Part shown: positions 1-64,000 of the stretch, piece after piece
How positions within the stretch are numbered: position 1 is the first letter of the stretch
How the letters are laid out: the number at the start of each line of letters is the position of its first letter
Assembly (NCBI GenBank): GCA_033762625.1
Contig: JANRLI010000005.1
Location: forward strand, 99,954-163,953
Direction of reading: 5' to 3'
From: Alphaproteobacteria bacterium
GTDB taxonomy: Bacteria > Pseudomonadota > Alphaproteobacteria > UBA9219 > RGZA01
Length of the DNA stretch: 64,000 bases
Position numbers and translations under genes: made by a program
The notes under the pieces: generated by a model
Database searches by the model: none
The model's input: only the letters and a program-made list of their open reading frames with translations
What the model was told of the DNA's origin: nothing

Positions 1-231
1 GAATTCGTTTTTGCGTGTGCGTTCGATGCTTTCGGCCCAGTTCAGATTTTGATAATCAACCGTGTGGCCTGCGCTTTCAAAAATGGTTTTTAGGACTTCA
101 ATACCATATCCGGTTTTTTTATCGGCAGCAGCGCAGTTATAGGGGCACCAGATATCGGCGCGAACAGAAATGGGTTCGGCAATTGCCGGCAGCGCCAGCA
201 ACGACAAAAATACAATCAGTAGGCTACGCAT
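1..231 (-). CDS. Periplasmic solute-binding protein (family-3-like), N-terminal part; gene continues beyond the window start
   Basis: My minus-strand translation from the ATG at 231-229 gives MRSLLIVFLSLLALPAIAEPISVRADIWCPYNCAAADKKTGYGIEVLKTIFESAGHTVDYQNLNWAESIERTRKNEF with no stop before position 1. It has a signal peptide and SBP-like N-terminal sequence. Its start overlaps the ETF-QO stop as TAATG. Confidence 0.4.
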   Translation of the reverse strand, partial: MRSLLIVFLSLLALPAIAEPISVRADIWCPYNCAAADKKTGYGIEVLKTIFESAGHTVDYQNLNWAESIERTRKNEF

Positions 232-1895
232 TACATTGCACCGTAATTAGGGCCACCACCACCTTCCGGCGTAACCCAGTTGATATTTTGCATGGGGTCT
301 TTGATATCACAGGTTTTGCAATGAATGCAATTCTGCGCATTGATTTGCAGATGGGGTTTATCATTCGCATCGGTTACAATTTCATAAACTGCCGCCGGGC
401 AATAGCGCGTTTCAGGGCTGGCATAAAGTGCGTGGTTTACATCAATTGCCAGTGCAGGATTTTTCAGTTGCAAATGCACGGGCTGGTCTTCGGCATGATT
501 GGTGCCGGTTAGGGAAACCGATGTCAGACGATCAAAACTGAGAACCCCATCGGGCTTGGGATAATTGATTTTGCTGCATCCTGCCGCTGGTTTAAGCGCA
601 GAGTGGTCAGCACGGTTGTGGAAGGTCCATGGCGCTTTACCCTTCATAATATAGGTATCAAACGCGGCATAAAGCATTCCAAAAAATAAACCGAAATGGA
701 ATGCCGGGCGGATGTTGCGCACTGCTTCCAGTTCTTTCCACAGCCAGCTTTGCTTAATGGCAGCGGTATAGCCCGACACTTCATTGCTGTCATAGCTTTT
801 GTTGAAATGCTCATAAATCGCTTTGGCGGCAACCATGCCGGATTTCATCGCGGTATGATTACCTTTGATTTTGGGCACATTCAAAAAGCCAGCTGCATCA
901 CCAACCAATAAACCGCCGGGGAAAGTCAATTTGGGAATGGATTGAAAGCCGCCCTCGTTGATTGCGCGTGCACCATACGCAATACGTTTGCCGCCTTTTA
1001 GAACTTTGGCAATTGCTGGATGGTGTTTGAAGCGCTGAAATTCTTCGTAGGGTGAAAGATATGGATTTTGATAATCGAGCCCGACAACAAAGCCGATGGA
1101 AACCAGATTTTTTCCATAATGATACATCCATGAACCGCCATAGGTTTTCATATCCATTGGCCAGCCAACCGTATGTGTAATGCTGCCCAGTGTGAAGTTT
1201 TCAGGTGCTATTTCCCATATTTCCTTGATGCCAATGCCATAGGTTTGCGGGTCAACACCATCACGCAAATTGAATTGTTCAAATAGCTGTTTGGTAAGTG
1301 ACCCGCGGCAGCCTTCGGCAAAAATGGTCTGTTTGGCGACCAGTTCCACGCCCGCGGTGAAGCTTTCGGTGCGCTCGCCTTTTTTGGAAATGCCCTGGTC
1401 ACCCGTTGCAACGCCGCGTACACATCCTGTTTCGTCAATCAGCAATTCTGCACCGGCAAAGCCCGGATAAATTTCAACGCCTAACTTTTCAGCCTGCTCA
1501 CCCATCCAGCGTGCAAGCTCGCCAAGGCTGATAATGTAATTGCCTTTGTTGTGCATGGTGGGTGGATTGGGCAATGGAATGGCGATATTTTTGGTAAGGA
1601 ATAAAAATGAATCTTTTTTTGCCTTGGTGGTTAGTGGCGCGCCAAGTTCAGACCAGTTTGGAAACAGCTCTTCAAAGGCGCGTGGTTCAAGCACCGCGCC
1701 AGATAATAAATGCGCGCCGATTTCTGCGCCCTTTTCGATGATGCAAACGGAGAGTTCCTTGTTGTCTTTTGCGGCCAATTGTTTGAGATGAATGGCAGCC
1801 GAAAGCCCTGCCGGACCAGCGCCAACAATTAACACATCATACTCCATGGTCTCGCGGTCAGTCCTGCCGTTGGGGCGCTGCCAATTACCTGTCAT
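231..1895 (-). CDS. Electron-transfer flavoprotein:ubiquinone oxidoreductase (ETF-QO)
   Basis: 554 aa. N-terminal FAD Rossmann motif MEYDVLIVGAGPAGLSAA. C-terminal 4Fe-4S ferredoxin-like cysteines CIHCKTCDIKDP. Length and layout are typical of ETF-QO. Confidence 0.9.
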   Translation of the reverse strand: MTGNWQRPNGRTDRETMEYDVLIVGAGPAGLSAAIHLKQLAAKDNKELSVCIIEKGAEIGAHLLSGAVLEPRAFEELFPNWSELGAPLTTKAKKDSFLFLTKNIAIPLPNPPTMHNKGNYIISLGELARWMGEQAEKLGVEIYPGFAGAELLIDETGCVRGVATGDQGISKKGERTESFTAGVELVAKQTIFAEGCRGSLTKQLFEQFNLRDGVDPQTYGIGIKEIWEIAPENFTLGSITHTVGWPMDMKTYGGSWMYHYGKNLVSIGFVVGLDYQNPYLSPYEEFQRFKHHPAIAKVLKGGKRIAYGARAINEGGFQSIPKLTFPGGLLVGDAAGFLNVPKIKGNHTAMKSGMVAAKAIYEHFNKSYDSNEVSGYTAAIKQSWLWKELEAVRNIRPAFHFGLFFGMLYAAFDTYIMKGKAPWTFHNRADHSALKPAAGCSKINYPKPDGVLSFDRLTSVSLTGTNHAEDQPVHLQLKNPALAIDVNHALYASPETRYCPAAVYEIVTDANDKPHLQINAQNCIHCKTCDIKDPMQNINWVTPEGGGGPNYGAM

Positions 1896-1981
1896 ATCAT
1901 CCTACCAAGGGGGTTAATAAAGATGGGAGATAGCCTGTTTTTTCTATAGGGTTTTCCGGCAGGTAATTTAAACTAGAAACC

Positions 1982-2866
1982 ATGACGGATTCGTTAAACC
2001 CAGAACTAAGCCCATATTCTGCGCTTTCATGGCAATTGGCTATGGGCGTGGATGAAGCGATAGCGGAACAACCCATAGACCGTACGCTGCCAAGCGCGGC
2101 TATATCCGTTATGCCTGCGCAATCTTCAGGAACGGGAATTTCAGAGGGGATTTCAGAAAAGGGTTTTTCAGAAAATTTGGCATGGCAATATGTTGAAGTG
2201 GAGCGCATTGCTTCCTATAAGCCGCCTGTTCACAAGCCCGTTTCCCTCGTTCCGAGTTTTGTTCCAGGCCAAGTACATGCAACGACATTGGACGAGTTGC
2301 GCGCGGAATTGCAGGCGTTTGAAGGATGCGCACTTAAAAAAACATCAAAGAATTTGGTGTTTGCCGATGGCAACCCCCAAGCACGTATCATGATGGTTGG
2401 TGAGGCGCCCGGCGAAGACGAGGACAGGCAGGGATTGCCATTTGTCGGTGTATCCGGAAAATTGCTGGATAAGATGATCGGCTGCATCGGTCTGGACCGC
2501 ACGAATGTGTATATCAGTAATATTGTGCCATGGCGCCCGCCCGGAAACCGCAACCCAACCGATAGCGAAGTGGCGGTATGTTTGCCATTTACCGAAAAGC
2601 ATATCGCGATTGTGAAACCCAAATTTTTAATTCTGCTTGGCGGCGTTGCGGTGAAAAGTCTTTTAAAAAGCAAAGACGGCATTACCAAAATGCGCGGCAA
2701 GCAATTCACCTATACCTATACCGACGTCGTGACCAATGAAGCGGTCACCATCCCCTGTTTTCCGATGTTTCATCCTGCTTATTTATTACGTCAGGCGTCA
2801 CAAAAACGCCTTGCTTGGAACGATTTATTGCTGCTTAAAAAGGCAATTGACGCCAGTGCAAATTAA
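1982..2866 (+). CDS. Uracil-DNA glycosylase, family 4 type, with a ~100 aa N-terminal extension
   Basis: Family-4 UDG motif [17 protein letters not shown] and the downstream HPAYLLR-type motif. The true start may lie further downstream. Confidence 0.75.
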
Positions 2867-2983
2867 CCTTTTGCCGGATAAGATATTGATATTGCACAGG
2901 TAGAAATTTGATAGTTTTTTCGTGCATTTATTATTGTGATTTTACTTGCGCCGCATGAATCCGTTGTTTAAGACGCAGGCATT

Positions 2984-4831
2984 ATGTTGCTTCAACAATC
3001 GAAGCGGCAAGCGCGGGGAACACCGATATTCCGGCGCTTCATACTCGCAATATTAGTTACCCCAATTTTATTGGGCACAGTGCTAAGTCCGGGTATCGCC
3101 GCAGAACCAACAATTTCATTACGCGATTTTAATCTTGGCACGTTTGGTCAAGAAACACTCTCGCACATCCGCACGCTTACGCAGAATTTTCTGGGTAAAC
3201 CCGAACCCGTAGCGGTAACCCATGCTGCTGTCGCGCCGGTCGTAACTGTGCCTACCCGTACATCGACCAAAACACGTAATCTGGTGCGCGGCATGAAACA
3301 GCAGGAAGCGGTTGAAGCCAGCGCGCCGATTCCAGAAATCGCCAAATTGTTGAGCGCAAGGGATGAAAAGAATTACCGTAAATTATTTGCAGCGTTAAAA
3401 GATGGTCGCCTTGATGATGCGCAGGCGATTGTACACGACATAAAAGACGGTGAATTGATTGGCGTTGCACAAGCATTATTCCTGCTGCATCCGCGTAATC
3501 CCAATTTGAAATATGGTGAATTGGCCGAATGGCTGCATCGCTACAACGATTATCCGCAGGCGCAGGATATTTATAAGAAGGCGCTTTCGATGCGCACCGT
3601 CGGTGATACCAAGCTGACGCAGCCGCTACCAGCCAAGATGATTGTCCCGCCAACGGTTGGCAGGCCGATGATGGCGGAAACCCTGGACTGGAAAAAACCG
3701 CGCGGCTTCGCCGTTGAGAACTTATGGCGCACGGGACAGTTTGAAGAGGTTTTGAAAAAGCTTGCTGATCTTGATCTCGCCACAGACGAACCGTTTGAAG
3801 CGTATTATCCCGCATGGGTAAAAGGTCTGTCGGCGTTTGCTGTGCAGGATTATGCCGAAGCATCACGTAATTTCGTAAGTATCGCGAAAGCAGAAAACGT
3901 ACCCGATGTGAACCGAAACGCGGCCGCATTCTGGGCGGCGCGTTCGTTTGAAAAAAGCCTGCAAACCGACTTAGCGGCCTATTATTACGAACAAGCCGCA
4001 TCTGATCCACATAGCTATTACGGCATGCTGGCATCGGCGCGTAAGGCGAGCGATGATAAGGCATTATTGGATGTATGGCGCGAGCCAACACTGACCAAGC
4101 AGCATGTTGCAAAACTAAGCCAAACACGTGCAGGCGCGCGCGGCCTGGCCTTATTGCAAATTGGCGAAAAAGAATTGGCATTACGTGAGCTGCAAAGCCT
4201 TACTTATTCTAAAGAGGGAGATAAACCAGAATTGCAAGATGCGCTGGAAGCATTAAGCGAAGCCGCGGTGTTGCCGAATTTGTCGATGCGCCCGCGTAAG
4301 TTTGCGCGCGGATCTTATCCCGCCTTGCCATGGCAGCCTGCGGGTGGTTTGACATCGGACCCTGCATTGGTGATGGCGATTGCCTGGAATGAATCCCGTT
4401 TCGAGCCAACCGCACGCAGCCCAAGCGGTGCACGCGGTGTTATGCAAATTATGCCGGATACGGCAGAGCGTATCAGTATGGGCAGCAGTGGTAGCTTGTA
4501 TAATCCAACCGCAAATATCGCCATTGGGGATCGGTATATTCAGCATTTGTCCGGCATGTCCGGTATTGATGGAAATCTGTTGCTGATTATTGCGGGCTAT
4601 AATTGCGGCCCGGGCAAAGTGCAGCAATTGTATAATGATGAACGCCACGGGAAAGATCCGTTGCTGTTTATTGAAAGCATGCCGCTGAAAGAAACCCGCG
4701 ATTATGTGCAAAAAGTATTGGCAACCTATGCGTCATACCGTGTTCGTTTTGGAAAGCCACTCGGCGCCATTGCATCGCTTAGCCGCGGCGAATGGCCGAC
4801 ATATGAAATTGTGCGCACGGCCAGCAAATAA
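2984..4831 (+). CDS. Soluble lytic murein transglycosylase (Slt family)
   Basis: 615 aa. Signal peptide, a superhelical N-domain and a C-terminal SLT catalytic motif AIAWNESRFEPTARSPSGARGVMQIMP. Confidence 0.8.
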   Translation: MLLQQSKRQARGTPIFRRFILAILVTPILLGTVLSPGIAAEPTISLRDFNLGTFGQETLSHIRTLTQNFLGKPEPVAVTHAAVAPVVTVPTRTSTKTRNLVRGMKQQEAVEASAPIPEIAKLLSARDEKNYRKLFAALKDGRLDDAQAIVHDIKDGELIGVAQALFLLHPRNPNLKYGELAEWLHRYNDYPQAQDIYKKALSMRTVGDTKLTQPLPAKMIVPPTVGRPMMAETLDWKKPRGFAVENLWRTGQFEEVLKKLADLDLATDEPFEAYYPAWVKGLSAFAVQDYAEASRNFVSIAKAENVPDVNRNAAAFWAARSFEKSLQTDLAAYYYEQAASDPHSYYGMLASARKASDDKALLDVWREPTLTKQHVAKLSQTRAGARGLALLQIGEKELALRELQSLTYSKEGDKPELQDALEALSEAAVLPNLSMRPRKFARGSYPALPWQPAGGLTSDPALVMAIAWNESRFEPTARSPSGARGVMQIMPDTAERISMGSSGSLYNPTANIAIGDRYIQHLSGMSGIDGNLLLIIAGYNCGPGKVQQLYNDERHGKDPLLFIESMPLKETRDYVQKVLATYASYRVRFGKPLGAIASLSRGEWPTYEIVRTASK

Positions 4832-4846
4832 TAAGCGGACGACGAG

Positions 4847-6457
4847 TTAGTATTGCAAATACTTCTTCATTAAATTCAAAAACTTTAACTGGTTTTCTTT
4901 GGCTTTTTCTGTATCGCCTTGCCGTTGATAGAGTTGGCCCATGACTTTATAAGCCTGAAAGAAGTCCGGATTAATTTCTACTGCGCGCTGTAAATGATGC
5001 ATGGCTTGCGGCGCATTAGTGGGCGATATCTTCAGCAGCACTTGCGCGAGATTATAGCGTGTTTGCGCATAGTTATCTTCAATTTCAATTGCGCGGGTGT
5101 AATGCGTGATTGCCGAAGCAGTATCACCTGCATCATCATAAGCCATGGCGATATTGTTATGAACGCGGGCTTTTTCCCCGCCGTTTTTTAGAATGTTCGA
5201 ATAAAACGAAATTGGTGTCGCCCATACCGCGTTTTGCTGATAGGTCAAAATGCCCAACGTGCCAGCGATGATGATGACGACACATAACCCAAGCGTTTGC
5301 GCTGTGTCGGATTTAAGCTGGTTTATCGAATGCACCCCATGTTCGCATAGCGCAAGAAACAGCCCGATGCTTGGCAGATACATCCAATGTTCCAGAAAAA
5401 ATGCGTTTACCGGAATCAATAATCCGGTGTGGAGCAGATGCGCAAAACCAAACCACAAAAGGCCCCATGTGATGCAAACCCATGCCGCGCTGGTCTTCTT
5501 GCGAATGAAGGAATAAAGCACGATAGACGTGCATAATATGAATATTGCAATTCCGATAATAACCTTGATGGATGATGCATCTGCATAAACAGGGAATGCG
5601 CGATCAAAATGCAAATTGGCAGGATAGAAAATAAGCGCAAGATAATCGGGCAGGGTTGCAGCAAAGGTGAAAAACCGGACAAAAAAATGTTCGGTATAGA
5701 TATTTTGTACCTTATAAAAATCGAGACCATTTAGTTTCAAAATCGTCATACGCAGAATAACGTAACCGAGCGCAATGACCCATAACGGCCATGTCTTTAG
5801 ATAAGGGGCGATGGTATGGCGATGTACATCGTTGCGGTAAATACACGCCAACACGAGCAATGGAAAAGCCAGCGCTGTTTCTTTTGATAGCAGCGCAAGG
5901 ATAAATGCGCAGCAGGCAAGCAGCATCGTGCGCCCCGTGATGCCTTGCGTAATAATGGCAAGTCCGCACAGGCAAAAGAAGCTATACAACGTGTCGGCAG
6001 TCGCGCTCATATAGGTGACCGCTTCGGTATGCATGGGATGCAATGCCCATAGCGCGGCGGCGATAAATACGGGCAGGCGCGCCATGCCAAGGCGTAAGCC
6101 CAACACCACCACAAGGCAGGTGTTAAATAGATGCAGAATTAAATTCGGGATATGAAATGCGGGTGCGGATAGCCCCGCCAATTGATGGGTGATGAGATAA
6201 ATCACCGTTTGCAAGGGACGGTAGAATGAATCAATCCCCGCCGCGCCGGATGTGGAGGATGATGTGAATATAAATGGCAAAAACCCGAAGCTGGTCAGGT
6301 AGCGGTTTTTCTGGATAAGAAATTCATCATCGAGCAGGAACGCGTTGTGGAAGATATTGCTATAGGCGGCTAGCACACAGAGCAGCAGCGCGCCAACGCC
6401 TATCGTAATAATGTGCTGCTGGGGGAAAGGCTTTTGCATGCCCCCACTAAGCGGCAC
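4847..6457 (-). CDS. Polytopic membrane glycosyltransferase of GT-C fold (PMT/TMTC-like, DUF1736-type) fused to C-terminal TPR repeats
   Basis: The N-terminal half is multi-TM and carries the characteristic loop motifs LLDDEFLI, YRPLQ, HIPNLILHLFN and HPMHTEAVTY. The C-terminal ~140 aa form TPR repeats (AMAYDDAGDTASAITHYTRAIEI..., AYKVMGQLYQRQGDTEKA). Confidence 0.6.
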   Translation of the reverse strand: MPLSGGMQKPFPQQHIITIGVGALLLCVLAAYSNIFHNAFLLDDEFLIQKNRYLTSFGFLPFIFTSSSTSGAAGIDSFYRPLQTVIYLITHQLAGLSAPAFHIPNLILHLFNTCLVVVLGLRLGMARLPVFIAAALWALHPMHTEAVTYMSATADTLYSFFCLCGLAIITQGITGRTMLLACCAFILALLSKETALAFPLLVLACIYRNDVHRHTIAPYLKTWPLWVIALGYVILRMTILKLNGLDFYKVQNIYTEHFFVRFFTFAATLPDYLALIFYPANLHFDRAFPVYADASSIKVIIGIAIFILCTSIVLYSFIRKKTSAAWVCITWGLLWFGFAHLLHTGLLIPVNAFFLEHWMYLPSIGLFLALCEHGVHSINQLKSDTAQTLGLCVVIIIAGTLGILTYQQNAVWATPISFYSNILKNGGEKARVHNNIAMAYDDAGDTASAITHYTRAIEIEDNYAQTRYNLAQVLLKISPTNAPQAMHHLQRAVEINPDFFQAYKVMGQLYQRQGDTEKAKENQLKFLNLMKKYLQY

Positions 6458-6490
6458 AAATCATTAAAAAAGCCTATATGCATAAAAAAA

Positions 6491-6522
6491 CGCCCCGATT
6501 TTCATAATTAAAAACCGGGGCG
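6491..6522 (-). terminator. Rho-independent terminator downstream of the 6550-7035 gene
   Basis: Hairpin cgccccg(a)tttt...aaaaccggggcg with a 7-bp GC stem. On the minus strand it is followed by a U-run (plus-strand A7 at 6484-6490). Confidence 0.55.
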
Positions 6523-6549
6523 CGGGATAGATAACGCATGTTCAGCGGA

Positions 6550-7035
6550 TTAATCGCTGCTTACGACTTTCCATGAACCATCGGGTTGACGGCAAGCCGT
6601 GCCATAGCTTTGTTCGACATGACCACCCACACGAACATCGCGTTGGTATTCGCGGCAGTAGGGATCATTGGAAATCACGCGGCCCTTTTTTGCGACGACA
6701 GGTGCTTCCTCGTAGTAAACAGGTTCTGGCGGATTAACATACACAACGCGTGTAGATGAGTAGTATGGCGCTGGGTAGTAGTCCGGTTCATAAAAGCGTG
6801 GGCCAACCCAAGGATTGAAATAGGAGCGTTCATAATAGCCACGGTGCCAACCCCCATGATTCCAGCCTTTGTTCCAACCATGATGACCGCCGCGATACCC
6901 CCCGTGATGACCGCGATAATAACCATCACCATCGCCAACCGTGAAACCGAAGCTTACGCTATCAGCAAGCGCAGGAAGTGCGCCGAGGCTGAGAACAGTA
7001 GCGGTAACAAGGGTGAGAATTTTCTTCTTTAACAT
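6550..7035 (-). CDS. Secreted His/Gly/Tyr-rich protein with a 17-kDa-surface-antigen-like two-Cys C-terminal domain
   Basis: Signal peptide MLKKKILTLVTATVLSLGALPALA. Repeat region GHHGGYRGGHHGWNKGWNHGGWHRGYY. C-terminal CREYQRDVRVGGHVEQSYGTACRQPDGSWKVV. Confidence 0.5.
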   Translation of the reverse strand: MLKKKILTLVTATVLSLGALPALADSVSFGFTVGDGDGYYRGHHGGYRGGHHGWNKGWNHGGWHRGYYERSYFNPWVGPRFYEPDYYPAPYYSSTRVVYVNPPEPVYYEEAPVVAKKGRVISNDPYCREYQRDVRVGGHVEQSYGTACRQPDGSWKVVSSD

Positions 7036-7168
7036 TCAAGACCTCCGTAAAGGGACCTTTGGTAAGGAATGGTTTTAGTTGACTGTATGTCTGCGGCGGA
7101 ATAATGGCGAAGAAATTCCCCAATTAAGATAATGTATTAAGATGGCTTATGGATTCGTTCTAAGGCAT

Positions 7169-7203
7169 AAAAAAACGGCGGCGAAGGTTGCCCCACGCCG
7201 CCG
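7169..7203 (-). terminator. Rho-independent terminator downstream of the ydbL-like gene
   Basis: Hairpin cggcggcg-N12-cgccgccg. On the minus strand it is followed by a U-run (plus-strand A7 at 7169-7175). Confidence 0.6.
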
Positions 7204-7223
7204 TATATAATGTGTTGACCTAA

Positions 7224-7541
7224 TTACTTGGTCTTCCAGCTACCGTCAGCAGCCTGATACTTCGCGCCCTTTTCAAGGCCGGCAATGATGGTGCTTGCAA
7301 ATACAGAGCCAACAACGGCAACGCTTTGCCCTTTCTTGGCGGCAACAGCGGCGTATTCAGCTTGGCGTTTGGCATTCACCTGGTCAGCCAAAGCTTGCAC
7401 CGATGGGTCGAGTGCGACCACAAATCCATCAGCCTTTTCACCGATTTGGCCAGCGGCACGGGCGCTGTGCAAATCAGCAAATGCCGGAAGCGCGATGAGG
7501 GAAAAGATAAAAGCAGCGGCGGTAAGGAAACGGTTGTTCAT
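7224..7541 (-). CDS. ydbL: YdbL-like periplasmic protein (DUF1318)
   Basis: Signal peptide. Family motif AAGQIGEKADGFVVALD. Sits in ydbH-ynbE-ydbL order. Confidence 0.6.
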   Translation of the reverse strand: MNNRFLTAAAFIFSLIALPAFADLHSARAAGQIGEKADGFVVALDPSVQALADQVNAKRQAEYAAVAAKKGQSVAVVGSVFASTIIAGLEKGAKYQAADGSWKTK

Positions 7542-7573
7542 ATGATGAGCTCCTTAGTTAAGCGAATGGATGA

Positions 7574-7774
7574 TTAGAAAATATCTTTGTTCTTGGCGAT
7601 AACCTTGCGGGCATCTTGCTGGATTTCAACTTTTACATGCTGTTCGATGTTGACGTTGAGATTGATTTCAATCGGCTTATCGGGCGCTTGCACGGCAACG
7701 GTTGGCGTGCATGCGGCGATGCCGAGTACAACGAGGAGTGCTGGAAGCGCAAGGGCGAGAGATTTATTTTGCAT
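7574..7774 (-). CDS. ynbE: YnbE-like small lipoprotein
   Basis: 66 aa. Lipobox LGIAAC followed by TPTVAVQAPDKPIEINLNVNIEQHVKVEI, matching the YnbE family. Its 11-nt overlap with the upstream gene suggests translational coupling. Confidence 0.7.
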   Translation of the reverse strand: MQNKSLALALPALLVVLGIAACTPTVAVQAPDKPIEINLNVNIEQHVKVEIQQDARKVIAKNKDIF

Positions 7775-9191
7775 GTAGTTCCTGCTTTAAGAACGTGTGG
7801 GGGTCGATAAGGGATAGAATGCTTTGCTGAACGAAGTTTAACAGGTCACCCGTTAAATGCACGTTCAATTTTACAGGACGGCCTTCAACAACATCGGGAT
7901 TGCTTCCTTCAACTGCCATGATCACGGATAATTTATTATCTTTGTCGCTATCCATGCTGATGGATAGAAGCTGATAATGCAAATTCTTCATCACGTCACG
8001 CACAAGGGTGATTTGTTCGTTGTCGCCCGGAATGGTTTCGGGGTTTAGTGAAATAACGCCGGGTTTTTCGTTTGCAAGTTTGCCCTGACCAATTGAAATT
8101 TTACCATCATGTGCGATGGACACAGGAATGCTGCCCGATACATCACCGGTAGCGTTGGTTTCCTTGCCTGTCAGCATCATCATCAACGCATTGACAGGTA
8201 CATGTTCGACATTCAAGGTCACGTGGATATCTGCTTTGCCATTTAAAGGAATGATTGCGTTTTTAACCGATAACACGCCTTTATTCCATGGCATCGCGGC
8301 AGAGATAAGGTGAAATTGTGCCTTTTCTGGAGCGCCAAGCGGGTAACTGAGCTGGAAGGATGAGCGCGTTGTCTTGTCGGCGCTGTCCAAGCGGCCATCC
8401 AGCGTGATGGTGTTGGCGCTCGCTTCAATATTTCCTGAACCGGTAAGTGTTGGAAAAAGATTATCTTGTCCGCGTGTTACAATATTATCGGCTTGCCATG
8501 CACCTTTCCATTTATTGTCGGATGTATCCAATTCCGCTTTCATGTGAATCTGGTCGGCGTTCAAGGTGATGCCCGATGCCTTGAGTTGCGCGTTTTTAGA
8601 AATCACATCAATCATCGCTTCCGGAAATTTCTGGAACATGATGACAAGCGGTGCTTCGGCATTATATGCAGGGGTGGTGACATGCACCGTGCTGTTTTGC
8701 AGTTCGGCTGCGTCAAGGCCGAAGGCGTAAATCTCATCCTTTGTCACCGGAATAACGAGGGGCGCGGGTTTATCGGTTGCGTTTACGCTATGCAGCGCAG
8801 CGCCGTTAAGCAGCCAATTATCAGGGGTTTGCTGCAATTGCATATTCAACCCGCTAAAGGCCAGGTGGTTGACGCGCCCCGCCAGTAAATCACGCGGCGA
8901 GAAGGTGATGGTCATTTTATCAAACAGCGGAGAGGCATCTTTGGATAGACGCAGATTTTCCAGCTGCGCGCTTTGCAGCCCGATATGGGTGATGTCCAGC
9001 GTGGATCCTTCAAAGCCGTTTTGTGCGAGCAGCTCGATAATTTTTTGCTGCGCGATGATTTTCCATGGCACAAAAAGTGCTGCCGCCGCGACCAGCATGA
9101 TGAGCACGGCGGTTGTGAATTTAAGCGGATGTTTTTTGATATGTTTGACTGGCATGAACGTCTTTTGAAAATCTTTGCTGTAATGCAGCAT
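7764..9191 (-). CDS. ydbH: YdbH-like (AsmA-like family) envelope protein, short form
   Basis: 475 aa. N-terminal TM anchor, then a long periplasmic beta-rich region. Placed directly upstream of ynbE-ydbL as in the enterobacterial ydbH-ynbE-ydbL operon. A later start (M13, 9155) is possible. Confidence 0.45.
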   Translation of the reverse strand: MLHYSKDFQKTFMPVKHIKKHPLKFTTAVLIMLVAAAALFVPWKIIAQQKIIELLAQNGFEGSTLDITHIGLQSAQLENLRLSKDASPLFDKMTITFSPRDLLAGRVNHLAFSGLNMQLQQTPDNWLLNGAALHSVNATDKPAPLVIPVTKDEIYAFGLDAAELQNSTVHVTTPAYNAEAPLVIMFQKFPEAMIDVISKNAQLKASGITLNADQIHMKAELDTSDNKWKGAWQADNIVTRGQDNLFPTLTGSGNIEASANTITLDGRLDSADKTTRSSFQLSYPLGAPEKAQFHLISAAMPWNKGVLSVKNAIIPLNGKADIHVTLNVEHVPVNALMMMLTGKETNATGDVSGSIPVSIAHDGKISIGQGKLANEKPGVISLNPETIPGDNEQITLVRDVMKNLHYQLLSISMDSDKDNKLSVIMAVEGSNPDVVEGRPVKLNVHLTGDLLNFVQQSILSLIDPHTFLKQELHAK

Positions 9192-9442
9192 AAGCGAGAA
9201 ATCGGCAAAGGCAAAATGTTATGATGGATGAATGGGTTACCGTAACTGTGTCTTTATCATGTTTTTATGCACTGCAATAACGGCGGTTTTATGCTGCGCT
9301 GCTTCAACGCAGATGCGAGATAACCCTTGTAAAATATGCATAAATTGAAGGTTTGCACCTTCGGTCCTAAGCCGAATTTAATCATGTTTTGTTACGCTTT
9401 GGTTCGCAGCAAATGCGCTGTGTTTCTTATGGAGGAGTACAA

Positions 9443-9847
9443 ATGAGTAAGGTCAATGGTCTTACGGTGCTTATGACTATAGTGGTGCAGCTTATCATTG
9501 GTTACTTGTGGTACGGTTCTTATCTGTTCGGTGATATCATCAAAACAGGCGGCGGACATGCCATCGATTTCTTACAAACCGATGTCACATCCCTATTGTT
9601 ATTGGTATTGAGCAGCTTTGGTCTTACCCACATCCTTGAAGGCGTGGTAAAGCACAATGATGTAAAAGATATCAATGACGGGATTAAAACCGGTCTGACC
9701 TTTGGTATCTTTGGTCTGGGCTTGCCCTTGTTGATGCTCTTGAACCTTATGGGTGTTGCTAAAGTTGCAATGCTTGTAATCTTCATGCACCTTGTGCTGG
9801 TAAGCATTCTTACCACCTTGGTTATCATTAAAACCAAGAAGGATTAA
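9443..9847 (+). CDS. Small integral membrane protein (DUF1761-like)
   Basis: Start chosen at the ATG 5 nt after a GGAGGAG Shine-Dalgarno sequence at 9431-9437. Four predicted TM segments. N-terminal ...LIIGYLWYGSYLFGDII resembles DUF1761. Confidence 0.5.
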   Translation: MSKVNGLTVLMTIVVQLIIGYLWYGSYLFGDIIKTGGGHAIDFLQTDVTSLLLLVLSSFGLTHILEGVVKHNDVKDINDGIKTGLTFGIFGLGLPLLMLLNLMGVAKVAMLVIFMHLVLVSILTTLVIIKTKKD

Positions 9848-9863
9848 TTCTCCGATAGGTACT

Positions 9864-9906
9864 AAACGGGGGCGCTCCTCAATTACTTGGCGCCCCCGTT
9901 TTTTTA
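9864..9906 (+). terminator. Rho-independent, potentially bidirectional terminator
   Basis: Perfect 12-bp stem aaacgggggcgc / gcgcccccgttt with a 14-nt loop, followed by T7. Confidence 0.75.
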
Positions 9907-10176
9907 TGCCTTAATTTAATAATACATCGATTTTTAAACCCCTTATCTGTGCCGTCATTGCCATCTTTTTTGCTGTCTTTATGCAAATTTTATCCAGGCA
10001 TTTCCGGATACCGGGGTGGAAAGCTATACCGGCTACCTGCACAATTGTGGCTCGATTTGTATTCAAATGCACCCTTTGGTTTTTCAGATAAAGCGCATAA
10101 ACTGCCGACGTATTTTGTATAGTGTAAGCGTGACACCCTGACTGCCATCCAAACCTCTCTTAAACTGGCCTAACTC

Positions 10177-11415
10177 ATGAATAGATTTGTTGTTGTTATC
10201 GTGCTGCTCATCATTCTTGGCGGGGGATGGTTTTTGCTGGCGGGGCACAGTGCGGATAAGGCCAAGAATGGCCCGCCTGCGGTAAACGTGGTGACTGCCA
10301 ATGTAGAACAAAAAGATTTGCCGCTGGATTTGAATGTGATTGGCAATGTAGTTGCCAACCAGACTGTTGCGATCAAATCGCGCGTTGATAGCGCGATTAT
10401 GGAAATACATTTCAAAGACGGGGATGAAGTAAAGAAGGGCGATATATTATTCGTGCTGGATCGCCGCACGTTGGAAGCGCAATTGCAATCCCTTAAATCA
10501 AACCTCGCGCGGGACCGTGCGCTTTTGGAAGATGCGCGTATGAAATATAACCGCGCAAAAGATTTAAAACAAAAGGGTTATGAAACGGTTGCCAATTACG
10601 ATACTGCCAAAGCGAACTATGAAAGCCAGCAGGCCAGTGTTGCTGTTGACCAAGCCGCAATTGATAGCGCGAATGTGCAATTGGGTTATACCGTGATTAC
10701 CGCGCCAATTGACGGCAGGGCGGGTACCATCAACCTGACGGTTGGCAATAATGTAAAAGCAAATGATACAACGCCGCTGGTGGTGTTGAACGAGATTAAA
10801 CCCATTCGTGCGCAATTAGCGGTGCCGCAAATCTATCTGGCGGCGCTGCGCAAATCGATGGCCGAGACGATGCCTGAGGTGATCGCGCGGATCGATCATG
10901 ATGAAAATCCGGTCGTTGGCAAGCTGACCTACATTGACAATCAGGTGGATGCCGCCAGTGGTACTTTTGTGGCGCGCGCAACATTTGATAATATGGATGA
11001 GCGGTTATGGCCAGGTATGTTCGTGAATTTGACCGTACGCCTTGGCGTTGAAAAAGGGGCATTGATTATGCCCGAAACAGCAGTACAGCATGGACAAAGC
11101 GGCGATTACTTTTTTGTGATTGCCAATGGAAAGGCTACCAAACAACCCGTAAAGGTCGAGCGTGTGTTTGAAGGCATGGCGGTCATTACTGCCAATGTAA
11201 ACGCCGGTGATGCAGTGGTGGTTGATGGTGCACTGACGCTTAAAGACGGTGATGCTGTTTCGGTGCGTTACCCTGATGTGCCAAAAGAGGCACCCAAACC
11301 AGCAGATAAACCTGCTGAAAAGCCGGCTGAACTTATTCCGTTAGCGCCGACACCGGAAGTGCCCTCCGTTACCGATAAATCCGCAACTGACAAGCCAGCA
11401 CACGCACAACACTAA
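10177..11415 (+). CDS. RND efflux periplasmic adaptor (membrane-fusion protein)
   Basis: 412 aa. N-terminal TM, coiled-coil and lipoyl/beta-barrel motifs (GDILFVLD, GYTVITAPIDG) and a Pro/Ala/Lys-rich C-terminal tail. Located 7 nt upstream of the RND pump. Confidence 0.85.
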   Translation: MNRFVVVIVLLIILGGGWFLLAGHSADKAKNGPPAVNVVTANVEQKDLPLDLNVIGNVVANQTVAIKSRVDSAIMEIHFKDGDEVKKGDILFVLDRRTLEAQLQSLKSNLARDRALLEDARMKYNRAKDLKQKGYETVANYDTAKANYESQQASVAVDQAAIDSANVQLGYTVITAPIDGRAGTINLTVGNNVKANDTTPLVVLNEIKPIRAQLAVPQIYLAALRKSMAETMPEVIARIDHDENPVVGKLTYIDNQVDAASGTFVARATFDNMDERLWPGMFVNLTVRLGVEKGALIMPETAVQHGQSGDYFFVIANGKATKQPVKVERVFEGMAVITANVNAGDAVVVDGALTLKDGDAVSVRYPDVPKEAPKPADKPAEKPAELIPLAPTPEVPSVTDKSATDKPAHAQH

Positions 11416-11421
11416 ATCCTC

Positions 11422-14400
11422 ATGAACATTTCTGAATTTTGTATTCGCCGCCCTGTCTTCACCGTGTTGCTGATGGTGGCACTGTTGGTAGGCGGTATTG
11501 CCGGTTACCGGATGCTGGCAGTCAGTGCATTGCCACGCGTTGATTTTCCAACCATTCAGGTGACGGCGAATTTGCCCGGTGCAAGTCCAAAGACAATGGC
11601 ATCATCCGTTGCAACACCGCTGGAGCGGCAATTTTCGACGATTTCCGGCGTTAGCGCGATGACGTCGACCAGCTTTCTGGGGTCAACGCAAATTACATTA
11701 CAGTTTGATTTAGACAGAAACATCGACGGCGCAGCGCTTGATGTGCAGACAGCGATTTCCGCAACCTTGCGCAAATTGCCCAAGGAAATGACCACGCCGC
11801 CATCTTTCCAGAAGGTAAATCCGGCTGACCAGCCTGTGTTATTCATCGCCGTATCATCCGATACCTTGCCTTTATCGAAAGTGAATGAATATGCCGATAC
11901 CATCATGGCGCAGCGCTTATCGACATTACCGGGCGTGGCGCAGGTTTTGATTTACGGTACGCAAAAATACGCTGTGCGCGTGCAGGTTGATCCCGGCAAG
12001 CTGGCCGCGAATGGATTGTCGATTGACACCATAAGTAATGCCTTGTCATCCGCTGCATCAAATGCGCCCGTTGGGATTATCAGTGGCGCAAAGCAGTTAT
12101 TTAACATCGACATTGCCAATCAACCCAAAGAAGCAAAAGATTTTGGCGAAATCATTGCCATGTGGAAAGACGGCAAGCCGCTGCGCATCAAGGACGTTGC
12201 AACCACTGTGGACAGCGTAGAGGACACGCGCGTTGCCGGTTATTTGAATAGCAAGCAGGCGGTGGTCATCGCCATTCAGCGCCAGCCGGACAGCAACACG
12301 ATTGAAGTGGTTCAAAAGGTACGCGCATTGCTGCCTGTTTTTAAAACCCAAATACCGACAAGTATTGAATTGACGCCCATGTTTGACCGTTCCGTTGCGG
12401 TGCGTGACGCTGTGCATGATGTGCAGTTCACGCTTGGGGTCACGATTGTTCTGGTTGTTCTTGTTATTTTCTTGTTCTTGAAAACCTTGCGCGCGACGAT
12501 GATTCCGGCGCTTGCCGTACCGCTTTCCATCGTCGCGACCTATGGCGTAATGGCGCTATTCGATTTCAGCATCAACAGCATTTCATTGCTCGCCATTACG
12601 TTATGTGTGGGCTTTGTGGTGGATGATGCGATTGTGATGCTTGAAAATATCGTACGGCATATTGAAGAAGGCATGAAGCCGTTTGATGCTGCGATTAAAG
12701 GCTCCAAGGAAATCGGCTTTACGATTATGTCGATTACCTTATCGCTGGTGGCGGTGTTTATTCCTGTATTGTTCATGGGCGGAATTGTGGGGCGCATTTT
12801 CCATGAATTTGCCGTGACCATCAGCATGGCGATTTTAATTTCGGGCTTTATAGCGTTGACGCTGACGCCGATGTTGTGCTCGCGCTTTTTAAAAAATCCA
12901 CGCGAGCATCAACAGAAGGGATATGAGCTCTGGCTCGATAAGATGTTCGACAAGGTACAAGATGCTTATCGTGCATCGCTGGAATTTGTGTTGCAGCACC
13001 AGAAGACGATGTTGCTGGTTACGGTTGCTAGTATTGGCCTTAGCGTTTATTTGTTTGTGGCCGTACAAAAAGGGTTTTTTCCGCTGGAAGACACCGGCTT
13101 TGTCTTTGCGCAAACCGAGGCGGCGCAAGATGTCTCTTACGCGCAAATGCTTGATAAGCAAAAGCGCGTCGCGGCAATTGTGAAAGCAAACCCTTTTGTC
13201 ACAGATGTGTTTTTTGCACTGGGCGGTGGCAGAGGTTCTTATAATACGGGTCGTCTCTTCTTTGGATTAAAACCGCGCAGCGAGCGTCCATCGGCGGCAG
13301 TCATTATGCAGCAGCTGCGTAAATCAACAGCGGCGGTTGAAGGTCTTAAAACCTATATGCAGCCGGTACAGAATTTTTCCATCTCCGGCCGTTTGGCGAA
13401 AAGCCTTTACCAATACACCTTACAAGGAAGCGACCTTGACGGGCTTTATTTGTGGTCTGACAAATTCATGAACGCGATGAGCAGCGATCCGATTTTTCAG
13501 GATGTGACCACCGATTTGCAGCTTAAATCCTTGCAAGCGATTTTGGATGTGCAGGCGGACAAGGCCGCCAGCTATGGCATCACCAATGATATGATCCGCG
13601 ATACCCTATATAAGGCGTATGGCGCTGCGCAGGTGGCAACAATTTACACGCCGAGCAATGATTACGCAGTAATTCTGGAAACCGACGAGAAGTTCCAACA
13701 AACGCCTGAAAATATCGGCCATCTATTCATTCGCGGTACGAACGGCAATGTGCCCTTGTCGGAAATTGCAACGGTGCGCCGCGGTGTTGGCGCGCTTTCC
13801 ATCAATCATCAAGGGCAGCTGCCATCGGTAACGATTTCCTACAATCTTGCGCCCGGAAAATCACTCGGCGAAGCAACGCAAAAGATTGAAGCATTAAAAA
13901 AACAACTGGGGATGCCCGAAAACATAACCGGTAACGCCGCAGGCACTGCGCAGGCTTTTGCGGATTCATCATCCGGGCAGGGGTTGCTGCTATTGCTTGC
14001 AATCATCGTTATCTACATCATTCTAGGCATGTTGTATGAAAGCTTCATTCATCCGATTACCATTCTCTCCGGTTTGCCGTCGGCGGGTATTGGCGCAATT
14101 TTATTCCTGATGCTGTTCGGGATGGATTTGAATGTCATGTCACTGGTGGGGATTGTATTGCTGATTGGTATCGTCAAGAAAAACGCGATTATGATGGTCG
14201 ATTTTGCGATGCAGGAACGGCATGCAGGTAAACCCCCGCATGATGCAATTTACAATGCGTGCTTGATGCGCTTTCGCCCGATTATGATGACGACCTTTGC
14301 CGCGCTGTTCGGCACATTGCCGATTGCGATGGGAATTGGCGCGGGCTCCGAACTACGTCAGCCCCTTGGCATCGCCATTGTGGGCGGGCTTTTGGTCTCG

Positions 14401-14460
14401 CAGCTGCTCACGCTGTACATCACGCCGGTTGTGTATTTATGGCTGGAAAAACGCCGTTAA
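11422..14460 (+). CDS. RND family multidrug efflux permease (AcrB/MexB-like)
   Basis: 1012 aa. 12-TM and two-large-loop architecture. Conserved AcrB TM4 region VGFVVDDAIVMLENIVRH. Confidence 0.9.
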   Translation: MNISEFCIRRPVFTVLLMVALLVGGIAGYRMLAVSALPRVDFPTIQVTANLPGASPKTMASSVATPLERQFSTISGVSAMTSTSFLGSTQITLQFDLDRNIDGAALDVQTAISATLRKLPKEMTTPPSFQKVNPADQPVLFIAVSSDTLPLSKVNEYADTIMAQRLSTLPGVAQVLIYGTQKYAVRVQVDPGKLAANGLSIDTISNALSSAASNAPVGIISGAKQLFNIDIANQPKEAKDFGEIIAMWKDGKPLRIKDVATTVDSVEDTRVAGYLNSKQAVVIAIQRQPDSNTIEVVQKVRALLPVFKTQIPTSIELTPMFDRSVAVRDAVHDVQFTLGVTIVLVVLVIFLFLKTLRATMIPALAVPLSIVATYGVMALFDFSINSISLLAITLCVGFVVDDAIVMLENIVRHIEEGMKPFDAAIKGSKEIGFTIMSITLSLVAVFIPVLFMGGIVGRIFHEFAVTISMAILISGFIALTLTPMLCSRFLKNPREHQQKGYELWLDKMFDKVQDAYRASLEFVLQHQKTMLLVTVASIGLSVYLFVAVQKGFFPLEDTGFVFAQTEAAQDVSYAQMLDKQKRVAAIVKANPFVTDVFFALGGGRGSYNTGRLFFGLKPRSERPSAAVIMQQLRKSTAAVEGLKTYMQPVQNFSISGRLAKSLYQYTLQGSDLDGLYLWSDKFMNAMSSDPIFQDVTTDLQLKSLQAILDVQADKAASYGITNDMIRDTLYKAYGAAQVATIYTPSNDYAVILETDEKFQQTPENIGHLFIRGTNGNVPLSEIATVRRGVGALSINHQGQLPSVTISYNLAPGKSLGEATQKIEALKKQLGMPENITGNAAGTAQAFADSSSGQGLLLLLAIIVIYIILGMLYESFIHPITILSGLPSAGIGAILFLMLFGMDLNVMSLVGIVLLIGIVKKNAIMMVDFAMQERHAGKPPHDAIYNACLMRFRPIMMTTFAALFGTLPIAMGIGAGSELRQPLGIAIVGGLLVSQLLTLYITPVVYLWLEKRR

Positions 14461-14530
14461 TTCAATTTTAAAGGGTCAGGCCGCACCTTTTATATACACC
14501 CACTAAAAGGCCTTTCACCTAGGTAAAATT

Positions 14531-15631
14531 GTGACTGATTTACGCATTTCACAAGTTGATTTAAGCATCGGCGCCGACGAAGCCGAGCTGGTGCAGCAAT
14601 GCATTGATGCGCGCTGGCTATCGGAAGGACCGCATACCAAAGCTTTTGCCGAAAGTTTATTGGCGTTCACGGGTTCCAAATTTTTATCCTTTGCGCCGAA
14701 TGCAACCTTGGGGCTGTATCTGGCATTTCTTGCTTTAGATGCGCCGCCAGGTAGTGAAGTTTTAATTCCGAGTTATACATTCTATGGCTCGGCAACGGCG
14801 GCTGTGTTCGCAGGGCTTAAACCCGTTTTTGTCGATTGCAACCCAAAGACATTCAACAGTGATGTAGAGCATTTCAAGGCTGCGCTAACACCCAATACGC
14901 GGATCATGATGCCGGTGCATATCTATGGGCAATGCGCGGATATGACCGCATTGATGGCCTTTGCCAAGGAACATAAATTACTGGTACTCGAAGATGCTGC
15001 GCAAGCCTTGGGTGCAAAGCATAAAGGCCAACAAGCAGGCACATTTGGCGATATTGGCGTGGTGTCATTCTATTCCGATAAAACCATCACAACCGGCGAA
15101 GGCGGCATGTTGATGACGCAGCGTGAGGATCTGCATGCGAAGATAAGCCTGCTGCGTAACCAAGGCCGCCCGAATGCCGGAACATTCATTCATCCATCCT
15201 TGGGAATGAATTTCAGAATTACGGATATTCAAGCCGCTATTGGCCGCGCACAATTAAAAAAATTCGATGCCATTTATGCGGCCAAGGTTCATAAATGGAA
15301 TTTCTATGCCAACGCATTAAAGGGCGTGGGCGATCTGCGATTCATGGATGTGCATAAGGACAGCAATCTTATTGCCTTCCGTTTTCCGATTTTATCAAAG
15401 CACCGCGATGGCTTGATGAAAGCGATGCAGGATAAAGGTATTCAAACGCGCGGCTTTTTCTACCCCATGCATTTACAACCCAAATTGCGCAGCGAACCCG
15501 CCGCAACACTAGCGAACTGTGAAATGCTGTATGCGGAAGGCCAGTGCCTTCCCATCCATTTCCAGTTGCAAGACAGTGATTTGCAATTCATTTGCGGCAC
15601 CATCAAAGATTATTTCAAGCAAAATAGCTGA
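14531..15631 (+). CDS. DegT/DnrJ/EryC1/StrS-family PLP sugar aminotransferase
   Basis: 366 aa. Family layout with the catalytic-Lys region SFYSDKTITTGEGGML and motif EDAAQALGA. Confidence 0.85.
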   Translation: MTDLRISQVDLSIGADEAELVQQCIDARWLSEGPHTKAFAESLLAFTGSKFLSFAPNATLGLYLAFLALDAPPGSEVLIPSYTFYGSATAAVFAGLKPVFVDCNPKTFNSDVEHFKAALTPNTRIMMPVHIYGQCADMTALMAFAKEHKLLVLEDAAQALGAKHKGQQAGTFGDIGVVSFYSDKTITTGEGGMLMTQREDLHAKISLLRNQGRPNAGTFIHPSLGMNFRITDIQAAIGRAQLKKFDAIYAAKVHKWNFYANALKGVGDLRFMDVHKDSNLIAFRFPILSKHRDGLMKAMQDKGIQTRGFFYPMHLQPKLRSEPAATLANCEMLYAEGQCLPIHFQLQDSDLQFICGTIKDYFKQNS

Positions 15632-15633
15632 AC

Positions 15634-16377
15634 ATGCGCCCTTTCGTGCAGTATTATGATGCCATATATAGCGACAAGGATTACCACGCGGATGCAGAAA
15701 TTTTGCGCGGATTAGTGAAGCATGCGTCGCGCCCAAACATTCTGGAAATTGGCAGCGGTACGGGAAACCAATCATTACAATTATGCAAATGGGCAGATGT
15801 GACCGCGGTTGAAACCGATGCTGACTTTGCAGACGTGATGCAAAAAAAATGCGCCACGCAATCTGCGATTAAACTATTCCAAGGAGATATTGGAAAATTG
15901 GCCGCGCATGGTTTTGATGCCGCCGCGGCGTATTTCCATGTGGTGAATTACATACATGACGCGGATGCGCTTGCGCATTTATTCCGTGAAACCGCAAAAC
16001 GCTTAAAATCCAATGCGCCGTTCCTGTTCGATATGTGGCATGCCGAATGTGTGTTGGCAGACCCTCCACGCGATACAACGCGTAGCAAAGACTTTGATAA
16101 TTATCTGGGCAGTGGAATGGTTGTCCAAACCATTCTGCCGCAACTGGATGTTACAAGCCGTAAGGTAACATTAAATTACAAGATTGTACTTCAGGGTATC
16201 ACGGGCGTAGCGCCATTTACAGAAACGATACGCTTGCATCTGTGGCAGCAGAATGAAATAGTTGGTGTGCTGCAACGTGCGGGATTTACAGACGTGACAT
16301 TTTACGATGGTCGTTCGTATCCGCAGGCAGCAACTCCGCAAAGCTGGGCGCTGTGGGTTACCGCGCGCAAACAATAA
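15634..16377 (+). CDS. Class I SAM-dependent methyltransferase
   Basis: Motif I ILEIGSGTGNQS. Starts 3 nt after the upstream stop. Confidence 0.65.
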   Translation: MRPFVQYYDAIYSDKDYHADAEILRGLVKHASRPNILEIGSGTGNQSLQLCKWADVTAVETDADFADVMQKKCATQSAIKLFQGDIGKLAAHGFDAAAAYFHVVNYIHDADALAHLFRETAKRLKSNAPFLFDMWHAECVLADPPRDTTRSKDFDNYLGSGMVVQTILPQLDVTSRKVTLNYKIVLQGITGVAPFTETIRLHLWQQNEIVGVLQRAGFTDVTFYDGRSYPQAATPQSWALWVTARKQ

Positions 16378-16386
16378 GGGACTAAC

Positions 16387-16926
16387 ATGTTAAAACTCCA
16401 CCTTGGCTGCGGTAAAAAGAAACTGCCCGGATACGTGAATATCGATATTCTGGAAAATTCGGCAGCAGATGTGCATGCGGATTTGCGTGATTTGCCCTAT
16501 AAGCCCGAAAGCGTCGATATGATCTATTCCTGCGCGGCGATTGAACATTTCGGGCGCAATGAATGGATACCGCTGCTGCGCTATTGGGGAAGTTTGTTGA
16601 AACAAGGTGGCATGTTGCGCCTTTCCACCGCTGATTTCGATGCCTGTGTTGAGCAATATAAGCAGGATGAGAATCTACCCCAACTGCTTGGCCTTTTGAT
16701 TGGCGGGCAGAAAGATGATTATGACTGGCACGGCATGATATTCAATTTTGATGTCTTGAAAGCCGGATTAGAGGAAGCAGGATTTAAGGATGTGCGCCGT
16801 TATGATTGGCGCGAAACCGACATCGGTAAGGCAGGCATTGATGATTACAGCCAGGCCTATTTGCCGCATATGGATAAAACCAATGGTCGCTTGATGATGT
16901 TAAATGTGGAAGCCACCAAAAAATGA
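16387..16926 (+). CDS. Small SAM-dependent methyltransferase (type-11-like)
   Basis: LHLGCGKKKLPGYVNIDI ... DMIYSCAAIEHF pattern typical of short glycan-cluster methyltransferases. Confidence 0.55.
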   Translation: MLKLHLGCGKKKLPGYVNIDILENSAADVHADLRDLPYKPESVDMIYSCAAIEHFGRNEWIPLLRYWGSLLKQGGMLRLSTADFDACVEQYKQDENLPQLLGLLIGGQKDDYDWHGMIFNFDVLKAGLEEAGFKDVRRYDWRETDIGKAGIDDYSQAYLPHMDKTNGRLMMLNVEATKK

Positions 16927-18050
16927 AGCCGTACGTCACCATCTCCTTTGCCAATCGCAATGATAATTATGGCGGGTTTTTGGCTGAGCGCATCCAACTG
17001 TTCATTGATTACTACGCGCATTTCGTCAAACGCTGGCCCGACCTGTTTGAATTTGTGATTATTGATTACAACCCGCCTGCAGATAAACCCAAATTACGCG
17101 ATGCATTCGATTGGAGCGTTTTGGGCCATGTGATGTATTGCGAAGTGCCACCGGAAGTACACTTGCAAATTCCGGGCGCCAGTGTGCGCAAGATACAGGA
17201 TTACATCGCCCGAAACATTGGCCTGCGGTATGGCAGCGCACCCTTTGGCATGGTGCTTAATCAGGATATTTTTATCAGCAGTTCCATTTTGGAAGAAATT
17301 TCCAAAAAGCGTTTATCACCATTTCATTTTTATCGCGCCGATCGCTGCGATTTTAATTTAGATCCCTGCAAGGGAAAGCCCGCTGTTGAATTTGAAAAAC
17401 TGGCAGCAGAAAATACATTCGAAGTGCATCGCCGCCATGCCAGCAATTATCATGATATAAGTGTAAAAGTTGCGCCGGAAATATTGGCCAAAAGCGGGTC
17501 CGTTCCCGAACCCGGCGATACGTTAGACCCCAATAATAATGTGATTTATTGCACCTCGACCCGCACCCGCAATATTGAAGATCGATTGCTGTTTGGCAAA
17601 AAAACTGCCGCTGCGAGTGATCATTGGCGCGAGCAATGTTATTTTCACCCTAACTATTATGTGGCGATGTGTTTGCATACCAACGCATCGGGTGATTTTG
17701 TGATTGCGCCGAAGGAAGCATGGGAAAAAATCCACGGTTTTCCGGAAGATCCGAATTTTTATATGCAGACCGATGCCTATGGCGTATTCCAGCTCTTTGC
17801 AGCGGGGTACGATCAGGCGATATTCATGCAACCGCACCGCATTTATCATGCCGACCATGACCGTTCGGGCAGGGCAGGGTTTGTGGAGCCTGAATACATT
17901 GACCATGAAAAGCATTTCAACGAAATATTGAAAGGCAAGGCATCGTTCTGTTTTAATGATGCGAATTGGGGATTAAGCCACTATGCGCTGCGGTTTAAAA
18001 ACCACCCATGCCCAGAAACATTGCCAGCAAATTTCATTGTGGAAAAGTAG
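16923..18050 (+). CDS. Hypothetical protein of unknown function, translationally coupled (ATGA) within the sugar operon
   Basis: 375 aa. No family motif recognised by eye. Codon usage matches neighbours. Start overlaps the upstream stop. Confidence 0.4.
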   Translation: MKPYVTISFANRNDNYGGFLAERIQLFIDYYAHFVKRWPDLFEFVIIDYNPPADKPKLRDAFDWSVLGHVMYCEVPPEVHLQIPGASVRKIQDYIARNIGLRYGSAPFGMVLNQDIFISSSILEEISKKRLSPFHFYRADRCDFNLDPCKGKPAVEFEKLAAENTFEVHRRHASNYHDISVKVAPEILAKSGSVPEPGDTLDPNNNVIYCTSTRTRNIEDRLLFGKKTAAASDHWREQCYFHPNYYVAMCLHTNASGDFVIAPKEAWEKIHGFPEDPNFYMQTDAYGVFQLFAAGYDQAIFMQPHRIYHADHDRSGRAGFVEPEYIDHEKHFNEILKGKASFCFNDANWGLSHYALRFKNHPCPETLPANFIVEK

Positions 18051-18061
18051 TGGAGAAATAA

Positions 18062-18607
18062 ATGACGCATCCCGGTTCAACCTTGGAACACGGCAAGCTA
18101 AAGGTTGAAAAGACCAAGCTGGATGGCGTGTTGCTGATCCATCCGCCTACGCAGTTTTCGGATTTTCGCGGGCAATATGTGGAAACCTATAACCGCGAGC
18201 TTTACCACGCGGCGGGCATTACCGATGATTTTATTCAAGATGACGCATCGATTACCAAGAAACATGTGCTGCGCGGCATTCACGGCGATAATGTTACGGT
18301 GAAAATGATTTCATGCTTGGTGGGTGAAATTTATGTTGTGGTTGTTAATAATGACCCAGCATCGGCACAGTACCGCCAATGGCAAGGCTTCACGATTAAT
18401 GAAACCAATAATTTGCAAATCTATATTCCGCCAAAATTCGGAAATTCATTTGTGGTGTTATCGGATGTAGCGCTATTCCATTACAAACAAACGACGACGT
18501 ATAACCGCGCGGGGCAGTTCACGCTGATGTGGAACGACCCTGCATTGAACATTAAATGGCCGATTGAAAATCCGATATTATCGCAGCGCGATAGCGGAAA
18601 AAGTTAA
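18062..18607 (+). CDS. RmlC-like cupin (dTDP-4-dehydrorhamnose 3,5-epimerase / sugar ketoisomerase family)
   Basis: Motifs FSDFRGQYVETY and VLRGIHGD match the RmlC signatures F-D-RG and lRG-H. Confidence 0.6.
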   Translation: MTHPGSTLEHGKLKVEKTKLDGVLLIHPPTQFSDFRGQYVETYNRELYHAAGITDDFIQDDASITKKHVLRGIHGDNVTVKMISCLVGEIYVVVVNNDPASAQYRQWQGFTINETNNLQIYIPPKFGNSFVVLSDVALFHYKQTTTYNRAGQFTLMWNDPALNIKWPIENPILSQRDSGKS

Positions 18608-18610
18608 ATC

Positions 18611-19324
18611 TTAAATCGCTGCTTCCAGTTGTTCAAAGAAATGCACGAACAGTTCGTGTTCATGCGCGGCCAATTGCGGAATGGTCGCCTGTGCACTCGC
18701 ATCCAAAGCGGTTACGCTATCAAACATCTCTGCAAGATGCAGGTTTTCTTCAGCGATTAGCCCTTTCAGGCTGAGCGTCTTTTGATGCTCATGCAATACG
18801 CTTTGATATAGTCCATACGCCCAATGCGCGCGCAGTTCAATCATCAGCGACACCCATAAATAACACGCATCGTTTTTTTGGGGCGCGGTAATGCTGTGCT
18901 CAATAAAACTATCCAGCTTGCCGAAATACATTTTGGCGGCAGCGGGGGCGAGGGTAGTTGTTGATGAATAATCATCGAGCGGTCGTTTCAAAAGCGCTTC
19001 GGCCTTATGGCTGAAAAAATAGGCGTGGCGTGCTTCTTCCGCCATGTGTTTTAGAACTTCGCTATTCGGACTTTTGGTAATGTGCGAGAGCATGATTTTA
19101 CGGCTGCCAATATGCTCAAGCAGCGACAGCGTATTTAAAAAACGCCCATGCGTTTCATCGTTTTGAATAACGCGGGTAAGGAATGCGCGAAAACGCCCTT
19201 CAAGCGGCTGATTTAAGGCTTCCAGACCCGATAGCATCCAGGGCGTTGCCAATGACGCGTGTGATGCGGGCGAGGTGTTGCTCGCTAATGCAGTAGGGCG
19301 GGAGGACATAAACGGTATCTCCAA
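18611..19324 (-). CDS. Ferritin-like diiron-carboxylate protein (E / ExxH / E / ExxH) at the 3' end of the biotin operon
   Basis: Ligand pattern LLEH ... EEARH ... IELRAH ... EENLH on four predicted helices. Overlaps the bioA 3' end by 38-125 nt depending on start (alternatives 19309 or 19237). Confidence 0.5.
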   Translation of the reverse strand: MEIPFMSSRPTALASNTSPASHASLATPWMLSGLEALNQPLEGRFRAFLTRVIQNDETHGRFLNTLSLLEHIGSRKIMLSHITKSPNSEVLKHMAEEARHAYFFSHKAEALLKRPLDDYSSTTTLAPAAAKMYFGKLDSFIEHSITAPQKNDACYLWVSLMIELRAHWAYGLYQSVLHEHQKTLSLKGLIAEENLHLAEMFDSVTALDASAQATIPQLAAHEHELFVHFFEQLEAAI

Positions 19325-20468
19325 GTGGGCGAAGTAAAATATTGTTCGCTAAAAAATAAGTGTAAAGCTGCGACGCCACAGAAGATAGATAACCTTGCTC
19401 CTTATGGCAAATCTCGAATGCGATGATGGTGCCACATTGGCGCGGATTGCGGATTAACGGGTGGTTTTGCAATTGGTTAAGCTGCGCGGATTGCATGGCG
19501 CAAACATTCTTAATGATGCTGTCGGTATTATTTTCGCGCCATAGTTTGAGATTGGCCAGCGCCGCCGCGCAGGACAACGCATTGCCGGTATAGGATGATG
19601 AATGCCAGAAGGTTTTTGATTTATCTTTTTTATAAAATGCGTTGTAGATGGCATTGCTGCACAAGGTTGCGCCAAGCGGTAACAATCCGCCGGTAATTCC
19701 TTTTGATACGCACATGATATCAGGCGTTATGCCTGCCTGTTCGCACGCAAAACGCGTACCTGTGCGGCCAAAGCCCGTCATCACTTCATCGGCAATTAAA
19801 ATGATGCCATGCGCTGCGCATAAATCGGAAAGCGTTTTCAGAATTTCTGGCGTATACATTTTCATGCCGCCAGCGCCGAGTACCAAAGGTTCAAGAATTA
19901 GCGCGGCAATGTCGCTTCCATTCGTTTTCAATAATGCCTTGAATGCATCAACCATGCTGTTAAACGGCAGACGTTCAACTTTGAATAAAAAGGGTGCGTA
20001 GATTTCATTGAACACAGAAGGCGCGCCCGCAGCCATCGCGCCGAAGGTATCGCCGTGATAACCATGTTCAAGCGCGACAATCGTCTGGCGCGGTTTACCG
20101 TTATGCGCATGAACGCCAATTGCCATTTTCAGAGCTGCTTCAACAGCTGTTGAGCCACTGTCGGACAGGAACACATAGTCAAAAGCGTTATTGGTGAATT
20201 CCAGTAATTCTTTTGCAAGTTCTTCAGCGGGTGCGTGGGTAAAGCCTGCAAAAATCACCTGATCGAGCTTGGCCGCCTGTTCTTGCACGGCGTTGACAAT
20301 CGCGGGGTGGCAATGGCCGTGGGTGTTGACCCACCATGATGAAATGCCGTCGATAATCTCGCGGCCATCCTTGGTATATAGCGATGCGCCTGAAGCGCGA
20401 TCAATGAACACTTCGCTATCTTGCAGCGCGTGCTGGGTAAACGGATGCCAGAGCGGAGAAGGGGTCAT
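19200..20468 (-). CDS. bioA: Adenosylmethionine-8-amino-7-oxononanoate aminotransferase
   Basis: 422 aa class III aminotransferase. BioA N-terminus ...LWHPFTQH. PLP Lys region CVSKGITGG. Confidence 0.9.
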   Translation of the reverse strand: MTPSPLWHPFTQHALQDSEVFIDRASGASLYTKDGREIIDGISSWWVNTHGHCHPAIVNAVQEQAAKLDQVIFAGFTHAPAEELAKELLEFTNNAFDYVFLSDSGSTAVEAALKMAIGVHAHNGKPRQTIVALEHGYHGDTFGAMAAGAPSVFNEIYAPFLFKVERLPFNSMVDAFKALLKTNGSDIAALILEPLVLGAGGMKMYTPEILKTLSDLCAAHGIILIADEVMTGFGRTGTRFACEQAGITPDIMCVSKGITGGLLPLGATLCSNAIYNAFYKKDKSKTFWHSSSYTGNALSCAAALANLKLWRENNTDSIIKNVCAMQSAQLNQLQNHPLIRNPRQCGTIIAFEICHKEQGYLSSVASQLYTYFLANNILLRPLGDTVYVLPPYCISEQHLARITRVIGNALDAIGSGSLKSAA

Positions 20469-21085
20469 ATAAAATCACTTTTATTGAAATTGCTGTTAAA
20501 TAGTTCGGTCAGTGATGCCGCAGAAATTTCGTTAAGTACGGGAATATGGCCCAATAGTTTTGCCATAGAAAAATCGATGATGGTTTTGATGGTGTCCTTG
20601 TTTTCGGGCCCAAGAAAAATGATGCCGTGCAAGGGAATACCATGCACCTTTAGTGCCTGCACGGATAATAAAGTATGATTAATGGTTCCAAGTTCGGTTC
20701 GCGCGCACAGAATAACCGGGGCGTTCATTTGTTTGAACACGTCAATCATCAGCACGGTGCGCGTGACGGGAACCATCAATCCGCCTGCGCCTTCAATCAA
20801 TAACGTGCGCGGTGTATGGGGCGGTTTTAGCTTGGCGATATCAATTACGCGGCCTTCGCTTTCCGCTGCAATATGCGGGGAAGCGGGCATTTCAAAGGAG
20901 TACACTTCATTATGAAAACGGTTGGCGGGAAGTTGGGTGAGTTTGCGCAGTGTGTTGGTGTCGGTTTCCGTGCCGCTTTGAACCGGTTTCCAATAATCGG
21001 CATCAAGCCCAAGCATTAGCATGGCAGAGGTCAGCGTTTTGCCAATGCCCGTTCCGGTTCCTGTGATAATAAATTTTTTGCTCAT
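20465..21085 (-). CDS. bioD: Dethiobiotin synthetase
   Basis: Start placed at M5 (MSKKFIITGTGTGIGKT P-loop), which gives an ATGA overlap with the bioF stop. The stop overlaps the bioA start (ATGA). Confidence 0.85.
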   Translation of the reverse strand: MSKKFIITGTGTGIGKTLTSAMLMLGLDADYWKPVQSGTETDTNTLRKLTQLPANRFHNEVYSFEMPASPHIAAESEGRVIDIAKLKPPHTPRTLLIEGAGGLMVPVTRTVLMIDVFKQMNAPVILCARTELGTINHTLLSVQALKVHGIPLHGIIFLGPENKDTIKTIIDFSMAKLLGHIPVLNEISAASLTELFNSNFNKSDFI

Positions 21086-22170
21086 GCAATTTCCCACAAG
21101 GCTTTGCCAAGCGCGGTTACATCTTCCTTGCGCAAGCTGGCATTGAGCGTGATGCGAAGGCGCGATGAACCATTGGGCACGGTGGGCGGGCGAATGGCGC
21201 GAACATCAAACCCTTTGGCTTGCAAAGCCATGGCTGCGGCCAGCGCTTTTTGCTCCTCCCCCAAAATATAGGGGATGATAGGCGTGGGTGATGGCGGGGA
21301 TGGAAAAACATTGCGCGCCAAATCACACAGCGCGAATAAATAGGCGCGTTGCTCATCAGCAGCGGCGCATAGTTGCAATGCTTTGCTAACCAATAGGGCT
21401 TGCAGCGGCATGGGCGCGGTTGAATAAATGAATGGCCGCGCTTTATTGATAAGGGTTTCTATGATTTCTGAAGATGCGCAAACAAGCGCCCCCGCAACGC
21501 CCAATCCCTTACCGCAGGTATGCAGCGTGATGAGGTTTGGCGAATGCAGCCCAAAGGTCAGCCCTTTGCCTTTTTCACCGAATACACCTGTGGCGTGCGC
21601 TTCATCCACTACCAACATCGCATTATATTTTTTACAAAGGTTGATGAGGTCAGCAAGTGGCGCAAAATCACCATCCATGCTGTAAATGCTTTCCACCACT
21701 ATCCAGCAGGTCTTACCGGAATTATTTTTTAGATTTTCTTCAAATGCATTCACATCATTGTGCGGGATGCGGATATGTTTGGCGGGGTTGCTTTGAATGC
21801 CATCACGCAAACTGGCATGGATAAGCCCATCAAATAAAATTATATCATGCGATGCGGGCAGTGCAGTCATCAGCGCATGGTTTGCCGAAAAACCGCTACT
21901 GAAAAATAATGCCTGCTCACATCCAAAAAATTCTGCGGCTTCATGTTCCAATTGTTCATGCGCGGGATGATTGCCGCGCAGCAGGCGTGAACCGCCCGAA
22001 CCGATATCTAGCCCGTTTTGCAGTGCTTCCATGGCGCAAGCGCGCAGCGCCGGATGCGTTTTAAACCCCAAATAGTCATTCGAAGTAAAATCTATGCCCA
22101 TGGCTGGTGAAAGGGCGCGAAAACGGCCTTCTTCCTTCAGCCTAGACAGGGTTGCAGAGTAACGGTTCAT
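21082..22170 (-). CDS. bioF: 8-amino-7-oxononanoate synthase
   Basis: 362 aa alpha-oxoamine synthase. PLP Lys region HTCGKGLGV. Sits in a bioF-bioD-bioA operon. Confidence 0.85.
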   Translation of the reverse strand: MNRYSATLSRLKEEGRFRALSPAMGIDFTSNDYLGFKTHPALRACAMEALQNGLDIGSGGSRLLRGNHPAHEQLEHEAAEFFGCEQALFFSSGFSANHALMTALPASHDIILFDGLIHASLRDGIQSNPAKHIRIPHNDVNAFEENLKNNSGKTCWIVVESIYSMDGDFAPLADLINLCKKYNAMLVVDEAHATGVFGEKGKGLTFGLHSPNLITLHTCGKGLGVAGALVCASSEIIETLINKARPFIYSTAPMPLQALLVSKALQLCAAADEQRAYLFALCDLARNVFPSPPSPTPIIPYILGEEQKALAAAMALQAKGFDVRAIRPPTVPNGSSRLRITLNASLRKEDVTALGKALWEIA

Positions 22171-22223
22171 GTCCTAATAATAGGGAAACATTTTAAAACC
22201 ATCCAGAACCATTCAATAATCAC

Positions 22224-23198
22224 ATGCCAGATTGCACTATTTCGAATTCACCCACCCGTCATGACTGGACGGTTGCCGAAATTCAGGCTTTGCTTGAATT
22301 GCCGCTGTTTGAATTATTAGACCATGCGCGCGCGGTTCACCGTGCGCATCAGCCGAATGATGTGCAACTTGCAAGTCTGCTTTCGATTAAAACCGGCGGG
22401 TGCCCCGAAGATTGCGGCTATTGCCCGCAAAGTGCGCATCATGCCAAGGAAACCGGTGTTGCCAAAGAACGCCTGATGCAAGTTGATGCCGTATTGGAAA
22501 AAGCACGTGCGGCCAAGGCAGCTGGCGCGGCGCGGTTTTGCATGGGCGCGGCATGGCGCGAAGTTAAAGACGGCGCAGAATTCGATGCGGTATGCAAAAT
22601 GGTCGAAGGCGTGCGCGAATTGGGTATGGAGGCCTGCGTGACCTTGGGCATGCTTAAGCAACATCAGGCTGAAAAACTGAAGGCAGCAGGTCTTACCGCA
22701 TATAACCATAACCTTGATACATCGCCGGAATTTTACGGCAATGTGATAACGACACGTGATTACGATGACCGTTTGCAAACCTTATCGCATGTGCGTGATG
22801 CGGGCATTACGGTATGTTGCGGCGGTATTATCGGCATGGGTGAGACCACGCATGACCGCGCTAGCTTATTGCAGACCCTTTCAAACCTGACGCCGCATCC
22901 CGAAAGTGTGCCCATCAACGCATTGGTTGCTGTGAAAGGAACGCCGCTGGAAAAACAAAAGCCTGTTGATCCAATTGATTTGGTACGCATGGTGGCGGCT
23001 GCACGTATTACCATGCCAAAGGCGCGTGTGCGGCTATCGGCAGGGCGTTCAACTCTGAGCCGCGAAGCGCAGTTATTGTGTTTGCTCGCGGGTGCAAATT
23101 CATTCTTCTACGGCGAAAAACTACTGACCACGCCAAATAACGATACAATTGCTGATCTGGAATTGCTCAAAGTTGCTGGCCTTGCAGCGAGCGCATAA
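22224..23198 (+). CDS. bioB: Biotin synthase (radical SAM)
   Basis: [11 protein letters not shown] radical-SAM cluster motif. Transcribed divergently from bioF. Confidence 0.9.
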
Positions 23199-23210
23199 AA
23201 CCAAGGCATA

Positions 23211-23240
23211 AAAAAAGGGCGGCTAGTGCCGCCCTTTCTA
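23211..23240. terminator. Bidirectional rho-independent terminator between bioB and the convergent downstream gene
   Basis: aaaaaaa-gggcggc-tagt-gccgccc-tttctatt. 7-bp GC stem flanked by an A-run and a T-rich tract. Confidence 0.65.
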
Positions 23241-23255
23241 TTGATACTGTGTAAG

Positions 23256-23843
23256 TTATCCAGCGATGTTTTGCGATACCATGCAATACAGCATTGGCAG
23301 GGACAAAACGAAGTTGGTACGTGAGGCTAGCATCGCGGTGCGGGCAGCCTTTGCTTTTGCTGCATCGTCAACGGTTACGATGCCCAATGCTTTTTGCTGG
23401 TTTGGCCAGATGATAAACCAGACGTTTGCAGCCATAATAAGTGCAAGCCACATGCCGATGCCGATGGTGCGGCTGCCTTCCAGGGTTAGCGCGCTGACGA
23501 GATAACCTTTGATATAGGCAACCAGCAAACCAGTTACAACGGTTGCAAGCGCAGACCAGCGGAACCAGAATAAGGCTTCTGGTGCAATGAATTTGCCAAC
23601 CGCTGGTTTCAGTTCAGCAGGGATTTTCGGCATGGTGGGGATTTGCACAAAGTTGAAGTACCACAGCAAGCCAATCCACAAAATGCCGCATACGACATGC
23701 AGCCACACTGCGACATTGATGTGCAGCGTTACCATTTGTGCGGCGTCATTCATCAGGTTACTGTGCAATCCAAATAATGCTGCAAGGGCCAGCACGACGC
23801 TTAAGCCTAAAGCAGGGTAAAGTTTTTCAAGAATTTTTGTCAT
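23256..23843 (-). CDS. Conserved integral membrane protein of unknown function (HemJ/PuuD-like topology with conserved His/Trp)
   Basis: 195 aa, ~5 TM. Motif HINVAVWLHVVCGILWIGLLWYFNF. Confidence 0.35.
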   Translation of the reverse strand: MTKILEKLYPALGLSVVLALAALFGLHSNLMNDAAQMVTLHINVAVWLHVVCGILWIGLLWYFNFVQIPTMPKIPAELKPAVGKFIAPEALFWFRWSALATVVTGLLVAYIKGYLVSALTLEGSRTIGIGMWLALIMAANVWFIIWPNQQKALGIVTVDDAAKAKAARTAMLASRTNFVLSLPMLYCMVSQNIAG

Positions 23844-23943
23844 GGAAGGAAACCTTCTAAGGGAGGTGGTGGGTGGGGTATAAGAGTATGGGCAAGCCGG
23901 ACTTCGCCGTCAATATGACTAAAAAGCGCATCACGTAATGGGC

Positions 23944-24654
23944 TTAAATAAGGCTTTCAAAATAACTTTTGCGTTCATTAAAATACGACATTAGCGCCGT
24001 GCGTGCATCTTTGGACAGCAGCGATGTGGGCACGAAAATATCTTCTTTCACAACGCGCAGGATTTTTTCATAACCAAGTTGCGCGAGCAGTTCCACAAGA
24101 CCTTCCTGCACGGGCTCGTTTTCACATAATATAACGGGCTGCATGCGGCGCAGTGTTTCAACACCGCCGCGCACGACGTTCAATTCCCAACCCTGCACAT
24201 CCATTTTGATAAAATTAATCTCGGATATCTTAATGCTATCCAGCGTTTTTAAATCGGCGGTGGTGGATGTCGCGCTGCGGTTTTCAAACGTGCCAAATGA
24301 ACCTGCGCCGCTATTGTGCACATCGCCTGGCATGTAAAACGATTTTTGCGTAATGGTATCGGAAAGGCCGAAGGGATAGATAATCGCATTCCTGTCTGCC
24401 AGATTTTTACGCAGACATTCCACATTTTCCTTTCGCGGTTCAAAGCAGATGACTTTTTTGAATACAGTTGAAAGCGGTCGTGCCCATAACCCCACATGTG
24501 CGCCGATATCCAGTGCGCAATTCAGCGGTATATTGATGGCGCGGCAAACGCCCACCCCCATTTCCCGCTGCAAAATTTGGTAATCCCCATGTGCAAGAAA
24601 CGACTGGAAATGCGTTTCATCATCAGGGAAATAATAGCCGTATTCCAATTTCAT
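23944..24654 (-). CDS. FkbM-family SAM methyltransferase
   Basis: ALDIGAHVGLWARPLS ... VICFEP pattern characteristic of FkbM. Confidence 0.65.
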   Translation of the reverse strand: MKLEYGYYFPDDETHFQSFLAHGDYQILQREMGVGVCRAINIPLNCALDIGAHVGLWARPLSTVFKKVICFEPRKENVECLRKNLADRNAIIYPFGLSDTITQKSFYMPGDVHNSGAGSFGTFENRSATSTTADLKTLDSIKISEINFIKMDVQGWELNVVRGGVETLRRMQPVILCENEPVQEGLVELLAQLGYEKILRVVKEDIFVPTSLLSKDARTALMSYFNERKSYFESLI

Positions 24655-24872
24655 TGTGATTCTGGGCGTGTTTTGGCCGGGTTCGCTGCTTTATTAATCA
24701 ATACCATGTTTCTTCGTTATCAGTAGCTTAACAGGGTTGAATGACGAGTATAGTGCATGTGCTGCAATCGCAATAACAGCCTTTTTGTTTTGACTGGAAA
24801 GCTCGGCTAGCCTATAAAAAACCACACTTTGCTTCTAGTGCATGAAGCGCATTTAACATTTATTTATTCTTT

Positions 24873-25724
24873 GTGAGGAAATCAATGAACAAGCTCGAAC
24901 GCCAAATGCTCGACATTCTGAAACAGGGCCGTGATGAATACGGATATCTTGCTGTTAAAGCCGAGTTCGAAGCAGAAGGTACGCGCGTTGAAGAATTGCT
25001 TCGCCTGATTGAAATTGCTCGCAAAGCAAATGTTAAAATCGGTTTGAAAATTGGTGGCTGCGAAGCGATGCGCGATTTGCTGGAATCAAAACAGCTTGGC
25101 GTCGATTACATCATCGCGCCGATGGTTGAAAGCGTTTATGCCTTAAGCAAATTTATTGATTCAAAGAACAAGGTTTATTCGGCAGACGAACAAAAAGACA
25201 CTGACTTCCTGTTCAATCTTGAAACCGAAACGGCTTATGGCCAATTGCAGGGCCTTGCTGATGAAGCACGCAAGCCCGGTGGTTCCAACGGTATTGTGTT
25301 TGGCCGCGTCGATTTCTCCCTCTCCAAGGGATTCTCGCGCGAGGACATCAACGAACAGAAAGTGACCGATTATATTCTTGAAACCGCAAAGGTTTGCAAA
25401 GCCAAGGGCCTTGATCTTGTCGTTGGGGGTGGCGTTTCCATGGATGCTATTTCCGCGCTGCGTCAGGTCAATAAAATCATCCTTACCCGTTTTGAAACCC
25501 GCAAGGTTATTTTTGACGGTAAGGCGATTGAACAAAAAGAAATCGACAGCGGATTGCTGAACGCGGTTCACTTCGAATTGCTATGGCTTCTTAACAAGCG
25601 CGAATATTACGGCGCTATTCAACGTGAAGATGCCAAACGCATCGACATGCTGGAAGCGCGCTGGAAGATTTTGCAGGCCGAAGCAGAAGCGCAAGGCAAG
25701 CCTGCTATCGCCCTTGCATCCTAA
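24873..25724 (+). CDS. TIM-barrel aldolase / citrate-lyase-beta-like protein (HpcH/HpaI-like, tentative)
   Basis: 283 aa. Central motif [12 protein letters not shown] resembles the HpcH/CitE PMVE motif. First gene of a + strand sugar operon. A start at MNKLERQ (24885) is possible. Confidence 0.35.
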
Positions 25725-25733
25725 GCGTGTGCT

Positions 25734-26477
25734 GTGTCAAACAGCGCCACATCATCTGAATTGACCAAAGCCCCGCGGGTGCTGCTGTTTGGCGGCGCAG
25801 GGGCCATTGGCTCTTCGCTTCTTGAAAAATTTCTGGCCGAAGGCTGGCAGGTTATTGCAACCGGCCGACATGCGCCAACTGCGCCTGTTGCTGATGGCGT
25901 GACATGGCTGGAGCTTGACCCGTTTGCTGAAAATTTTGATGGCAGCGCGTTAGATAAGTATGGCCAATTTTCGGCAGTGTGCTGGGCCCAAGGCGCAAAC
26001 ATCAATGATAGCGCCTATGATGTGGATACGCAGCAGCACATGGAATTGTATCGCGCGAATTGTTTGTTTGTGGTGATTACCTTACAAAAATTGCTGAGCC
26101 GTAAACTGCTCTCGGATTCTTCACGTTTGTGCGTCATCAGTTCTATCTGGCAGAATATTGCCCGCCAGAACAAATATTCCTATTGCATCACCAAGGCGGC
26201 TTTGCAGGGGTTAGTGTTATCCGCTGCTGCTGATCTGGCAAGCGATGGCCATTTGATTAATGCGGTATTGCCGGGTGCACTTGATACACCGATGACCCAG
26301 CGGAATTTAAGCCCCGACCAGATCAAGCAACTGGAAACCGCAACCAAATTCAACCGCATGCCGAAGTTAAATGACGTATCGAACCTCGTGTTCCATTTAT
26401 GCTCGCCCAATAACACCGGCATTACCGGCCAATTTATTGCATCGGATTTAGGATATAGCCATGTCCGCATTATCTGA
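25734..26477 (+). CDS. Short-chain dehydrogenase/reductase
   Basis: Rossmann motif LLFGGAGAIGSSL. Catalytic YCITKAAL (YxxxK). Confidence 0.7.
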   Translation: MSNSATSSELTKAPRVLLFGGAGAIGSSLLEKFLAEGWQVIATGRHAPTAPVADGVTWLELDPFAENFDGSALDKYGQFSAVCWAQGANINDSAYDVDTQQHMELYRANCLFVVITLQKLLSRKLLSDSSRLCVISSIWQNIARQNKYSYCITKAALQGLVLSAAADLASDGHLINAVLPGALDTPMTQRNLSPDQIKQLETATKFNRMPKLNDVSNLVFHLCSPNNTGITGQFIASDLGYSHVRII

Positions 26478-26632
26478 GTCTATTTATAATTCAGACTGCG
26501 GCGTTAGCTTTTTGGCGTTTTTTCCGCTTCCGGTGCTCACGTACTTAAACGTACGCTGCGCTCCGGTTCTCAAAAACCACCAAAAATCCTTAGCCGCAGC
26601 AAAATTCTAAACAGACTCATCTGAGAACCACC

Positions 26633-27733
26633 ATGCAGCAAAAATTCTCTATCTCATCATCAACAGGCAACTATGATGTTGAAGTTGCTTCCGGGCTTTA
26701 CCAGCAATTCATGGCGCAGGGCCAGAATCTTATTGCCATCTGCGATGAACGCTTTGCCGCAGATTTTGAAAAGGCAGGCGTAAAGGCGATTGCATTGAGG
26801 TCGGAAGAAACCGTTAAAAGCCTTGATGCCATTCCCGCCATCATCACGCAGTTGCGCAAATTGGGCACCACGCGCGATACCTTATTACTGGCGGTAGGCG
26901 GCGGTATTGTTCAGGATGTTTCCGCGTTTTGCGCAGCGATTTATATGCGGGGTTTAGACTGGATCTATATGCCAACGACCTTGCTTGGCATGGCCGATAG
27001 CTGCATTGGCGGTAAATCATCCATCAATGTCGGTGAATATAAAAATATTGTTGGCACATTTAACCCGCCGCGCCGTGTATTAATTGATCCAGCTTTCACT
27101 GCAACATTAAACGCCGAACAAATCGCTGCTGGCATGATTGAGGCGGCAAAAATCTGTTATTGCCGCGGGCTGGATAGCTGGAATGCGTATATGGCAACCA
27201 CACCATCCGCCACGATGGGTGAGGGCGGGTTTGCGCGCGTTATCGCAACATCCCTTGCTGCCAAGAAATGGTTCATCGAAACCGATGAGTTTGATAAGGG
27301 CGAACGGTTATTGCTTAATTTCGGCCACACCTTTGGCCATGCGTTGGAAGGTGCATCGCATTACCGCGTCAGCCACGGGATTGCAGTGGGCGTGGGGATG
27401 CTATGCGCGCTGGCGCTCGAAGAACGCATGGGTGCAAATTACGCATCGCAGCCGCATGTTGCGGTGATGCGCCAGCATGTTGAAGAATTGTTGGCGCTGG
27501 TAACGGATTTGCCTGCTGCATTGGAAGGCGTAACTGCGCCTGATCTTTTCGACCGTTTTTCATCCGATAAAAAGCATAAGGTTGATGGTTATCGCGTCGT
27601 CGTGGTTGCTGCAGATGGCCGCGCCCAATTAAAGACCTTGCCAAAAAATGATGAAAGCCGCACACATCTCACGGCCGCGATGGAACACGTTCTGACATCG
27701 CTTCGCAAAAAAACCAACCGCGCTGCTGCGTAA
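26633..27733 (+). CDS. 3-dehydroquinate-synthase-family enzyme (sugar-phosphate cyclase superfamily) embedded in the glycan locus
   Basis: GGGIVQDVSAFCAAIYMRGLDWIYMPTTLLGMADSCIGGKSSIN and LNFGHTFGHALE closely follow the DHQS NAD/metal motifs. Confidence 0.75.
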   Translation: MQQKFSISSSTGNYDVEVASGLYQQFMAQGQNLIAICDERFAADFEKAGVKAIALRSEETVKSLDAIPAIITQLRKLGTTRDTLLLAVGGGIVQDVSAFCAAIYMRGLDWIYMPTTLLGMADSCIGGKSSINVGEYKNIVGTFNPPRRVLIDPAFTATLNAEQIAAGMIEAAKICYCRGLDSWNAYMATTPSATMGEGGFARVIATSLAAKKWFIETDEFDKGERLLLNFGHTFGHALEGASHYRVSHGIAVGVGMLCALALEERMGANYASQPHVAVMRQHVEELLALVTDLPAALEGVTAPDLFDRFSSDKKHKVDGYRVVVVAADGRAQLKTLPKNDESRTHLTAAMEHVLTSLRKKTNRAAA

Positions 27734-27751
27734 CTTCCGATAGGACCCCAT

Positions 27752-29524
27752 ATGAAATACAGTGATTTATTGGCTGATTGGCTTGTTGAAGCTGGCTATA
27801 CCACCTGCTTTTTTCTGGCGGGCGGAAACATCATGCACATTCTGGAATCATGCAGCCGCAAGATGAAGATGGTGCCGGTGGTGCATGAAGTGGCGGCGGG
27901 AATTGCGGTTGAGTATTTCAATGAATCCCAAAGAGGGGAAACCAAAAAAAGCGAACGCGCCTTTGCGCTGGTCACCGCTGGGCCAGGCCTTACCAATATT
28001 ATCACCGCCATGGGCGGCGCATATCTTGAATCGCGCGAATTGCTGGTGATTGGTGGGCAGGTAAAAACGGCAGATTTGGCGCGCGGTAAACTGCGCCAGA
28101 ACGGTATTCAGGAAATCGACGGCGTTGCGCTGGCAAAACCGGTTTGTGTGCTATCTACATTAATGGATGATGTTGTTGCGCAGGATAAATTTACCGACAT
28201 GGCAAAAGCGGGTAGCAGCGGCCGCAAGGGGCCGGTGTTTATCGAATTACCGCTGGATATTCAGGCGCGTAATGTTGATGAAAAAACATTAAACAAACCA
28301 ACCACGTCCAAAGCCACATCATTTAATCCGATTGCAAAGGGTGATCTGGAAAAACTGGCAGCGCGCATTAAAGATGCCAAACGTCCTGTATTATTACTGG
28401 GCGGCGGAATCGACCGCGATGTTGCGGCAAGCATCCATTTCGAAAAACTGGGAATTCCCGTGACCACCACATGGAATGGCGCTGACCGTGTGCCGGCGGA
28501 TATGCCAAATTATTTTGGCCGTCCGAACACATGGGGCATGCGTTATTCGAATTTGGTAATGCAGCAAGCGGATGTGCTGGTTGCATTGGGCACACGCCTT
28601 GGCATGCAACAAACCGGATTTAACTGGCAGGAATTTGTGCCCGTTGGAAAAGTCATTCAGGTGGAATGCGATAAAGCCGAATTGGAAAAAGGGCATCCGG
28701 TGGTTGATTGGCCGATTTGCGGCGATGCGAATGAGGTTTTGAAATTTTTAAGCAGCGCAAACCTTGGCGAACATAAAGAATGGATTGACCATTGCCGTTT
28801 AATCAAAAAAGAACTCCCCATGGTGGAGGAAGGCAATACAACAGGTGAAGGATTTATCTCGCCATACCATTTTGTCAGCAAGCTTTCTGCCCTGTGCGAA
28901 AAAGGCGATGTGATTATTCCATGCAGCTCTGGCAGCGCTTTTACCAGCATGATGCAGGTATTTGAATTAAAGCAAGGCCAGCGAATGGTCACCAATAAGG
29001 GCCTCGCATCGATGGGGTATGGGCTTTCCGGCGCGATTGGCGCAGCCATGGCGGCAAATGGCCAACGCACGATTTTGGTGGAAGGTGATGGCGGCTTTTC
29101 GCAAAACATTCAGGAAATCGGCACGGCTGCTGCCAACAAGCTAAACCTCAAAATCTTTATCTATGATGATAATGGTTATGCATCTATTCGTATGACGCAG
29201 AGCAATTATTTTGGTGGCCGCTATGTGGGCTGTGATGGCGCAACGGGTTTGGGTTTGCCACACTGGGCAAAATTATTCTCGGCGTGGGATGTGCCAACAA
29301 TGAATTTAAAACCCGGTTTTGAAAACGATGCCGCGTTCAAAAAAGCCTTTGCTGAAAAAGGTCCGGCTGCTTTTATCGTTCCGGTTGACCCCAAGCAGAC
29401 CTATTTCCCCAAAATTACCAGCCGCGTTACTGAAAGCGGCGGCATGGTATCGAATCCCTTGCACCGGATGTCGCCAGACCTTCCTGAGGCGCAGTATGCC
29501 AGACTTGCCAAATACCTTGCTTAA
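27752..29524 (+). CDS. Thiamine-diphosphate-dependent enzyme of the acetolactate-synthase large-subunit family (YerE-like candidate)
   Basis: 590 aa. N-terminal Pyr domain (TAGPGLTNIITAMGGAY). ThDP-binding motif EGDGGFSQNIQEIGTAA ... YDDNGY. Confidence 0.8.
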   Translation: MKYSDLLADWLVEAGYTTCFFLAGGNIMHILESCSRKMKMVPVVHEVAAGIAVEYFNESQRGETKKSERAFALVTAGPGLTNIITAMGGAYLESRELLVIGGQVKTADLARGKLRQNGIQEIDGVALAKPVCVLSTLMDDVVAQDKFTDMAKAGSSGRKGPVFIELPLDIQARNVDEKTLNKPTTSKATSFNPIAKGDLEKLAARIKDAKRPVLLLGGGIDRDVAASIHFEKLGIPVTTTWNGADRVPADMPNYFGRPNTWGMRYSNLVMQQADVLVALGTRLGMQQTGFNWQEFVPVGKVIQVECDKAELEKGHPVVDWPICGDANEVLKFLSSANLGEHKEWIDHCRLIKKELPMVEEGNTTGEGFISPYHFVSKLSALCEKGDVIIPCSSGSAFTSMMQVFELKQGQRMVTNKGLASMGYGLSGAIGAAMAANGQRTILVEGDGGFSQNIQEIGTAAANKLNLKIFIYDDNGYASIRMTQSNYFGGRYVGCDGATGLGLPHWAKLFSAWDVPTMNLKPGFENDAAFKKAFAEKGPAAFIVPVDPKQTYFPKITSRVTESGGMVSNPLHRMSPDLPEAQYARLAKYLA

Positions 29525-29634
29525 CGCTGGTTTTTAAGGGGCAAAAAGCGCTAAGCGGTGTTTGCCAGCCAGCCTAAATAATGCTATCAAAGCCCCACAA
29601 AAAAGATGGGTAACCGGACGAGCGAGGCAAGGCC

Positions 29635-30480
29635 ATGGAAAGCAAACACAAGGGCATAAAAGCAGTGATTTTGGCGGGCGGCAAAGGTACGCGCCTTTCC
29701 GAAGAAACTGTGTCATTGCCAAAGCCACTGGTTGAAGTTGGCGGTCGCCCCATCCTTTGGCACATCATGAAAATTTATGCCGCGCATGGCATTCGTGATT
29801 TCGTGATTTGCCTTGGCTATAAAGGGTTCAAGATTAAAGAATATTTTTTGAATTATGGCTTGCACAATGTGGACATCAGCGTCGATACGCGTGGTGGCGG
29901 CGTGCAGCTTCATCAAGAATCCCAAGAAGACTGGCATATCACACTTGCTGAAACCGGCGAAGAAACCCAAACCGGTGGCCGTGTGCGCCGTGTACGTCGT
30001 TATCTGGATGATACTCAGCCCTTCTGTTTGACCTATGGTGATGGTGTGGGCGATGTGGATATTTCCAAGAGCATTGAGTTTCATAAGCAACATGGCAAGC
30101 TCGCAACAGTTACCGCTGTGCAACCGCTGGCGCGTTTTGGTTCGCTCGACATTCAGCCCAATGGTTCGGTCAAACAATTCGTTGAAAAACCTGTTACCGA
30201 AAGCGGCCTTATTAATGGCGGGTTCTTTGTATTAAACCCCAAGGTGATTGATTATATCTCCGGCGATGACATGCCGTGGGAACGTGACCCGCTCGAAAAC
30301 ATTGCAAAAGATGGGCAGTTGATGGCGTTTGAACATCACGGATTCTGGCAGCCCATGGATACACTGCGCGACCGCAATCATCTGGATGCGATGTGGGAAA
30401 AAAATAAAGCGCCATGGAAAATCTGGAGCGATGAAAAGCCAAAAGAAATCGCCAATGGTGGCAAGAGGCGTTTTGCATGA
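29635..30480 (+). CDS. rfbF: Glucose-1-phosphate cytidylyltransferase
   Basis: KAVILAGGKGTRLSEETVSLPKPLVEVGGRPILWHIMKIYAAHGIRDFVICLGYKG is near-identical in pattern to RfbF/DdhA. Confidence 0.9.
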   Translation: MESKHKGIKAVILAGGKGTRLSEETVSLPKPLVEVGGRPILWHIMKIYAAHGIRDFVICLGYKGFKIKEYFLNYGLHNVDISVDTRGGGVQLHQESQEDWHITLAETGEETQTGGRVRRVRRYLDDTQPFCLTYGDGVGDVDISKSIEFHKQHGKLATVTAVQPLARFGSLDIQPNGSVKQFVEKPVTESGLINGGFFVLNPKVIDYISGDDMPWERDPLENIAKDGQLMAFEHHGFWQPMDTLRDRNHLDAMWEKNKAPWKIWSDEKPKEIANGGKRRFA

Positions 30481-31601
30481 GCGGTGTAAATCCACACAAG
30501 GATTTTTGGCGCGGCAAGCGCGTATTCCTGACAGGGCATACGGGGTTTAAGGGTGGCTGGCTTGCGCTGTGGCTAAAGCAATTGGGCGCAGTGGTGCATG
30601 GGTTTTCGCTGCAACCACCTACCGTTCCAAATCTCTTTACGCTTGCCAATGTGGAAGGCGCGGTTAGTCATCAGATCGGCGATATCCGTGATGGCGAAAC
30701 ATTAAAAAGCGCAGTAAAGAATTTTAAGCCGGATATCGTGTTGCATTTGGCAGCGCAGCCGATTTTGCGTTTATCTTATGACGAACCCGTTGAAACCTAT
30801 GCAACCAACGTCATGGGTACTGTGCACATGCTGGAAGCGGTGCGCGCGGCGCCATCGGTGCAGGTGACGCTCGTTATCACGACCGATAAATGCTATGAAA
30901 ACCGCGAGCAAATCTGGCCCTATCGTGAAGGCGATGCGATGGGCGGCCATGACCCCTATAGCAGCAGCAAAGGATGCGCAGAACTTGTGGTCTCATCCTA
31001 TGGCCATTCCTATTTCAACAAAGGTGAGCAGGTCATTGCATCTGCCCGCGCCGGCAATGTGATTGGCGGTGGCGATTGGGCACGCGATCGATTGATGACG
31101 GATATCATTGCCGCTGTTGCGCGCGGCCAAAAACCAGTCATTCGTAACCCCGGTGCAATCCGCCCATGGCAACATGTGCTGGAGCCGCTTTCGGGTTATT
31201 TACGCGCTGTAGAAGTGTTGTGGGAGCGTCGCCCGAAAAACGGAGCTGAAGCATGGAATTTTGGGCCGGAATCTGAAAGCGAAGTTTGCGTTGGCGATGT
31301 GGCCAATACGGTTTGTGAATTATGGGGCTTTAAGGCCGGACTTGAAATCACCCCGGATGCCCGCCGTTTGCATGAAGCAACCCTGCTGCGTCTCGATAGC
31401 AGCAAGGCCCGGGTTGAACTAGGCTGGAAGCCACGCCTTACCTTGCATGATGCATTAGCCATGACCGTTGAATGGTATAAGGCGCAGCAGGCAAGCGCGA
31501 ATATGAACACGGTTACCCTTGCCCAAATTCAGGCCTATCACGACAAGATTTCAACTAATGCTGCTGGGCAAGCCCGCCCATTGGCAACCGCTTCTGTTTA
31601 A
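30477..31601 (+). CDS. rfbG: CDP-glucose 4,6-dehydratase
   Basis: GKRVFLTGHTGFKGGWLALWL. Catalytic YSSSKGCAEL. Start overlaps the rfbF stop. Confidence 0.9.
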   Translation: MSGVNPHKDFWRGKRVFLTGHTGFKGGWLALWLKQLGAVVHGFSLQPPTVPNLFTLANVEGAVSHQIGDIRDGETLKSAVKNFKPDIVLHLAAQPILRLSYDEPVETYATNVMGTVHMLEAVRAAPSVQVTLVITTDKCYENREQIWPYREGDAMGGHDPYSSSKGCAELVVSSYGHSYFNKGEQVIASARAGNVIGGGDWARDRLMTDIIAAVARGQKPVIRNPGAIRPWQHVLEPLSGYLRAVEVLWERRPKNGAEAWNFGPESESEVCVGDVANTVCELWGFKAGLEITPDARRLHEATLLRLDSSKARVELGWKPRLTLHDALAMTVEWYKAQQASANMNTVTLAQIQAYHDKISTNAAGQARPLATASV

Positions 31602-31619
31602 ACACTTTAGGAAAAATAA

Positions 31620-32990
31620 ATGAGTACTGCTGCTGCTAAAAAACATGTCTCCCCGCAATTCTCGAATGAAACCAGCGAAGCTGAAGCCCTGCGTACGCAG
31701 ATTTTGGAGCTAACCAAGAGATATGCAGAACTTGCGCATGCGCCAAAACCATTTACTGCTGGTAAATCACCCGTGCCTGTTTCGGGCCGCGTATATGGCG
31801 CCAATGAAATGACCACGCTGGTGGATAGCGCATTGGAATTCTGGCTCACCACGGGTCGTTACAACGACATGTTCGAAGAACGCTTTGGAAAAATTCTGGG
31901 CGTGAATGCAGTTTTAACCTGCAATTCCGGTTCTTCAGCTAACCTTTTGGCTGCAACCGCGCTCACCTCTCATTTGCTTGGCGCGAAGGCATTAAAGCCA
32001 GGCGATGAAGTGATTACCTGCTCAACCGGTTTTCCAACCACCATCAATCCGCTCATCCAAAACGGATTAGTGCCGGTATTTATTGATGTCGATATTCCAA
32101 CCTACAACATTCGCGCCGAACAGATTGAAGCCGCAATAACACCAAAGACCCGCGCCATTATGGTTGCGCATGCCTTGGGTAATCCGTTTGATTTGGATAC
32201 CGTGATGGCGGTAGCCAAGAAACATAATTTATATGTTGTCGAAGATAGCTGCGATGCGTTGGGCGCGACCTATAATGGCAAGATGGTTGGCACGTTTGGC
32301 GATATTGGTACGGTAAGCTTTTATCCTGCACATCATATCACCATGGGTGAGGGCGGTGCGGTTTATACCAACAGCGCAGTGATGAAGCGCATTCTGGAAT
32401 CGGTGCGTGACTGGGGCCGTGATTGCTGGTGCAAGCCGGGCATGGACAATACCTGCAAGAAGCGCTTCGGCTGGCAGTTGGGTGATTTGCCATTTGGCTA
32501 TGACCACAAATATACCTATTCACATATTGGTTATAATTTAAAGATTACCGATATGCAGGCAGCCGTTGGTTATGCCCAGCTTGACCGTCTGGATGATTTT
32601 GTTGCCAAGCGCCGCGCGAACTTCACCTATCTGAAAGCAGGGTTGAAGCAATTTGAAGATGTGCTGATTTTGCCGGAGGCAACGCCGAAATCCGATCCGT
32701 CATGGTTTGGCTTCCCGCTATCGATGCGGGATGGCGCGAAGTTCAAGCGCGATGAATTGCTGGTTTATTTGAATGAAAAGAAAATTGGCACGCGGTTGCT
32801 GTTCGGCGGAAATTTATTACGCCAGCCTTACATGAAAGACCGCCCATACCGTGTTCATGGCGAAACGCCAAATAGCGATAAGGTGATGCGCGATACCTTC
32901 TGGCTGGGCGTTTACCCCGGTATCGGGAATGCCGAAAACGATTATATCGTGGATATGATCGGCGCATTTATCAAAAACGGCGGTAAGTAA
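31620..32990 (+). CDS. rfbH: CDP-4-keto-6-deoxy-D-glucose 3-dehydrase (E1; RfbH/DdhC), a DegT-family PMP enzyme
   Basis: 456 aa. RfbH length and layout. DegT-family fold. Follows rfbF-rfbG. Confidence 0.8.
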
Positions 32991-34012
32991 TGTCCAGCGT
33001 TGCGGGAAGACTGGAATTCCCGACAGCGCTGGCTGAAGTATTACGGGCAAGCCCATGTGATATCGTCATTACTGGTGGCGGCGGGTGGATAGGGCAGGCA
33101 GCGCTTGAAATGTTGGAAAGCGCGCTGGGCGATGATGTATTGAAACGAGTTTCGGTGTTTGGTTCATCTGCGCGTGATTTAACGCTGCGTTCCGGTCGTA
33201 CTATTCCTTGTTTAGCGCTGGAGCATATTCGTGTGCTGGAAGCAGGTCCAAAGCTGTTTTTCCATTGCGCATTCTTGACCAAAGACCGTTTGCTGGGTCA
33301 AAGCGTTGATGCATTCATCGCCGGCAACACGGTGATTAGTGATTGCGTTGCAGCAGCCATTGAACGCAGCGATGCGCGTGGCATCTTTATGCCATCATCC
33401 GGCGCTGTGTATAAGCGCGACCGCTCTGTTCCGCCAAGTGGCGGAACAACCGCGACTACGCGAGAGCTTGATGACGATATGCAGGCTAATCCCTATGGGG
33501 TGATGAAGCATCAGGATGAAGAGCGGTTTTTGCAAATTGCCAAGCAAAAAAACATACCGGCATGTATTCCGCGCCTGTTTAATTTATCTGGCCCGTTCAT
33601 CAATAAAATCGAACTCTATGCACTGGCATCGATGATTGCATCGTGCATGGGCGGAAAGGAAATTACCATCCACGCGCCACACCGTGTTTTTCGTTCATAT
33701 ATTCATGTGGCTGATTTGGTGGCGCTGGGGTTTGCCATGCTGCTCAACTCCAAAAAAGACGATGTGCCTGTGTTTGATACAGCCGGCGAAGAAGTAGTGG
33801 AACTGACCGCGCTTGCCGAAAAAATCCGCGAGGTAATGGGCAAGCCCCAAACGCCAATTTGCCGCCCTCATATCATCACCGATAAAGATGATGTGTATGT
33901 AGGGAATAGCAAGCCGTTTAACCAGATGATGGACCATCACGGATTGACATTACGCAGCATTGATGTGCAAATTCGGGACACCGCCGCCTATCTTGCTAGC
34001 TTAATCAAATGA
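32990..34012 (+). CDS. NAD(P)-dependent sugar epimerase/reductase (extended SDR)
   Basis: CDIVITGGGGWIGQAALEML Rossmann motif. TAATG-coupled to rfbH. Confidence 0.65.
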   Translation: MSSVAGRLEFPTALAEVLRASPCDIVITGGGGWIGQAALEMLESALGDDVLKRVSVFGSSARDLTLRSGRTIPCLALEHIRVLEAGPKLFFHCAFLTKDRLLGQSVDAFIAGNTVISDCVAAAIERSDARGIFMPSSGAVYKRDRSVPPSGGTTATTRELDDDMQANPYGVMKHQDEERFLQIAKQKNIPACIPRLFNLSGPFINKIELYALASMIASCMGGKEITIHAPHRVFRSYIHVADLVALGFAMLLNSKKDDVPVFDTAGEEVVELTALAEKIREVMGKPQTPICRPHIITDKDDVYVGNSKPFNQMMDHHGLTLRSIDVQIRDTAAYLASLIK

Positions 34013-35055
34013 CACCCCAGCTTCCTGACGAACACCAGATTTATCCAGCGGCTTCGAATCCTTTTTATATCGTTGCGCCGCCTTATGTGCGCATATCGGC
34101 GGGTGTTCGCGTGCTGCATTTGCTGTGTCACAGTTTGAATAAGTTGGGTCATACGGCATATTTGCTCATGTACCCTGCGATGCCGTGGCGCGAGCACCAA
34201 ATCTGCCCAGATTTGATGACGCCTGTTTTGAATCACGATATCGTCAAAAGTCATTTTGACCGCGGCCTTACCCCTATCATGGTCTATCCGGAAACGGTAA
34301 CTGGAAATCCATTTAACAGCCCATGCGTTGTGCGGTATGTACTCAATTTCCCGGGATTGCTGGGCGGTGATAAAATATATGCCGAAAATGAATTATGTTT
34401 CAGCTATGGCGAAGTGCTGGCATCGCATACACGCAACCCTACGAATATTTTATTTTTACCAGCGATTGACACGCGTACTTATCACCCGCCTGCGGCGGGA
34501 CAAAAACGCAGCGGCACCTGCTTTTATGCGGATAAATATCAGGTAGCGCATCAAGGCAAGCTATTTGACATTACCAAGGACAGCATCGAAATCACACGAA
34601 ATAAGCCTGATAGCCAAACACCACAGCAAATCGCCGAACTATTCCGCAAAAGCGAATTATTTTACGTGTATGAAAACACCGCGCTGGCAATTGAAGCGGT
34701 GTTGTGCGGTTGCCCGGTTGTGTTTTTACCCAATGAACATCTTAGTGATATGATCGCTGTCAAGGAAATCGGCAAGGATGGGTATGCGTGGGGCGCTGAT
34801 CCTGCTGAAGTTGCCAGAGCAAAGGCAACGGTTGAGCAAGGTGCGCAGAATTATTTAAACAGTTATAAAACCTATTGGGAAGATCTGGATAAATTCATCC
34901 AGCAGTCTAAAGCGCATGTTGCAGGCAAGCCTTATACTACCATGATCACCCTGCCAAATACCTTTGATGTGATACGACAGTCTTATTATGACCGTGGTCC
35001 AGCCCGTTTCTTCCAATTGGTATTACGCCGCCTGCGAGAACTTTTAAAAATATAA
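34009..35055 (+). CDS. Hypothetical protein, possible unclassified glycosyltransferase
   Basis: 348 aa. No recognised motif. ATGA-coupled to the upstream reductase. Confidence 0.35.
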   Translation: MTPQLPDEHQIYPAASNPFYIVAPPYVRISAGVRVLHLLCHSLNKLGHTAYLLMYPAMPWREHQICPDLMTPVLNHDIVKSHFDRGLTPIMVYPETVTGNPFNSPCVVRYVLNFPGLLGGDKIYAENELCFSYGEVLASHTRNPTNILFLPAIDTRTYHPPAAGQKRSGTCFYADKYQVAHQGKLFDITKDSIEITRNKPDSQTPQQIAELFRKSELFYVYENTALAIEAVLCGCPVVFLPNEHLSDMIAVKEIGKDGYAWGADPAEVARAKATVEQGAQNYLNSYKTYWEDLDKFIQQSKAHVAGKPYTTMITLPNTFDVIRQSYYDRGPARFFQLVLRRLRELLKI

Positions 35056-35146
35056 TGGTTTCAGTGACGGTGAAACGATGCTTATCCACAAGCTAATTAA
35101 TAAAATAAAGCCTAAATCAACCCCAAACCCTCATCGCTAATAAGGA

Positions 35147-36214
35147 TTGCACTTACCGCCATATCCTTTAAAAAGAGGGGCTATTCCTCATTTAAATGGC
35201 TTAGATTTCTGTATGACACGCATCTCCGTCTGCACGCCCTGTTTCAATGAACGCGAAAGCATCCGCCGCTGCTATGAGACAGTGCGCAAGGTTTTCGAAG
35301 AAACCATGCCGGATGTCGAGCGCGAACATATTTTTGCGGATAATGGTTCAACCGATGGCACCGTAGAAATTCTGCGCGAAATTGCCGCCAATGATCCATG
35401 CGTCAAAGTCATTCTGAATATGCGCAATTTCGGAATCATTCGCAGTTCCATGAACGGTATTCTTAGCTCGTCAGGCGATGCCGTATTCATGTTCATGCCA
35501 GCCGATTTGCAGGACCCGCCAGAACTGATGCCGCAATTTGTGAAATTGTGGCGTGAAGGGTATGAAGTCGTATATGGCACCCGCGAAATTCGTGAAGAGC
35601 ACCCGCTTATGCGTAGCGTTCGCGAGATGTATTACAAAGTTTTGCGTGCATTTTCCAGTGTCCAGCTGCCAATGAATATCAGTGATTACCAATTGCTGGA
35701 TAAGCGTGTGATTGATGCGATGCGCCAGTTTGATGATGCGTATCCGTTCGTGCGTGCCATGCCGTTTCAATGCACATCGCGTACTATTGCTGTGCCCTAT
35801 ACATGGCGCGCCCGCGCAGCCGGTGTTTCGAAAAACCGCCTTTTTAATCTGATTGATCAAGGGCTAAACGGTTTTATTGCAACAACCCATGTTCCTATTC
35901 GCTTGGCGTTACTGGCAGGCTTTCTAATTTCCGCATGCAGCATTTTGTATGCGGTAGTGAATGTGGTTGGCAGTTTGTTTGCGCCAGAACCGATGGTGGG
36001 CGCGGGTATTCGTACGTTGATTGCAGGTATGTTTTTGTTCAATGGTATAATTTTATTCTTCTTGGGTGTTTTGGGCGAATATGTACTTTCCATTCACCAG
36101 CAAGTGCGCCGCCCGCCGCGCGTCGTTGAACGGGAGCGGATCAATTTCGATACCCCGCCGCGCACCCAGCAAAGTAGTGAAGAAACCGAACAGAAACAAC
36201 GGCGCGCCAGCTAA
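35147..36214 (+). CDS. GT2 polyprenyl-phosphate glycosyltransferase (GtrB/ArnC/DPM1-like) with a C-terminal 2-TM anchor
   Basis: ISVCTPCFNERESI, FADNGSTDGT and DLQDPP GT2 motifs. C-terminal TM pair ...AGMFLFNGIILFFLGVLGEY. An alternative start at 35213 is possible. Confidence 0.8.
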   Translation: MHLPPYPLKRGAIPHLNGLDFCMTRISVCTPCFNERESIRRCYETVRKVFEETMPDVEREHIFADNGSTDGTVEILREIAANDPCVKVILNMRNFGIIRSSMNGILSSSGDAVFMFMPADLQDPPELMPQFVKLWREGYEVVYGTREIREEHPLMRSVREMYYKVLRAFSSVQLPMNISDYQLLDKRVIDAMRQFDDAYPFVRAMPFQCTSRTIAVPYTWRARAAGVSKNRLFNLIDQGLNGFIATTHVPIRLALLAGFLISACSILYAVVNVVGSLFAPEPMVGAGIRTLIAGMFLFNGIILFFLGVLGEYVLSIHQQVRRPPRVVERERINFDTPPRTQQSSEETEQKQRRAS

Positions 36215-36215
36215 G

Positions 36216-36983
36216 ATGGTTATTGTTATTACAGGTGCATCGTCAGGGATTGGTGAAGCGTTATGCTTGCACTATGCCATGCGCGGGAACACCATTTGCC
36301 TGTTGGCACAGAATCTGACGGCGCTGGAAAACGTGGCTGAACGCTGCCGTGCGCAAGGTGCAACGGCGTTTGTATATGGCGCCGATGTCAAGGATGCTCC
36401 AGCGATGCAACGCGCAAGCGAAGCGATAATTCATGAGGCGGGCGTGCCGGATATTGTCATTGCCAATGCTGGTATCCGTATTGAAGACCCCGCAAGCTAT
36501 GTGGGTTCAAATGCTGCCTATGAAATCATGATGGTGAATTATATTGGTGTCATTAATACGTTTGCTACCTTTATTGAGCCTATGAAAAAAAATGGAAAAG
36601 GGCATCTCTGCGCGATTTCAAGCATTGCCGCATACCGCGCTACACCCAACTCGGGCATTTATTCTGCATCAAAAGCGGCGGTAAATTTATGGACCGAAGC
36701 ACTGCGTCTTAAACTTGTGCCACACCATATTCATGTGACCACTGCGGCATCCGGATTTGTGCGCACGGCGATGACCGCTGATTTATCGTTTCATATGCCA
36801 GGCATTTTATCCGCAGCGCAGGCCGCCGCTATTATTTCCAAGGCGATTGCCGATAAAAAAAGCCGCATCATGTTTCCGTGGCAGTCGCGTTTCATCTGGA
36901 GCATGTTTTGCGCGATGCCGGGATGGCTTTACGATGGCGTTATTTTATGTGCCAAAAAATACTGGCCGTCCCGCAACGATTAG
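36216..36983 (+). CDS. Short-chain dehydrogenase/reductase
   Basis: MVIVITGASSGIGEAL with YSASKAAV. The start is 2 nt after the upstream stop. The longer ORF from 36066 overlaps the GT2 gene and is unlikely. Confidence 0.7.
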   Translation: MVIVITGASSGIGEALCLHYAMRGNTICLLAQNLTALENVAERCRAQGATAFVYGADVKDAPAMQRASEAIIHEAGVPDIVIANAGIRIEDPASYVGSNAAYEIMMVNYIGVINTFATFIEPMKKNGKGHLCAISSIAAYRATPNSGIYSASKAAVNLWTEALRLKLVPHHIHVTTAASGFVRTAMTADLSFHMPGILSAAQAAAIISKAIADKKSRIMFPWQSRFIWSMFCAMPGWLYDGVILCAKKYWPSRND

Positions 36984-37005
36984 AAATGCGTAAGGGCTGC
37001 ACGTT

Positions 37006-37881
37006 TTGCATGCAGTGCCGTTAAAAAATCCCGTTTTCTATTATTTTTCCGCTGTTTTGCTTGTAGTTTTGCTAGGCAATTCATACAAAGAAAAATATAC
37101 TTACCGGCTTCTTGGCATCACCGTGATGCTTTTTCCCCTAATGGATGCGCGCTGCTTTATGAAATTCGAAGATTATTCCCATACGTTTTTGCATTTTCAT
37201 ACAACAGAAGTGCCAGCGATATTAAAAAAATACCTTTCGGGCAATGTTGGGCTCGTGGATTTGGGGGCGGGCGATGGCAACTTGCTTATATCCCTAAAAA
37301 CCGCAGGCCTGCTGGATCAGTTTTCCAAAGTTGTTGCCGTTGAACTATCCCAAGAACGCTGCGAGCGGCTTCGCACCTATACCAATTTCAAAGTCATCTG
37401 CGGGGATGCCACCAATGTCAGCGAGCTGGAACCAGAAAGCTTTGATTTTGTTTTATGCACGCAGGTGATCGAACACGTGGATGAAGCCAAACTGCTTGCG
37501 CAAATTTCAAAGCTATTAAAGCCGAATGGTACCGCCTATATCGCATCGCTGATTAAAGAAAAGCATGGCTGGTGGTATTATCGTACGGCGGATGGCAAAT
37601 GGGCATTAGACCCCACCCATTTGCGCGAATATGAATCAGTCGAGCAATATGAAGCAGTGATTAAAAAGGGCGGATTTACCATTGTAGAAACAGTAACCAG
37701 CCGTTTGGAACTTTCAATCATTGAGTTTGTGCTGCGTAGAATTGTCGTTCCGCTGTTCAAGCCGGAGCATATTCACAGCTTCTTTATTCAATATCCATTT
37801 GCAGACTGGATACGCAGGCATTTTAACGTGCGCCCGCCCGGTTACCATATTGTTGAAACCATCGCGAAAAAAGCACAATGA
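37006..37881 (+). CDS. Class I SAM methyltransferase
   Basis: VDLGAGDGNLLISL motif I. The true start may be a downstream internal Met. Confidence 0.6.
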   Translation: MHAVPLKNPVFYYFSAVLLVVLLGNSYKEKYTYRLLGITVMLFPLMDARCFMKFEDYSHTFLHFHTTEVPAILKKYLSGNVGLVDLGAGDGNLLISLKTAGLLDQFSKVVAVELSQERCERLRTYTNFKVICGDATNVSELEPESFDFVLCTQVIEHVDEAKLLAQISKLLKPNGTAYIASLIKEKHGWWYYRTADGKWALDPTHLREYESVEQYEAVIKKGGFTIVETVTSRLELSIIEFVLRRIVVPLFKPEHIHSFFIQYPFADWIRRHFNVRPPGYHIVETIAKKAQ

Positions 37882-38300
37882 ATTTGATAGCATTAAAAGA
37901 AAAAGTGGTAATGCGGTATGCGATGATCGGTGTTGTTAACACTGTGTTCGGGTTCAGTTTTTTCCCTTTTTTCTATTGGCTGTTCCATTCCATTCTGGAA
38001 ATCAATATTCTGGTTACATTAAGCCATTTGTGTTGCGCGTTATTTGCATTTTTTTCTCATAAATATCTGACCTTTCGTTCTGACGAAAAGGTGCATCTGG
38101 AAGGCGGAAAGTTTATCGTAACGCAGGCAATTACATGGACCATCAATATTGCTATGTTGAATGTGGCTATGGCGTTACTTGATTGGAGCCCGTTTGTCCT
38201 GCAAATGCTGATTTCGGTTTTTTTGACGATTAGTAATTATTTTGTTTACAAGTACTTTGTTTTTCTGTCGCCAAAAGGCAAGCCGCGCGAACAGCATTAA
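37878..38300 (+). CDS. gtrA: GtrA-family small membrane protein (polyprenyl-P-sugar flippase family)
   Basis: 140 aa, 4 TM. MRYAMIGVVNTVFGFSFF ... YKYFVF GtrA signature. Confidence 0.75.
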   Translation: MNLIALKEKVVMRYAMIGVVNTVFGFSFFPFFYWLFHSILEINILVTLSHLCCALFAFFSHKYLTFRSDEKVHLEGGKFIVTQAITWTINIAMLNVAMALLDWSPFVLQMLISVFLTISNYFVYKYFVFLSPKGKPREQH

Positions 38301-38330
38301 TCTATTCCACCCCAACCTGAGAATTTCTGA

Positions 38331-40688
38331 ATGTTATCTAGGTTATTTCAAACACTGGCAACCACAGCGGTTTCCAAACTAAGCAAAGCTTATCTGTGGG
38401 TTGGCAGTGCATTCAAGAAACATACCCGATTGTCTGCGGATGATTTAAGCATTGTCGGCGCTTATTGCGCAGCCATGGGCTTGGCAAGCTGGTCTATTTT
38501 CCGTTGGCTGTCGTTTGTTGCAGCGGATATTTCCTTTGAGTGGAATAGCGGTGTTGGCCCCACGCAGATCATCTTTAATACCACATTAATTACTTATGCA
38601 ATTTTGGTGTGTTCGGTAATCGGTCTCGTTGCGTTGCTATGGGTATGCGAAGCGTTACCTTTCATGCGCCGTTTACTGGTACGGCTTGCCAACGCCTGCT
38701 CGGTGCTGCTGTTGCTGTGTTCATGTGCGGCGGTATTTATTACATCTTTGGTAATCGCGCGGATTTATTTTATTATTACATTCCTGGTTTTTGTGCCGCA
38801 TGCGGTGTGCTTCTTTAAAAGTCAGACTGTGATTATGATGAAAAATCATTCCAGTGGCTTTATTCGATATGCCATGCCGTTAGTGTTATTTGTGCCGCTC
38901 GCTCTGGCATTCGCACTTGCCATCAAAGCGTGGTTTCCGGTGCAAATTCCGAATGATTATATTGAAGTAGCCGATACGGTGGTGTTGCATGGAAAGGATA
39001 ATGTGCAAACAAAGACCATTAGCCGCTCCGATGCTGTGGATTGCATGGAGGCGGCCAAGTACCCAGATAGCAATTCAAAATCGAATGGTTCACAACTAAA
39101 GCCGCAGATAAAAAAATCTGCCAAGGATGATGCCAGCATTCCCAGATGCCGTTTTGATATATCGTCAACCCAGTTACAGAAGCTATATGAACCTGTTCTT
39201 AAAACGGGTACATGGCAAGCGCAGGCAGGGCGTTTATTATATCATCACTCGTACGTATTTGTTCCTGCTATTCATGCGCTTCACTATGGGTTGGCGTCAC
39301 CCATTCCTTATCTTTACGGTCTTGGCAACACGTTGTTTCATGCCGCATTGCTGCATCTGACATCGCCTACCCTGACCAGCTATTTTGACACTTACCCGAT
39401 TGCGCAATTGACGGGCATTTTGTGTATTATGTTATTGATTTCGTATATCTCGCGTAACAGCTATGCGGCCGTGGCCGGGTTAAGCGTTGTACTCGTTGCC
39501 TTGTTTCAGTTGAAGTTTGAATTTGTGTTATTGCCACCTGGCTTTAGCCCGCTGCGCTATGCGGGGTTGGCACTGCAAGTTGCATCGATTTTTCTTTTAT
39601 TCCGAGGGACCTCGCTTTTACGCCCGTTTGGCATGATGCTGGCGCTTGCAGCCTCATTTTTCTGGAATGCAGAATATGCGATGATTGGCGCTGTTGGGCA
39701 GGGCATGGCATTGGTATCGCCGCAATACCGAATATCCGCATGGGGGCGTTTTGGCTTTCTGGGCTTGGCAGCATTGATCGCTGTTGGCGGCATGGTTGGA
39801 AATGGCTGGTATTCTACAGGTTACTTGCAGGGAATGGCGTTGGGGCTGTTTGGCCTTTTCCCGATGTTACCGACGAACTATTTCCTGGTGCTTTGCGCGC
39901 TGGTTGCTACGGGAATTGGGTTGCTTATATATGCGACAAAGCAATTTACGGCTAGTGAAGCGATGGCCCGCCTATGCGTGTTGCCTATTATGGCGTTATT
40001 GGTTGTTAAGTTCCTTTTCTATGCATTGGCCGTACATCTTTTCTATAGCATGATGTTTATAGTGCCGCTCGTACTGACATATATTGATTGGTCGAACCGT
40101 CGTCATTCATCGGTGACTGTTAACCGCCGCTGGATGGAGGCATCATTTGCGGCTAGTTTCGCGTTGCTGGCCTTTATTAACTCCATTACCTATTATTCAA
40201 GCGCACTTAAGTTCCGTGAAATCATGTCGGATCCATTTGGCACTTATCAGTGGTCAGGAATTGGCGAGCACTTTAACACCAATATTCCCCCTGAACCGAT
40301 TGTTAGCCGCGTTGAAGCGGTGCGCTCACAATTGCGTGCGGGGGATAGAGTGTTGTTCCTGTCGCCGTTTGATCATCTGCTATCCTTTTATACCAATCCC
40401 CAGCATTACTGCGGACATTTTGAAATCGTGTTAAACCCAATAACAACAAAAATGGTGCGGTCACTTGTGGACTGTGCGCGTGATTCCACGCAGCTGTTAA
40501 TAGTATATGACGAGGCGGAAAGATACGCATGTCCTGATGGATGGCGCGCGCAGTATTATGATAGGCCTTCATGCGAGTATAAACGAAATCTCAAGCAAAA
40601 CGCGCTGACCATATTACGCGCGCTGGGTGATGATATTGTTCCGGTCACAAAAATCGGGCCGCTTACTTTTTACCGAAAAAACCATTAA
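38331..40688 (+). CDS. Large polytopic membrane protein (>=12 TM) with a C-terminal soluble domain; candidate GT-C glycosyltransferase
   Basis: 785 aa. Hydrophobic throughout with a ~170 aa hydrophilic C-terminus. Sits immediately after gtrA. Confidence 0.45.
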   Translation: MLSRLFQTLATTAVSKLSKAYLWVGSAFKKHTRLSADDLSIVGAYCAAMGLASWSIFRWLSFVAADISFEWNSGVGPTQIIFNTTLITYAILVCSVIGLVALLWVCEALPFMRRLLVRLANACSVLLLLCSCAAVFITSLVIARIYFIITFLVFVPHAVCFFKSQTVIMMKNHSSGFIRYAMPLVLFVPLALAFALAIKAWFPVQIPNDYIEVADTVVLHGKDNVQTKTISRSDAVDCMEAAKYPDSNSKSNGSQLKPQIKKSAKDDASIPRCRFDISSTQLQKLYEPVLKTGTWQAQAGRLLYHHSYVFVPAIHALHYGLASPIPYLYGLGNTLFHAALLHLTSPTLTSYFDTYPIAQLTGILCIMLLISYISRNSYAAVAGLSVVLVALFQLKFEFVLLPPGFSPLRYAGLALQVASIFLLFRGTSLLRPFGMMLALAASFFWNAEYAMIGAVGQGMALVSPQYRISAWGRFGFLGLAALIAVGGMVGNGWYSTGYLQGMALGLFGLFPMLPTNYFLVLCALVATGIGLLIYATKQFTASEAMARLCVLPIMALLVVKFLFYALAVHLFYSMMFIVPLVLTYIDWSNRRHSSVTVNRRWMEASFAASFALLAFINSITYYSSALKFREIMSDPFGTYQWSGIGEHFNTNIPPEPIVSRVEAVRSQLRAGDRVLFLSPFDHLLSFYTNPQHYCGHFEIVLNPITTKMVRSLVDCARDSTQLLIVYDEAERYACPDGWRAQYYDRPSCEYKRNLKQNALTILRALGDDIVPVTKIGPLTFYRKNH

Positions 40689-40706
40689 TCATATGGAAAG
40701 CATGCG

Positions 40707-42320
40707 ATGTCAGGCATAACGACGCTCCCTCGCAAATGGATATGGTTCTGGATTACAGCACTGCTTGTTGCGGGTTCGGTAGCGGTTTGGCATCACATGC
40801 CCATCATGCCGGATGAAATTGCCATACGCGTTCAAGCGGGCAGATTTATTCAGGATCAGGGAATGGCAACCGGGCTTTTCGCATTATGTGCCAACCGGTT
40901 GCAAGCCGTACCGGGGATTTTTATTCCTTCAGCATGGCTATTATCATTGGGCGATCTCGCTTTCTCGCCGATTGATTTGCGCGTTATATCCATTAGCGCC
41001 TTGGTGTTATGCGCTGTTATTGCAATGCGGGGTGCTTTTAAAAATGCCAATCATGCAGCAATGCTTTGGATGGTTGCTGCATTTTTGGGTGTATCCGGTT
41101 CAACGCTGGTATTTTTCCGCTTCGAAGTTTTTTTGATCATCCATCTTTGCTTGTGTATGACAGCGTTACAGGTGCTCAAAAAAAATCAACCTGGAATCTT
41201 GCATCTGGTGTTAACAGGCGCGCTGCTTTTTAGCCTGCTCACCATGGGGTATGTTCACCCGCAAGCATTTCTGTTTATCCCTTTAACTGCTTATTTGTGC
41301 TACAGGCTAATATGTGGAACGCGTATTGACGTGGTTAAACTGTTTATTGGTCTTGCGCTGTTTGCAGGTATCGCGGTGACCATTCATTTCTTTTTTCAAT
41401 TGTCATGCGTTGGACATAAAGAAATCGAAATCTTTTGGGGTGAAATGATTTTTGATATGTCGCGATTGGTATCGGCTGATTTTTTCAATATTATAAAAGA
41501 AAAATTCAAGCTCTTTGCATTTTCATTTACATACAACGATTCCTATACCATCGGCTATTTGCCAGGCATTACCAAGGATATGTTTGCAGCGCGAGGCATT
41601 CTAAATGCGGCTATTGTTATTGGTTTGTTGATGGTGATGGTAACAGGCGTAATGCTGGGATGCGCCTATGTATATCGCTTTGTTGCAATATACATCCTGC
41701 GCCGTCAACAACCGGCAGGGTTTGATTTGGATGCCGCGGTAGGATTCAGTTTTATCTTTTTTCCTTCGCTGTTTTATTTACTTTACGATGCGCATCTTTA
41801 TTTTTACCGGTCTTTTATCATAAATTTTTTATTCGTTATTGCTGTGGTCATCGGCCTTTCCACGATTGATAACAAACTACTCAAGACAATAACTGCCTAC
41901 GCGGGAGGGGTTTTATGTCTTGTTTGTGCATTTTCCATTTACACAAATTTTGCCTATTTTTATAAACCCATACAAACCTATGAGGGCCCTTCTGCATCGC
42001 TAGATCGCGATTGGGCACACGCACCTGAACGGCTAAACCGTTTTGCCCAGAGCTGCGGGATTGATTTGACCAAAGGCGGCGGGATTATTGATGATGTTAC
42101 CTATGAGGGGGTGAAGCAGTACCCGCGTGTCTATCAAATTACCTACCTTGGGCTACAAATGGGGCTTGCTAAGATAAAGCCTGAAACGGTAATAACCACT
42201 TTAAAGCCTAATTATGTATTGGCGCGCTGCAGCGAAATGGAAGCGATAGGGCTTGGTTGGCCGGCTGATAAGCAAGAAGGCGATCTTTGCTGTAAACGCT
42301 ATAGCCCCGCGTCAGAATAA
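40707..42320 (+). CDS. Polytopic membrane protein, candidate GT-C glycosyltransferase (GtrC-like)
   Basis: 537 aa, multi-TM. Acidic first-loop motif MPDEIAIR typical of GT-C catalytic DE/DD loops. Confidence 0.45.
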   Translation: MSGITTLPRKWIWFWITALLVAGSVAVWHHMPIMPDEIAIRVQAGRFIQDQGMATGLFALCANRLQAVPGIFIPSAWLLSLGDLAFSPIDLRVISISALVLCAVIAMRGAFKNANHAAMLWMVAAFLGVSGSTLVFFRFEVFLIIHLCLCMTALQVLKKNQPGILHLVLTGALLFSLLTMGYVHPQAFLFIPLTAYLCYRLICGTRIDVVKLFIGLALFAGIAVTIHFFFQLSCVGHKEIEIFWGEMIFDMSRLVSADFFNIIKEKFKLFAFSFTYNDSYTIGYLPGITKDMFAARGILNAAIVIGLLMVMVTGVMLGCAYVYRFVAIYILRRQQPAGFDLDAAVGFSFIFFPSLFYLLYDAHLYFYRSFIINFLFVIAVVIGLSTIDNKLLKTITAYAGGVLCLVCAFSIYTNFAYFYKPIQTYEGPSASLDRDWAHAPERLNRFAQSCGIDLTKGGGIIDDVTYEGVKQYPRVYQITYLGLQMGLAKIKPETVITTLKPNYVLARCSEMEAIGLGWPADKQEGDLCCKRYSPASE

Positions 42321-42323
42321 ACC

Positions 42324-43022
42324 ATGACCAAAAAAGTCGCCATCGTTCAGTCAAATTACATCCCCTGGAAGGGATTTTTTGACATGATTGCCGCAGTAGA
42401 TGAATTCATTTTATATGATGATATGCAATTCACGCGGCGGGACTGGCGCAACCGTAACCAGATTAAAACCCCGCAGGGGCTTTCATGGCTATCGGTACCT
42501 GTCCAGTCCAAAGGAAAGTACGACCAAAAAATCAGGGATACGGAAATCGATGGGACGGATTGGGCTGCATCGCATTGGAAGTCCATATCGCTTAACTATG
42601 CGCGCGCACCGCATTTCAAGGAAATCGCCGAATGGTTGCAACCCATTTACCAGCAGCAGACATTCACCAATCTGTCCGTTTTGAACCGCACCTTGATTGA
42701 AGCGGTGTGTAACTATCTTAGTATTAAAACTGTCATTAAAAATTCATGGGATTATAAATTAATAGACGGAAAAACCGAACGCCTTGCCGATTTATGCAAA
42801 CAGGCGGGTGGCAGTGAATATATCTCTGGCCCTGCGGCCAAAGACTATATCGATGATACGGTTTTCGCCCATTACGCCATTAAACTGACGTGGTTTGACT
42901 ACCAAGGGTACAGCGAATATCCTCAGCTTTGGGGTGATTTTGCGCATAATGTGAGCATTGTCGATCTGCTGTTTAATTGTGGCAAAGATGCCCCGCGCTA
43001 TATGAGGTTTGTCAAATCATGA
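42324..43022 (+). CDS. WbqC-like family protein
   Basis: [45 protein letters not shown] matches the WbqC family N-terminus. Confidence 0.75.
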
Positions 43023-43968
43023 AGCTATCCCCATGAAACTATCGATTGTTGCCACGCTTTATAAATCGAGCGCGTATATTGATGCGTTCCACCAGCGGTG
43101 CAGCGCGGTTGCCACGGCCTATGCAGGCGATGACTACGAAATCGTACTAGTCAATGATGGCTCGCCTGATGATAGCTTGCAGCGCGCAATTGCCCTTTCG
43201 CAAAAGGATGCGCATGTGGTGGTGGTTGATTTGTCGCGTAATTTTGGTCACCACAAGGCAATGATGACTGGCCTTGCGCAGGCAAAAGGTGAGCGCATTT
43301 TTTTAATCGACAGCGATTTGGAAGAAGAACCTGAATGGTTGTCGTTATTCCAAGCGCAAATGGATGCTGAAGATTGCGACGTTGTGTTTGGCGTTCAGGA
43401 AAAACGCAAAGGCAACTGGCTTGAGCAATGTTCAGGCCCTGTCTATTACAGCATCTTCCGCTTGTTCACTGGTATCAATCAGCCAGATAATATCGTAACC
43501 GCACGCCTGATGACGCGCCGTTATGTCGATGCGCTGCTGCTGCATAAGGAGCGCGAGCTCAATATCGGCGGTTTGTGGATTATCACCGGCTTTAAGCAGA
43601 CAACACAGGTTGTCAAAAAGCACGAAACCAGCCCCACTACGTATTCGATTGCGCATAAGGTGGGCCATTTGGTCAATGCGGTAACATCGTTCAGCAGCAT
43701 GCCGTTGGTATTCACCTTTTATGCCGGGCTTTTCATTTCATTTGGCGCGCTGGTTTATATCGCGCATCTTGTCATTCATTATCTGTTTGGATCCGCGCCG
43801 CCCGATGGCTATACATCCATCATTGCATCGATCTGGCTGTTTTCTGGGCTGATTATTTTCTTTCTTGGGGTGCAGGGAATTTATATCTCCAAACTGTTTA
43901 TGGAAGTGAAGCAGCGCCCCTATACCATCATCCGCCGCATCTATGGCCGCAACAACGGAGGCGGCTAA
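43009..43968 (+). CDS. GT2 polyprenyl-phosphate glycosyltransferase (GtrB/ArnC-like) with a C-terminal TM anchor
   Basis: [23 protein letters not shown] and DSDLEE motifs. C-terminal TM pair. The likely real start is at 43033 (MKLSIV). Confidence 0.8.
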
Positions 43969-44597
43969 TGTCCAGCGCTTCCAAGCTTGCGGATGTTGCA
44001 ACCTATTACACAGAAAAACTGACCGCGCACGGGCAAACTGCGCGCGGCGTTGATTGGAATGGTGAAGAAAGCCAGAACCTGCGCTTCACGCAGCTGTGCA
44101 AAATTATTGATCCGGAATTGAAGGATTTTTCAATCAATGATCTGGGGTGCGGCTATGCCGCGCTTGTAGATTTTTTGGTACAGCGCCATCCGCATTTCTC
44201 GTATAACGGGTTTGACGTATCGCAAGCGATGCTGGATGCCGCGATGGAACGCCATAAGGGTAAGCCAACTATTCGTTTTGGGTTGGCAGATAAGCCGGAC
44301 GCTGTAGCCGATTATGGTATTGCCAGCGGCATTTTTAATGTGCGGTTGAAACAGACTGATGCCGAGTGGCTTCAGCATTTTGAAGCGACGCTGGATGAAT
44401 TGAACCGTACCAGCCGCCGCGGGTTTGCATTCAATGCGCTCACATCCTATTCCGATGCCGATAAAATGCGCGAAAACCTTTATTACGCATCCCCTGCGAC
44501 AATTTTTGACATATGCAAGAAGCGCTATTCCCGTAATGTTGCGCTTTTGCATGATTATGATCTTTACGAATTCACGATTTTGGTGAGGAAAGCATGA
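43968..44597 (+). CDS. Class I SAM methyltransferase
   Basis: INDLGCGYAALVDFL motif I. TAATG-coupled. Confidence 0.55.
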   Translation: MSSASKLADVATYYTEKLTAHGQTARGVDWNGEESQNLRFTQLCKIIDPELKDFSINDLGCGYAALVDFLVQRHPHFSYNGFDVSQAMLDAAMERHKGKPTIRFGLADKPDAVADYGIASGIFNVRLKQTDAEWLQHFEATLDELNRTSRRGFAFNALTSYSDADKMRENLYYASPATIFDICKKRYSRNVALLHDYDLYEFTILVRKA

Positions 44598-46504
44598 CAA
44601 TTGAAGCAACGCTTCTGTTTTTAGTGACCCTGGTTGCATGTTACATCGCTGTTCGCAAAAGCGTTGCCTTGCAAGGATTGTCCGTTCGGTTTGCCGATGT
44701 TCTTCAGCGCCGCGCTTTTCCCGCGCCATCGGATTTTGAGCATATCAAATTTGCGTTTCTGCGCATCATTTTTGGCGGATTATTGTTGAACCGCGCAGTT
44801 CAGATATTCATTTATATGTTGCCGGAAGAATATGGAACCGCGGCTGGCCTGTGCGCAATCGCTACTATTGTTTCAGCGGTATTTGTTATGGTTGGCCTCT
44901 TCACGCAGTGGTCGTTGGTTTTTTCGATGGGTTTCCTGTGGCAAACCAGCGAAGGAATTTTAAAAAACTCTACCCTTGGCAATGATATTGCTGCGGCGCT
45001 GAGCCTTTTATTATTGCTTACCAGCGCAGGAAAGTTTTTGTCGGTAGATGGTTGGATACTGAGCCGATTGAAAAACAAATCATGGTGCAATTTGCTGCTT
45101 TATGATCATGACATTCCCAGCAAACGTACCATCGCCCTTGCCAAATTCGTATCGTTGTTTGCTTATTTTTTGGTATGTGTATTTTCCATCTGCGTGCATT
45201 TGCATGAATCCGCATGGATGACAGGGGTGGCTGGCCCTTATCTGCTCAGCAATAATTTTATGACTGCGCCGCATGAATTCTTCACACAATTATTTGTGCA
45301 ATATCCGATTGCAGTCATTATCGCCAAATTCTCCCTTTGGGTGATGATGGTGTGGTATCCCACCATTATTCCGTTTGTGTTAATGGGCGGGATATTCCGG
45401 TGGTATATTGTGTATTGGGGCTTGGCGTTTTTGATCTTGTCGTCATTCGTATTGCAACTTGGCTCCCTTGCCGAATTTGAATTTGTGTTCTGGGCGGGGA
45501 TTTTCTGGGCCAATACTGCCCTTGATAGTCGAAAAAAACTATCTGTCTATTATGACGACACCTGCAACTTATGTGACCGCACGGTGCTGGTCATTACTGT
45601 GCTGGATATTTTCAATCGTGTGGCACTGCGTCCGTTATCAAAACATACTGAAGAATTGCGCAGTTATGGCATAAGCCATGAAGCCGCGATGCAAAATCTT
45701 TATGGTATTCAGGAAGAAAACGGCACAGCCAAACCCGGCACAGTCACTTCGGGTACGGTAAAATTCGGATATGATTTTTATATCATGCTGGCAAAGAACC
45801 TGTTCCTGTTGTGGCCGGTTTTGCCATTCTTGTATTTAGGTAAAATTCTGCTGATTGGCCCTGCCATTTACAGCCTTGTTGCCCAAAAACGCCATGCCAT
45901 GTTTGGGGTATGCAAACTTCCCACCAAGAAAGTAGAACGCAGCGCGCCCGTTACTTCAGATAAATTGCCGATTGCGGGTAACGCCGTTGTGTTGCATGTG
46001 ATGTTGATGGCTTTGTGCTATATCGTAGCCATTCCGTATCCTTATCTTAATATTCAGGGCTTTGATAATATTGGCGCGAAAGCGGCAGCATTTTACGGGA
46101 TTGCGCCGATTAATGTCTTTAACCGCGAAGATCTGCGTATGGCCGAAAACTGGTTCACGCTGCGTGATATTAAAAATGATAGCATGGTGCCGTTATTTGC
46201 CAAGGATGGATCACGCTTGCGCATGCACCGTTCTGATCGTGTTTATTTTGGCCATACGTTACTTTTCCGCAGATCGGTCATCGATAAAGAAGGATGTTTC
46301 TTTAATGAATGGCAGGCGCAGATGGAATACCTATCGAAGGTTTATCTGCATAGTATCAATGCACCTGCTGGTACATATCCATTTGAATATGTACAGTATA
46401 AACAACCCTTACCCAACGATGCCAAGGTGAACATAGGCGAATACGTATTGGAGCCCGTTACCACCCCATGCACAAAGACTTATGATATAGATTACAAACC
46501 ATGA
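44594..46504 (+). CDS. Fusion membrane protein: N-terminal HTTM domain plus DCC-family (DUF393) thiol-disulfide oxidoreductase-like domain, then a C-terminal soluble domain
   Basis: HTTM signature FAFLRIIFGGLLLNRAVQ with ~8 TM. DUF393 motif VYYDDTCNLCDRTVLVITVLDIFNRVALRPL. ATGA-coupled on both sides. Confidence 0.6.
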   Translation: MTIEATLLFLVTLVACYIAVRKSVALQGLSVRFADVLQRRAFPAPSDFEHIKFAFLRIIFGGLLLNRAVQIFIYMLPEEYGTAAGLCAIATIVSAVFVMVGLFTQWSLVFSMGFLWQTSEGILKNSTLGNDIAAALSLLLLLTSAGKFLSVDGWILSRLKNKSWCNLLLYDHDIPSKRTIALAKFVSLFAYFLVCVFSICVHLHESAWMTGVAGPYLLSNNFMTAPHEFFTQLFVQYPIAVIIAKFSLWVMMVWYPTIIPFVLMGGIFRWYIVYWGLAFLILSSFVLQLGSLAEFEFVFWAGIFWANTALDSRKKLSVYYDDTCNLCDRTVLVITVLDIFNRVALRPLSKHTEELRSYGISHEAAMQNLYGIQEENGTAKPGTVTSGTVKFGYDFYIMLAKNLFLLWPVLPFLYLGKILLIGPAIYSLVAQKRHAMFGVCKLPTKKVERSAPVTSDKLPIAGNAVVLHVMLMALCYIVAIPYPYLNIQGFDNIGAKAAAFYGIAPINVFNREDLRMAENWFTLRDIKNDSMVPLFAKDGSRLRMHRSDRVYFGHTLLFRRSVIDKEGCFFNEWQAQMEYLSKVYLHSINAPAGTYPFEYVQYKQPLPNDAKVNIGEYVLEPVTTPCTKTYDIDYKP

Positions 46505-47166
46505 AACAAAAGCTGGTCATCTTTGGAGCAGGAGAGATTGCGCAATTGGCGCATTATTACTTCACGCATGATAGCGATTATGAAGTCGTGGCGTTTACGG
46601 CTGATAGCGCCTTTATCAAAGAGCCCGTATTCTGCGGATTACCCGTGGTGGCGTTTGAAGAAGTCGCACAGATTTACCCGCCATCCACCCATGATTTTTT
46701 TGTGGCGCTCAGCTATTCCAAATTGAATTTGCTTCGTAAGGACAAATACCTTGCCGCAAAGGCAAAGGGCTATCGGCTCGCCAGCTATATCAGCCCCAAG
46801 GCGAGTGTGTTGAATGATGGCCGTATTGGGGAAAATTGCTTTGTTTTTGAGGACAACACCATCCAGCCTTTTGCGCATATCGGCAATAACGTGACGTTAT
46901 GGAGTGGTAATCATATTGGCCATCATTCAACGATTAAAGACCATAGTTTCATTTCTTCGCATGTGGTGGTGTCGGGCGGTGTAGTGATTGGCGAGCAATG
47001 CTTTATCGGCGTCAACGCCACGCTTCGTGACCACATCACGATTGGTGATCGCTGCGTTATCGGGGCTGGCGCTATTCTTCTTTCCAATGCGGAAGCCGAA
47101 GGCGTTTATATGGGCAGTGAAACGGAACGCTCCAAAGTGCCCAGTACACGCTTGAAAGCCATATAG
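46501..47166 (+). CDS. NeuD/PglD-family sugar N-acetyltransferase (hexapeptide repeat)
   Basis: N-terminus KLVIFGAGEIAQLAHYYFTHDSDYEVVAFTAD is NeuD-like. C-terminal left-handed beta-helix hexapeptide repeats. Confidence 0.8.
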   Translation: MKQKLVIFGAGEIAQLAHYYFTHDSDYEVVAFTADSAFIKEPVFCGLPVVAFEEVAQIYPPSTHDFFVALSYSKLNLLRKDKYLAAKAKGYRLASYISPKASVLNDGRIGENCFVFEDNTIQPFAHIGNNVTLWSGNHIGHHSTIKDHSFISSHVVVSGGVVIGEQCFIGVNATLRDHITIGDRCVIGAGAILLSNAEAEGVYMGSETERSKVPSTRLKAI

Positions 47167-48078
47167 ATGGGTGCGTGGAAAAAACTTGGAAAGCTGTATT
47201 CCTTGCCGGAAGGCGGGGTGCACCCCAAACTTCTTTCCCATACCGCCAACCCGTTGCCTGTATTGCTGGATGGCGATGTCTATCGCATTTTTTACAGTAG
47301 CCGCGATAAGGATAACCGTTCATCTGTTGGCGCGGTAGATATGGATATTGTGAAGCGCAGCGTGGTGCGTGAGCACACCGAGCCGCTTTTCGAAGTTGGC
47401 GAAAAGGGCAGTTTCTATGAAGCAGGCGTCAGCATCGGCAATTGTTATGAAGCAGACGGAAAAACCTACATGCTGTTTATGGGCTGGCAAAATCCGGATG
47501 GCGGGCATTGGCGCGGCGATATAGGACGTTTGCGTGTTATGCCAGATTTGTCATTACAGCTTGATAGTGCGCAGCCGTTTATGGGCGTTGATGCGATTGA
47601 TCCCATCAGCCTTTCATATCCTTGGGTGATTAAAAACGCGGATGGCAGTTATTCCATGTGGTACGGTTCCACGCAAAGCTGGGATGCAGGAAATGGTGAA
47701 ATGCTGCATGTAATTAATGGCGCGTCATCACATGATGGCCATAACTGGAAACGTGAAGGATTGGCGGTTCCATACCAGTTGGGTGTGGCGCAGGCATTTT
47801 CGCGGCCCACGGTCGCGCGGGATGAACATGGCTATAAAATGTGGTTTTCATACCGCAGCGGTGCAGGCGAGACGTACCGTATTGGGTGCGCGTCGAGCAA
47901 GGATACTAAGGAATGGAAATTGGCGTTAGACCAATCGGGGATTGATGTTTCAACCGATGGCTGGGATAGCGAGATGATTGAATATCCCTTTGTTTTTGAC
48001 CACAAGGGCCAGCGTTATATGCTGTATAACGGTAACGGATACGGGAAAACCGGTTTTGGTCTGGCAGTGCAGGTATGA
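47167..48078 (+). CDS. Five-bladed beta-propeller protein, GH130/DUF377-like (putative glycosidase or glycoside phosphorylase), tentative
   Basis: N-terminal NP...DG.YRIFYS motif and repeated W/Y-rich blades. Starts immediately after the NeuD stop. Confidence 0.4.
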   Translation: MGAWKKLGKLYSLPEGGVHPKLLSHTANPLPVLLDGDVYRIFYSSRDKDNRSSVGAVDMDIVKRSVVREHTEPLFEVGEKGSFYEAGVSIGNCYEADGKTYMLFMGWQNPDGGHWRGDIGRLRVMPDLSLQLDSAQPFMGVDAIDPISLSYPWVIKNADGSYSMWYGSTQSWDAGNGEMLHVINGASSHDGHNWKREGLAVPYQLGVAQAFSRPTVARDEHGYKMWFSYRSGAGETYRIGCASSKDTKEWKLALDQSGIDVSTDGWDSEMIEYPFVFDHKGQRYMLYNGNGYGKTGFGLAVQV

Positions 48079-48479
48079 ACGAAGCATTGAATATAAAAGC
48101 AACGGCAATACAGTTCGTGCGTTATGCCATGGTGGGGCTTGTTTCCAATGTAATGGGTTATCTGATCTATTTGCTGGTAACCTATCTGGGTATGGCTCCA
48201 AAAATTGCAATGACTTTTTTATATGGAGTTGGTGTGACCATCAGCTTCTTCGGCAACCGCTATTTGGTGTTTGCGGATGGCGGCAGATTGAAAACAACGG
48301 GCATTAAATTCATAGCGGCTTATCTCATCGGGTATTTTTTGAACCTTTCGCTGTTAATTGTGTTTGTTGACCAGATGGGGTATCCGCATCAAATCGTGCA
48401 GGCAATTGCAATTTGCGTTGTTGCGGTATTTCTGTTCTGTGCGCTTAAAGTTTTTGTCTTTAAAAAGGATGCGCCATGA
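48075..48479 (+). CDS. gtrA: GtrA-family small membrane protein (second copy)
   Basis: 134 aa, 4 TM. VRYAMVGLVSNVMGYLIYLLV ... NRYLVF. Confidence 0.7.
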   Translation: MNEALNIKATAIQFVRYAMVGLVSNVMGYLIYLLVTYLGMAPKIAMTFLYGVGVTISFFGNRYLVFADGGRLKTTGIKFIAAYLIGYFLNLSLLIVFVDQMGYPHQIVQAIAICVVAVFLFCALKVFVFKKDAP

Positions 48480-49348
48480 AACGGTGTTTAGCATGCGGTG
48501 GATATTATAATTCCACTTACCCAAATTGCCCGCAATGCCACGTAAAACCCCAATTAATAGATGGATTTGAAGCGCATGCCCCAGCTTTCGCGCGTGAAAG
48601 CAGCGGGTTCAAGCCAGAATATTTCTCCGAGTTGGCCAAGCTTGAAGCCGCCAATTTCTGGTTTAAATCGCGTAACGCGATACTTGTATGGGCGTTAAAA
48701 ACCTATGCGCAGGTTTTTGGCTCGTTCCTTGAAATTGGTTGTGGCACGGCGTTTGTATTGTCCGGAATTGCTGCGGTATTTCCAAATGCCAAATTATTTG
48801 GCAGTGAAATTTTAACCGCAGGCCTCGGTTTTGCTGCGCAGCGTTTGCCCCAGGCAAAATTCATGCAGATGGATGCGCGTGATATTCCGTTTAAAGACGA
48901 GTTTGATGTGATAGGCGCATTCGATGTGCTTGAACATATTGAAGAAGACCAACAAGTGCTGGCGCAAATTCATCAGGCCTTAAAGCCGCAGGGTATTGTT
49001 ATGCTGACTGTGCCGCAGCATGAATGGCTGTGGAGTGCAGCAGATGAATATGCCTGCCATGTGCGCCGCTATACACGTGAAGAAATTGAAACCAAGGTAA
49101 AAAAAGCAGGCTTCAAAATTTTGCGCAGCACGTCATTTATTACAGTATTGCTGCCCGCCATGATGGCTTCGCGCCTGTTGTCAAACAAAGTACCCGTAAA
49201 GGAATATGATGCGCAGGCGGAGCTACGACTGCCCCAATACGTCAATTCATTGTTTTTATTGCTTTTAAATTGCGAGCTGGCCCTGATTAAATTAGGCATT
49301 AATCTGCCGATTGGTGGATCACGGCTAGTGGTCGCCAAACGTATCTAA
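48476..49348 (+). CDS. SAM methyltransferase with an N-terminal CxxC...CxxC zinc ribbon
   Basis: CLACGGYYNSTYPNCPQC, then LEIGCGTAFVL motif I. Confidence 0.65.
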   Translation: MKRCLACGGYYNSTYPNCPQCHVKPQLIDGFEAHAPAFARESSGFKPEYFSELAKLEAANFWFKSRNAILVWALKTYAQVFGSFLEIGCGTAFVLSGIAAVFPNAKLFGSEILTAGLGFAAQRLPQAKFMQMDARDIPFKDEFDVIGAFDVLEHIEEDQQVLAQIHQALKPQGIVMLTVPQHEWLWSAADEYACHVRRYTREEIETKVKKAGFKILRSTSFITVLLPAMMASRLLSNKVPVKEYDAQAELRLPQYVNSLFLLLLNCELALIKLGINLPIGGSRLVVAKRI

Positions 49349-49364
49349 TTTTCGGAGTTGTGTT

Positions 49365-50498
49365 ATGGCGCCATCCCGCATTCCCTTTAACCTGCCGCAC
49401 ATGACGGGCAAGGAAATGGAATATATTGCGCAATCGCATCGCAATGGAAAATTGGCAGGTGATGGCCCTTTTACCAAGCAATGTCATGGTTGGCTCGAAC
49501 AACGCACAGGTTCTGCTAAAGCATTACTGACCCATTCCTGTACGGCTGCGTTGGAAATGGCGGCGTTGCTTTTGGATATTCGGCCGGGTGATGAAATCAT
49601 CATGCCGTCTTATACCTTTGTGTCGACGGCTAATGCATTCGTACTGCGCGGCGGTGTACCGGTGTTTGTCGATATCCGGCCCGATACACTGAATTTAAAT
49701 GAAAACTTAATTGAAGAAGCAATTACGCCGCGCACGCGCGCAATCGTACCCGTGCATTATGCCGGTGTTGCATGCGAGATGGATGCAATTATGGGTATTG
49801 CAAAAAAGCACAAACTTGCTGTGGTTGAAGATGCAGCACAGGGGGTGATGGCAAGCTATAAGGGTAGAGCGCTGGGCAGCATCGGCGATTTGGGGGCATA
49901 TAGTTTTCATGAAACCAAGAATGTTATTTCGGGCGAAGGCGGCGCATTGCTGGTCAACCGTCCGGATATGCAGCTGCGCGCAGAAATCATCCGTGAAAAA
50001 GGAACAGATCGCAGCCGTTTTTTCCGCGGTGAAGTTGATAAATATACATGGCAGGAAGTAGGATCATCATTCTTGCCCGGCGAGTTGATTGCTGCATTCT
50101 TATGGGCCCAATTCGAACAGGCCGATGAAATTACCAAAGGCCGTATGGAGGCATGGAATTATTACCATGACCAGCTATCACACTTGGAAGGCAAAGGCGT
50201 ATTACGGCGTCCACTCATTCCTAACGCATGCCAGCATAATGCCCATATGTATTATGTTTTGCTGGCTGAAGGCATTGACCGTCAGTACGTGCTGAACGAA
50301 TTTAAAAAACAAGATATTTCCTGCGTATTCCATTATGTGCCGCTGCATTCATCGCCTGCTGGTTTGAAATATGGCCGTGCGCATGGTGAATTGAATGTCA
50401 CGGATAAACAGGCTGAACGGTTAGTACGCTTGCCGTTATGGGTTGGGTTAAGCCGCGCACAACAAGATAATGTGATTGATATTTTAAAAGCGCTTTGA
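49365..50498 (+). CDS. DegT/DnrJ/EryC1-family aminotransferase (WecE/ArnB-like 4-amino sugar transaminase)
   Basis: 377 aa. ...SFHETKNVISGEGGALLV catalytic Lys region and EDAAQGVMA motif. Confidence 0.85.
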   Translation: MAPSRIPFNLPHMTGKEMEYIAQSHRNGKLAGDGPFTKQCHGWLEQRTGSAKALLTHSCTAALEMAALLLDIRPGDEIIMPSYTFVSTANAFVLRGGVPVFVDIRPDTLNLNENLIEEAITPRTRAIVPVHYAGVACEMDAIMGIAKKHKLAVVEDAAQGVMASYKGRALGSIGDLGAYSFHETKNVISGEGGALLVNRPDMQLRAEIIREKGTDRSRFFRGEVDKYTWQEVGSSFLPGELIAAFLWAQFEQADEITKGRMEAWNYYHDQLSHLEGKGVLRRPLIPNACQHNAHMYYVLLAEGIDRQYVLNEFKKQDISCVFHYVPLHSSPAGLKYGRAHGELNVTDKQAERLVRLPLWVGLSRAQQDNVIDILKAL

Positions 50499-50559
50499 TG
50501 GGCGCTTATCGGGTTTATTTGGTCAACGGATGCAACAGCGTTGCTCAACGCGTATAAAA

Positions 50560-50633
50560 TGGTTGGGGGACGTGGATTCGAACCACGGTAAACAGAGTCA
50601 GAGTCTGTTGTCCTACCGCTAGACGATCCCCCA
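50560..50633 (-). tRNA. tRNA-Gln (anticodon CUG)
   Basis: Manual fold of the minus strand: UGGGGGA acceptor with a U1:A72 pair, D-arm GUCU/GGAC, anticodon stem ACAGA/UCUGU with loop CUCUGAC, T-arm CGUGG-UUCGAAU-CCACG, discriminator A and encoded CCA. Confidence 0.85.
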
Positions 50634-50673
50634 ATTGGGTCAAAGTTTACGCGCAGATGGGCCGAAGCCAAAC

Positions 50674-50925
50674 CTATTTTTTGCCGGTTGTTTTATCATA
50701 CACATATCCAGCGCCAGCGCCCACTGCGCCGCCAATGGCCGCGCCACACGCAACACAGCCGCCTGTCATTACCGTCACGGCTGCGCCAGTTCCTGCGCCA
50801 ATTGCACCGCCGGAAAGGGTGCGTTGCTGCGTTGTGTTCATATCGCTGCAAGCAGTCAGGCCAACCAAAACAGTTACAAGTAAAGCCATGGCGCGAATGC
50901 TGCGTGAAGTGAATATCGAATTCAT
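50674..50925 (-). CDS. Glycine-zipper lipoprotein (17 kDa surface antigen / Slp-like)
   Basis: Lipobox LTAC. Gly-zipper GAIGAGTGAAVTVMTGGCVACGAAIGGAVGAGAGY. Confidence 0.6.
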   Translation of the reverse strand: MNSIFTSRSIRAMALLVTVLVGLTACSDMNTTQQRTLSGGAIGAGTGAAVTVMTGGCVACGAAIGGAVGAGAGYVYDKTTGKK

Positions 50926-51097
50926 AATAAACCTCTTATAGGTTAATAATCATAAGGCTGGGATGATGGATCTAAAATTAACCGAAAATCGTTTTTAAAA
51001 CAATGTCCATTCAGCGATTTGCATTAGTTCTATAAATACATTGAAAATTCCGTTATGAATTCTGTATCTAAAATATCAATTAAGGCAGCACGACATT

Positions 51098-51856
51098 ATG
51101 GCAGGCAAGCCTCCAAAACATAACGGGAAAAAAGCCGGATCAAAAAGTAAAAGCGCTGCAAAGCTTGGCACCAGTTCCGGGCGCCATTTGAATGTGCGCG
51201 TCAAGAAAGCCAAGAAACTGAGCAATTCATCGGTGCGATGGTTGTCACGCCAACTGAATGACCCATATGTTCATGCCGCCAAGCGCGATGGATATCGTTC
51301 CCGCGCCGCTTATAAACTGCTGCAACTGGATGAAAAATTTTCACTCGTAAAGCCTGGCATGCGCATCATTGATTTAGGCGCGGCGCCCGGCGGGTGGAGC
51401 CAAGTATTATCTGAGATTGTGTTCAAGCAGAATAAGCAAGACAAGGTCAGCCAGATTATTGCGCTGGATATTTTGCCGATGGAACCACTTACCCATGTCA
51501 CCGTGTTCCACGCCGATTTCACAGCAGATGATGCGCCGGAGAAAATCCGCGGCGCATTAAATGGCAAGGCTGATTTGGTGTTAAGCGATATGGCCGCGCC
51601 TACCACCGGGCATAATGCGACCGACCATTTGCGGATTATCGGCCTTGCGGAACTTGCCTATGATTTTGCGCGTTCCGTGCTTGCACCAAACGGCGCGTTT
51701 GTATGCAAGCTGTTTCAAGGTGGTGCGGATAAGGATTTATTGGCGGTTTTGAAAAAAGATTTTGCCAGCGTCAAACACGCCAAACCTGCTGCATCACGCA
51801 GTGATAGTGCGGAAACTTACGTTGTAGCACAGGGCTTTAGGGGCATATCCGAATAA
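51098..51856 (+). CDS. rlmE: 23S rRNA (uridine2552-2'-O)-methyltransferase RlmE/FtsJ with a basic N-terminal extension
   Basis: SRQLNDPYVHAAKRDGYRSRAAYKLLQLDEKF and IDLGAAPGGWSQV motifs. Confidence 0.85.
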   Translation: MAGKPPKHNGKKAGSKSKSAAKLGTSSGRHLNVRVKKAKKLSNSSVRWLSRQLNDPYVHAAKRDGYRSRAAYKLLQLDEKFSLVKPGMRIIDLGAAPGGWSQVLSEIVFKQNKQDKVSQIIALDILPMEPLTHVTVFHADFTADDAPEKIRGALNGKADLVLSDMAAPTTGHNATDHLRIIGLAELAYDFARSVLAPNGAFVCKLFQGGADKDLLAVLKKDFASVKHAKPAASRSDSAETYVVAQGFRGISE

Positions 51857-51931
51857 TTTGTGAAACGCTGCTTTTTCGCTTTTACTTTCGTTTAAACTCG
51901 CTATATTCGCGAAGGATATGGAGAGATTTAG

Positions 51932-53410
<1,479 letters not shown>

Positions 53411-53415
53411 TCCAG

Positions 53416-54729
53416 ATGAAAGACGGTGCCCAACTCCAAGCCATCATGGATGTGCTGCTGGAAATCAACGATGCTGACCAGCCAGCCGATGCCACGATAG
53501 CCAAGTATTTTCGTGGACATCGTTATATTGGCTCCAAAGACCGCGCAAAGATTTCATCTGCGCTTTACGAGATTCTTCGCCATACGTACCGCCTGAATTG
53601 GTGGGTGGATGAGCTGATGGACGGAAAGCTGTCGGCCGAAGAACGTATTCGCGGCGTGATGATTGCGTTTTTATCGCTCCTTAAAAAATATCCCGCTGAA
53701 GCGGTTACGGCGGTGTTTTCGGGCGGTAAATACGCCCCTGCCGCATTGGAAGATAATGAAGCCGCGTTTCTGAAAAAGCTGGAAGGACGTACACTTGTTC
53801 ACCCCAAGATGAGTGATAGTGTTCGTTTGGAATGCCCGCCATGGGCGTATGGCCTTATGAAGCCTACTTATGGCGATGCATTAGACGATGAAATGCAGGC
53901 GATGCAGGAGCCTGCCAGCGTTGATATCCGCATCAATCCCATCAAAACCAACCGTGATGATGTGCTCCAAGAACTTAGCGCGGCAGATATAAAGGCGAAG
54001 GCAACACCGTTTTCGCCACTTGGCATTCGTGTAGAAGGCCGCCCGTCCTTATCGCAAATGGCACTGTTCAAGGATGGCCGCATTGAAGTGCAGGATGAAG
54101 GCTCGCAAATTCTATCACTCATGCTGGATGCAAAAAGCGGTATGAGTGTTGTAGATTTTTGCGCAGGCGCAGGCGGCAAGACATTGGCGATTGCAGCCGC
54201 GATGAATAATAAAGGCCGCGTAGTGGCTTGCGATGTGGCTGGCAACCGTTTGGAAAAGGCAAAATTACGCTTCCGCCGCGCGGGTCTGCATAATATCGAA
54301 ACCCATGAACTGAAAAACGAGAATGACCAATGGGTCAAACACAATTCGGGAAAATATGACCGTGTGTTAATTGATGCGCCATGCAGTGGCACGGGTACAT
54401 GGCGGCGTAACCCCGATGCGCGCTGGAAACAGCTTGGCCCGTCCTTGGATGATTTATTGGCTATGCAGGGCCGTATTTTGAATTCAGCATCACGACTTGT
54501 GAAAACAGGCGGGCGGTTGGTGTATGCGACGTGCTCGATGCTTCGGGAAGAAAACCAGAAACAGGTTTCAGCATTTCTTGAAAACAATCCTTCATTCAAA
54601 CTGGTGCCGCTCGATATTGCCATGCCTGCACAGCTTAAGAAATTGGCGAAGGGGGAGATGTTAGTGCTCACCCCCGCGCGGCATAAAACCGATGGGTTCT
54701 TTGCGGCAGTCTTGGAACGCGTGGCTTAA
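53416..54729 (+). CDS. rsmB: 16S rRNA m5C methyltransferase (RsmB/Sun family)
   Basis: VVDFCAGAGGKT SAM motif. Catalytic DAPCSGTG and ATCS Cys motifs. Confidence 0.8.
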   Translation: MKDGAQLQAIMDVLLEINDADQPADATIAKYFRGHRYIGSKDRAKISSALYEILRHTYRLNWWVDELMDGKLSAEERIRGVMIAFLSLLKKYPAEAVTAVFSGGKYAPAALEDNEAAFLKKLEGRTLVHPKMSDSVRLECPPWAYGLMKPTYGDALDDEMQAMQEPASVDIRINPIKTNRDDVLQELSAADIKAKATPFSPLGIRVEGRPSLSQMALFKDGRIEVQDEGSQILSLMLDAKSGMSVVDFCAGAGGKTLAIAAAMNNKGRVVACDVAGNRLEKAKLRFRRAGLHNIETHELKNENDQWVKHNSGKYDRVLIDAPCSGTGTWRRNPDARWKQLGPSLDDLLAMQGRILNSASRLVKTGGRLVYATCSMLREENQKQVSAFLENNPSFKLVPLDIAMPAQLKKLAKGEMLVLTPARHKTDGFFAAVLERVA

Positions 54730-54738
54730 GCAGTTTGA

Positions 54739-55857
54739 TTAAGCAGCCAGTGCGTCTTCCGCCGTCTGGTAACTCTTGTTCAAAGCTTCGGCTACTTCCT
54801 TATGGGTCACTTTGCCTTTGGAAATGTTAAGGCCTTTGCGGAAGCCGGCATTTTCAAGCAAGGCCAGTTTGTAGCCCTTATTTGCCAAGGCCAGAACATA
54901 AGGCAATGTCGCGTTATTGAGCGCAAAGGTGGATGTACGCGCAACGGCGCCCGGCATATTGGCAACACAGTAATGAATGACACCGTCAATCGTATAGATG
55001 GGGTCGGCATGTGTAGTTGCTTTTGATGTTTCAAAGCAGCCGCCTTGGTCAATTGAAACGTCAACCAGCACGGAGCCTTTTTTCATCTGGCTAATCATAT
55101 CGCGCGTGATAAGGCGTGGTGCAGCAGCGCCTGGCACCAATACCGCACCAATGACAAGGTCAGCTTCCAATGCATAACGCTCAATCGCGTGGTCGGTTGC
55201 GTAAACCGTGCTGATGGATGCACCAAAGAACATATCCAGTTCTTTCATGCGTTCGTTTGATTTTTCAATCACGGTTACATGTGCGCCCATGCCGATGGCA
55301 ACTTTAGCTGCATTGGTTCCAACTACGCCGCCACCCAGCACAACTACGTTACCCGCATTCACGCCCGGTACGCCTGATAATAAAACGCCGCGCCCGCCAT
55401 ATGTTTTTTCAAGGTAATGCGCGCCTGCTTGAATGCTCATGCGGCCTGCGACCTCCGACATCGGAGCCAAGAGGGGTAATCGGCCGCGTTCGTCGGTGAC
55501 GGTTTCATAAGCAATAGCTATGCAGCCTGATTCCATCAGCATCATCGCCTGTTGTGGATCTGGCGCAAGATGCAGATAGGTGAACAGAATTTGACCTTCG
55601 CGCAGCATTTTGCATTCGCCGGGTTGTGGTTCCTTTACCTTCACAATCATATCGGCGCGTTTGAAGATTTCAGCGGCGGAACCCACCATTTCTGCGCCTG
55701 CTTTAATATAATCAGCATCATCAAGACCGATGGATGTACCAGCATCCGTTTGCACAATCACCTTGTGGCCATGCTTGATACATTCGCGCACCGCGGCAGG
55801 GGTAAGGCCAACGCGGTATTCGTGGTTCTTAATCTCTTTTGGAACGCCAATTAACAT
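54739..55857 (-). CDS. ald: Alanine dehydrogenase
   Basis: MLIGVPKEIKNHEYRVGLTP N-terminus. VVVLGGGVVGTNAA NAD motif. Confidence 0.9.
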   Translation of the reverse strand: MLIGVPKEIKNHEYRVGLTPAAVRECIKHGHKVIVQTDAGTSIGLDDADYIKAGAEMVGSAAEIFKRADMIVKVKEPQPGECKMLREGQILFTYLHLAPDPQQAMMLMESGCIAIAYETVTDERGRLPLLAPMSEVAGRMSIQAGAHYLEKTYGGRGVLLSGVPGVNAGNVVVLGGGVVGTNAAKVAIGMGAHVTVIEKSNERMKELDMFFGASISTVYATDHAIERYALEADLVIGAVLVPGAAAPRLITRDMISQMKKGSVLVDVSIDQGGCFETSKATTHADPIYTIDGVIHYCVANMPGAVARTSTFALNNATLPYVLALANKGYKLALLENAGFRKGLNISKGKVTHKEVAEALNKSYQTAEDALAA

Positions 55858-55879
55858 CGTCAGGGTCTCCTATTGCTTG

Positions 55880-56743
55880 TTATTTTTTGGGTATGAAATT
55901 CAGAACAAATTTGATCATGGTTGGCATAAGCGTGGGTCGGATCAACCGCGCATCAAACGGCGCCATGCGCTTATCGTTTTCCGACAGGCAAAGCTCCAGA
56001 AATTCGCGCACATTAAAATCTGCTGCGAAATTCTGTCCGCCTGCGGCAACAAAATTATCGCTGCCGCTTGCAGCATCACCCGCGATATCAAGACGGCCAA
56101 AGGCATTTAATAGCAGTGCGCCAATGCAGCGAATACGGAAGATGATGCGGTCAATTAAGGATTTATTGGCGGCCTGCCATGCTACCCAGTTCACAAAAAA
56201 CAGGATATGACGGCCTTCCTCGCGGATAACGGGTTCAAAGGTATCTACCAGTGCAGGCGGAAAAAAACCGGAGCGCTTGGCAAGTTCGAACAGACCAAAT
56301 GCAAAAAAGCTGTCAAAGCATTCACCATACCCCGTGCGCAGGAACGCCCATTCAGGATCTTTATCAGCTTTGTATTCAGGTTCGGGTTTTAAGGTGATGC
56401 CATAGGCATTGATCATGTGTTCCAGCACATGTTTATGACGCGCTTCTTCGAACGCGTTCAGTGCTACGGCTTCTTTCAGCAAGGTGTCATTCAATGTATC
56501 GGCAAGGCGTTGCACGCGAATGGATGCAAAGCCTTCGGTTTGCACGGCCACATCCCAAAAGGGCAGCGATGTAATGCGTTGCAACGCATCGGGCTCCAGT
56601 TTTGGCCATTCGATAACCGCCGGCTTATACGCATCGAAGGTATCCAGCAGCATGCGGCAAAAGGCGTGCTTATGCTCGGGAGAGCCGATCTTTAGAGGTG
56701 GCTGGGTGGGGATTTCGTGGACTGAAAACGCGGCGTGGGACAT
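55880..56743 (-). CDS. Ferritin-like diiron-carboxylate protein (second E/ExxH/E/ExxH protein in the window)
   Basis: QTEGF ... EEARHKH ... FELAK ... EEGRHILFF ligand pattern. 22 nt upstream of ald on the same strand. Confidence 0.5.
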   Translation of the reverse strand: MSHAAFSVHEIPTQPPLKIGSPEHKHAFCRMLLDTFDAYKPAVIEWPKLEPDALQRITSLPFWDVAVQTEGFASIRVQRLADTLNDTLLKEAVALNAFEEARHKHVLEHMINAYGITLKPEPEYKADKDPEWAFLRTGYGECFDSFFAFGLFELAKRSGFFPPALVDTFEPVIREEGRHILFFVNWVAWQAANKSLIDRIIFRIRCIGALLLNAFGRLDIAGDAASGSDNFVAAGGQNFAADFNVREFLELCLSENDKRMAPFDARLIRPTLMPTMIKFVLNFIPKK

Positions 56744-56872
56744 AAGAAACCTCGTCTATGGATGATGGGCGAATTAAGGCCAATTTGCTTTTAAATGCAA
56801 TCGTTAATGTTTAGGCCTTTTTTAATCGATAAGCACTTGCCAATTAAGGGTTTGCGAGCCACATAATGTCGC

Positions 56873-57349
56873 ATGACCACACGATTATCCATCTTCAGCA
56901 GCCCTTTATTGCTTGGCTTTGACCAGTTCGAACGCACCCTTGAGCGATGCACCAAGGGTAGCGATAGTTATCCGCCCTATAATATCGAGCAGACAGGCGA
57001 GCATACGTTGCGCATTACCTTGGCGGTGGCCGGTTTTGGTATGGACGATTTATCGGTGCACACCGAAGACAGCCAATTGGTCATTCGCGGACGCGCGCGC
57101 GAAGAATCTTCCCCAGACCCGCAGCGGATTTTTTTGCATAAGGGAATCGCCGCGCGCCAATTCCAGCGGATCTTTGTGCTAGCGGAAGGCATCGAAATTG
57201 GTGCCGCATATCTTGATAATGGCCTTCTGAATATTGATTTGCGCCGCCCGGTGGTTGAACCAAAAATCCAGTCGATTCCCATTACCAAAGGCCACACGCC
57301 GTCAAATAACCGGGTTTCCATCAAGACCGACCATAACAACGAACGCTGA
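56873..57349 (+). CDS. Hsp20/alpha-crystallin small heat-shock protein
   Basis: 158 aa. YNIEQTGEHTLRITLAVAGF ... LLNIDL alpha-crystallin domain. Confidence 0.85.
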   Translation: MTTRLSIFSSPLLLGFDQFERTLERCTKGSDSYPPYNIEQTGEHTLRITLAVAGFGMDDLSVHTEDSQLVIRGRAREESSPDPQRIFLHKGIAARQFQRIFVLAEGIEIGAAYLDNGLLNIDLRRPVVEPKIQSIPITKGHTPSNNRVSIKTDHNNER

Positions 57350-57484
57350 GTTCATCAGTGTTTACGCATGTATATAACCCAGTCTTGTGGCAGTTAATCT
57401 TCTGTTAAGAATACTGAAACGGTCTTTAATCATTCATTATCTTCTATGGGCTTAGAATACGTCCTTCAACGATTGAGGGTGTTC

Positions 57485-57718
57485 ATGAGCCGTGATCTGC
57501 CAAGCAAGAACAGTGAATTGAAAAAAACAATTTCACGCCAAGACTTTAACAGTTTTGGCCTTGAAGATATGGCTTACGTCAAGACCGTTGATGTTGAAGG
57601 ACAAAAATTGCATGCCGTGCATGCGGCAGACGGCACACCACTTACCGTCATCAACACGCGCGATTTGGCATTTGCCACCGTGCGCCAGCACGAGATGGAA
57701 CCACTGTCGGTTCACTAG
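57485..57718 (+). CDS. DUF1150-family small protein
   Basis: Start placed at MSRDLP after a GAGGGTG Shine-Dalgarno sequence. Motif ...FGLEDMAYVKTV... matches the alphaproteobacterial DUF1150 partner of hsp20. Confidence 0.6.
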   Translation: MSRDLPSKNSELKKTISRQDFNSFGLEDMAYVKTVDVEGQKLHAVHAADGTPLTVINTRDLAFATVRQHEMEPLSVH

Positions 57719-57737
57719 GGCGTTTGCCCGTTTCACG

Positions 57738-58409
57738 TTATTGATTGGTTACGAAATATACGCCAGGTATAGTGAAATGTGTATTTGGCGCTGCCAGGCA
57801 TGTTCCCAAATCGATTTTAAACTGCTTGGAAAGTTTCGCGTTTTCTTTTTCGGTCATTTCCGACCAATAGACACCGCCATTTAAATCAACCGCCACAGCA
57901 AGAAAGGCGAGCGATGTTTCATCGCGCTTCAAAAAATCCTTGATAAAGGTGCCGCGGTCAAAGCGCAAATAGCTTTTGGTTGTATTAAACGGTTTGGTCA
58001 TTCCCGAGCGTTCAAACACAGAATTTTCATGGCTGAGGCACAGATAACCCGCGCGGCCCGAGCGTACAACTTCATAGAAATTTGATTTACGTTCCCATGC
58101 AGGCATTTCAACCGCAAGGTAAGCAATGGCACTGACGATGCCAACCCACACCAACGGATTTTTTGCGTATTTAAGGCCAATGCGTTTGACGTTGGCAAAT
58201 AGCTGGTCCTTGTTGATTTCAATCTTTGGCAATTCGACAGGTTTTTTGGGAGCAGGTTTTGCTGCTGCTTTCTTGGTACCGACTTTTTTCGGGACCGTTT
58301 TTTTATCTTTAGTTGGCGGCTTCCACATTCTTTTCGCCTTCCGAAAGCAGGGCGTAGAGAGCCTTGGCATCGCTGGCAGCGCGTAACTTGTCGCAGAACG
58401 CCTTTTCAC
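57738..58409 (-). CDS. Hypothetical protein with a Lys/Pro-rich N-terminus and a single TM
   Basis: 223 aa ORF. The start is probably internal (MWKPP, ~58328). No family recognised. Confidence 0.35.
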   Translation of the reverse strand: MKRRSATSYALPAMPRLSTPCFRKAKRMWKPPTKDKKTVPKKVGTKKAAAKPAPKKPVELPKIEINKDQLFANVKRIGLKYAKNPLVWVGIVSAIAYLAVEMPAWERKSNFYEVVRSGRAGYLCLSHENSVFERSGMTKPFNTTKSYLRFDRGTFIKDFLKRDETSLAFLAVAVDLNGGVYWSEMTEKENAKLSKQFKIDLGTCLAAPNTHFTIPGVYFVTNQ

Positions 58410-58791
58410 GGAACATACGGCTTATTTTGGCAAGTGCTTTTAAATGGTCTGCGCCGGCATCATGGGGTGCAAGCAGCATAAACAACAAATCAACGGGCTT
58501 TTCATCTATCGCTTCGAAATCAATCGGCTGCGATAAACGGGCAAAGAACCCGAATACTTTATCGGTGTTTTCAACCTTGCCATGTGGAATGGCAATGCCG
58601 TGGCCGACGCCAGTTGTGCCCAGTTTTTCACGGGCAAATAGCACATCAAACACCACATGTTCGGAAAGACCTGTAATCGGCGCTGCGAGCTTTGCAAGTT
58701 CGTGTAGCGCCTGTTTTTTATTCTCGACATCCAGATTGGCAAGAATATGCCCTTCACGAATAAGGCCATCGTTTGGTTCACGTTTGGTCAT
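58309..58791 (-). CDS. ptsN: PTS IIA-Ntr nitrogen regulatory protein
   Basis: Phosphorylation-site region GTTGVGHGIAIPHG. Start placed at MTKREPND. Confidence 0.8.
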   Translation of the reverse strand: MTKREPNDGLIREGHILANLDVENKKQALHELAKLAAPITGLSEHVVFDVLFAREKLGTTGVGHGIAIPHGKVENTDKVFGFFARLSQPIDFEAIDEKPVDLLFMLLAPHDAGADHLKALAKISRMFREKAFCDKLRAASDAKALYALLSEGEKNVEAAN

Positions 58792-58857
58792 GATTTTCTT
58801 TTCCGGGTTTTTGTTTTCGGATGTTTCTTGTTTGCGTGCGAGCATGGAACACCGTTT

Positions 58858-59511
58858 TTATTTCTTTGACGCAGTGTTTTGGGGGGCGTTGGCGGGGTCA
58901 ACCCAGCCAATATGTCCATCGGCGCGGCGATAAACCATGTTCAGCTTGCCATGCGCGCGATTGTTGAAAAGTAATGCTGGCAATTCAGCCAAATCAAGCT
59001 TCATCACTGCTTCGCTGACGGTGAGATGTTCAATATTGGTGGTGGTTTCTGCAACAATAAGCGGGGTGTGCGCCTCGTTGGCAGCGCCGGATTCTTCGTT
59101 CTCAGGATTTAAAACATATTTACGCGCAACCATCGCTTCAAAGGCGGCGTGCTTGTCACCTTGATGTTGGTGCATATCAAGCAACCGCTTTTTATGGCGA
59201 GAGAGACGCTTGGCGATACGGCCAGCTGCTTCATCAAAAGCGGGATAAGGATCATTCGCCGCGTAATTGCTTTGCAACATAATGCCCCGTGCGGCATGTA
59301 CGGAAATGTCGGCGCGGTACAAATGGGCCTCGCGCGAGAATACAACGGTGGCATCAAGGGGAGTATTGAAATACTTGCTTACCACATCGGACAGATGCTG
59401 CTGGACGTGCTGGCGAAGGCTGTCGCCGACATCAATCTGTTTGCCTTTGACTTGAATCTTCAATTCGGTTGGCGCTGCGTCGTTATCTGGCAGTTGTGCA
59501 TGTGTCGTCAT
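58858..59511 (-). CDS. hpf: Ribosome hibernation-promoting factor, long form
   Basis: 217 aa. N-terminal S30AE domain (LKIQVKGKQIDVGDSLRQHV) plus a C-terminal dimerisation domain. Confidence 0.85.
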   Translation of the reverse strand: MTTHAQLPDNDAAPTELKIQVKGKQIDVGDSLRQHVQQHLSDVVSKYFNTPLDATVVFSREAHLYRADISVHAARGIMLQSNYAANDPYPAFDEAAGRIAKRLSRHKKRLLDMHQHQGDKHAAFEAMVARKYVLNPENEESGAANEAHTPLIVAETTTNIEHLTVSEAVMKLDLAELPALLFNNRAHGKLNMVYRRADGHIGWVDPANAPQNTASKK

Positions 59512-59774
59512 TGGTTTTTTAGACCCTTCTTATTGAAATCAATGATGGATGTTGGATTGACCCCCGCCGTGCTTTTTTAAAATGTGCAACCGATGAGGTT
59601 GGAATAAGCGGCTGGGTTCGTGGGGTAACAGGTCAATAATGTTTTCATGCCAGTATGATGCTGCGAATGCGAAAAGCTGTCAAGAAAACTATCTTTTTCA
59701 TGGTTATTTTAGGCTTAATCATTAGAACAAAAGCAGATAATTCGCCTGATAAAAGCTGTGCATAAAATAAATGA

Positions 59775-61277
59775 TTAGATTTTAATACGCTTTTCGCGGC
59801 GGCGTTGCGCAGACGTTGCGATGTGCATGGCTTCACGGTATTTCGCAACGGTGCGGCGTGCAATTTCGACGCCTTCACGTTTTAGAATTTTTACCAAATC
59901 CTCATCCGATAAAACAGCGTTTGGTGTTTCACCTTCAATCAATGCCTTAATTCTGTGGCGAACGGATTCGGCAGAATGGGCGCTTAAGCCAGAGCACCCA
60001 TTAATCGAAACCGAGAAGAAGTATTTAAGTTCAAACATGCCACGCGGCGTTGCAATGTATTTATTGGATGTTACGCGGCTGACCGTGGATTCATGCATGC
60101 CGATGATGCTCGCAATATCGCGAAGAGTCATGGGTTTCAAAAATTCAACGCCGTGCTGGAAGAACATGTCTTGCTGCCGCACGATTTCGCTAGCAACTTT
60201 CAAAATAGTGGTGGCGCGTTGATGAAGGGCGCGCACCAGCCAGTTAGCCGATTGTACGCGTTCGGATAAGTAATCCTTTTCCTGCTTCTTGATAACCTGA
60301 CCTTGTACTTTTGATAAATAGCTTTCGTTAATCAGAACGCGGGGTAATGTTTCCTGATTGAGTTCAATCACCCAGCCTTTGGCGGCAGAGCCACGCATCA
60401 ACACATCAGGAATGATGGTTGGCGCGGTATCATGATCGAACGCCAGCGCTGGCTTTGGGTTGAGGCAGCGGATTTCGCTGACCATTTCTGCAAAATCCTC
60501 GGCATCCACACCGCACAACTTCATCAATTTGTCTTTTTCGCGCGCTGCCAATAGATCAAGGTGTTCGACCATGGCTTGCATCGCGGGATCAAAGCGGCCT
60601 TTTTCCTTCAATTGCAGGGCAAGGCATTCTTTTAAATTGCGGGCGAAAATACCAACGGGTTCGAATTTTTGCAGACGGAGCAATACATCTTCAATTTTTT
60701 GTACTTCACAGCCGAGTTTTTCTGCCATCAGCTTGATGTCAGCGGTCATATAACCGGCTTCATCAAGGCTATCCATGAGCATAAGCGCAATCATGCGTTC
60801 GCGCTGGTCAACCACATCCAGCTGCATCTGGCCCATCAAATGGTCGCGCAGGCTAACGCCGTGGGAAAGCGTGCTTTCATGTTCGCCCGCATCTTCATTA
60901 CGGCCATCATGTCCAGCGCTACGGCTTTGGGAAGAAAGGTTCCATGACCCTTCATCGCTGCTATCTTCGCTTGTACTTTCATAGTTACCCTGATCGCTGG
61001 CTTTATCGGCAGCAATAATTTTACCATCATCTTTTATTTCTTCTCCGGCATCATTTTCAAAGGCTGCATCAAATGATGTGTCGTCCGCCTTTTCCAATAA
61101 AGGATTTTTTTCCATTTCGGTTTCGAGGTAGCTGGATAATTCGATATTGGACATTTGTAGAAGTTTAATCGCCTGCTGCAGCTGGGGGGTCATCACCAGG
61201 TTTTGCTGGAGAGCCTGCGAGCCACGCATTTCCATACGGGGATTATGTGCTTGAGGGTTACCTTGAGGGCTAGCCAT
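59775..61277 (-). CDS. rpoN: RNA polymerase sigma-54 factor
   Basis: 500 aa. Gln-rich N-terminus, an acidic region and the C-terminal RpoN box ARRTVAKYRE. Confidence 0.95.
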   Translation of the reverse strand: MASPQGNPQAHNPRMEMRGSQALQQNLVMTPQLQQAIKLLQMSNIELSSYLETEMEKNPLLEKADDTSFDAAFENDAGEEIKDDGKIIAADKASDQGNYESTSEDSSDEGSWNLSSQSRSAGHDGRNEDAGEHESTLSHGVSLRDHLMGQMQLDVVDQRERMIALMLMDSLDEAGYMTADIKLMAEKLGCEVQKIEDVLLRLQKFEPVGIFARNLKECLALQLKEKGRFDPAMQAMVEHLDLLAAREKDKLMKLCGVDAEDFAEMVSEIRCLNPKPALAFDHDTAPTIIPDVLMRGSAAKGWVIELNQETLPRVLINESYLSKVQGQVIKKQEKDYLSERVQSANWLVRALHQRATTILKVASEIVRQQDMFFQHGVEFLKPMTLRDIASIIGMHESTVSRVTSNKYIATPRGMFELKYFFSVSINGCSGLSAHSAESVRHRIKALIEGETPNAVLSDEDLVKILKREGVEIARRTVAKYREAMHIATSAQRRREKRIKI

Positions 61278-61323
61278 GACGATTTCCGGTTTCTATGCAA
61301 GAATTGTTCCAATTCGGAAAATC

Positions 61324-62121
61324 TTACAGACGAAACCTTTCGCCAAGGTAAACACGGCGCACATCGTCATGGGCAATAATTGCCGATGGTGCGCCTTCCA
61401 TCAGCACTTTTCCATCGTGAATAATGGTTGCGCGATCAACTAAATCAAGGGTTTCCCGCACATTGTGGTCGGTAATCAGAACGCCAATACCCCGGGCCTT
61501 TAAATGCAAAATAAGTTCACGAATATCGGAAATCGCAATCGGGTCGATACCTGCCAAGGGTTCATCCAGCAGGATGAAGCTGGGGCGGGTGGCAAGGGCC
61601 CGCGCGATTTCAACGCGGCGGCGTTCACCCCCCGACAGTGCAAGTGCAGGTGCACGGCGAAGATGCGTAATGGAAAATTCGGCCAATAAACTATCCAGCA
61701 TCGCTTCGCGGCGGTGTTGGTCTTTTTCATGGATTTCAAGAACGGAGCGCAGATTATTCTCAACATTCATCCCGCGGAAAATGGATGCTTCCTGCGGCAG
61801 ATAACTGATACCCAAACGTGCGCGGCGATACATGGGAAGGCCGGTGATGTCATGGCCATCTAATGTCATAATGCCTGCATCAGCATTAATAAGGCCGGTT
61901 AGAATATAAAAGAAAGTTGTCTTACCCGCGCCGTTTGGCCCCAGCAGGCCCACAATTTCACCGCGCTGCACATCAAGGCTTACATCGCGCAGGACAGGGC
62001 GGTTTTTATAATGTTTGGCGATATTGAATGCCGCTAAGCCCGGTGTGTCGCTGACAATCGGCAGCGCATCGGTGGTAATCTCGCCATGCTTGTCTTTTAA
62101 GTATATGGGTTTGATGTTCAT
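61324..62121 (-). CDS. lptB: LPS export ABC transporter ATP-binding protein
   Basis: Walker [10 protein letters not shown]. Signature [15 protein letters not shown]. Sits immediately upstream of rpoN. Confidence 0.9.
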
Positions 62122-62123
62122 GG

Positions 62124-63047
62124 CTATGGCTTATCGCTTGGCTGTACCGGTTTGCCCTTGGCGGAGCGGATAAGCGCATGCACGCGGCCCTTGCCGGTAT
62201 TCATAATTTTACTGGTGCCGGTTTTGAAATTTGCTTCGACCTTATCACCCTTCAGTTGATTGGAACCTTGGGTAATAAATACATTACCATTCAGCGTAGC
62301 GGTGTTGGGTGTTACGTAATAGATGGCCTGGTCACAGATTACGACATCCTTGGCAGACGTAATATGGACATTCCCATTCGCGGTCATCGTGTCCGCTTCC
62401 AATTCGCCCTTTGCATTCTTTTTGAATTGAGAGATTAATTCATTGGCATGCACTTGGCGGCCTTCACGTACCGCGAGCGCATCGCCCTTGGCAATCGCAC
62501 GGTTTTCAATTTCCCAATATTCAAGGCTATCACGTGCCGTAACGGTATCGGTTGCGGTTTGGAATTTCAGATTATCGCCGCGCAAAATAGCCTTGCGGGT
62601 GTCGATATCATATTCGGCTGTCTGGCCAATAGCCGTTTGTGTTTTGCCCGTTACCTTTACGCCGCCTTCGGCTGTTAAGCGCCATACTTCGCTGGAGCCA
62701 TCGGGTTTCTTGCGGTCATAGGCTTTTAAAACATCCGCTTCAATCATGACATCGCCCTTTTTGGCTTTGGCGTGACCCGAAGCAATATAAACACGCTCCT
62801 GTTCATGCCATTCAAGGCTTTTATCGGCGGTGATATCAATCGCATCATCGCCCGCTTTGCCGCCAAACAGATTAGGTGCAGGTTGTTTATTGGCTGGTGC
62901 GGGGGATTGTGATGCGAGAGGCGCATCAGCAGGCGCGGGAATAAATGCAGCATCGGGCTGGCTGGTTGCGCCTTTTACCGGTGGCACAGGCTCCGCATTT
63001 AACGGAAGTGCAATCAGCATCAAAGCAAGAAGTAAAAAATAATTCAT
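62124..63047 (-). CDS. lptA: LptA-like periplasmic LPS transport protein (OstA-like N-terminal jellyroll)
   Basis: Signal peptide. OstA-like repeats. Position between lptC and lptB. Confidence 0.7.
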
Positions 63048-63050
63048 CGG

Positions 63051-63779
63051 TTATGGCTTGGATGCTGGCTGCGCTGGTTGAACGGGTGTTGCTGGCGTGG
63101 GTACATTTTGCCCTTGATTGCTTATAGAAGGCAAGCCACCACCTGATGAACCGCTACCCATCTTTAATTTTGCCGATGTTTGGCCTGTGAATATAATGGT
63201 TTTGCCACCATCAATCGCTTTAAATCCTTCGCCTTTTACTTCGCCGAAATTGCCCTGAAGGGTAACGGGTTTGTTACCTTCGGCATTTTTGCTGTTCATA
63301 TCAATATGCGCTTCTTCGGTCGTAAAGGTCGTGCCATCGCTATGGCGAAGGACGATTCCTTTTTGAACATTCAGCGTGCCGCTTTTTTCATTGTATTGCG
63401 CGCCTTTGCCTTCGGCATCAAGGGTTTTGCCGTTATCCAAATCAATTCGTGCTTTGGGGTTTGATAAATCGGTAACGCCTGCGGCATTGGGTTGCTGGCG
63501 CGCGGTATCCGCTTTTACTTCATAAGGGCGGTTTTGCGCATCATGACTTGTGTAAACAGGCGCCACCATAGCGGCATCCATTGCAGTTAATTTTTTTGGT
63601 TCAACATTACTGCCATTTACATTCGGCAGGACAACCAGCACCAATAAAATGCATGCAGCGGAAATGGGCAGGATAAGTTTAAGGCTGCCCACAATACGGC
63701 TATAGCGCGTGATGGCGCCCGCACTTACGACACGGGTTTCCGGCATCAACCAGTCTGTCTTGGGGGTGTCATCGGTCAT
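63051..63779 (-). CDS. lptC: LptC-like inner-membrane-anchored LPS transport protein
   Basis: Single N-terminal TM plus a beta-jellyroll region. Ser/Gly/Pro-rich tail. Synteny supports the call. Confidence 0.55.
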   Translation of the reverse strand: MTDDTPKTDWLMPETRVVSAGAITRYSRIVGSLKLILPISAACILLVLVVLPNVNGSNVEPKKLTAMDAAMVAPVYTSHDAQNRPYEVKADTARQQPNAAGVTDLSNPKARIDLDNGKTLDAEGKGAQYNEKSGTLNVQKGIVLRHSDGTTFTTEEAHIDMNSKNAEGNKPVTLQGNFGEVKGEGFKAIDGGKTIIFTGQTSAKLKMGSGSSGGGLPSISNQGQNVPTPATPVQPAQPASKP

Positions 63780-64000
63780 TTAACCAATACCTGCCTTTAA
63801 CAAATCATGCATGCGGATAATGCCCTGCACCGCATTTTTTTCATCCAGCACGAAAAAGCTGGTGACTTTCTTTTCATTCATCTTGCCCAATGCTTCGACG
63901 GCTAAGGCATGCGGCCCGATGGTTTTGGGGGCGCGTGTCATGATGTCCTGCGCTGTAAGCTGCAATAAATTATCTTTCATATGACGTCGCAAGTCGCCAT
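63780..64000 (-). CDS. kdsD: Arabinose-5-phosphate isomerase KdsD/KpsF, C-terminal CBS region only (gene runs off the window end)
   Basis: C-terminal ...AQDIMTRAPKTIGPHALAVEALGKMNEKKVTSFFVLDEKNAVQGIIRMHDLLKAG. The reading frame stays open to position 64000. It sits upstream of lptC as in many Proteobacteria. Confidence 0.6.
   Translation of the reverse strand, partial: GDLRRHMKDNLLQLTAQDIMTRAPKTIGPHALAVEALGKMNEKKVTSFFVLDEKNAVQGIIRMHDLLKAGIG

What the first reader, a model, noticed from the sequence alone, without database searches (positions are those of the whole stretch)
44594..46504. HTTM (vitamin-K-carboxylase-like transmembrane) domain fused to a DCC/DUF393 thiol-disulfide oxidoreductase inside a glycan operon
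The N-terminal ~280 aa carry the HTTM signature (FAFLRIIFGGLLLNRAV, about 8 TM). Residues ~310-380 carry the DUF393/DCC1 CxxC motif (YYDDTCNLCDRTV). A further ~250 aa domain of unknown function follows. Bacterial HTTM proteins have no established function. A redox-active CxxC partner fused to one, and translationally coupled between a methyltransferase and a sugar N-acetyltransferase, suggests redox-dependent membrane chemistry on a lipid-linked sugar or a peptide substrate.
Basis: partly seen in the sequence, partly recalled or inferred. Interest (0 to 1): 0.7.

Follow-up and report, generated by a model that had tools for sequence, protein, structure and literature searches.

The report
Divergent vitamin-K-carboxylase-like membrane enzyme in glycan operon
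This gene encodes a membrane protein distantly related to the vitamin-K carboxylase of blood clotting but lacking that enzyme's catalytic residues; it carries an optional cytoplasmic thiol-redox insert and an unclassified outer domain, and it travels across many bacterial phyla with a gene set for a lipid-carried amino-sugar, which points to an uncharacterised step in cell-surface glycan synthesis.

Summary
The ORF (44594-46504, 636 aa) is real. It overlaps both neighbouring genes by ATGA.

- **DCC1-like domain:** confirmed (Pfam E=1.7e-13). Its CxxC is kept in 167 of 174 relatives that have the domain.
- **Carboxylase residues are replaced:** K218→H202 (100% conserved), D263→Tyr, N159/H160→Leu/Gly, F299→Leu.
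- **Core versus insert:** the core is the membrane domain plus the C-domain. DCC is an optional insert in a predicted cytoplasmic loop, on the face opposite the H202 site.
- **Genomic context:** 32 of 61 species-level loci, from Proteobacteria to Bacteroidota and Chloroflexota, keep X next to WbqC, a methyltransferase, a VioB-type acetyltransferase, a 303-aa protein, a WecE-type aminotransferase and usually an ArnC-like GT2.

Most likely X is a periplasm-facing enzyme acting on a lipid-linked 4-acylamino-4,6-dideoxyhexose, with DCC as accessory redox support. The chemistry is unknown. This is a new variant of a known kind.

The parts
44594..46504 (+). Gene X: 636-aa membrane protein. Layout: extra TM helix, HTTM-like membrane domain, DCC1-like insert, TM helix, C-terminal domain.
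   Evidence: ORF. It is 100% identical to a protein annotated 'MAG Alphaproteobacteria DUF393 domain-containing protein', and 94 full-length-type homologues were found. AF2 model pLDDT 94.6, pTM 0.93.
44738..45523 (+). N-domain (residues 49-310): divergent HTTM/VKGC-superfamily membrane domain.
45197..45226 (+). H202-x5-W208-x2-G211 motif at the predicted periplasmic end of TM5. H202 occupies the position of GGCX catalytic K218.
   Evidence: Present in 229 of 231 family members. H202, W208 and F279 are 100% conserved in 214 sequences.
45539..45907 (+). DCC1-like thioredoxin-fold domain (residues 316-438), inserted in a predicted cytoplasmic loop.
   Evidence: Pfam PF04134, E=1.7e-13. The domain is absent from 43 N+C-only relatives, which have a short K/R-rich loop in its place.
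45563..45574 (+). CxxC (C324-N-L-C327) within the motif DDTCNLCD.
   Evidence: Alignments A1 and A2. Kept in 167 of 174 DCC-bearing members. Lost in P0009, P0029, P0043 and others.
45971..46033 (+). TM helix (residues 460-480) leading to the C-domain. It is preceded by a strongly K/R-rich linker.
   Evidence: Model helix H460-479. The linker 432-459 has net charge +3.7 across the family.
46034..46501 (+). C-domain (residues 481-636): family-specific alpha/beta domain, predicted periplasmic. Invariant residues: N510, D513, R541, S547, D548, R559, R560 and the C568/C626 pair.
42324..43022 (+). WbqC-like protein, a conserved module partner.
   Evidence: Pfam PF08889, E=6.6e-83. Co-located with X in 30+ loci.
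43009..43968 (+). GT2 with C-terminal TM helices, ArnC/PgfS-like. Probably a polyprenyl-phosphate sugar synthase.
   Evidence: Pfam Glycos_transf_2. NCBIfam best hits are PgfS and undecaprenyl-phosphate Ara4FN transferase, both below their cutoffs. Conserved in module loci.
43968..44597 (+). 209-aa class I methyltransferase, a module partner. Its stop overlaps the start of X.
46501..47166 (+). NeuD/PglB/VioB-family sugar N-acetyltransferase, a module partner. Its start overlaps the stop of X.
   Evidence: TIGR03570, 187.7 bits against a cutoff of 160.8..
47167..48078 (+). 303-aa protein of unknown function, a module partner.
   Evidence: Only a weak GINT1_N hit and a GH43-like hit. Conserved with X across phyla.
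48075..48479 (+). GtrA-family small membrane protein, a putative lipid-linked sugar flippase.
   Evidence: Pfam PF04138, E=1.8e-18.
48476..49348 (+). 290-aa methyltransferase, a frequent module partner.
49365..50498 (+). WecE/VioA-type dTDP-4-amino-4,6-dideoxyhexose transaminase.
   Evidence: TIGR02379, 645.5 bits against a cutoff of 434.85. Conserved in module loci.
40707..42320 (+). 537-aa polytopic membrane protein with no family match. It sits in the slot upstream of WbqC that unrelated large membrane proteins fill in other genomes.

Best explanation
X is a divergent member of the HTTM / vitamin-K-carboxylase superfamily. It is not a carboxylase of the GGCX type.

**Core.** The conserved core has two parts. 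The first is a polytopic membrane domain whose remodelled GGCX-type pocket (H202, W208, F279, S283) opens at the periplasmic face. The second is a family-specific periplasmic domain, tethered by one more TM helix and rich in invariant Arg, Ser, Asp and Asn. It probably caps that pocket.

**Role in this genome.** Here and in about half of the species examined, X is the constant membrane component of a gene module. That module builds a dTDP-4-amino-4,6-dideoxyhexose (WecE-type transaminase), N-acylates and tailors it (VioB-type acetyltransferase, WbqC, methyltransferases, the 303-aa protein), loads it on a polyprenyl phosphate (ArnC-like GT2) and flips it (GtrA).

**Inferred mechanism.** X most likely acts on that lipid-linked sugar, or on the glycan that receives it, at the outer face of the inner membrane. 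H202 would serve as general base, in a reaction coupled to a membrane quinone held in the retained ring-stacking pocket.

**The DCC domain.** It sits in a cytoplasmic loop. It is an accessory module that feeds cytoplasmic thiol reducing power to, or regulates, the membrane domain. It is dispensable or supplied in trans in some lineages.

**Shown:** homology, residue replacements, domain census, operon linkage. **Inferred:** topology, substrate, quinone use, role of DCC.

**Confidence.** About 0.75 that X is a periplasm-facing HTTM-superfamily enzyme functionally tied to this sugar module. About 0.35-0.4 that the chemistry is quinone-linked redox.
For: **Homology to the GGCX membrane domain:**
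- hhalign 90.9%.
- Foldseek top 14 hits are all GGCX.

**Retained positions:** R68/G72/D183/W223/R276/F286/G297 correspond to R57/G61/D152/W208/R269/F279/G290. H202, W208 and F279 are 100% conserved in 214 sequences.

**Core is N+C, with DCC optional:**
- N+DCC+C occurs 163 times and N+C 43 times.
- CxxC-less paralogues stand in tandem in L003, L008 and L033.

**Topology:** K/R-rich loops all fall on one side and acidic loops plus the cap on the other. DCC-less forms have a short basic loop between the last two TM helices.

**Operon linkage:**
- 32 of 61 species-level loci have at least 3 of WbqC/MT209/AcT221/P303 within 10 kb. This includes Bacteroidota, where X is only 23-26% identical.
- Gene order varies between loci, and the partners are better conserved than X.
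- A M. marinum isolate carries it too.

**Enzyme identities:** WecE-type and VioB-type above curated cutoffs; GT2 ArnC/PgfS-like.

**Only large membrane protein in some loci:** in L022, L039, L049, L058 and L062, X is the only large polytopic membrane protein near the module.
Against: - No biochemical data exist for any member.
- 29 of 61 loci have no module within 10 kb, for example Pseudomonas sp. B14-6 and Neorhizobium galegae. The family's function therefore cannot be strictly tied to this sugar.
- Most module loci also carry a variable large membrane protein next to WbqC. That protein could do the periplasmic transfer and leave X with an unidentified side role.
- K218, D263, H160 and F299 are all replaced, so quinol activation as in GGCX is unproven.
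The CxxC-to-H202 distance and the packing of the C-domain over the pocket are not measured.
- Topology rests on the positive-inside rule and on analogy with GGCX.
Confidence: 0.5

Rival explanations
1. X is a non-redox enzyme that handles polyprenyl phosphate. The isoprenoid tunnel of the HTTM fold would bind the undecaprenyl-phosphate sugar rather than a quinone. X would then transfer the sugar to its acceptor, as a GtrC/ArnT-like role performed by a non-GT-C fold, or otherwise process it. The DCC domain would be structural or regulatory.
For: - X is the only large polytopic membrane protein that stays constant with the GT2+GtrA module.
- It is the only one present at all in L022, L039, L049, L058 and L062.
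- X diverges faster than the soluble partners, as acceptor-specific transferases do.
- Invariant Arg residues (R57, R67, R541, R559, R560) could bind phosphate.
- DCC and its CxxC are dispensable in some module loci.
Against: - Three or more unrelated families of large membrane proteins alternate next to WbqC. They look like the acceptor-specific transferases.
- No glycosyltransferase is known in the HTTM superfamily.
- The quinone-stacking Phe (F286→F279) is 100% conserved.
- A CxxC conserved in 96% of cases argues for redox chemistry.
Confidence: 0.22
2. X is a true vitamin-K/quinol- and O2-dependent carboxylase or epoxidase, like GGCX and MloH. It would generate a strong base to carboxylate a C-H acid on the sugar's N-acyl group, for example N-acetyl to N-malonyl. 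The DCC domain would recycle quinone epoxide, as VKOR does in animals.
For: - Superfamily membership.
- A bacterial precedent exists in MloH (PMC12647623).
- An N-acetyltransferase sits immediately downstream.
- The best, though sub-threshold, hits of both methyltransferases are carboxyl O-methyltransferases (BioC, Tam).
- N-malonyl-4-amino-4,6-dideoxyhexoses are known in O-antigens (my own recollection, not checked here).
Against: - All residues shown to be needed are replaced: K218→His, D263→Tyr (only D263E keeps partial activity, PMC13486548), N159/H160→Leu/Gly, F299→Leu.
- The LL9 loop and lumenal domain (Y395, W399, M401) are absent.
- The methyltransferases are cytoplasmic, whereas the pocket is periplasmic.
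- Many hosts make only ubiquinone (my own knowledge of Pseudomonas and Rhizobium).
Confidence: 0.08
3. X is a DsbB/VKOR-like disulfide-forming machine. The thioredoxin-like DCC domain would oxidise exported proteins and pass electrons to a quinone in the HTTM-like domain.
For: - It combines a thioredoxin-fold CxxC with a quinone-type membrane domain.
- Weak DoxX/DoxD hits appear in a few members.
Against: - The DCC domain is flanked by strongly basic linkers and replaces a short basic loop, so it is predicted to be cytoplasmic.
- It is optional.
- The conserved genomic partners are sugar-pathway enzymes, not exported cysteine-rich proteins.
Confidence: 0.05

Closest known systems
Human gamma-glutamyl carboxylase GGCX / Pfam HTTM (PF05090)
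   Same: - Same membrane-domain fold and distant sequence homology over about 240 residues.
- Conserved scaffold and pocket residues: R68, G72, D183, W223, R276, F286, G297.
- A three-short-helix cap follows TM5 (compared with PMC12647623).
- The active-site region lies at the extracytoplasmic membrane interface.
   Different: - Not recognised by the Pfam model.
- Catalytic K218→His, D263→Tyr, N159/H160→Leu/Gly, F299→Leu.
- No VKGC lumenal domain.
- An extra N-terminal TM helix and a DCC insert.
- Different genomic context (sugar pathway).
Bacterial HTTM + DCC1-like two-domain proteins paired with a TM-DUF5819 partner (e.g. A0A1G6IBF2/A0A1G6IAS5 of Melghirimyces; bioRxiv 10.64898/2026.08.19.745780)
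   Same: - Same order of parts: HTTM-type domain, DCC1-like domain with extra helices, then one TM helix and a ~155-aa extracytoplasmic domain.
- Here all parts are on one chain, whereas there they are on two adjacent genes.
   Different: - In those proteins Pfam recognises HTTM and DUF5819. Here neither is recognised in any of 139 members scanned.
- Homology of the C-domain to DUF5819 could not be tested, because no DUF5819 sequences were available.
- That paper reports no glycan context.
MloH (malonomycin biosynthesis), a bacterial vitamin-K-dependent carboxylase
   Same: A bacterial HTTM-superfamily enzyme that acts on a small-molecule pathway intermediate rather than a protein.
   Different: MloH is described as a GGCX orthologue with conserved catalytic residues (PMC12647623). 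X lacks them. X sits in a polysaccharide-type operon, not a PKS-NRPS cluster.
Stand-alone DCC/DUF393 proteins (B. subtilis YuxK, Arabidopsis DCC1)
   Same: Full-length match to PF04134, including the DxxCxxC motif and the C-terminal helices.
   Different: Here the domain is an internal insert in a loop of a large membrane protein. It has been lost repeatedly.
Three-component Und-P-sugar modification systems (GtrA/GtrB/GtrC; ArnC/ArnE-F/ArnT)
   Same: The module contains a GtrB/ArnC-like GT2, GtrA, an amino-sugar pathway, and a large membrane protein with an outward-facing site.
   Different: X is not a GT-C-fold protein. Its role in the scheme is not established.

Membership tests
HTTM / vitamin-K-dependent gamma-carboxylase (Pfam PF05090) | Significant match to the Pfam HTTM model | tested here: not met
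   No hit for the window protein at E<=1. No hit for any of 76 close or 63 remote relatives.
HTTM / vitamin-K-dependent gamma-carboxylase (Pfam PF05090) | Homology to the family detectable by profile-profile comparison | tested here: met
   hhalign of A5 against A7 (41 proteins carrying PF05090): 90.9% probability, E=1.1e-6, 218 columns.
HTTM / vitamin-K-dependent gamma-carboxylase (Pfam PF05090) | Fold of the GGCX transmembrane domain | tested here: met
HTTM / vitamin-K-dependent gamma-carboxylase (Pfam PF05090) | Catalytic base Lys218 | tested here: not met
   Aligned to H202, which is His in 100% of 214 members. K218 is invariant in the canonical set.
HTTM / vitamin-K-dependent gamma-carboxylase (Pfam PF05090) | Asp263 beside the base (only D263E is tolerated, PMC13486548) | tested here: not met
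   Aligned to Y255.
HTTM / vitamin-K-dependent gamma-carboxylase (Pfam PF05090) | Glu-binding Asn159/His160 and CO2-pocket Phe299 | tested here: not met
   Aligned to L128/G129 (or N130 in the alternative alignment) and to L292.
HTTM / vitamin-K-dependent gamma-carboxylase (Pfam PF05090) | Trp223 and the quinone-stacking Phe286 | tested here: met
   W208 and F279, both 100% conserved.
HTTM / vitamin-K-dependent gamma-carboxylase (Pfam PF05090) | VKGC lumenal domain (PF22777) after the membrane domain | tested here: not met
HTTM / vitamin-K-dependent gamma-carboxylase (Pfam PF05090) | Quinol- and O2-dependent epoxidase/carboxylase activity | not testable with these tools
   Needs biochemistry.
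DCC1-like / DUF393 thiol-disulfide oxidoreductase (PF04134) | Match above Pfam's gathering score over the whole model | tested here: met
   52.2 bits against 27.8. Residues 318-438 cover model positions 1-112 of 113.
DCC1-like / DUF393 thiol-disulfide oxidoreductase (PF04134) | DxxCxxC motif, conserved among relatives | tested here: met
   D321-D322-T-C324-N-L-C327. C..C is present in 167 of 174 members with a covered DCC domain.
DCC1-like / DUF393 thiol-disulfide oxidoreductase (PF04134) | Thiol-disulfide exchange activity | not testable with these tools
   Needs an assay.
HTTM-DCC + DUF5819 two-gene system (bioRxiv 10.64898/2026.08.19.745780) | HTTM-type domain followed by a DCC1-like domain | tested here: met
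   Domain order.
HTTM-DCC + DUF5819 two-gene system (bioRxiv 10.64898/2026.08.19.745780) | One TM helix plus a DUF5819 domain as the extracytoplasmic partner | tested here: inconclusive
   A TM helix plus a ~156-aa domain is present in the same position. Pfam DUF5819 is not hit in any member. No profile-profile test was possible.

The most novel reading that the evidence does not exclude
The N-domain and C-domain core defines a previously unrecognised enzyme class. It would be an HTTM-superfamily membrane catalyst, with His in place of the catalytic Lys, that uses a membrane quinone, possibly with O2, at the outer face of the inner membrane. It would chemically tailor a polyprenyl-phosphate-linked 4-acylamino-4,6-dideoxyhexose or the glycan that receives it. 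A cytoplasmic DCC thioredoxin-fold insert would re-reduce the cofactor. In effect this would be a self-contained 'vitamin-K cycle' recruited to bacterial surface-glycan biosynthesis.
Probability: 0.18. Interest if true: 0.85.

Novelty: new variant of a known kind. Interest (0 to 1): 0.62.

Why it matters
HTTM-superfamily proteins are abundant in bacteria, but only one, MloH, has a demonstrated function. This family gives a concrete and testable handle on another.

- It has a well-defined set of invariant residues.
- It has a confident structural model.
- It has a genomic partner set that names the likely substrate class, a lipid-linked 4-acylamino-4,6-dideoxyhexose.

If X performs quinone-linked chemistry on a glycan, that would extend vitamin-K-carboxylase-type catalysis from peptides to carbohydrates. 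It would also suggest a role for the long-unexplained DCC/DUF393 domain.

At minimum, the work supplies two unannotated domain families. One is a divergent HTTM branch. The other is a periplasmic domain with no structural neighbour in the PDB subset searched. It also supplies a conserved six- to nine-gene glycan module containing two more proteins of unknown function (WbqC and the 303-aa protein).

Tried and rejected
1. **Pfam and NCBIfam for HTTM, VKGC-lumenal, DUF5819, SdpA/SdpB:** no hits at permissive thresholds.
2. **Family profile against PDB sequences:** no GGCX hit. hhalign against the single GGCX sequence gave only 5.8%. Only the profile-profile comparison worked.
4. **AlphaFold-database fold search:** the library was unavailable.
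5. **Model coordinates:** not exposed.
6. **The 628-aa and 1199-aa genes near the Pseudomonas homologue:** unrelated to X.
7. **Literature on WbqC, or on HTTM/DUF393 together with O-antigen:** nothing useful.
8. **PDB sequence searches with WbqC, the 303-aa protein and M537:** nothing informative.
9. **Pfam on the variable membrane proteins next to WbqC:** only DUF6044 in Bacteroidota.
10. **X as the sole periplasmic transferase of the module:** kept only as a rival, because variable large membrane proteins usually accompany the module.
Full report
**What is there.** Its ATG overlaps the TGA of the upstream methyltransferase gene (ATGA), and a GAGGA sequence lies upstream. Its own TGA overlaps the ATG of the downstream acetyltransferase gene. 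The protein is identical to a database entry named only 'DUF393 domain-containing protein' from an alphaproteobacterial MAG. It has about 90 full-length-type homologues of 620-690 aa in Pseudomonas, Rhizobium/Neorhizobium, Labrenzia, Roseobacter, Mycobacterium marinum and Chloroflexota. None is annotated with anything but PF04134.

**The DCC domain.** Pfam DCC1-like matches residues 318-438 over the whole model (E=1.7e-13, 52.2 bits against a cutoff of 27.8). The motif is DDTCNLCD.

**The HTTM claim.**
- Pfam and NCBIfam find no HTTM in this protein.
- They find none in any of 76 close relatives at E<=10, or in 63 remote relatives.
- A family profile does not reach GGCX chains in the PDB.
- An exhaustive HMMER search with the N-domain profile finds only 425 clusters among 1.84 billion representatives. 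Canonical HTTM proteins are not reached.

More sensitive methods recover the relationship.
- A full-length AlphaFold2 model is very confident (pLDDT 94.6, pTM 0.93).
- Foldseek against the PDB returns human GGCX as the top 14 hits (probability 1.00), after which E jumps to about 1.
- I verified a GGCX sequence against the PDB, collected 41 genuine PF05090 proteins and ran a profile-profile comparison. It gave 90.9% probability, E=1.1e-6, 218 columns, with residues 49-292 aligned to GGCX 60-299.

The N-domain is thus a distant branch of the HTTM superfamily, outside the current Pfam model.

**The catalytic residues.** The canonical set has these invariants: H160, D183, K218, W223, D263, F286, N290, G297, F299, W399 and M401. 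These are the residues assigned by the cryo-EM work to quinol deprotonation, quinone stacking, Glu binding and CO2 trapping (PMC12647623). In the alignment the mapping is as follows.

| Role in GGCX | GGCX residue | Residue in X |
|---|---|---|
| Scaffold / pocket, kept | R68, G72, D183, W223, R276, F286, G297 | R57, G61, D152, W208, R269, F279, G290 |
| Catalytic base | K218 | H202 |
| Beside the base | D263 | Y255 |
| Catalytic centre | N290 | S283 |
| Glu carboxylate binding | N159 / H160 | L128 / G129 |
| CO2 pocket | F299 | L292 |

H202, W208 and F279 are 100% conserved in 214 family sequences. The motif H-x5-W-x2-G is present in 229 of 231. Published mutagenesis says only D263E retains partial activity, and K218 is the criterion used to call related proteins epoxidases (PMC13486548). 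By those criteria X is not a vitamin-K carboxylase or epoxidase of the known type. It does keep an invariant, polar, remodelled version of the same pocket.

**The C-terminal part.** After the DCC domain come a basic linker, one TM helix (460-480) and a ~156-aa alpha/beta domain. I suspected it might correspond to GGCX's lumenal domain or to DUF5819. A 2026 preprint shows DUF5819 sitting in that position as the partner of HTTM-DCC proteins (bioRxiv 10.64898/2026.08.19.745780). The tests did not support the GGCX lumenal idea.
- hhalign against the HTTM+lumenal profile gives 0.4%.
- No member hits Pfam DUF5819.

The architectural parallel with the two-gene system is striking, but homology is untested.

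**Domain census.** I used domain HMMs built from the family on all 249 collected proteins. N+DCC+C occurs 163 times and N+C without DCC 43 times; the rest are mostly fragments. Even close relatives (P0113, P0118) lack DCC. In L003, L008 and L033 a CxxC-bearing copy stands in tandem with a copy that keeps the DCC fold but has lost both cysteines. Actinobacterial members have lost the first Cys (P0043) or the whole C..C motif (the L032 gene). The obligate core is therefore N-domain plus C-domain, and DCC is an accessory insert.

**Topology (inferred).**
- Across 76 sequences the K/R-rich segments all fall on one side: loop 23-48 (+1.7), loop 145-176 (+2.7), the H8-DCC linker (+0.9) and the DCC-TM9 linker (+3.7).
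- The acidic segments fall on the other side: loop 74-82 (-1.4) and the cap 203-237 (-1.8).
- In DCC-less forms a short basic loop joins the last two TM helices.
- By analogy with GGCX, where the N-terminus is cytosolic and K218 lies at the lumenal interface, H202, the cap and the C-domain are periplasmic and the DCC domain is cytoplasmic.
- The conserved C568/C626 pair in the C-domain is compatible with a periplasmic disulfide.

The CxxC therefore probably does not face the HTTM pocket. I could not measure this directly, because coordinates were not exposed.

**Genomic context.** In the window X lies in a co-directional run of genes: GtrA, two unannotated membrane proteins (785 and 537 aa), WbqC, GT2, methyltransferase, X, acetyltransferase, 303-aa protein, GtrA, methyltransferase, aminotransferase.
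- The aminotransferase passes the curated cutoff for WecE/VioA-type dTDP-4-amino-4,6-dideoxyhexose transaminases.
- The acetyltransferase passes the cutoff for the NeuD/PglB/VioB family.
- The GT2 is most like PgfS and ArnC.

A scan of species-representative genomes gave 64 loci. In 32 of the 61 loci that encode a recognisable X, at least three of WbqC, MT209, AcT221 and P303 lie within 10 kb, usually with the GT2, GtrA, MT290 and the WecE-type gene.
- This holds in Alpha-, Beta- and Gammaproteobacteria, Chloroflexota and Actinomycetota. It also holds in Bacteroidota, where X is only 23-26% identical.
- Gene order differs between lineages.
- The soluble partners are much better conserved than X.
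- A M. marinum isolate has X-MT-AcT-DegT.

That is strong evidence of functional linkage. The other half of the loci show no module within 10 kb (for example). The slot upstream of WbqC is filled by at least three unrelated families of large membrane proteins. Five module loci have no other large membrane protein.

**Interpretation.**
- *Shown:* X is a distant HTTM-superfamily protein with a DCC insert and a novel C-domain. Its carboxylase residues are replaced. It is genomically tied to a lipid-linked 4-amino-4,6-dideoxyhexose module.
- *Inferred:* it acts at the periplasmic face on the lipid-linked sugar or its acceptor. H202 is the key base, probably with a quinone in the retained pocket. 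The cytoplasmic DCC supplies or senses thiol reducing power.

The main rival is a non-redox role handling Und-P-sugar, possibly the transfer step itself. A true carboxylase and a DsbB-like oxidase are unlikely.

**Novelty.** HTTM+DCC fusions and bacterial HTTM enzymology are already in the literature, so this is not categorically new. Four things appear to be undescribed: the Lys-to-His branch, the orphan periplasmic domain, the single-chain architecture and the cross-phylum link to a glycan module. I rate it a new variant of a known kind, interest about 0.6.

Noticed in passing
window 26633-36214: Upstream, in the same orientation, lies a second sugar pathway. Its genes are a DHQ-synthase-like protein, a thiamine-diphosphate enzyme (590 aa), a nucleotidyltransferase, a 4,6-dehydratase, a 456-aa DegT-family protein, an epimerase/reductase, a 348-aa protein with no family, and a GT2. 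The combination resembles pathways for branched-chain 3,6-dideoxyhexoses such as yersiniose (my recollection, untested).
   Followed up: partly
window 38331-40688 and 40707-42320: Two large polytopic membrane proteins (785 and 537 aa) have no Pfam, NCBIfam or PDB match. The slot upstream of WbqC is filled by unrelated ~520-aa or ~600-aa membrane protein families, or DUF6044, in other genomes. That pattern fits acceptor-specific transferases.
   Followed up: partly
L003:11909-13780, L008:11364-13256, L033:2852-4768: Tandem paralogues of X keep all three domains and the H-x5-W-x2-G motif but have lost both cysteines of the CxxC. This occurs in at least two distant lineages. It may indicate heteromeric pairs.
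   Followed up: partly
window 42324-43022 and 47167-48078: WbqC (PF08889) and the 303-aa protein are both of unknown function. Across phyla both are better conserved than X (normalised bit scores up to about 0.9 for WbqC and 0.85 for the 303-aa protein, against 0.07-0.78 for X). Neither has a solved relative by sequence.
   Followed up: partly
L004:7724-8542, L003:7745-8569, L007:5289-7100, L004:3535-4473: Some versions of the module carry extra oxygen-dependent tailoring genes next to X: PhyH-type dioxygenase, a membrane fatty-acid-desaturase-type protein, and a Rieske protein. A giant-virus paper reports HTTM-type epoxidase domains fused to desaturases (PMC13486548). A possible parallel, not examined.
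   Followed up: no
window 50560-50633 (-): A tRNA-Gln (CTG) gene lies immediately after the last gene of the cluster. It is followed by a small glycine-rich putative lipoprotein ORF (50674-50925, -), then rlmE/ftsJ-like and IMP dehydrogenase genes. L003 shows the same FtsJ-IMPDH flank.
   Followed up: partly
L054, L056, L059-L061 (Bosea, Lichenihabitans and a gammaproteobacterial MAG), P0154-P0181: A sub-branch of 800-1060-aa proteins has the N-domain, usually DCC, a weakly matching C-domain and a long extra C-terminal extension. None has the glycan module nearby.
   Followed up: no
L002 (Neorhizobium galegae) 7897-16125: The stand-alone homologue lies near DoxX, an Rdx-family protein, a LysR regulator and a catalase-peroxidase. 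In Pseudomonas (L001) a glutaredoxin gene lies two genes downstream. This may hint at a redox or oxidative-stress context for module-less copies. It could also be coincidence.
   Followed up: no
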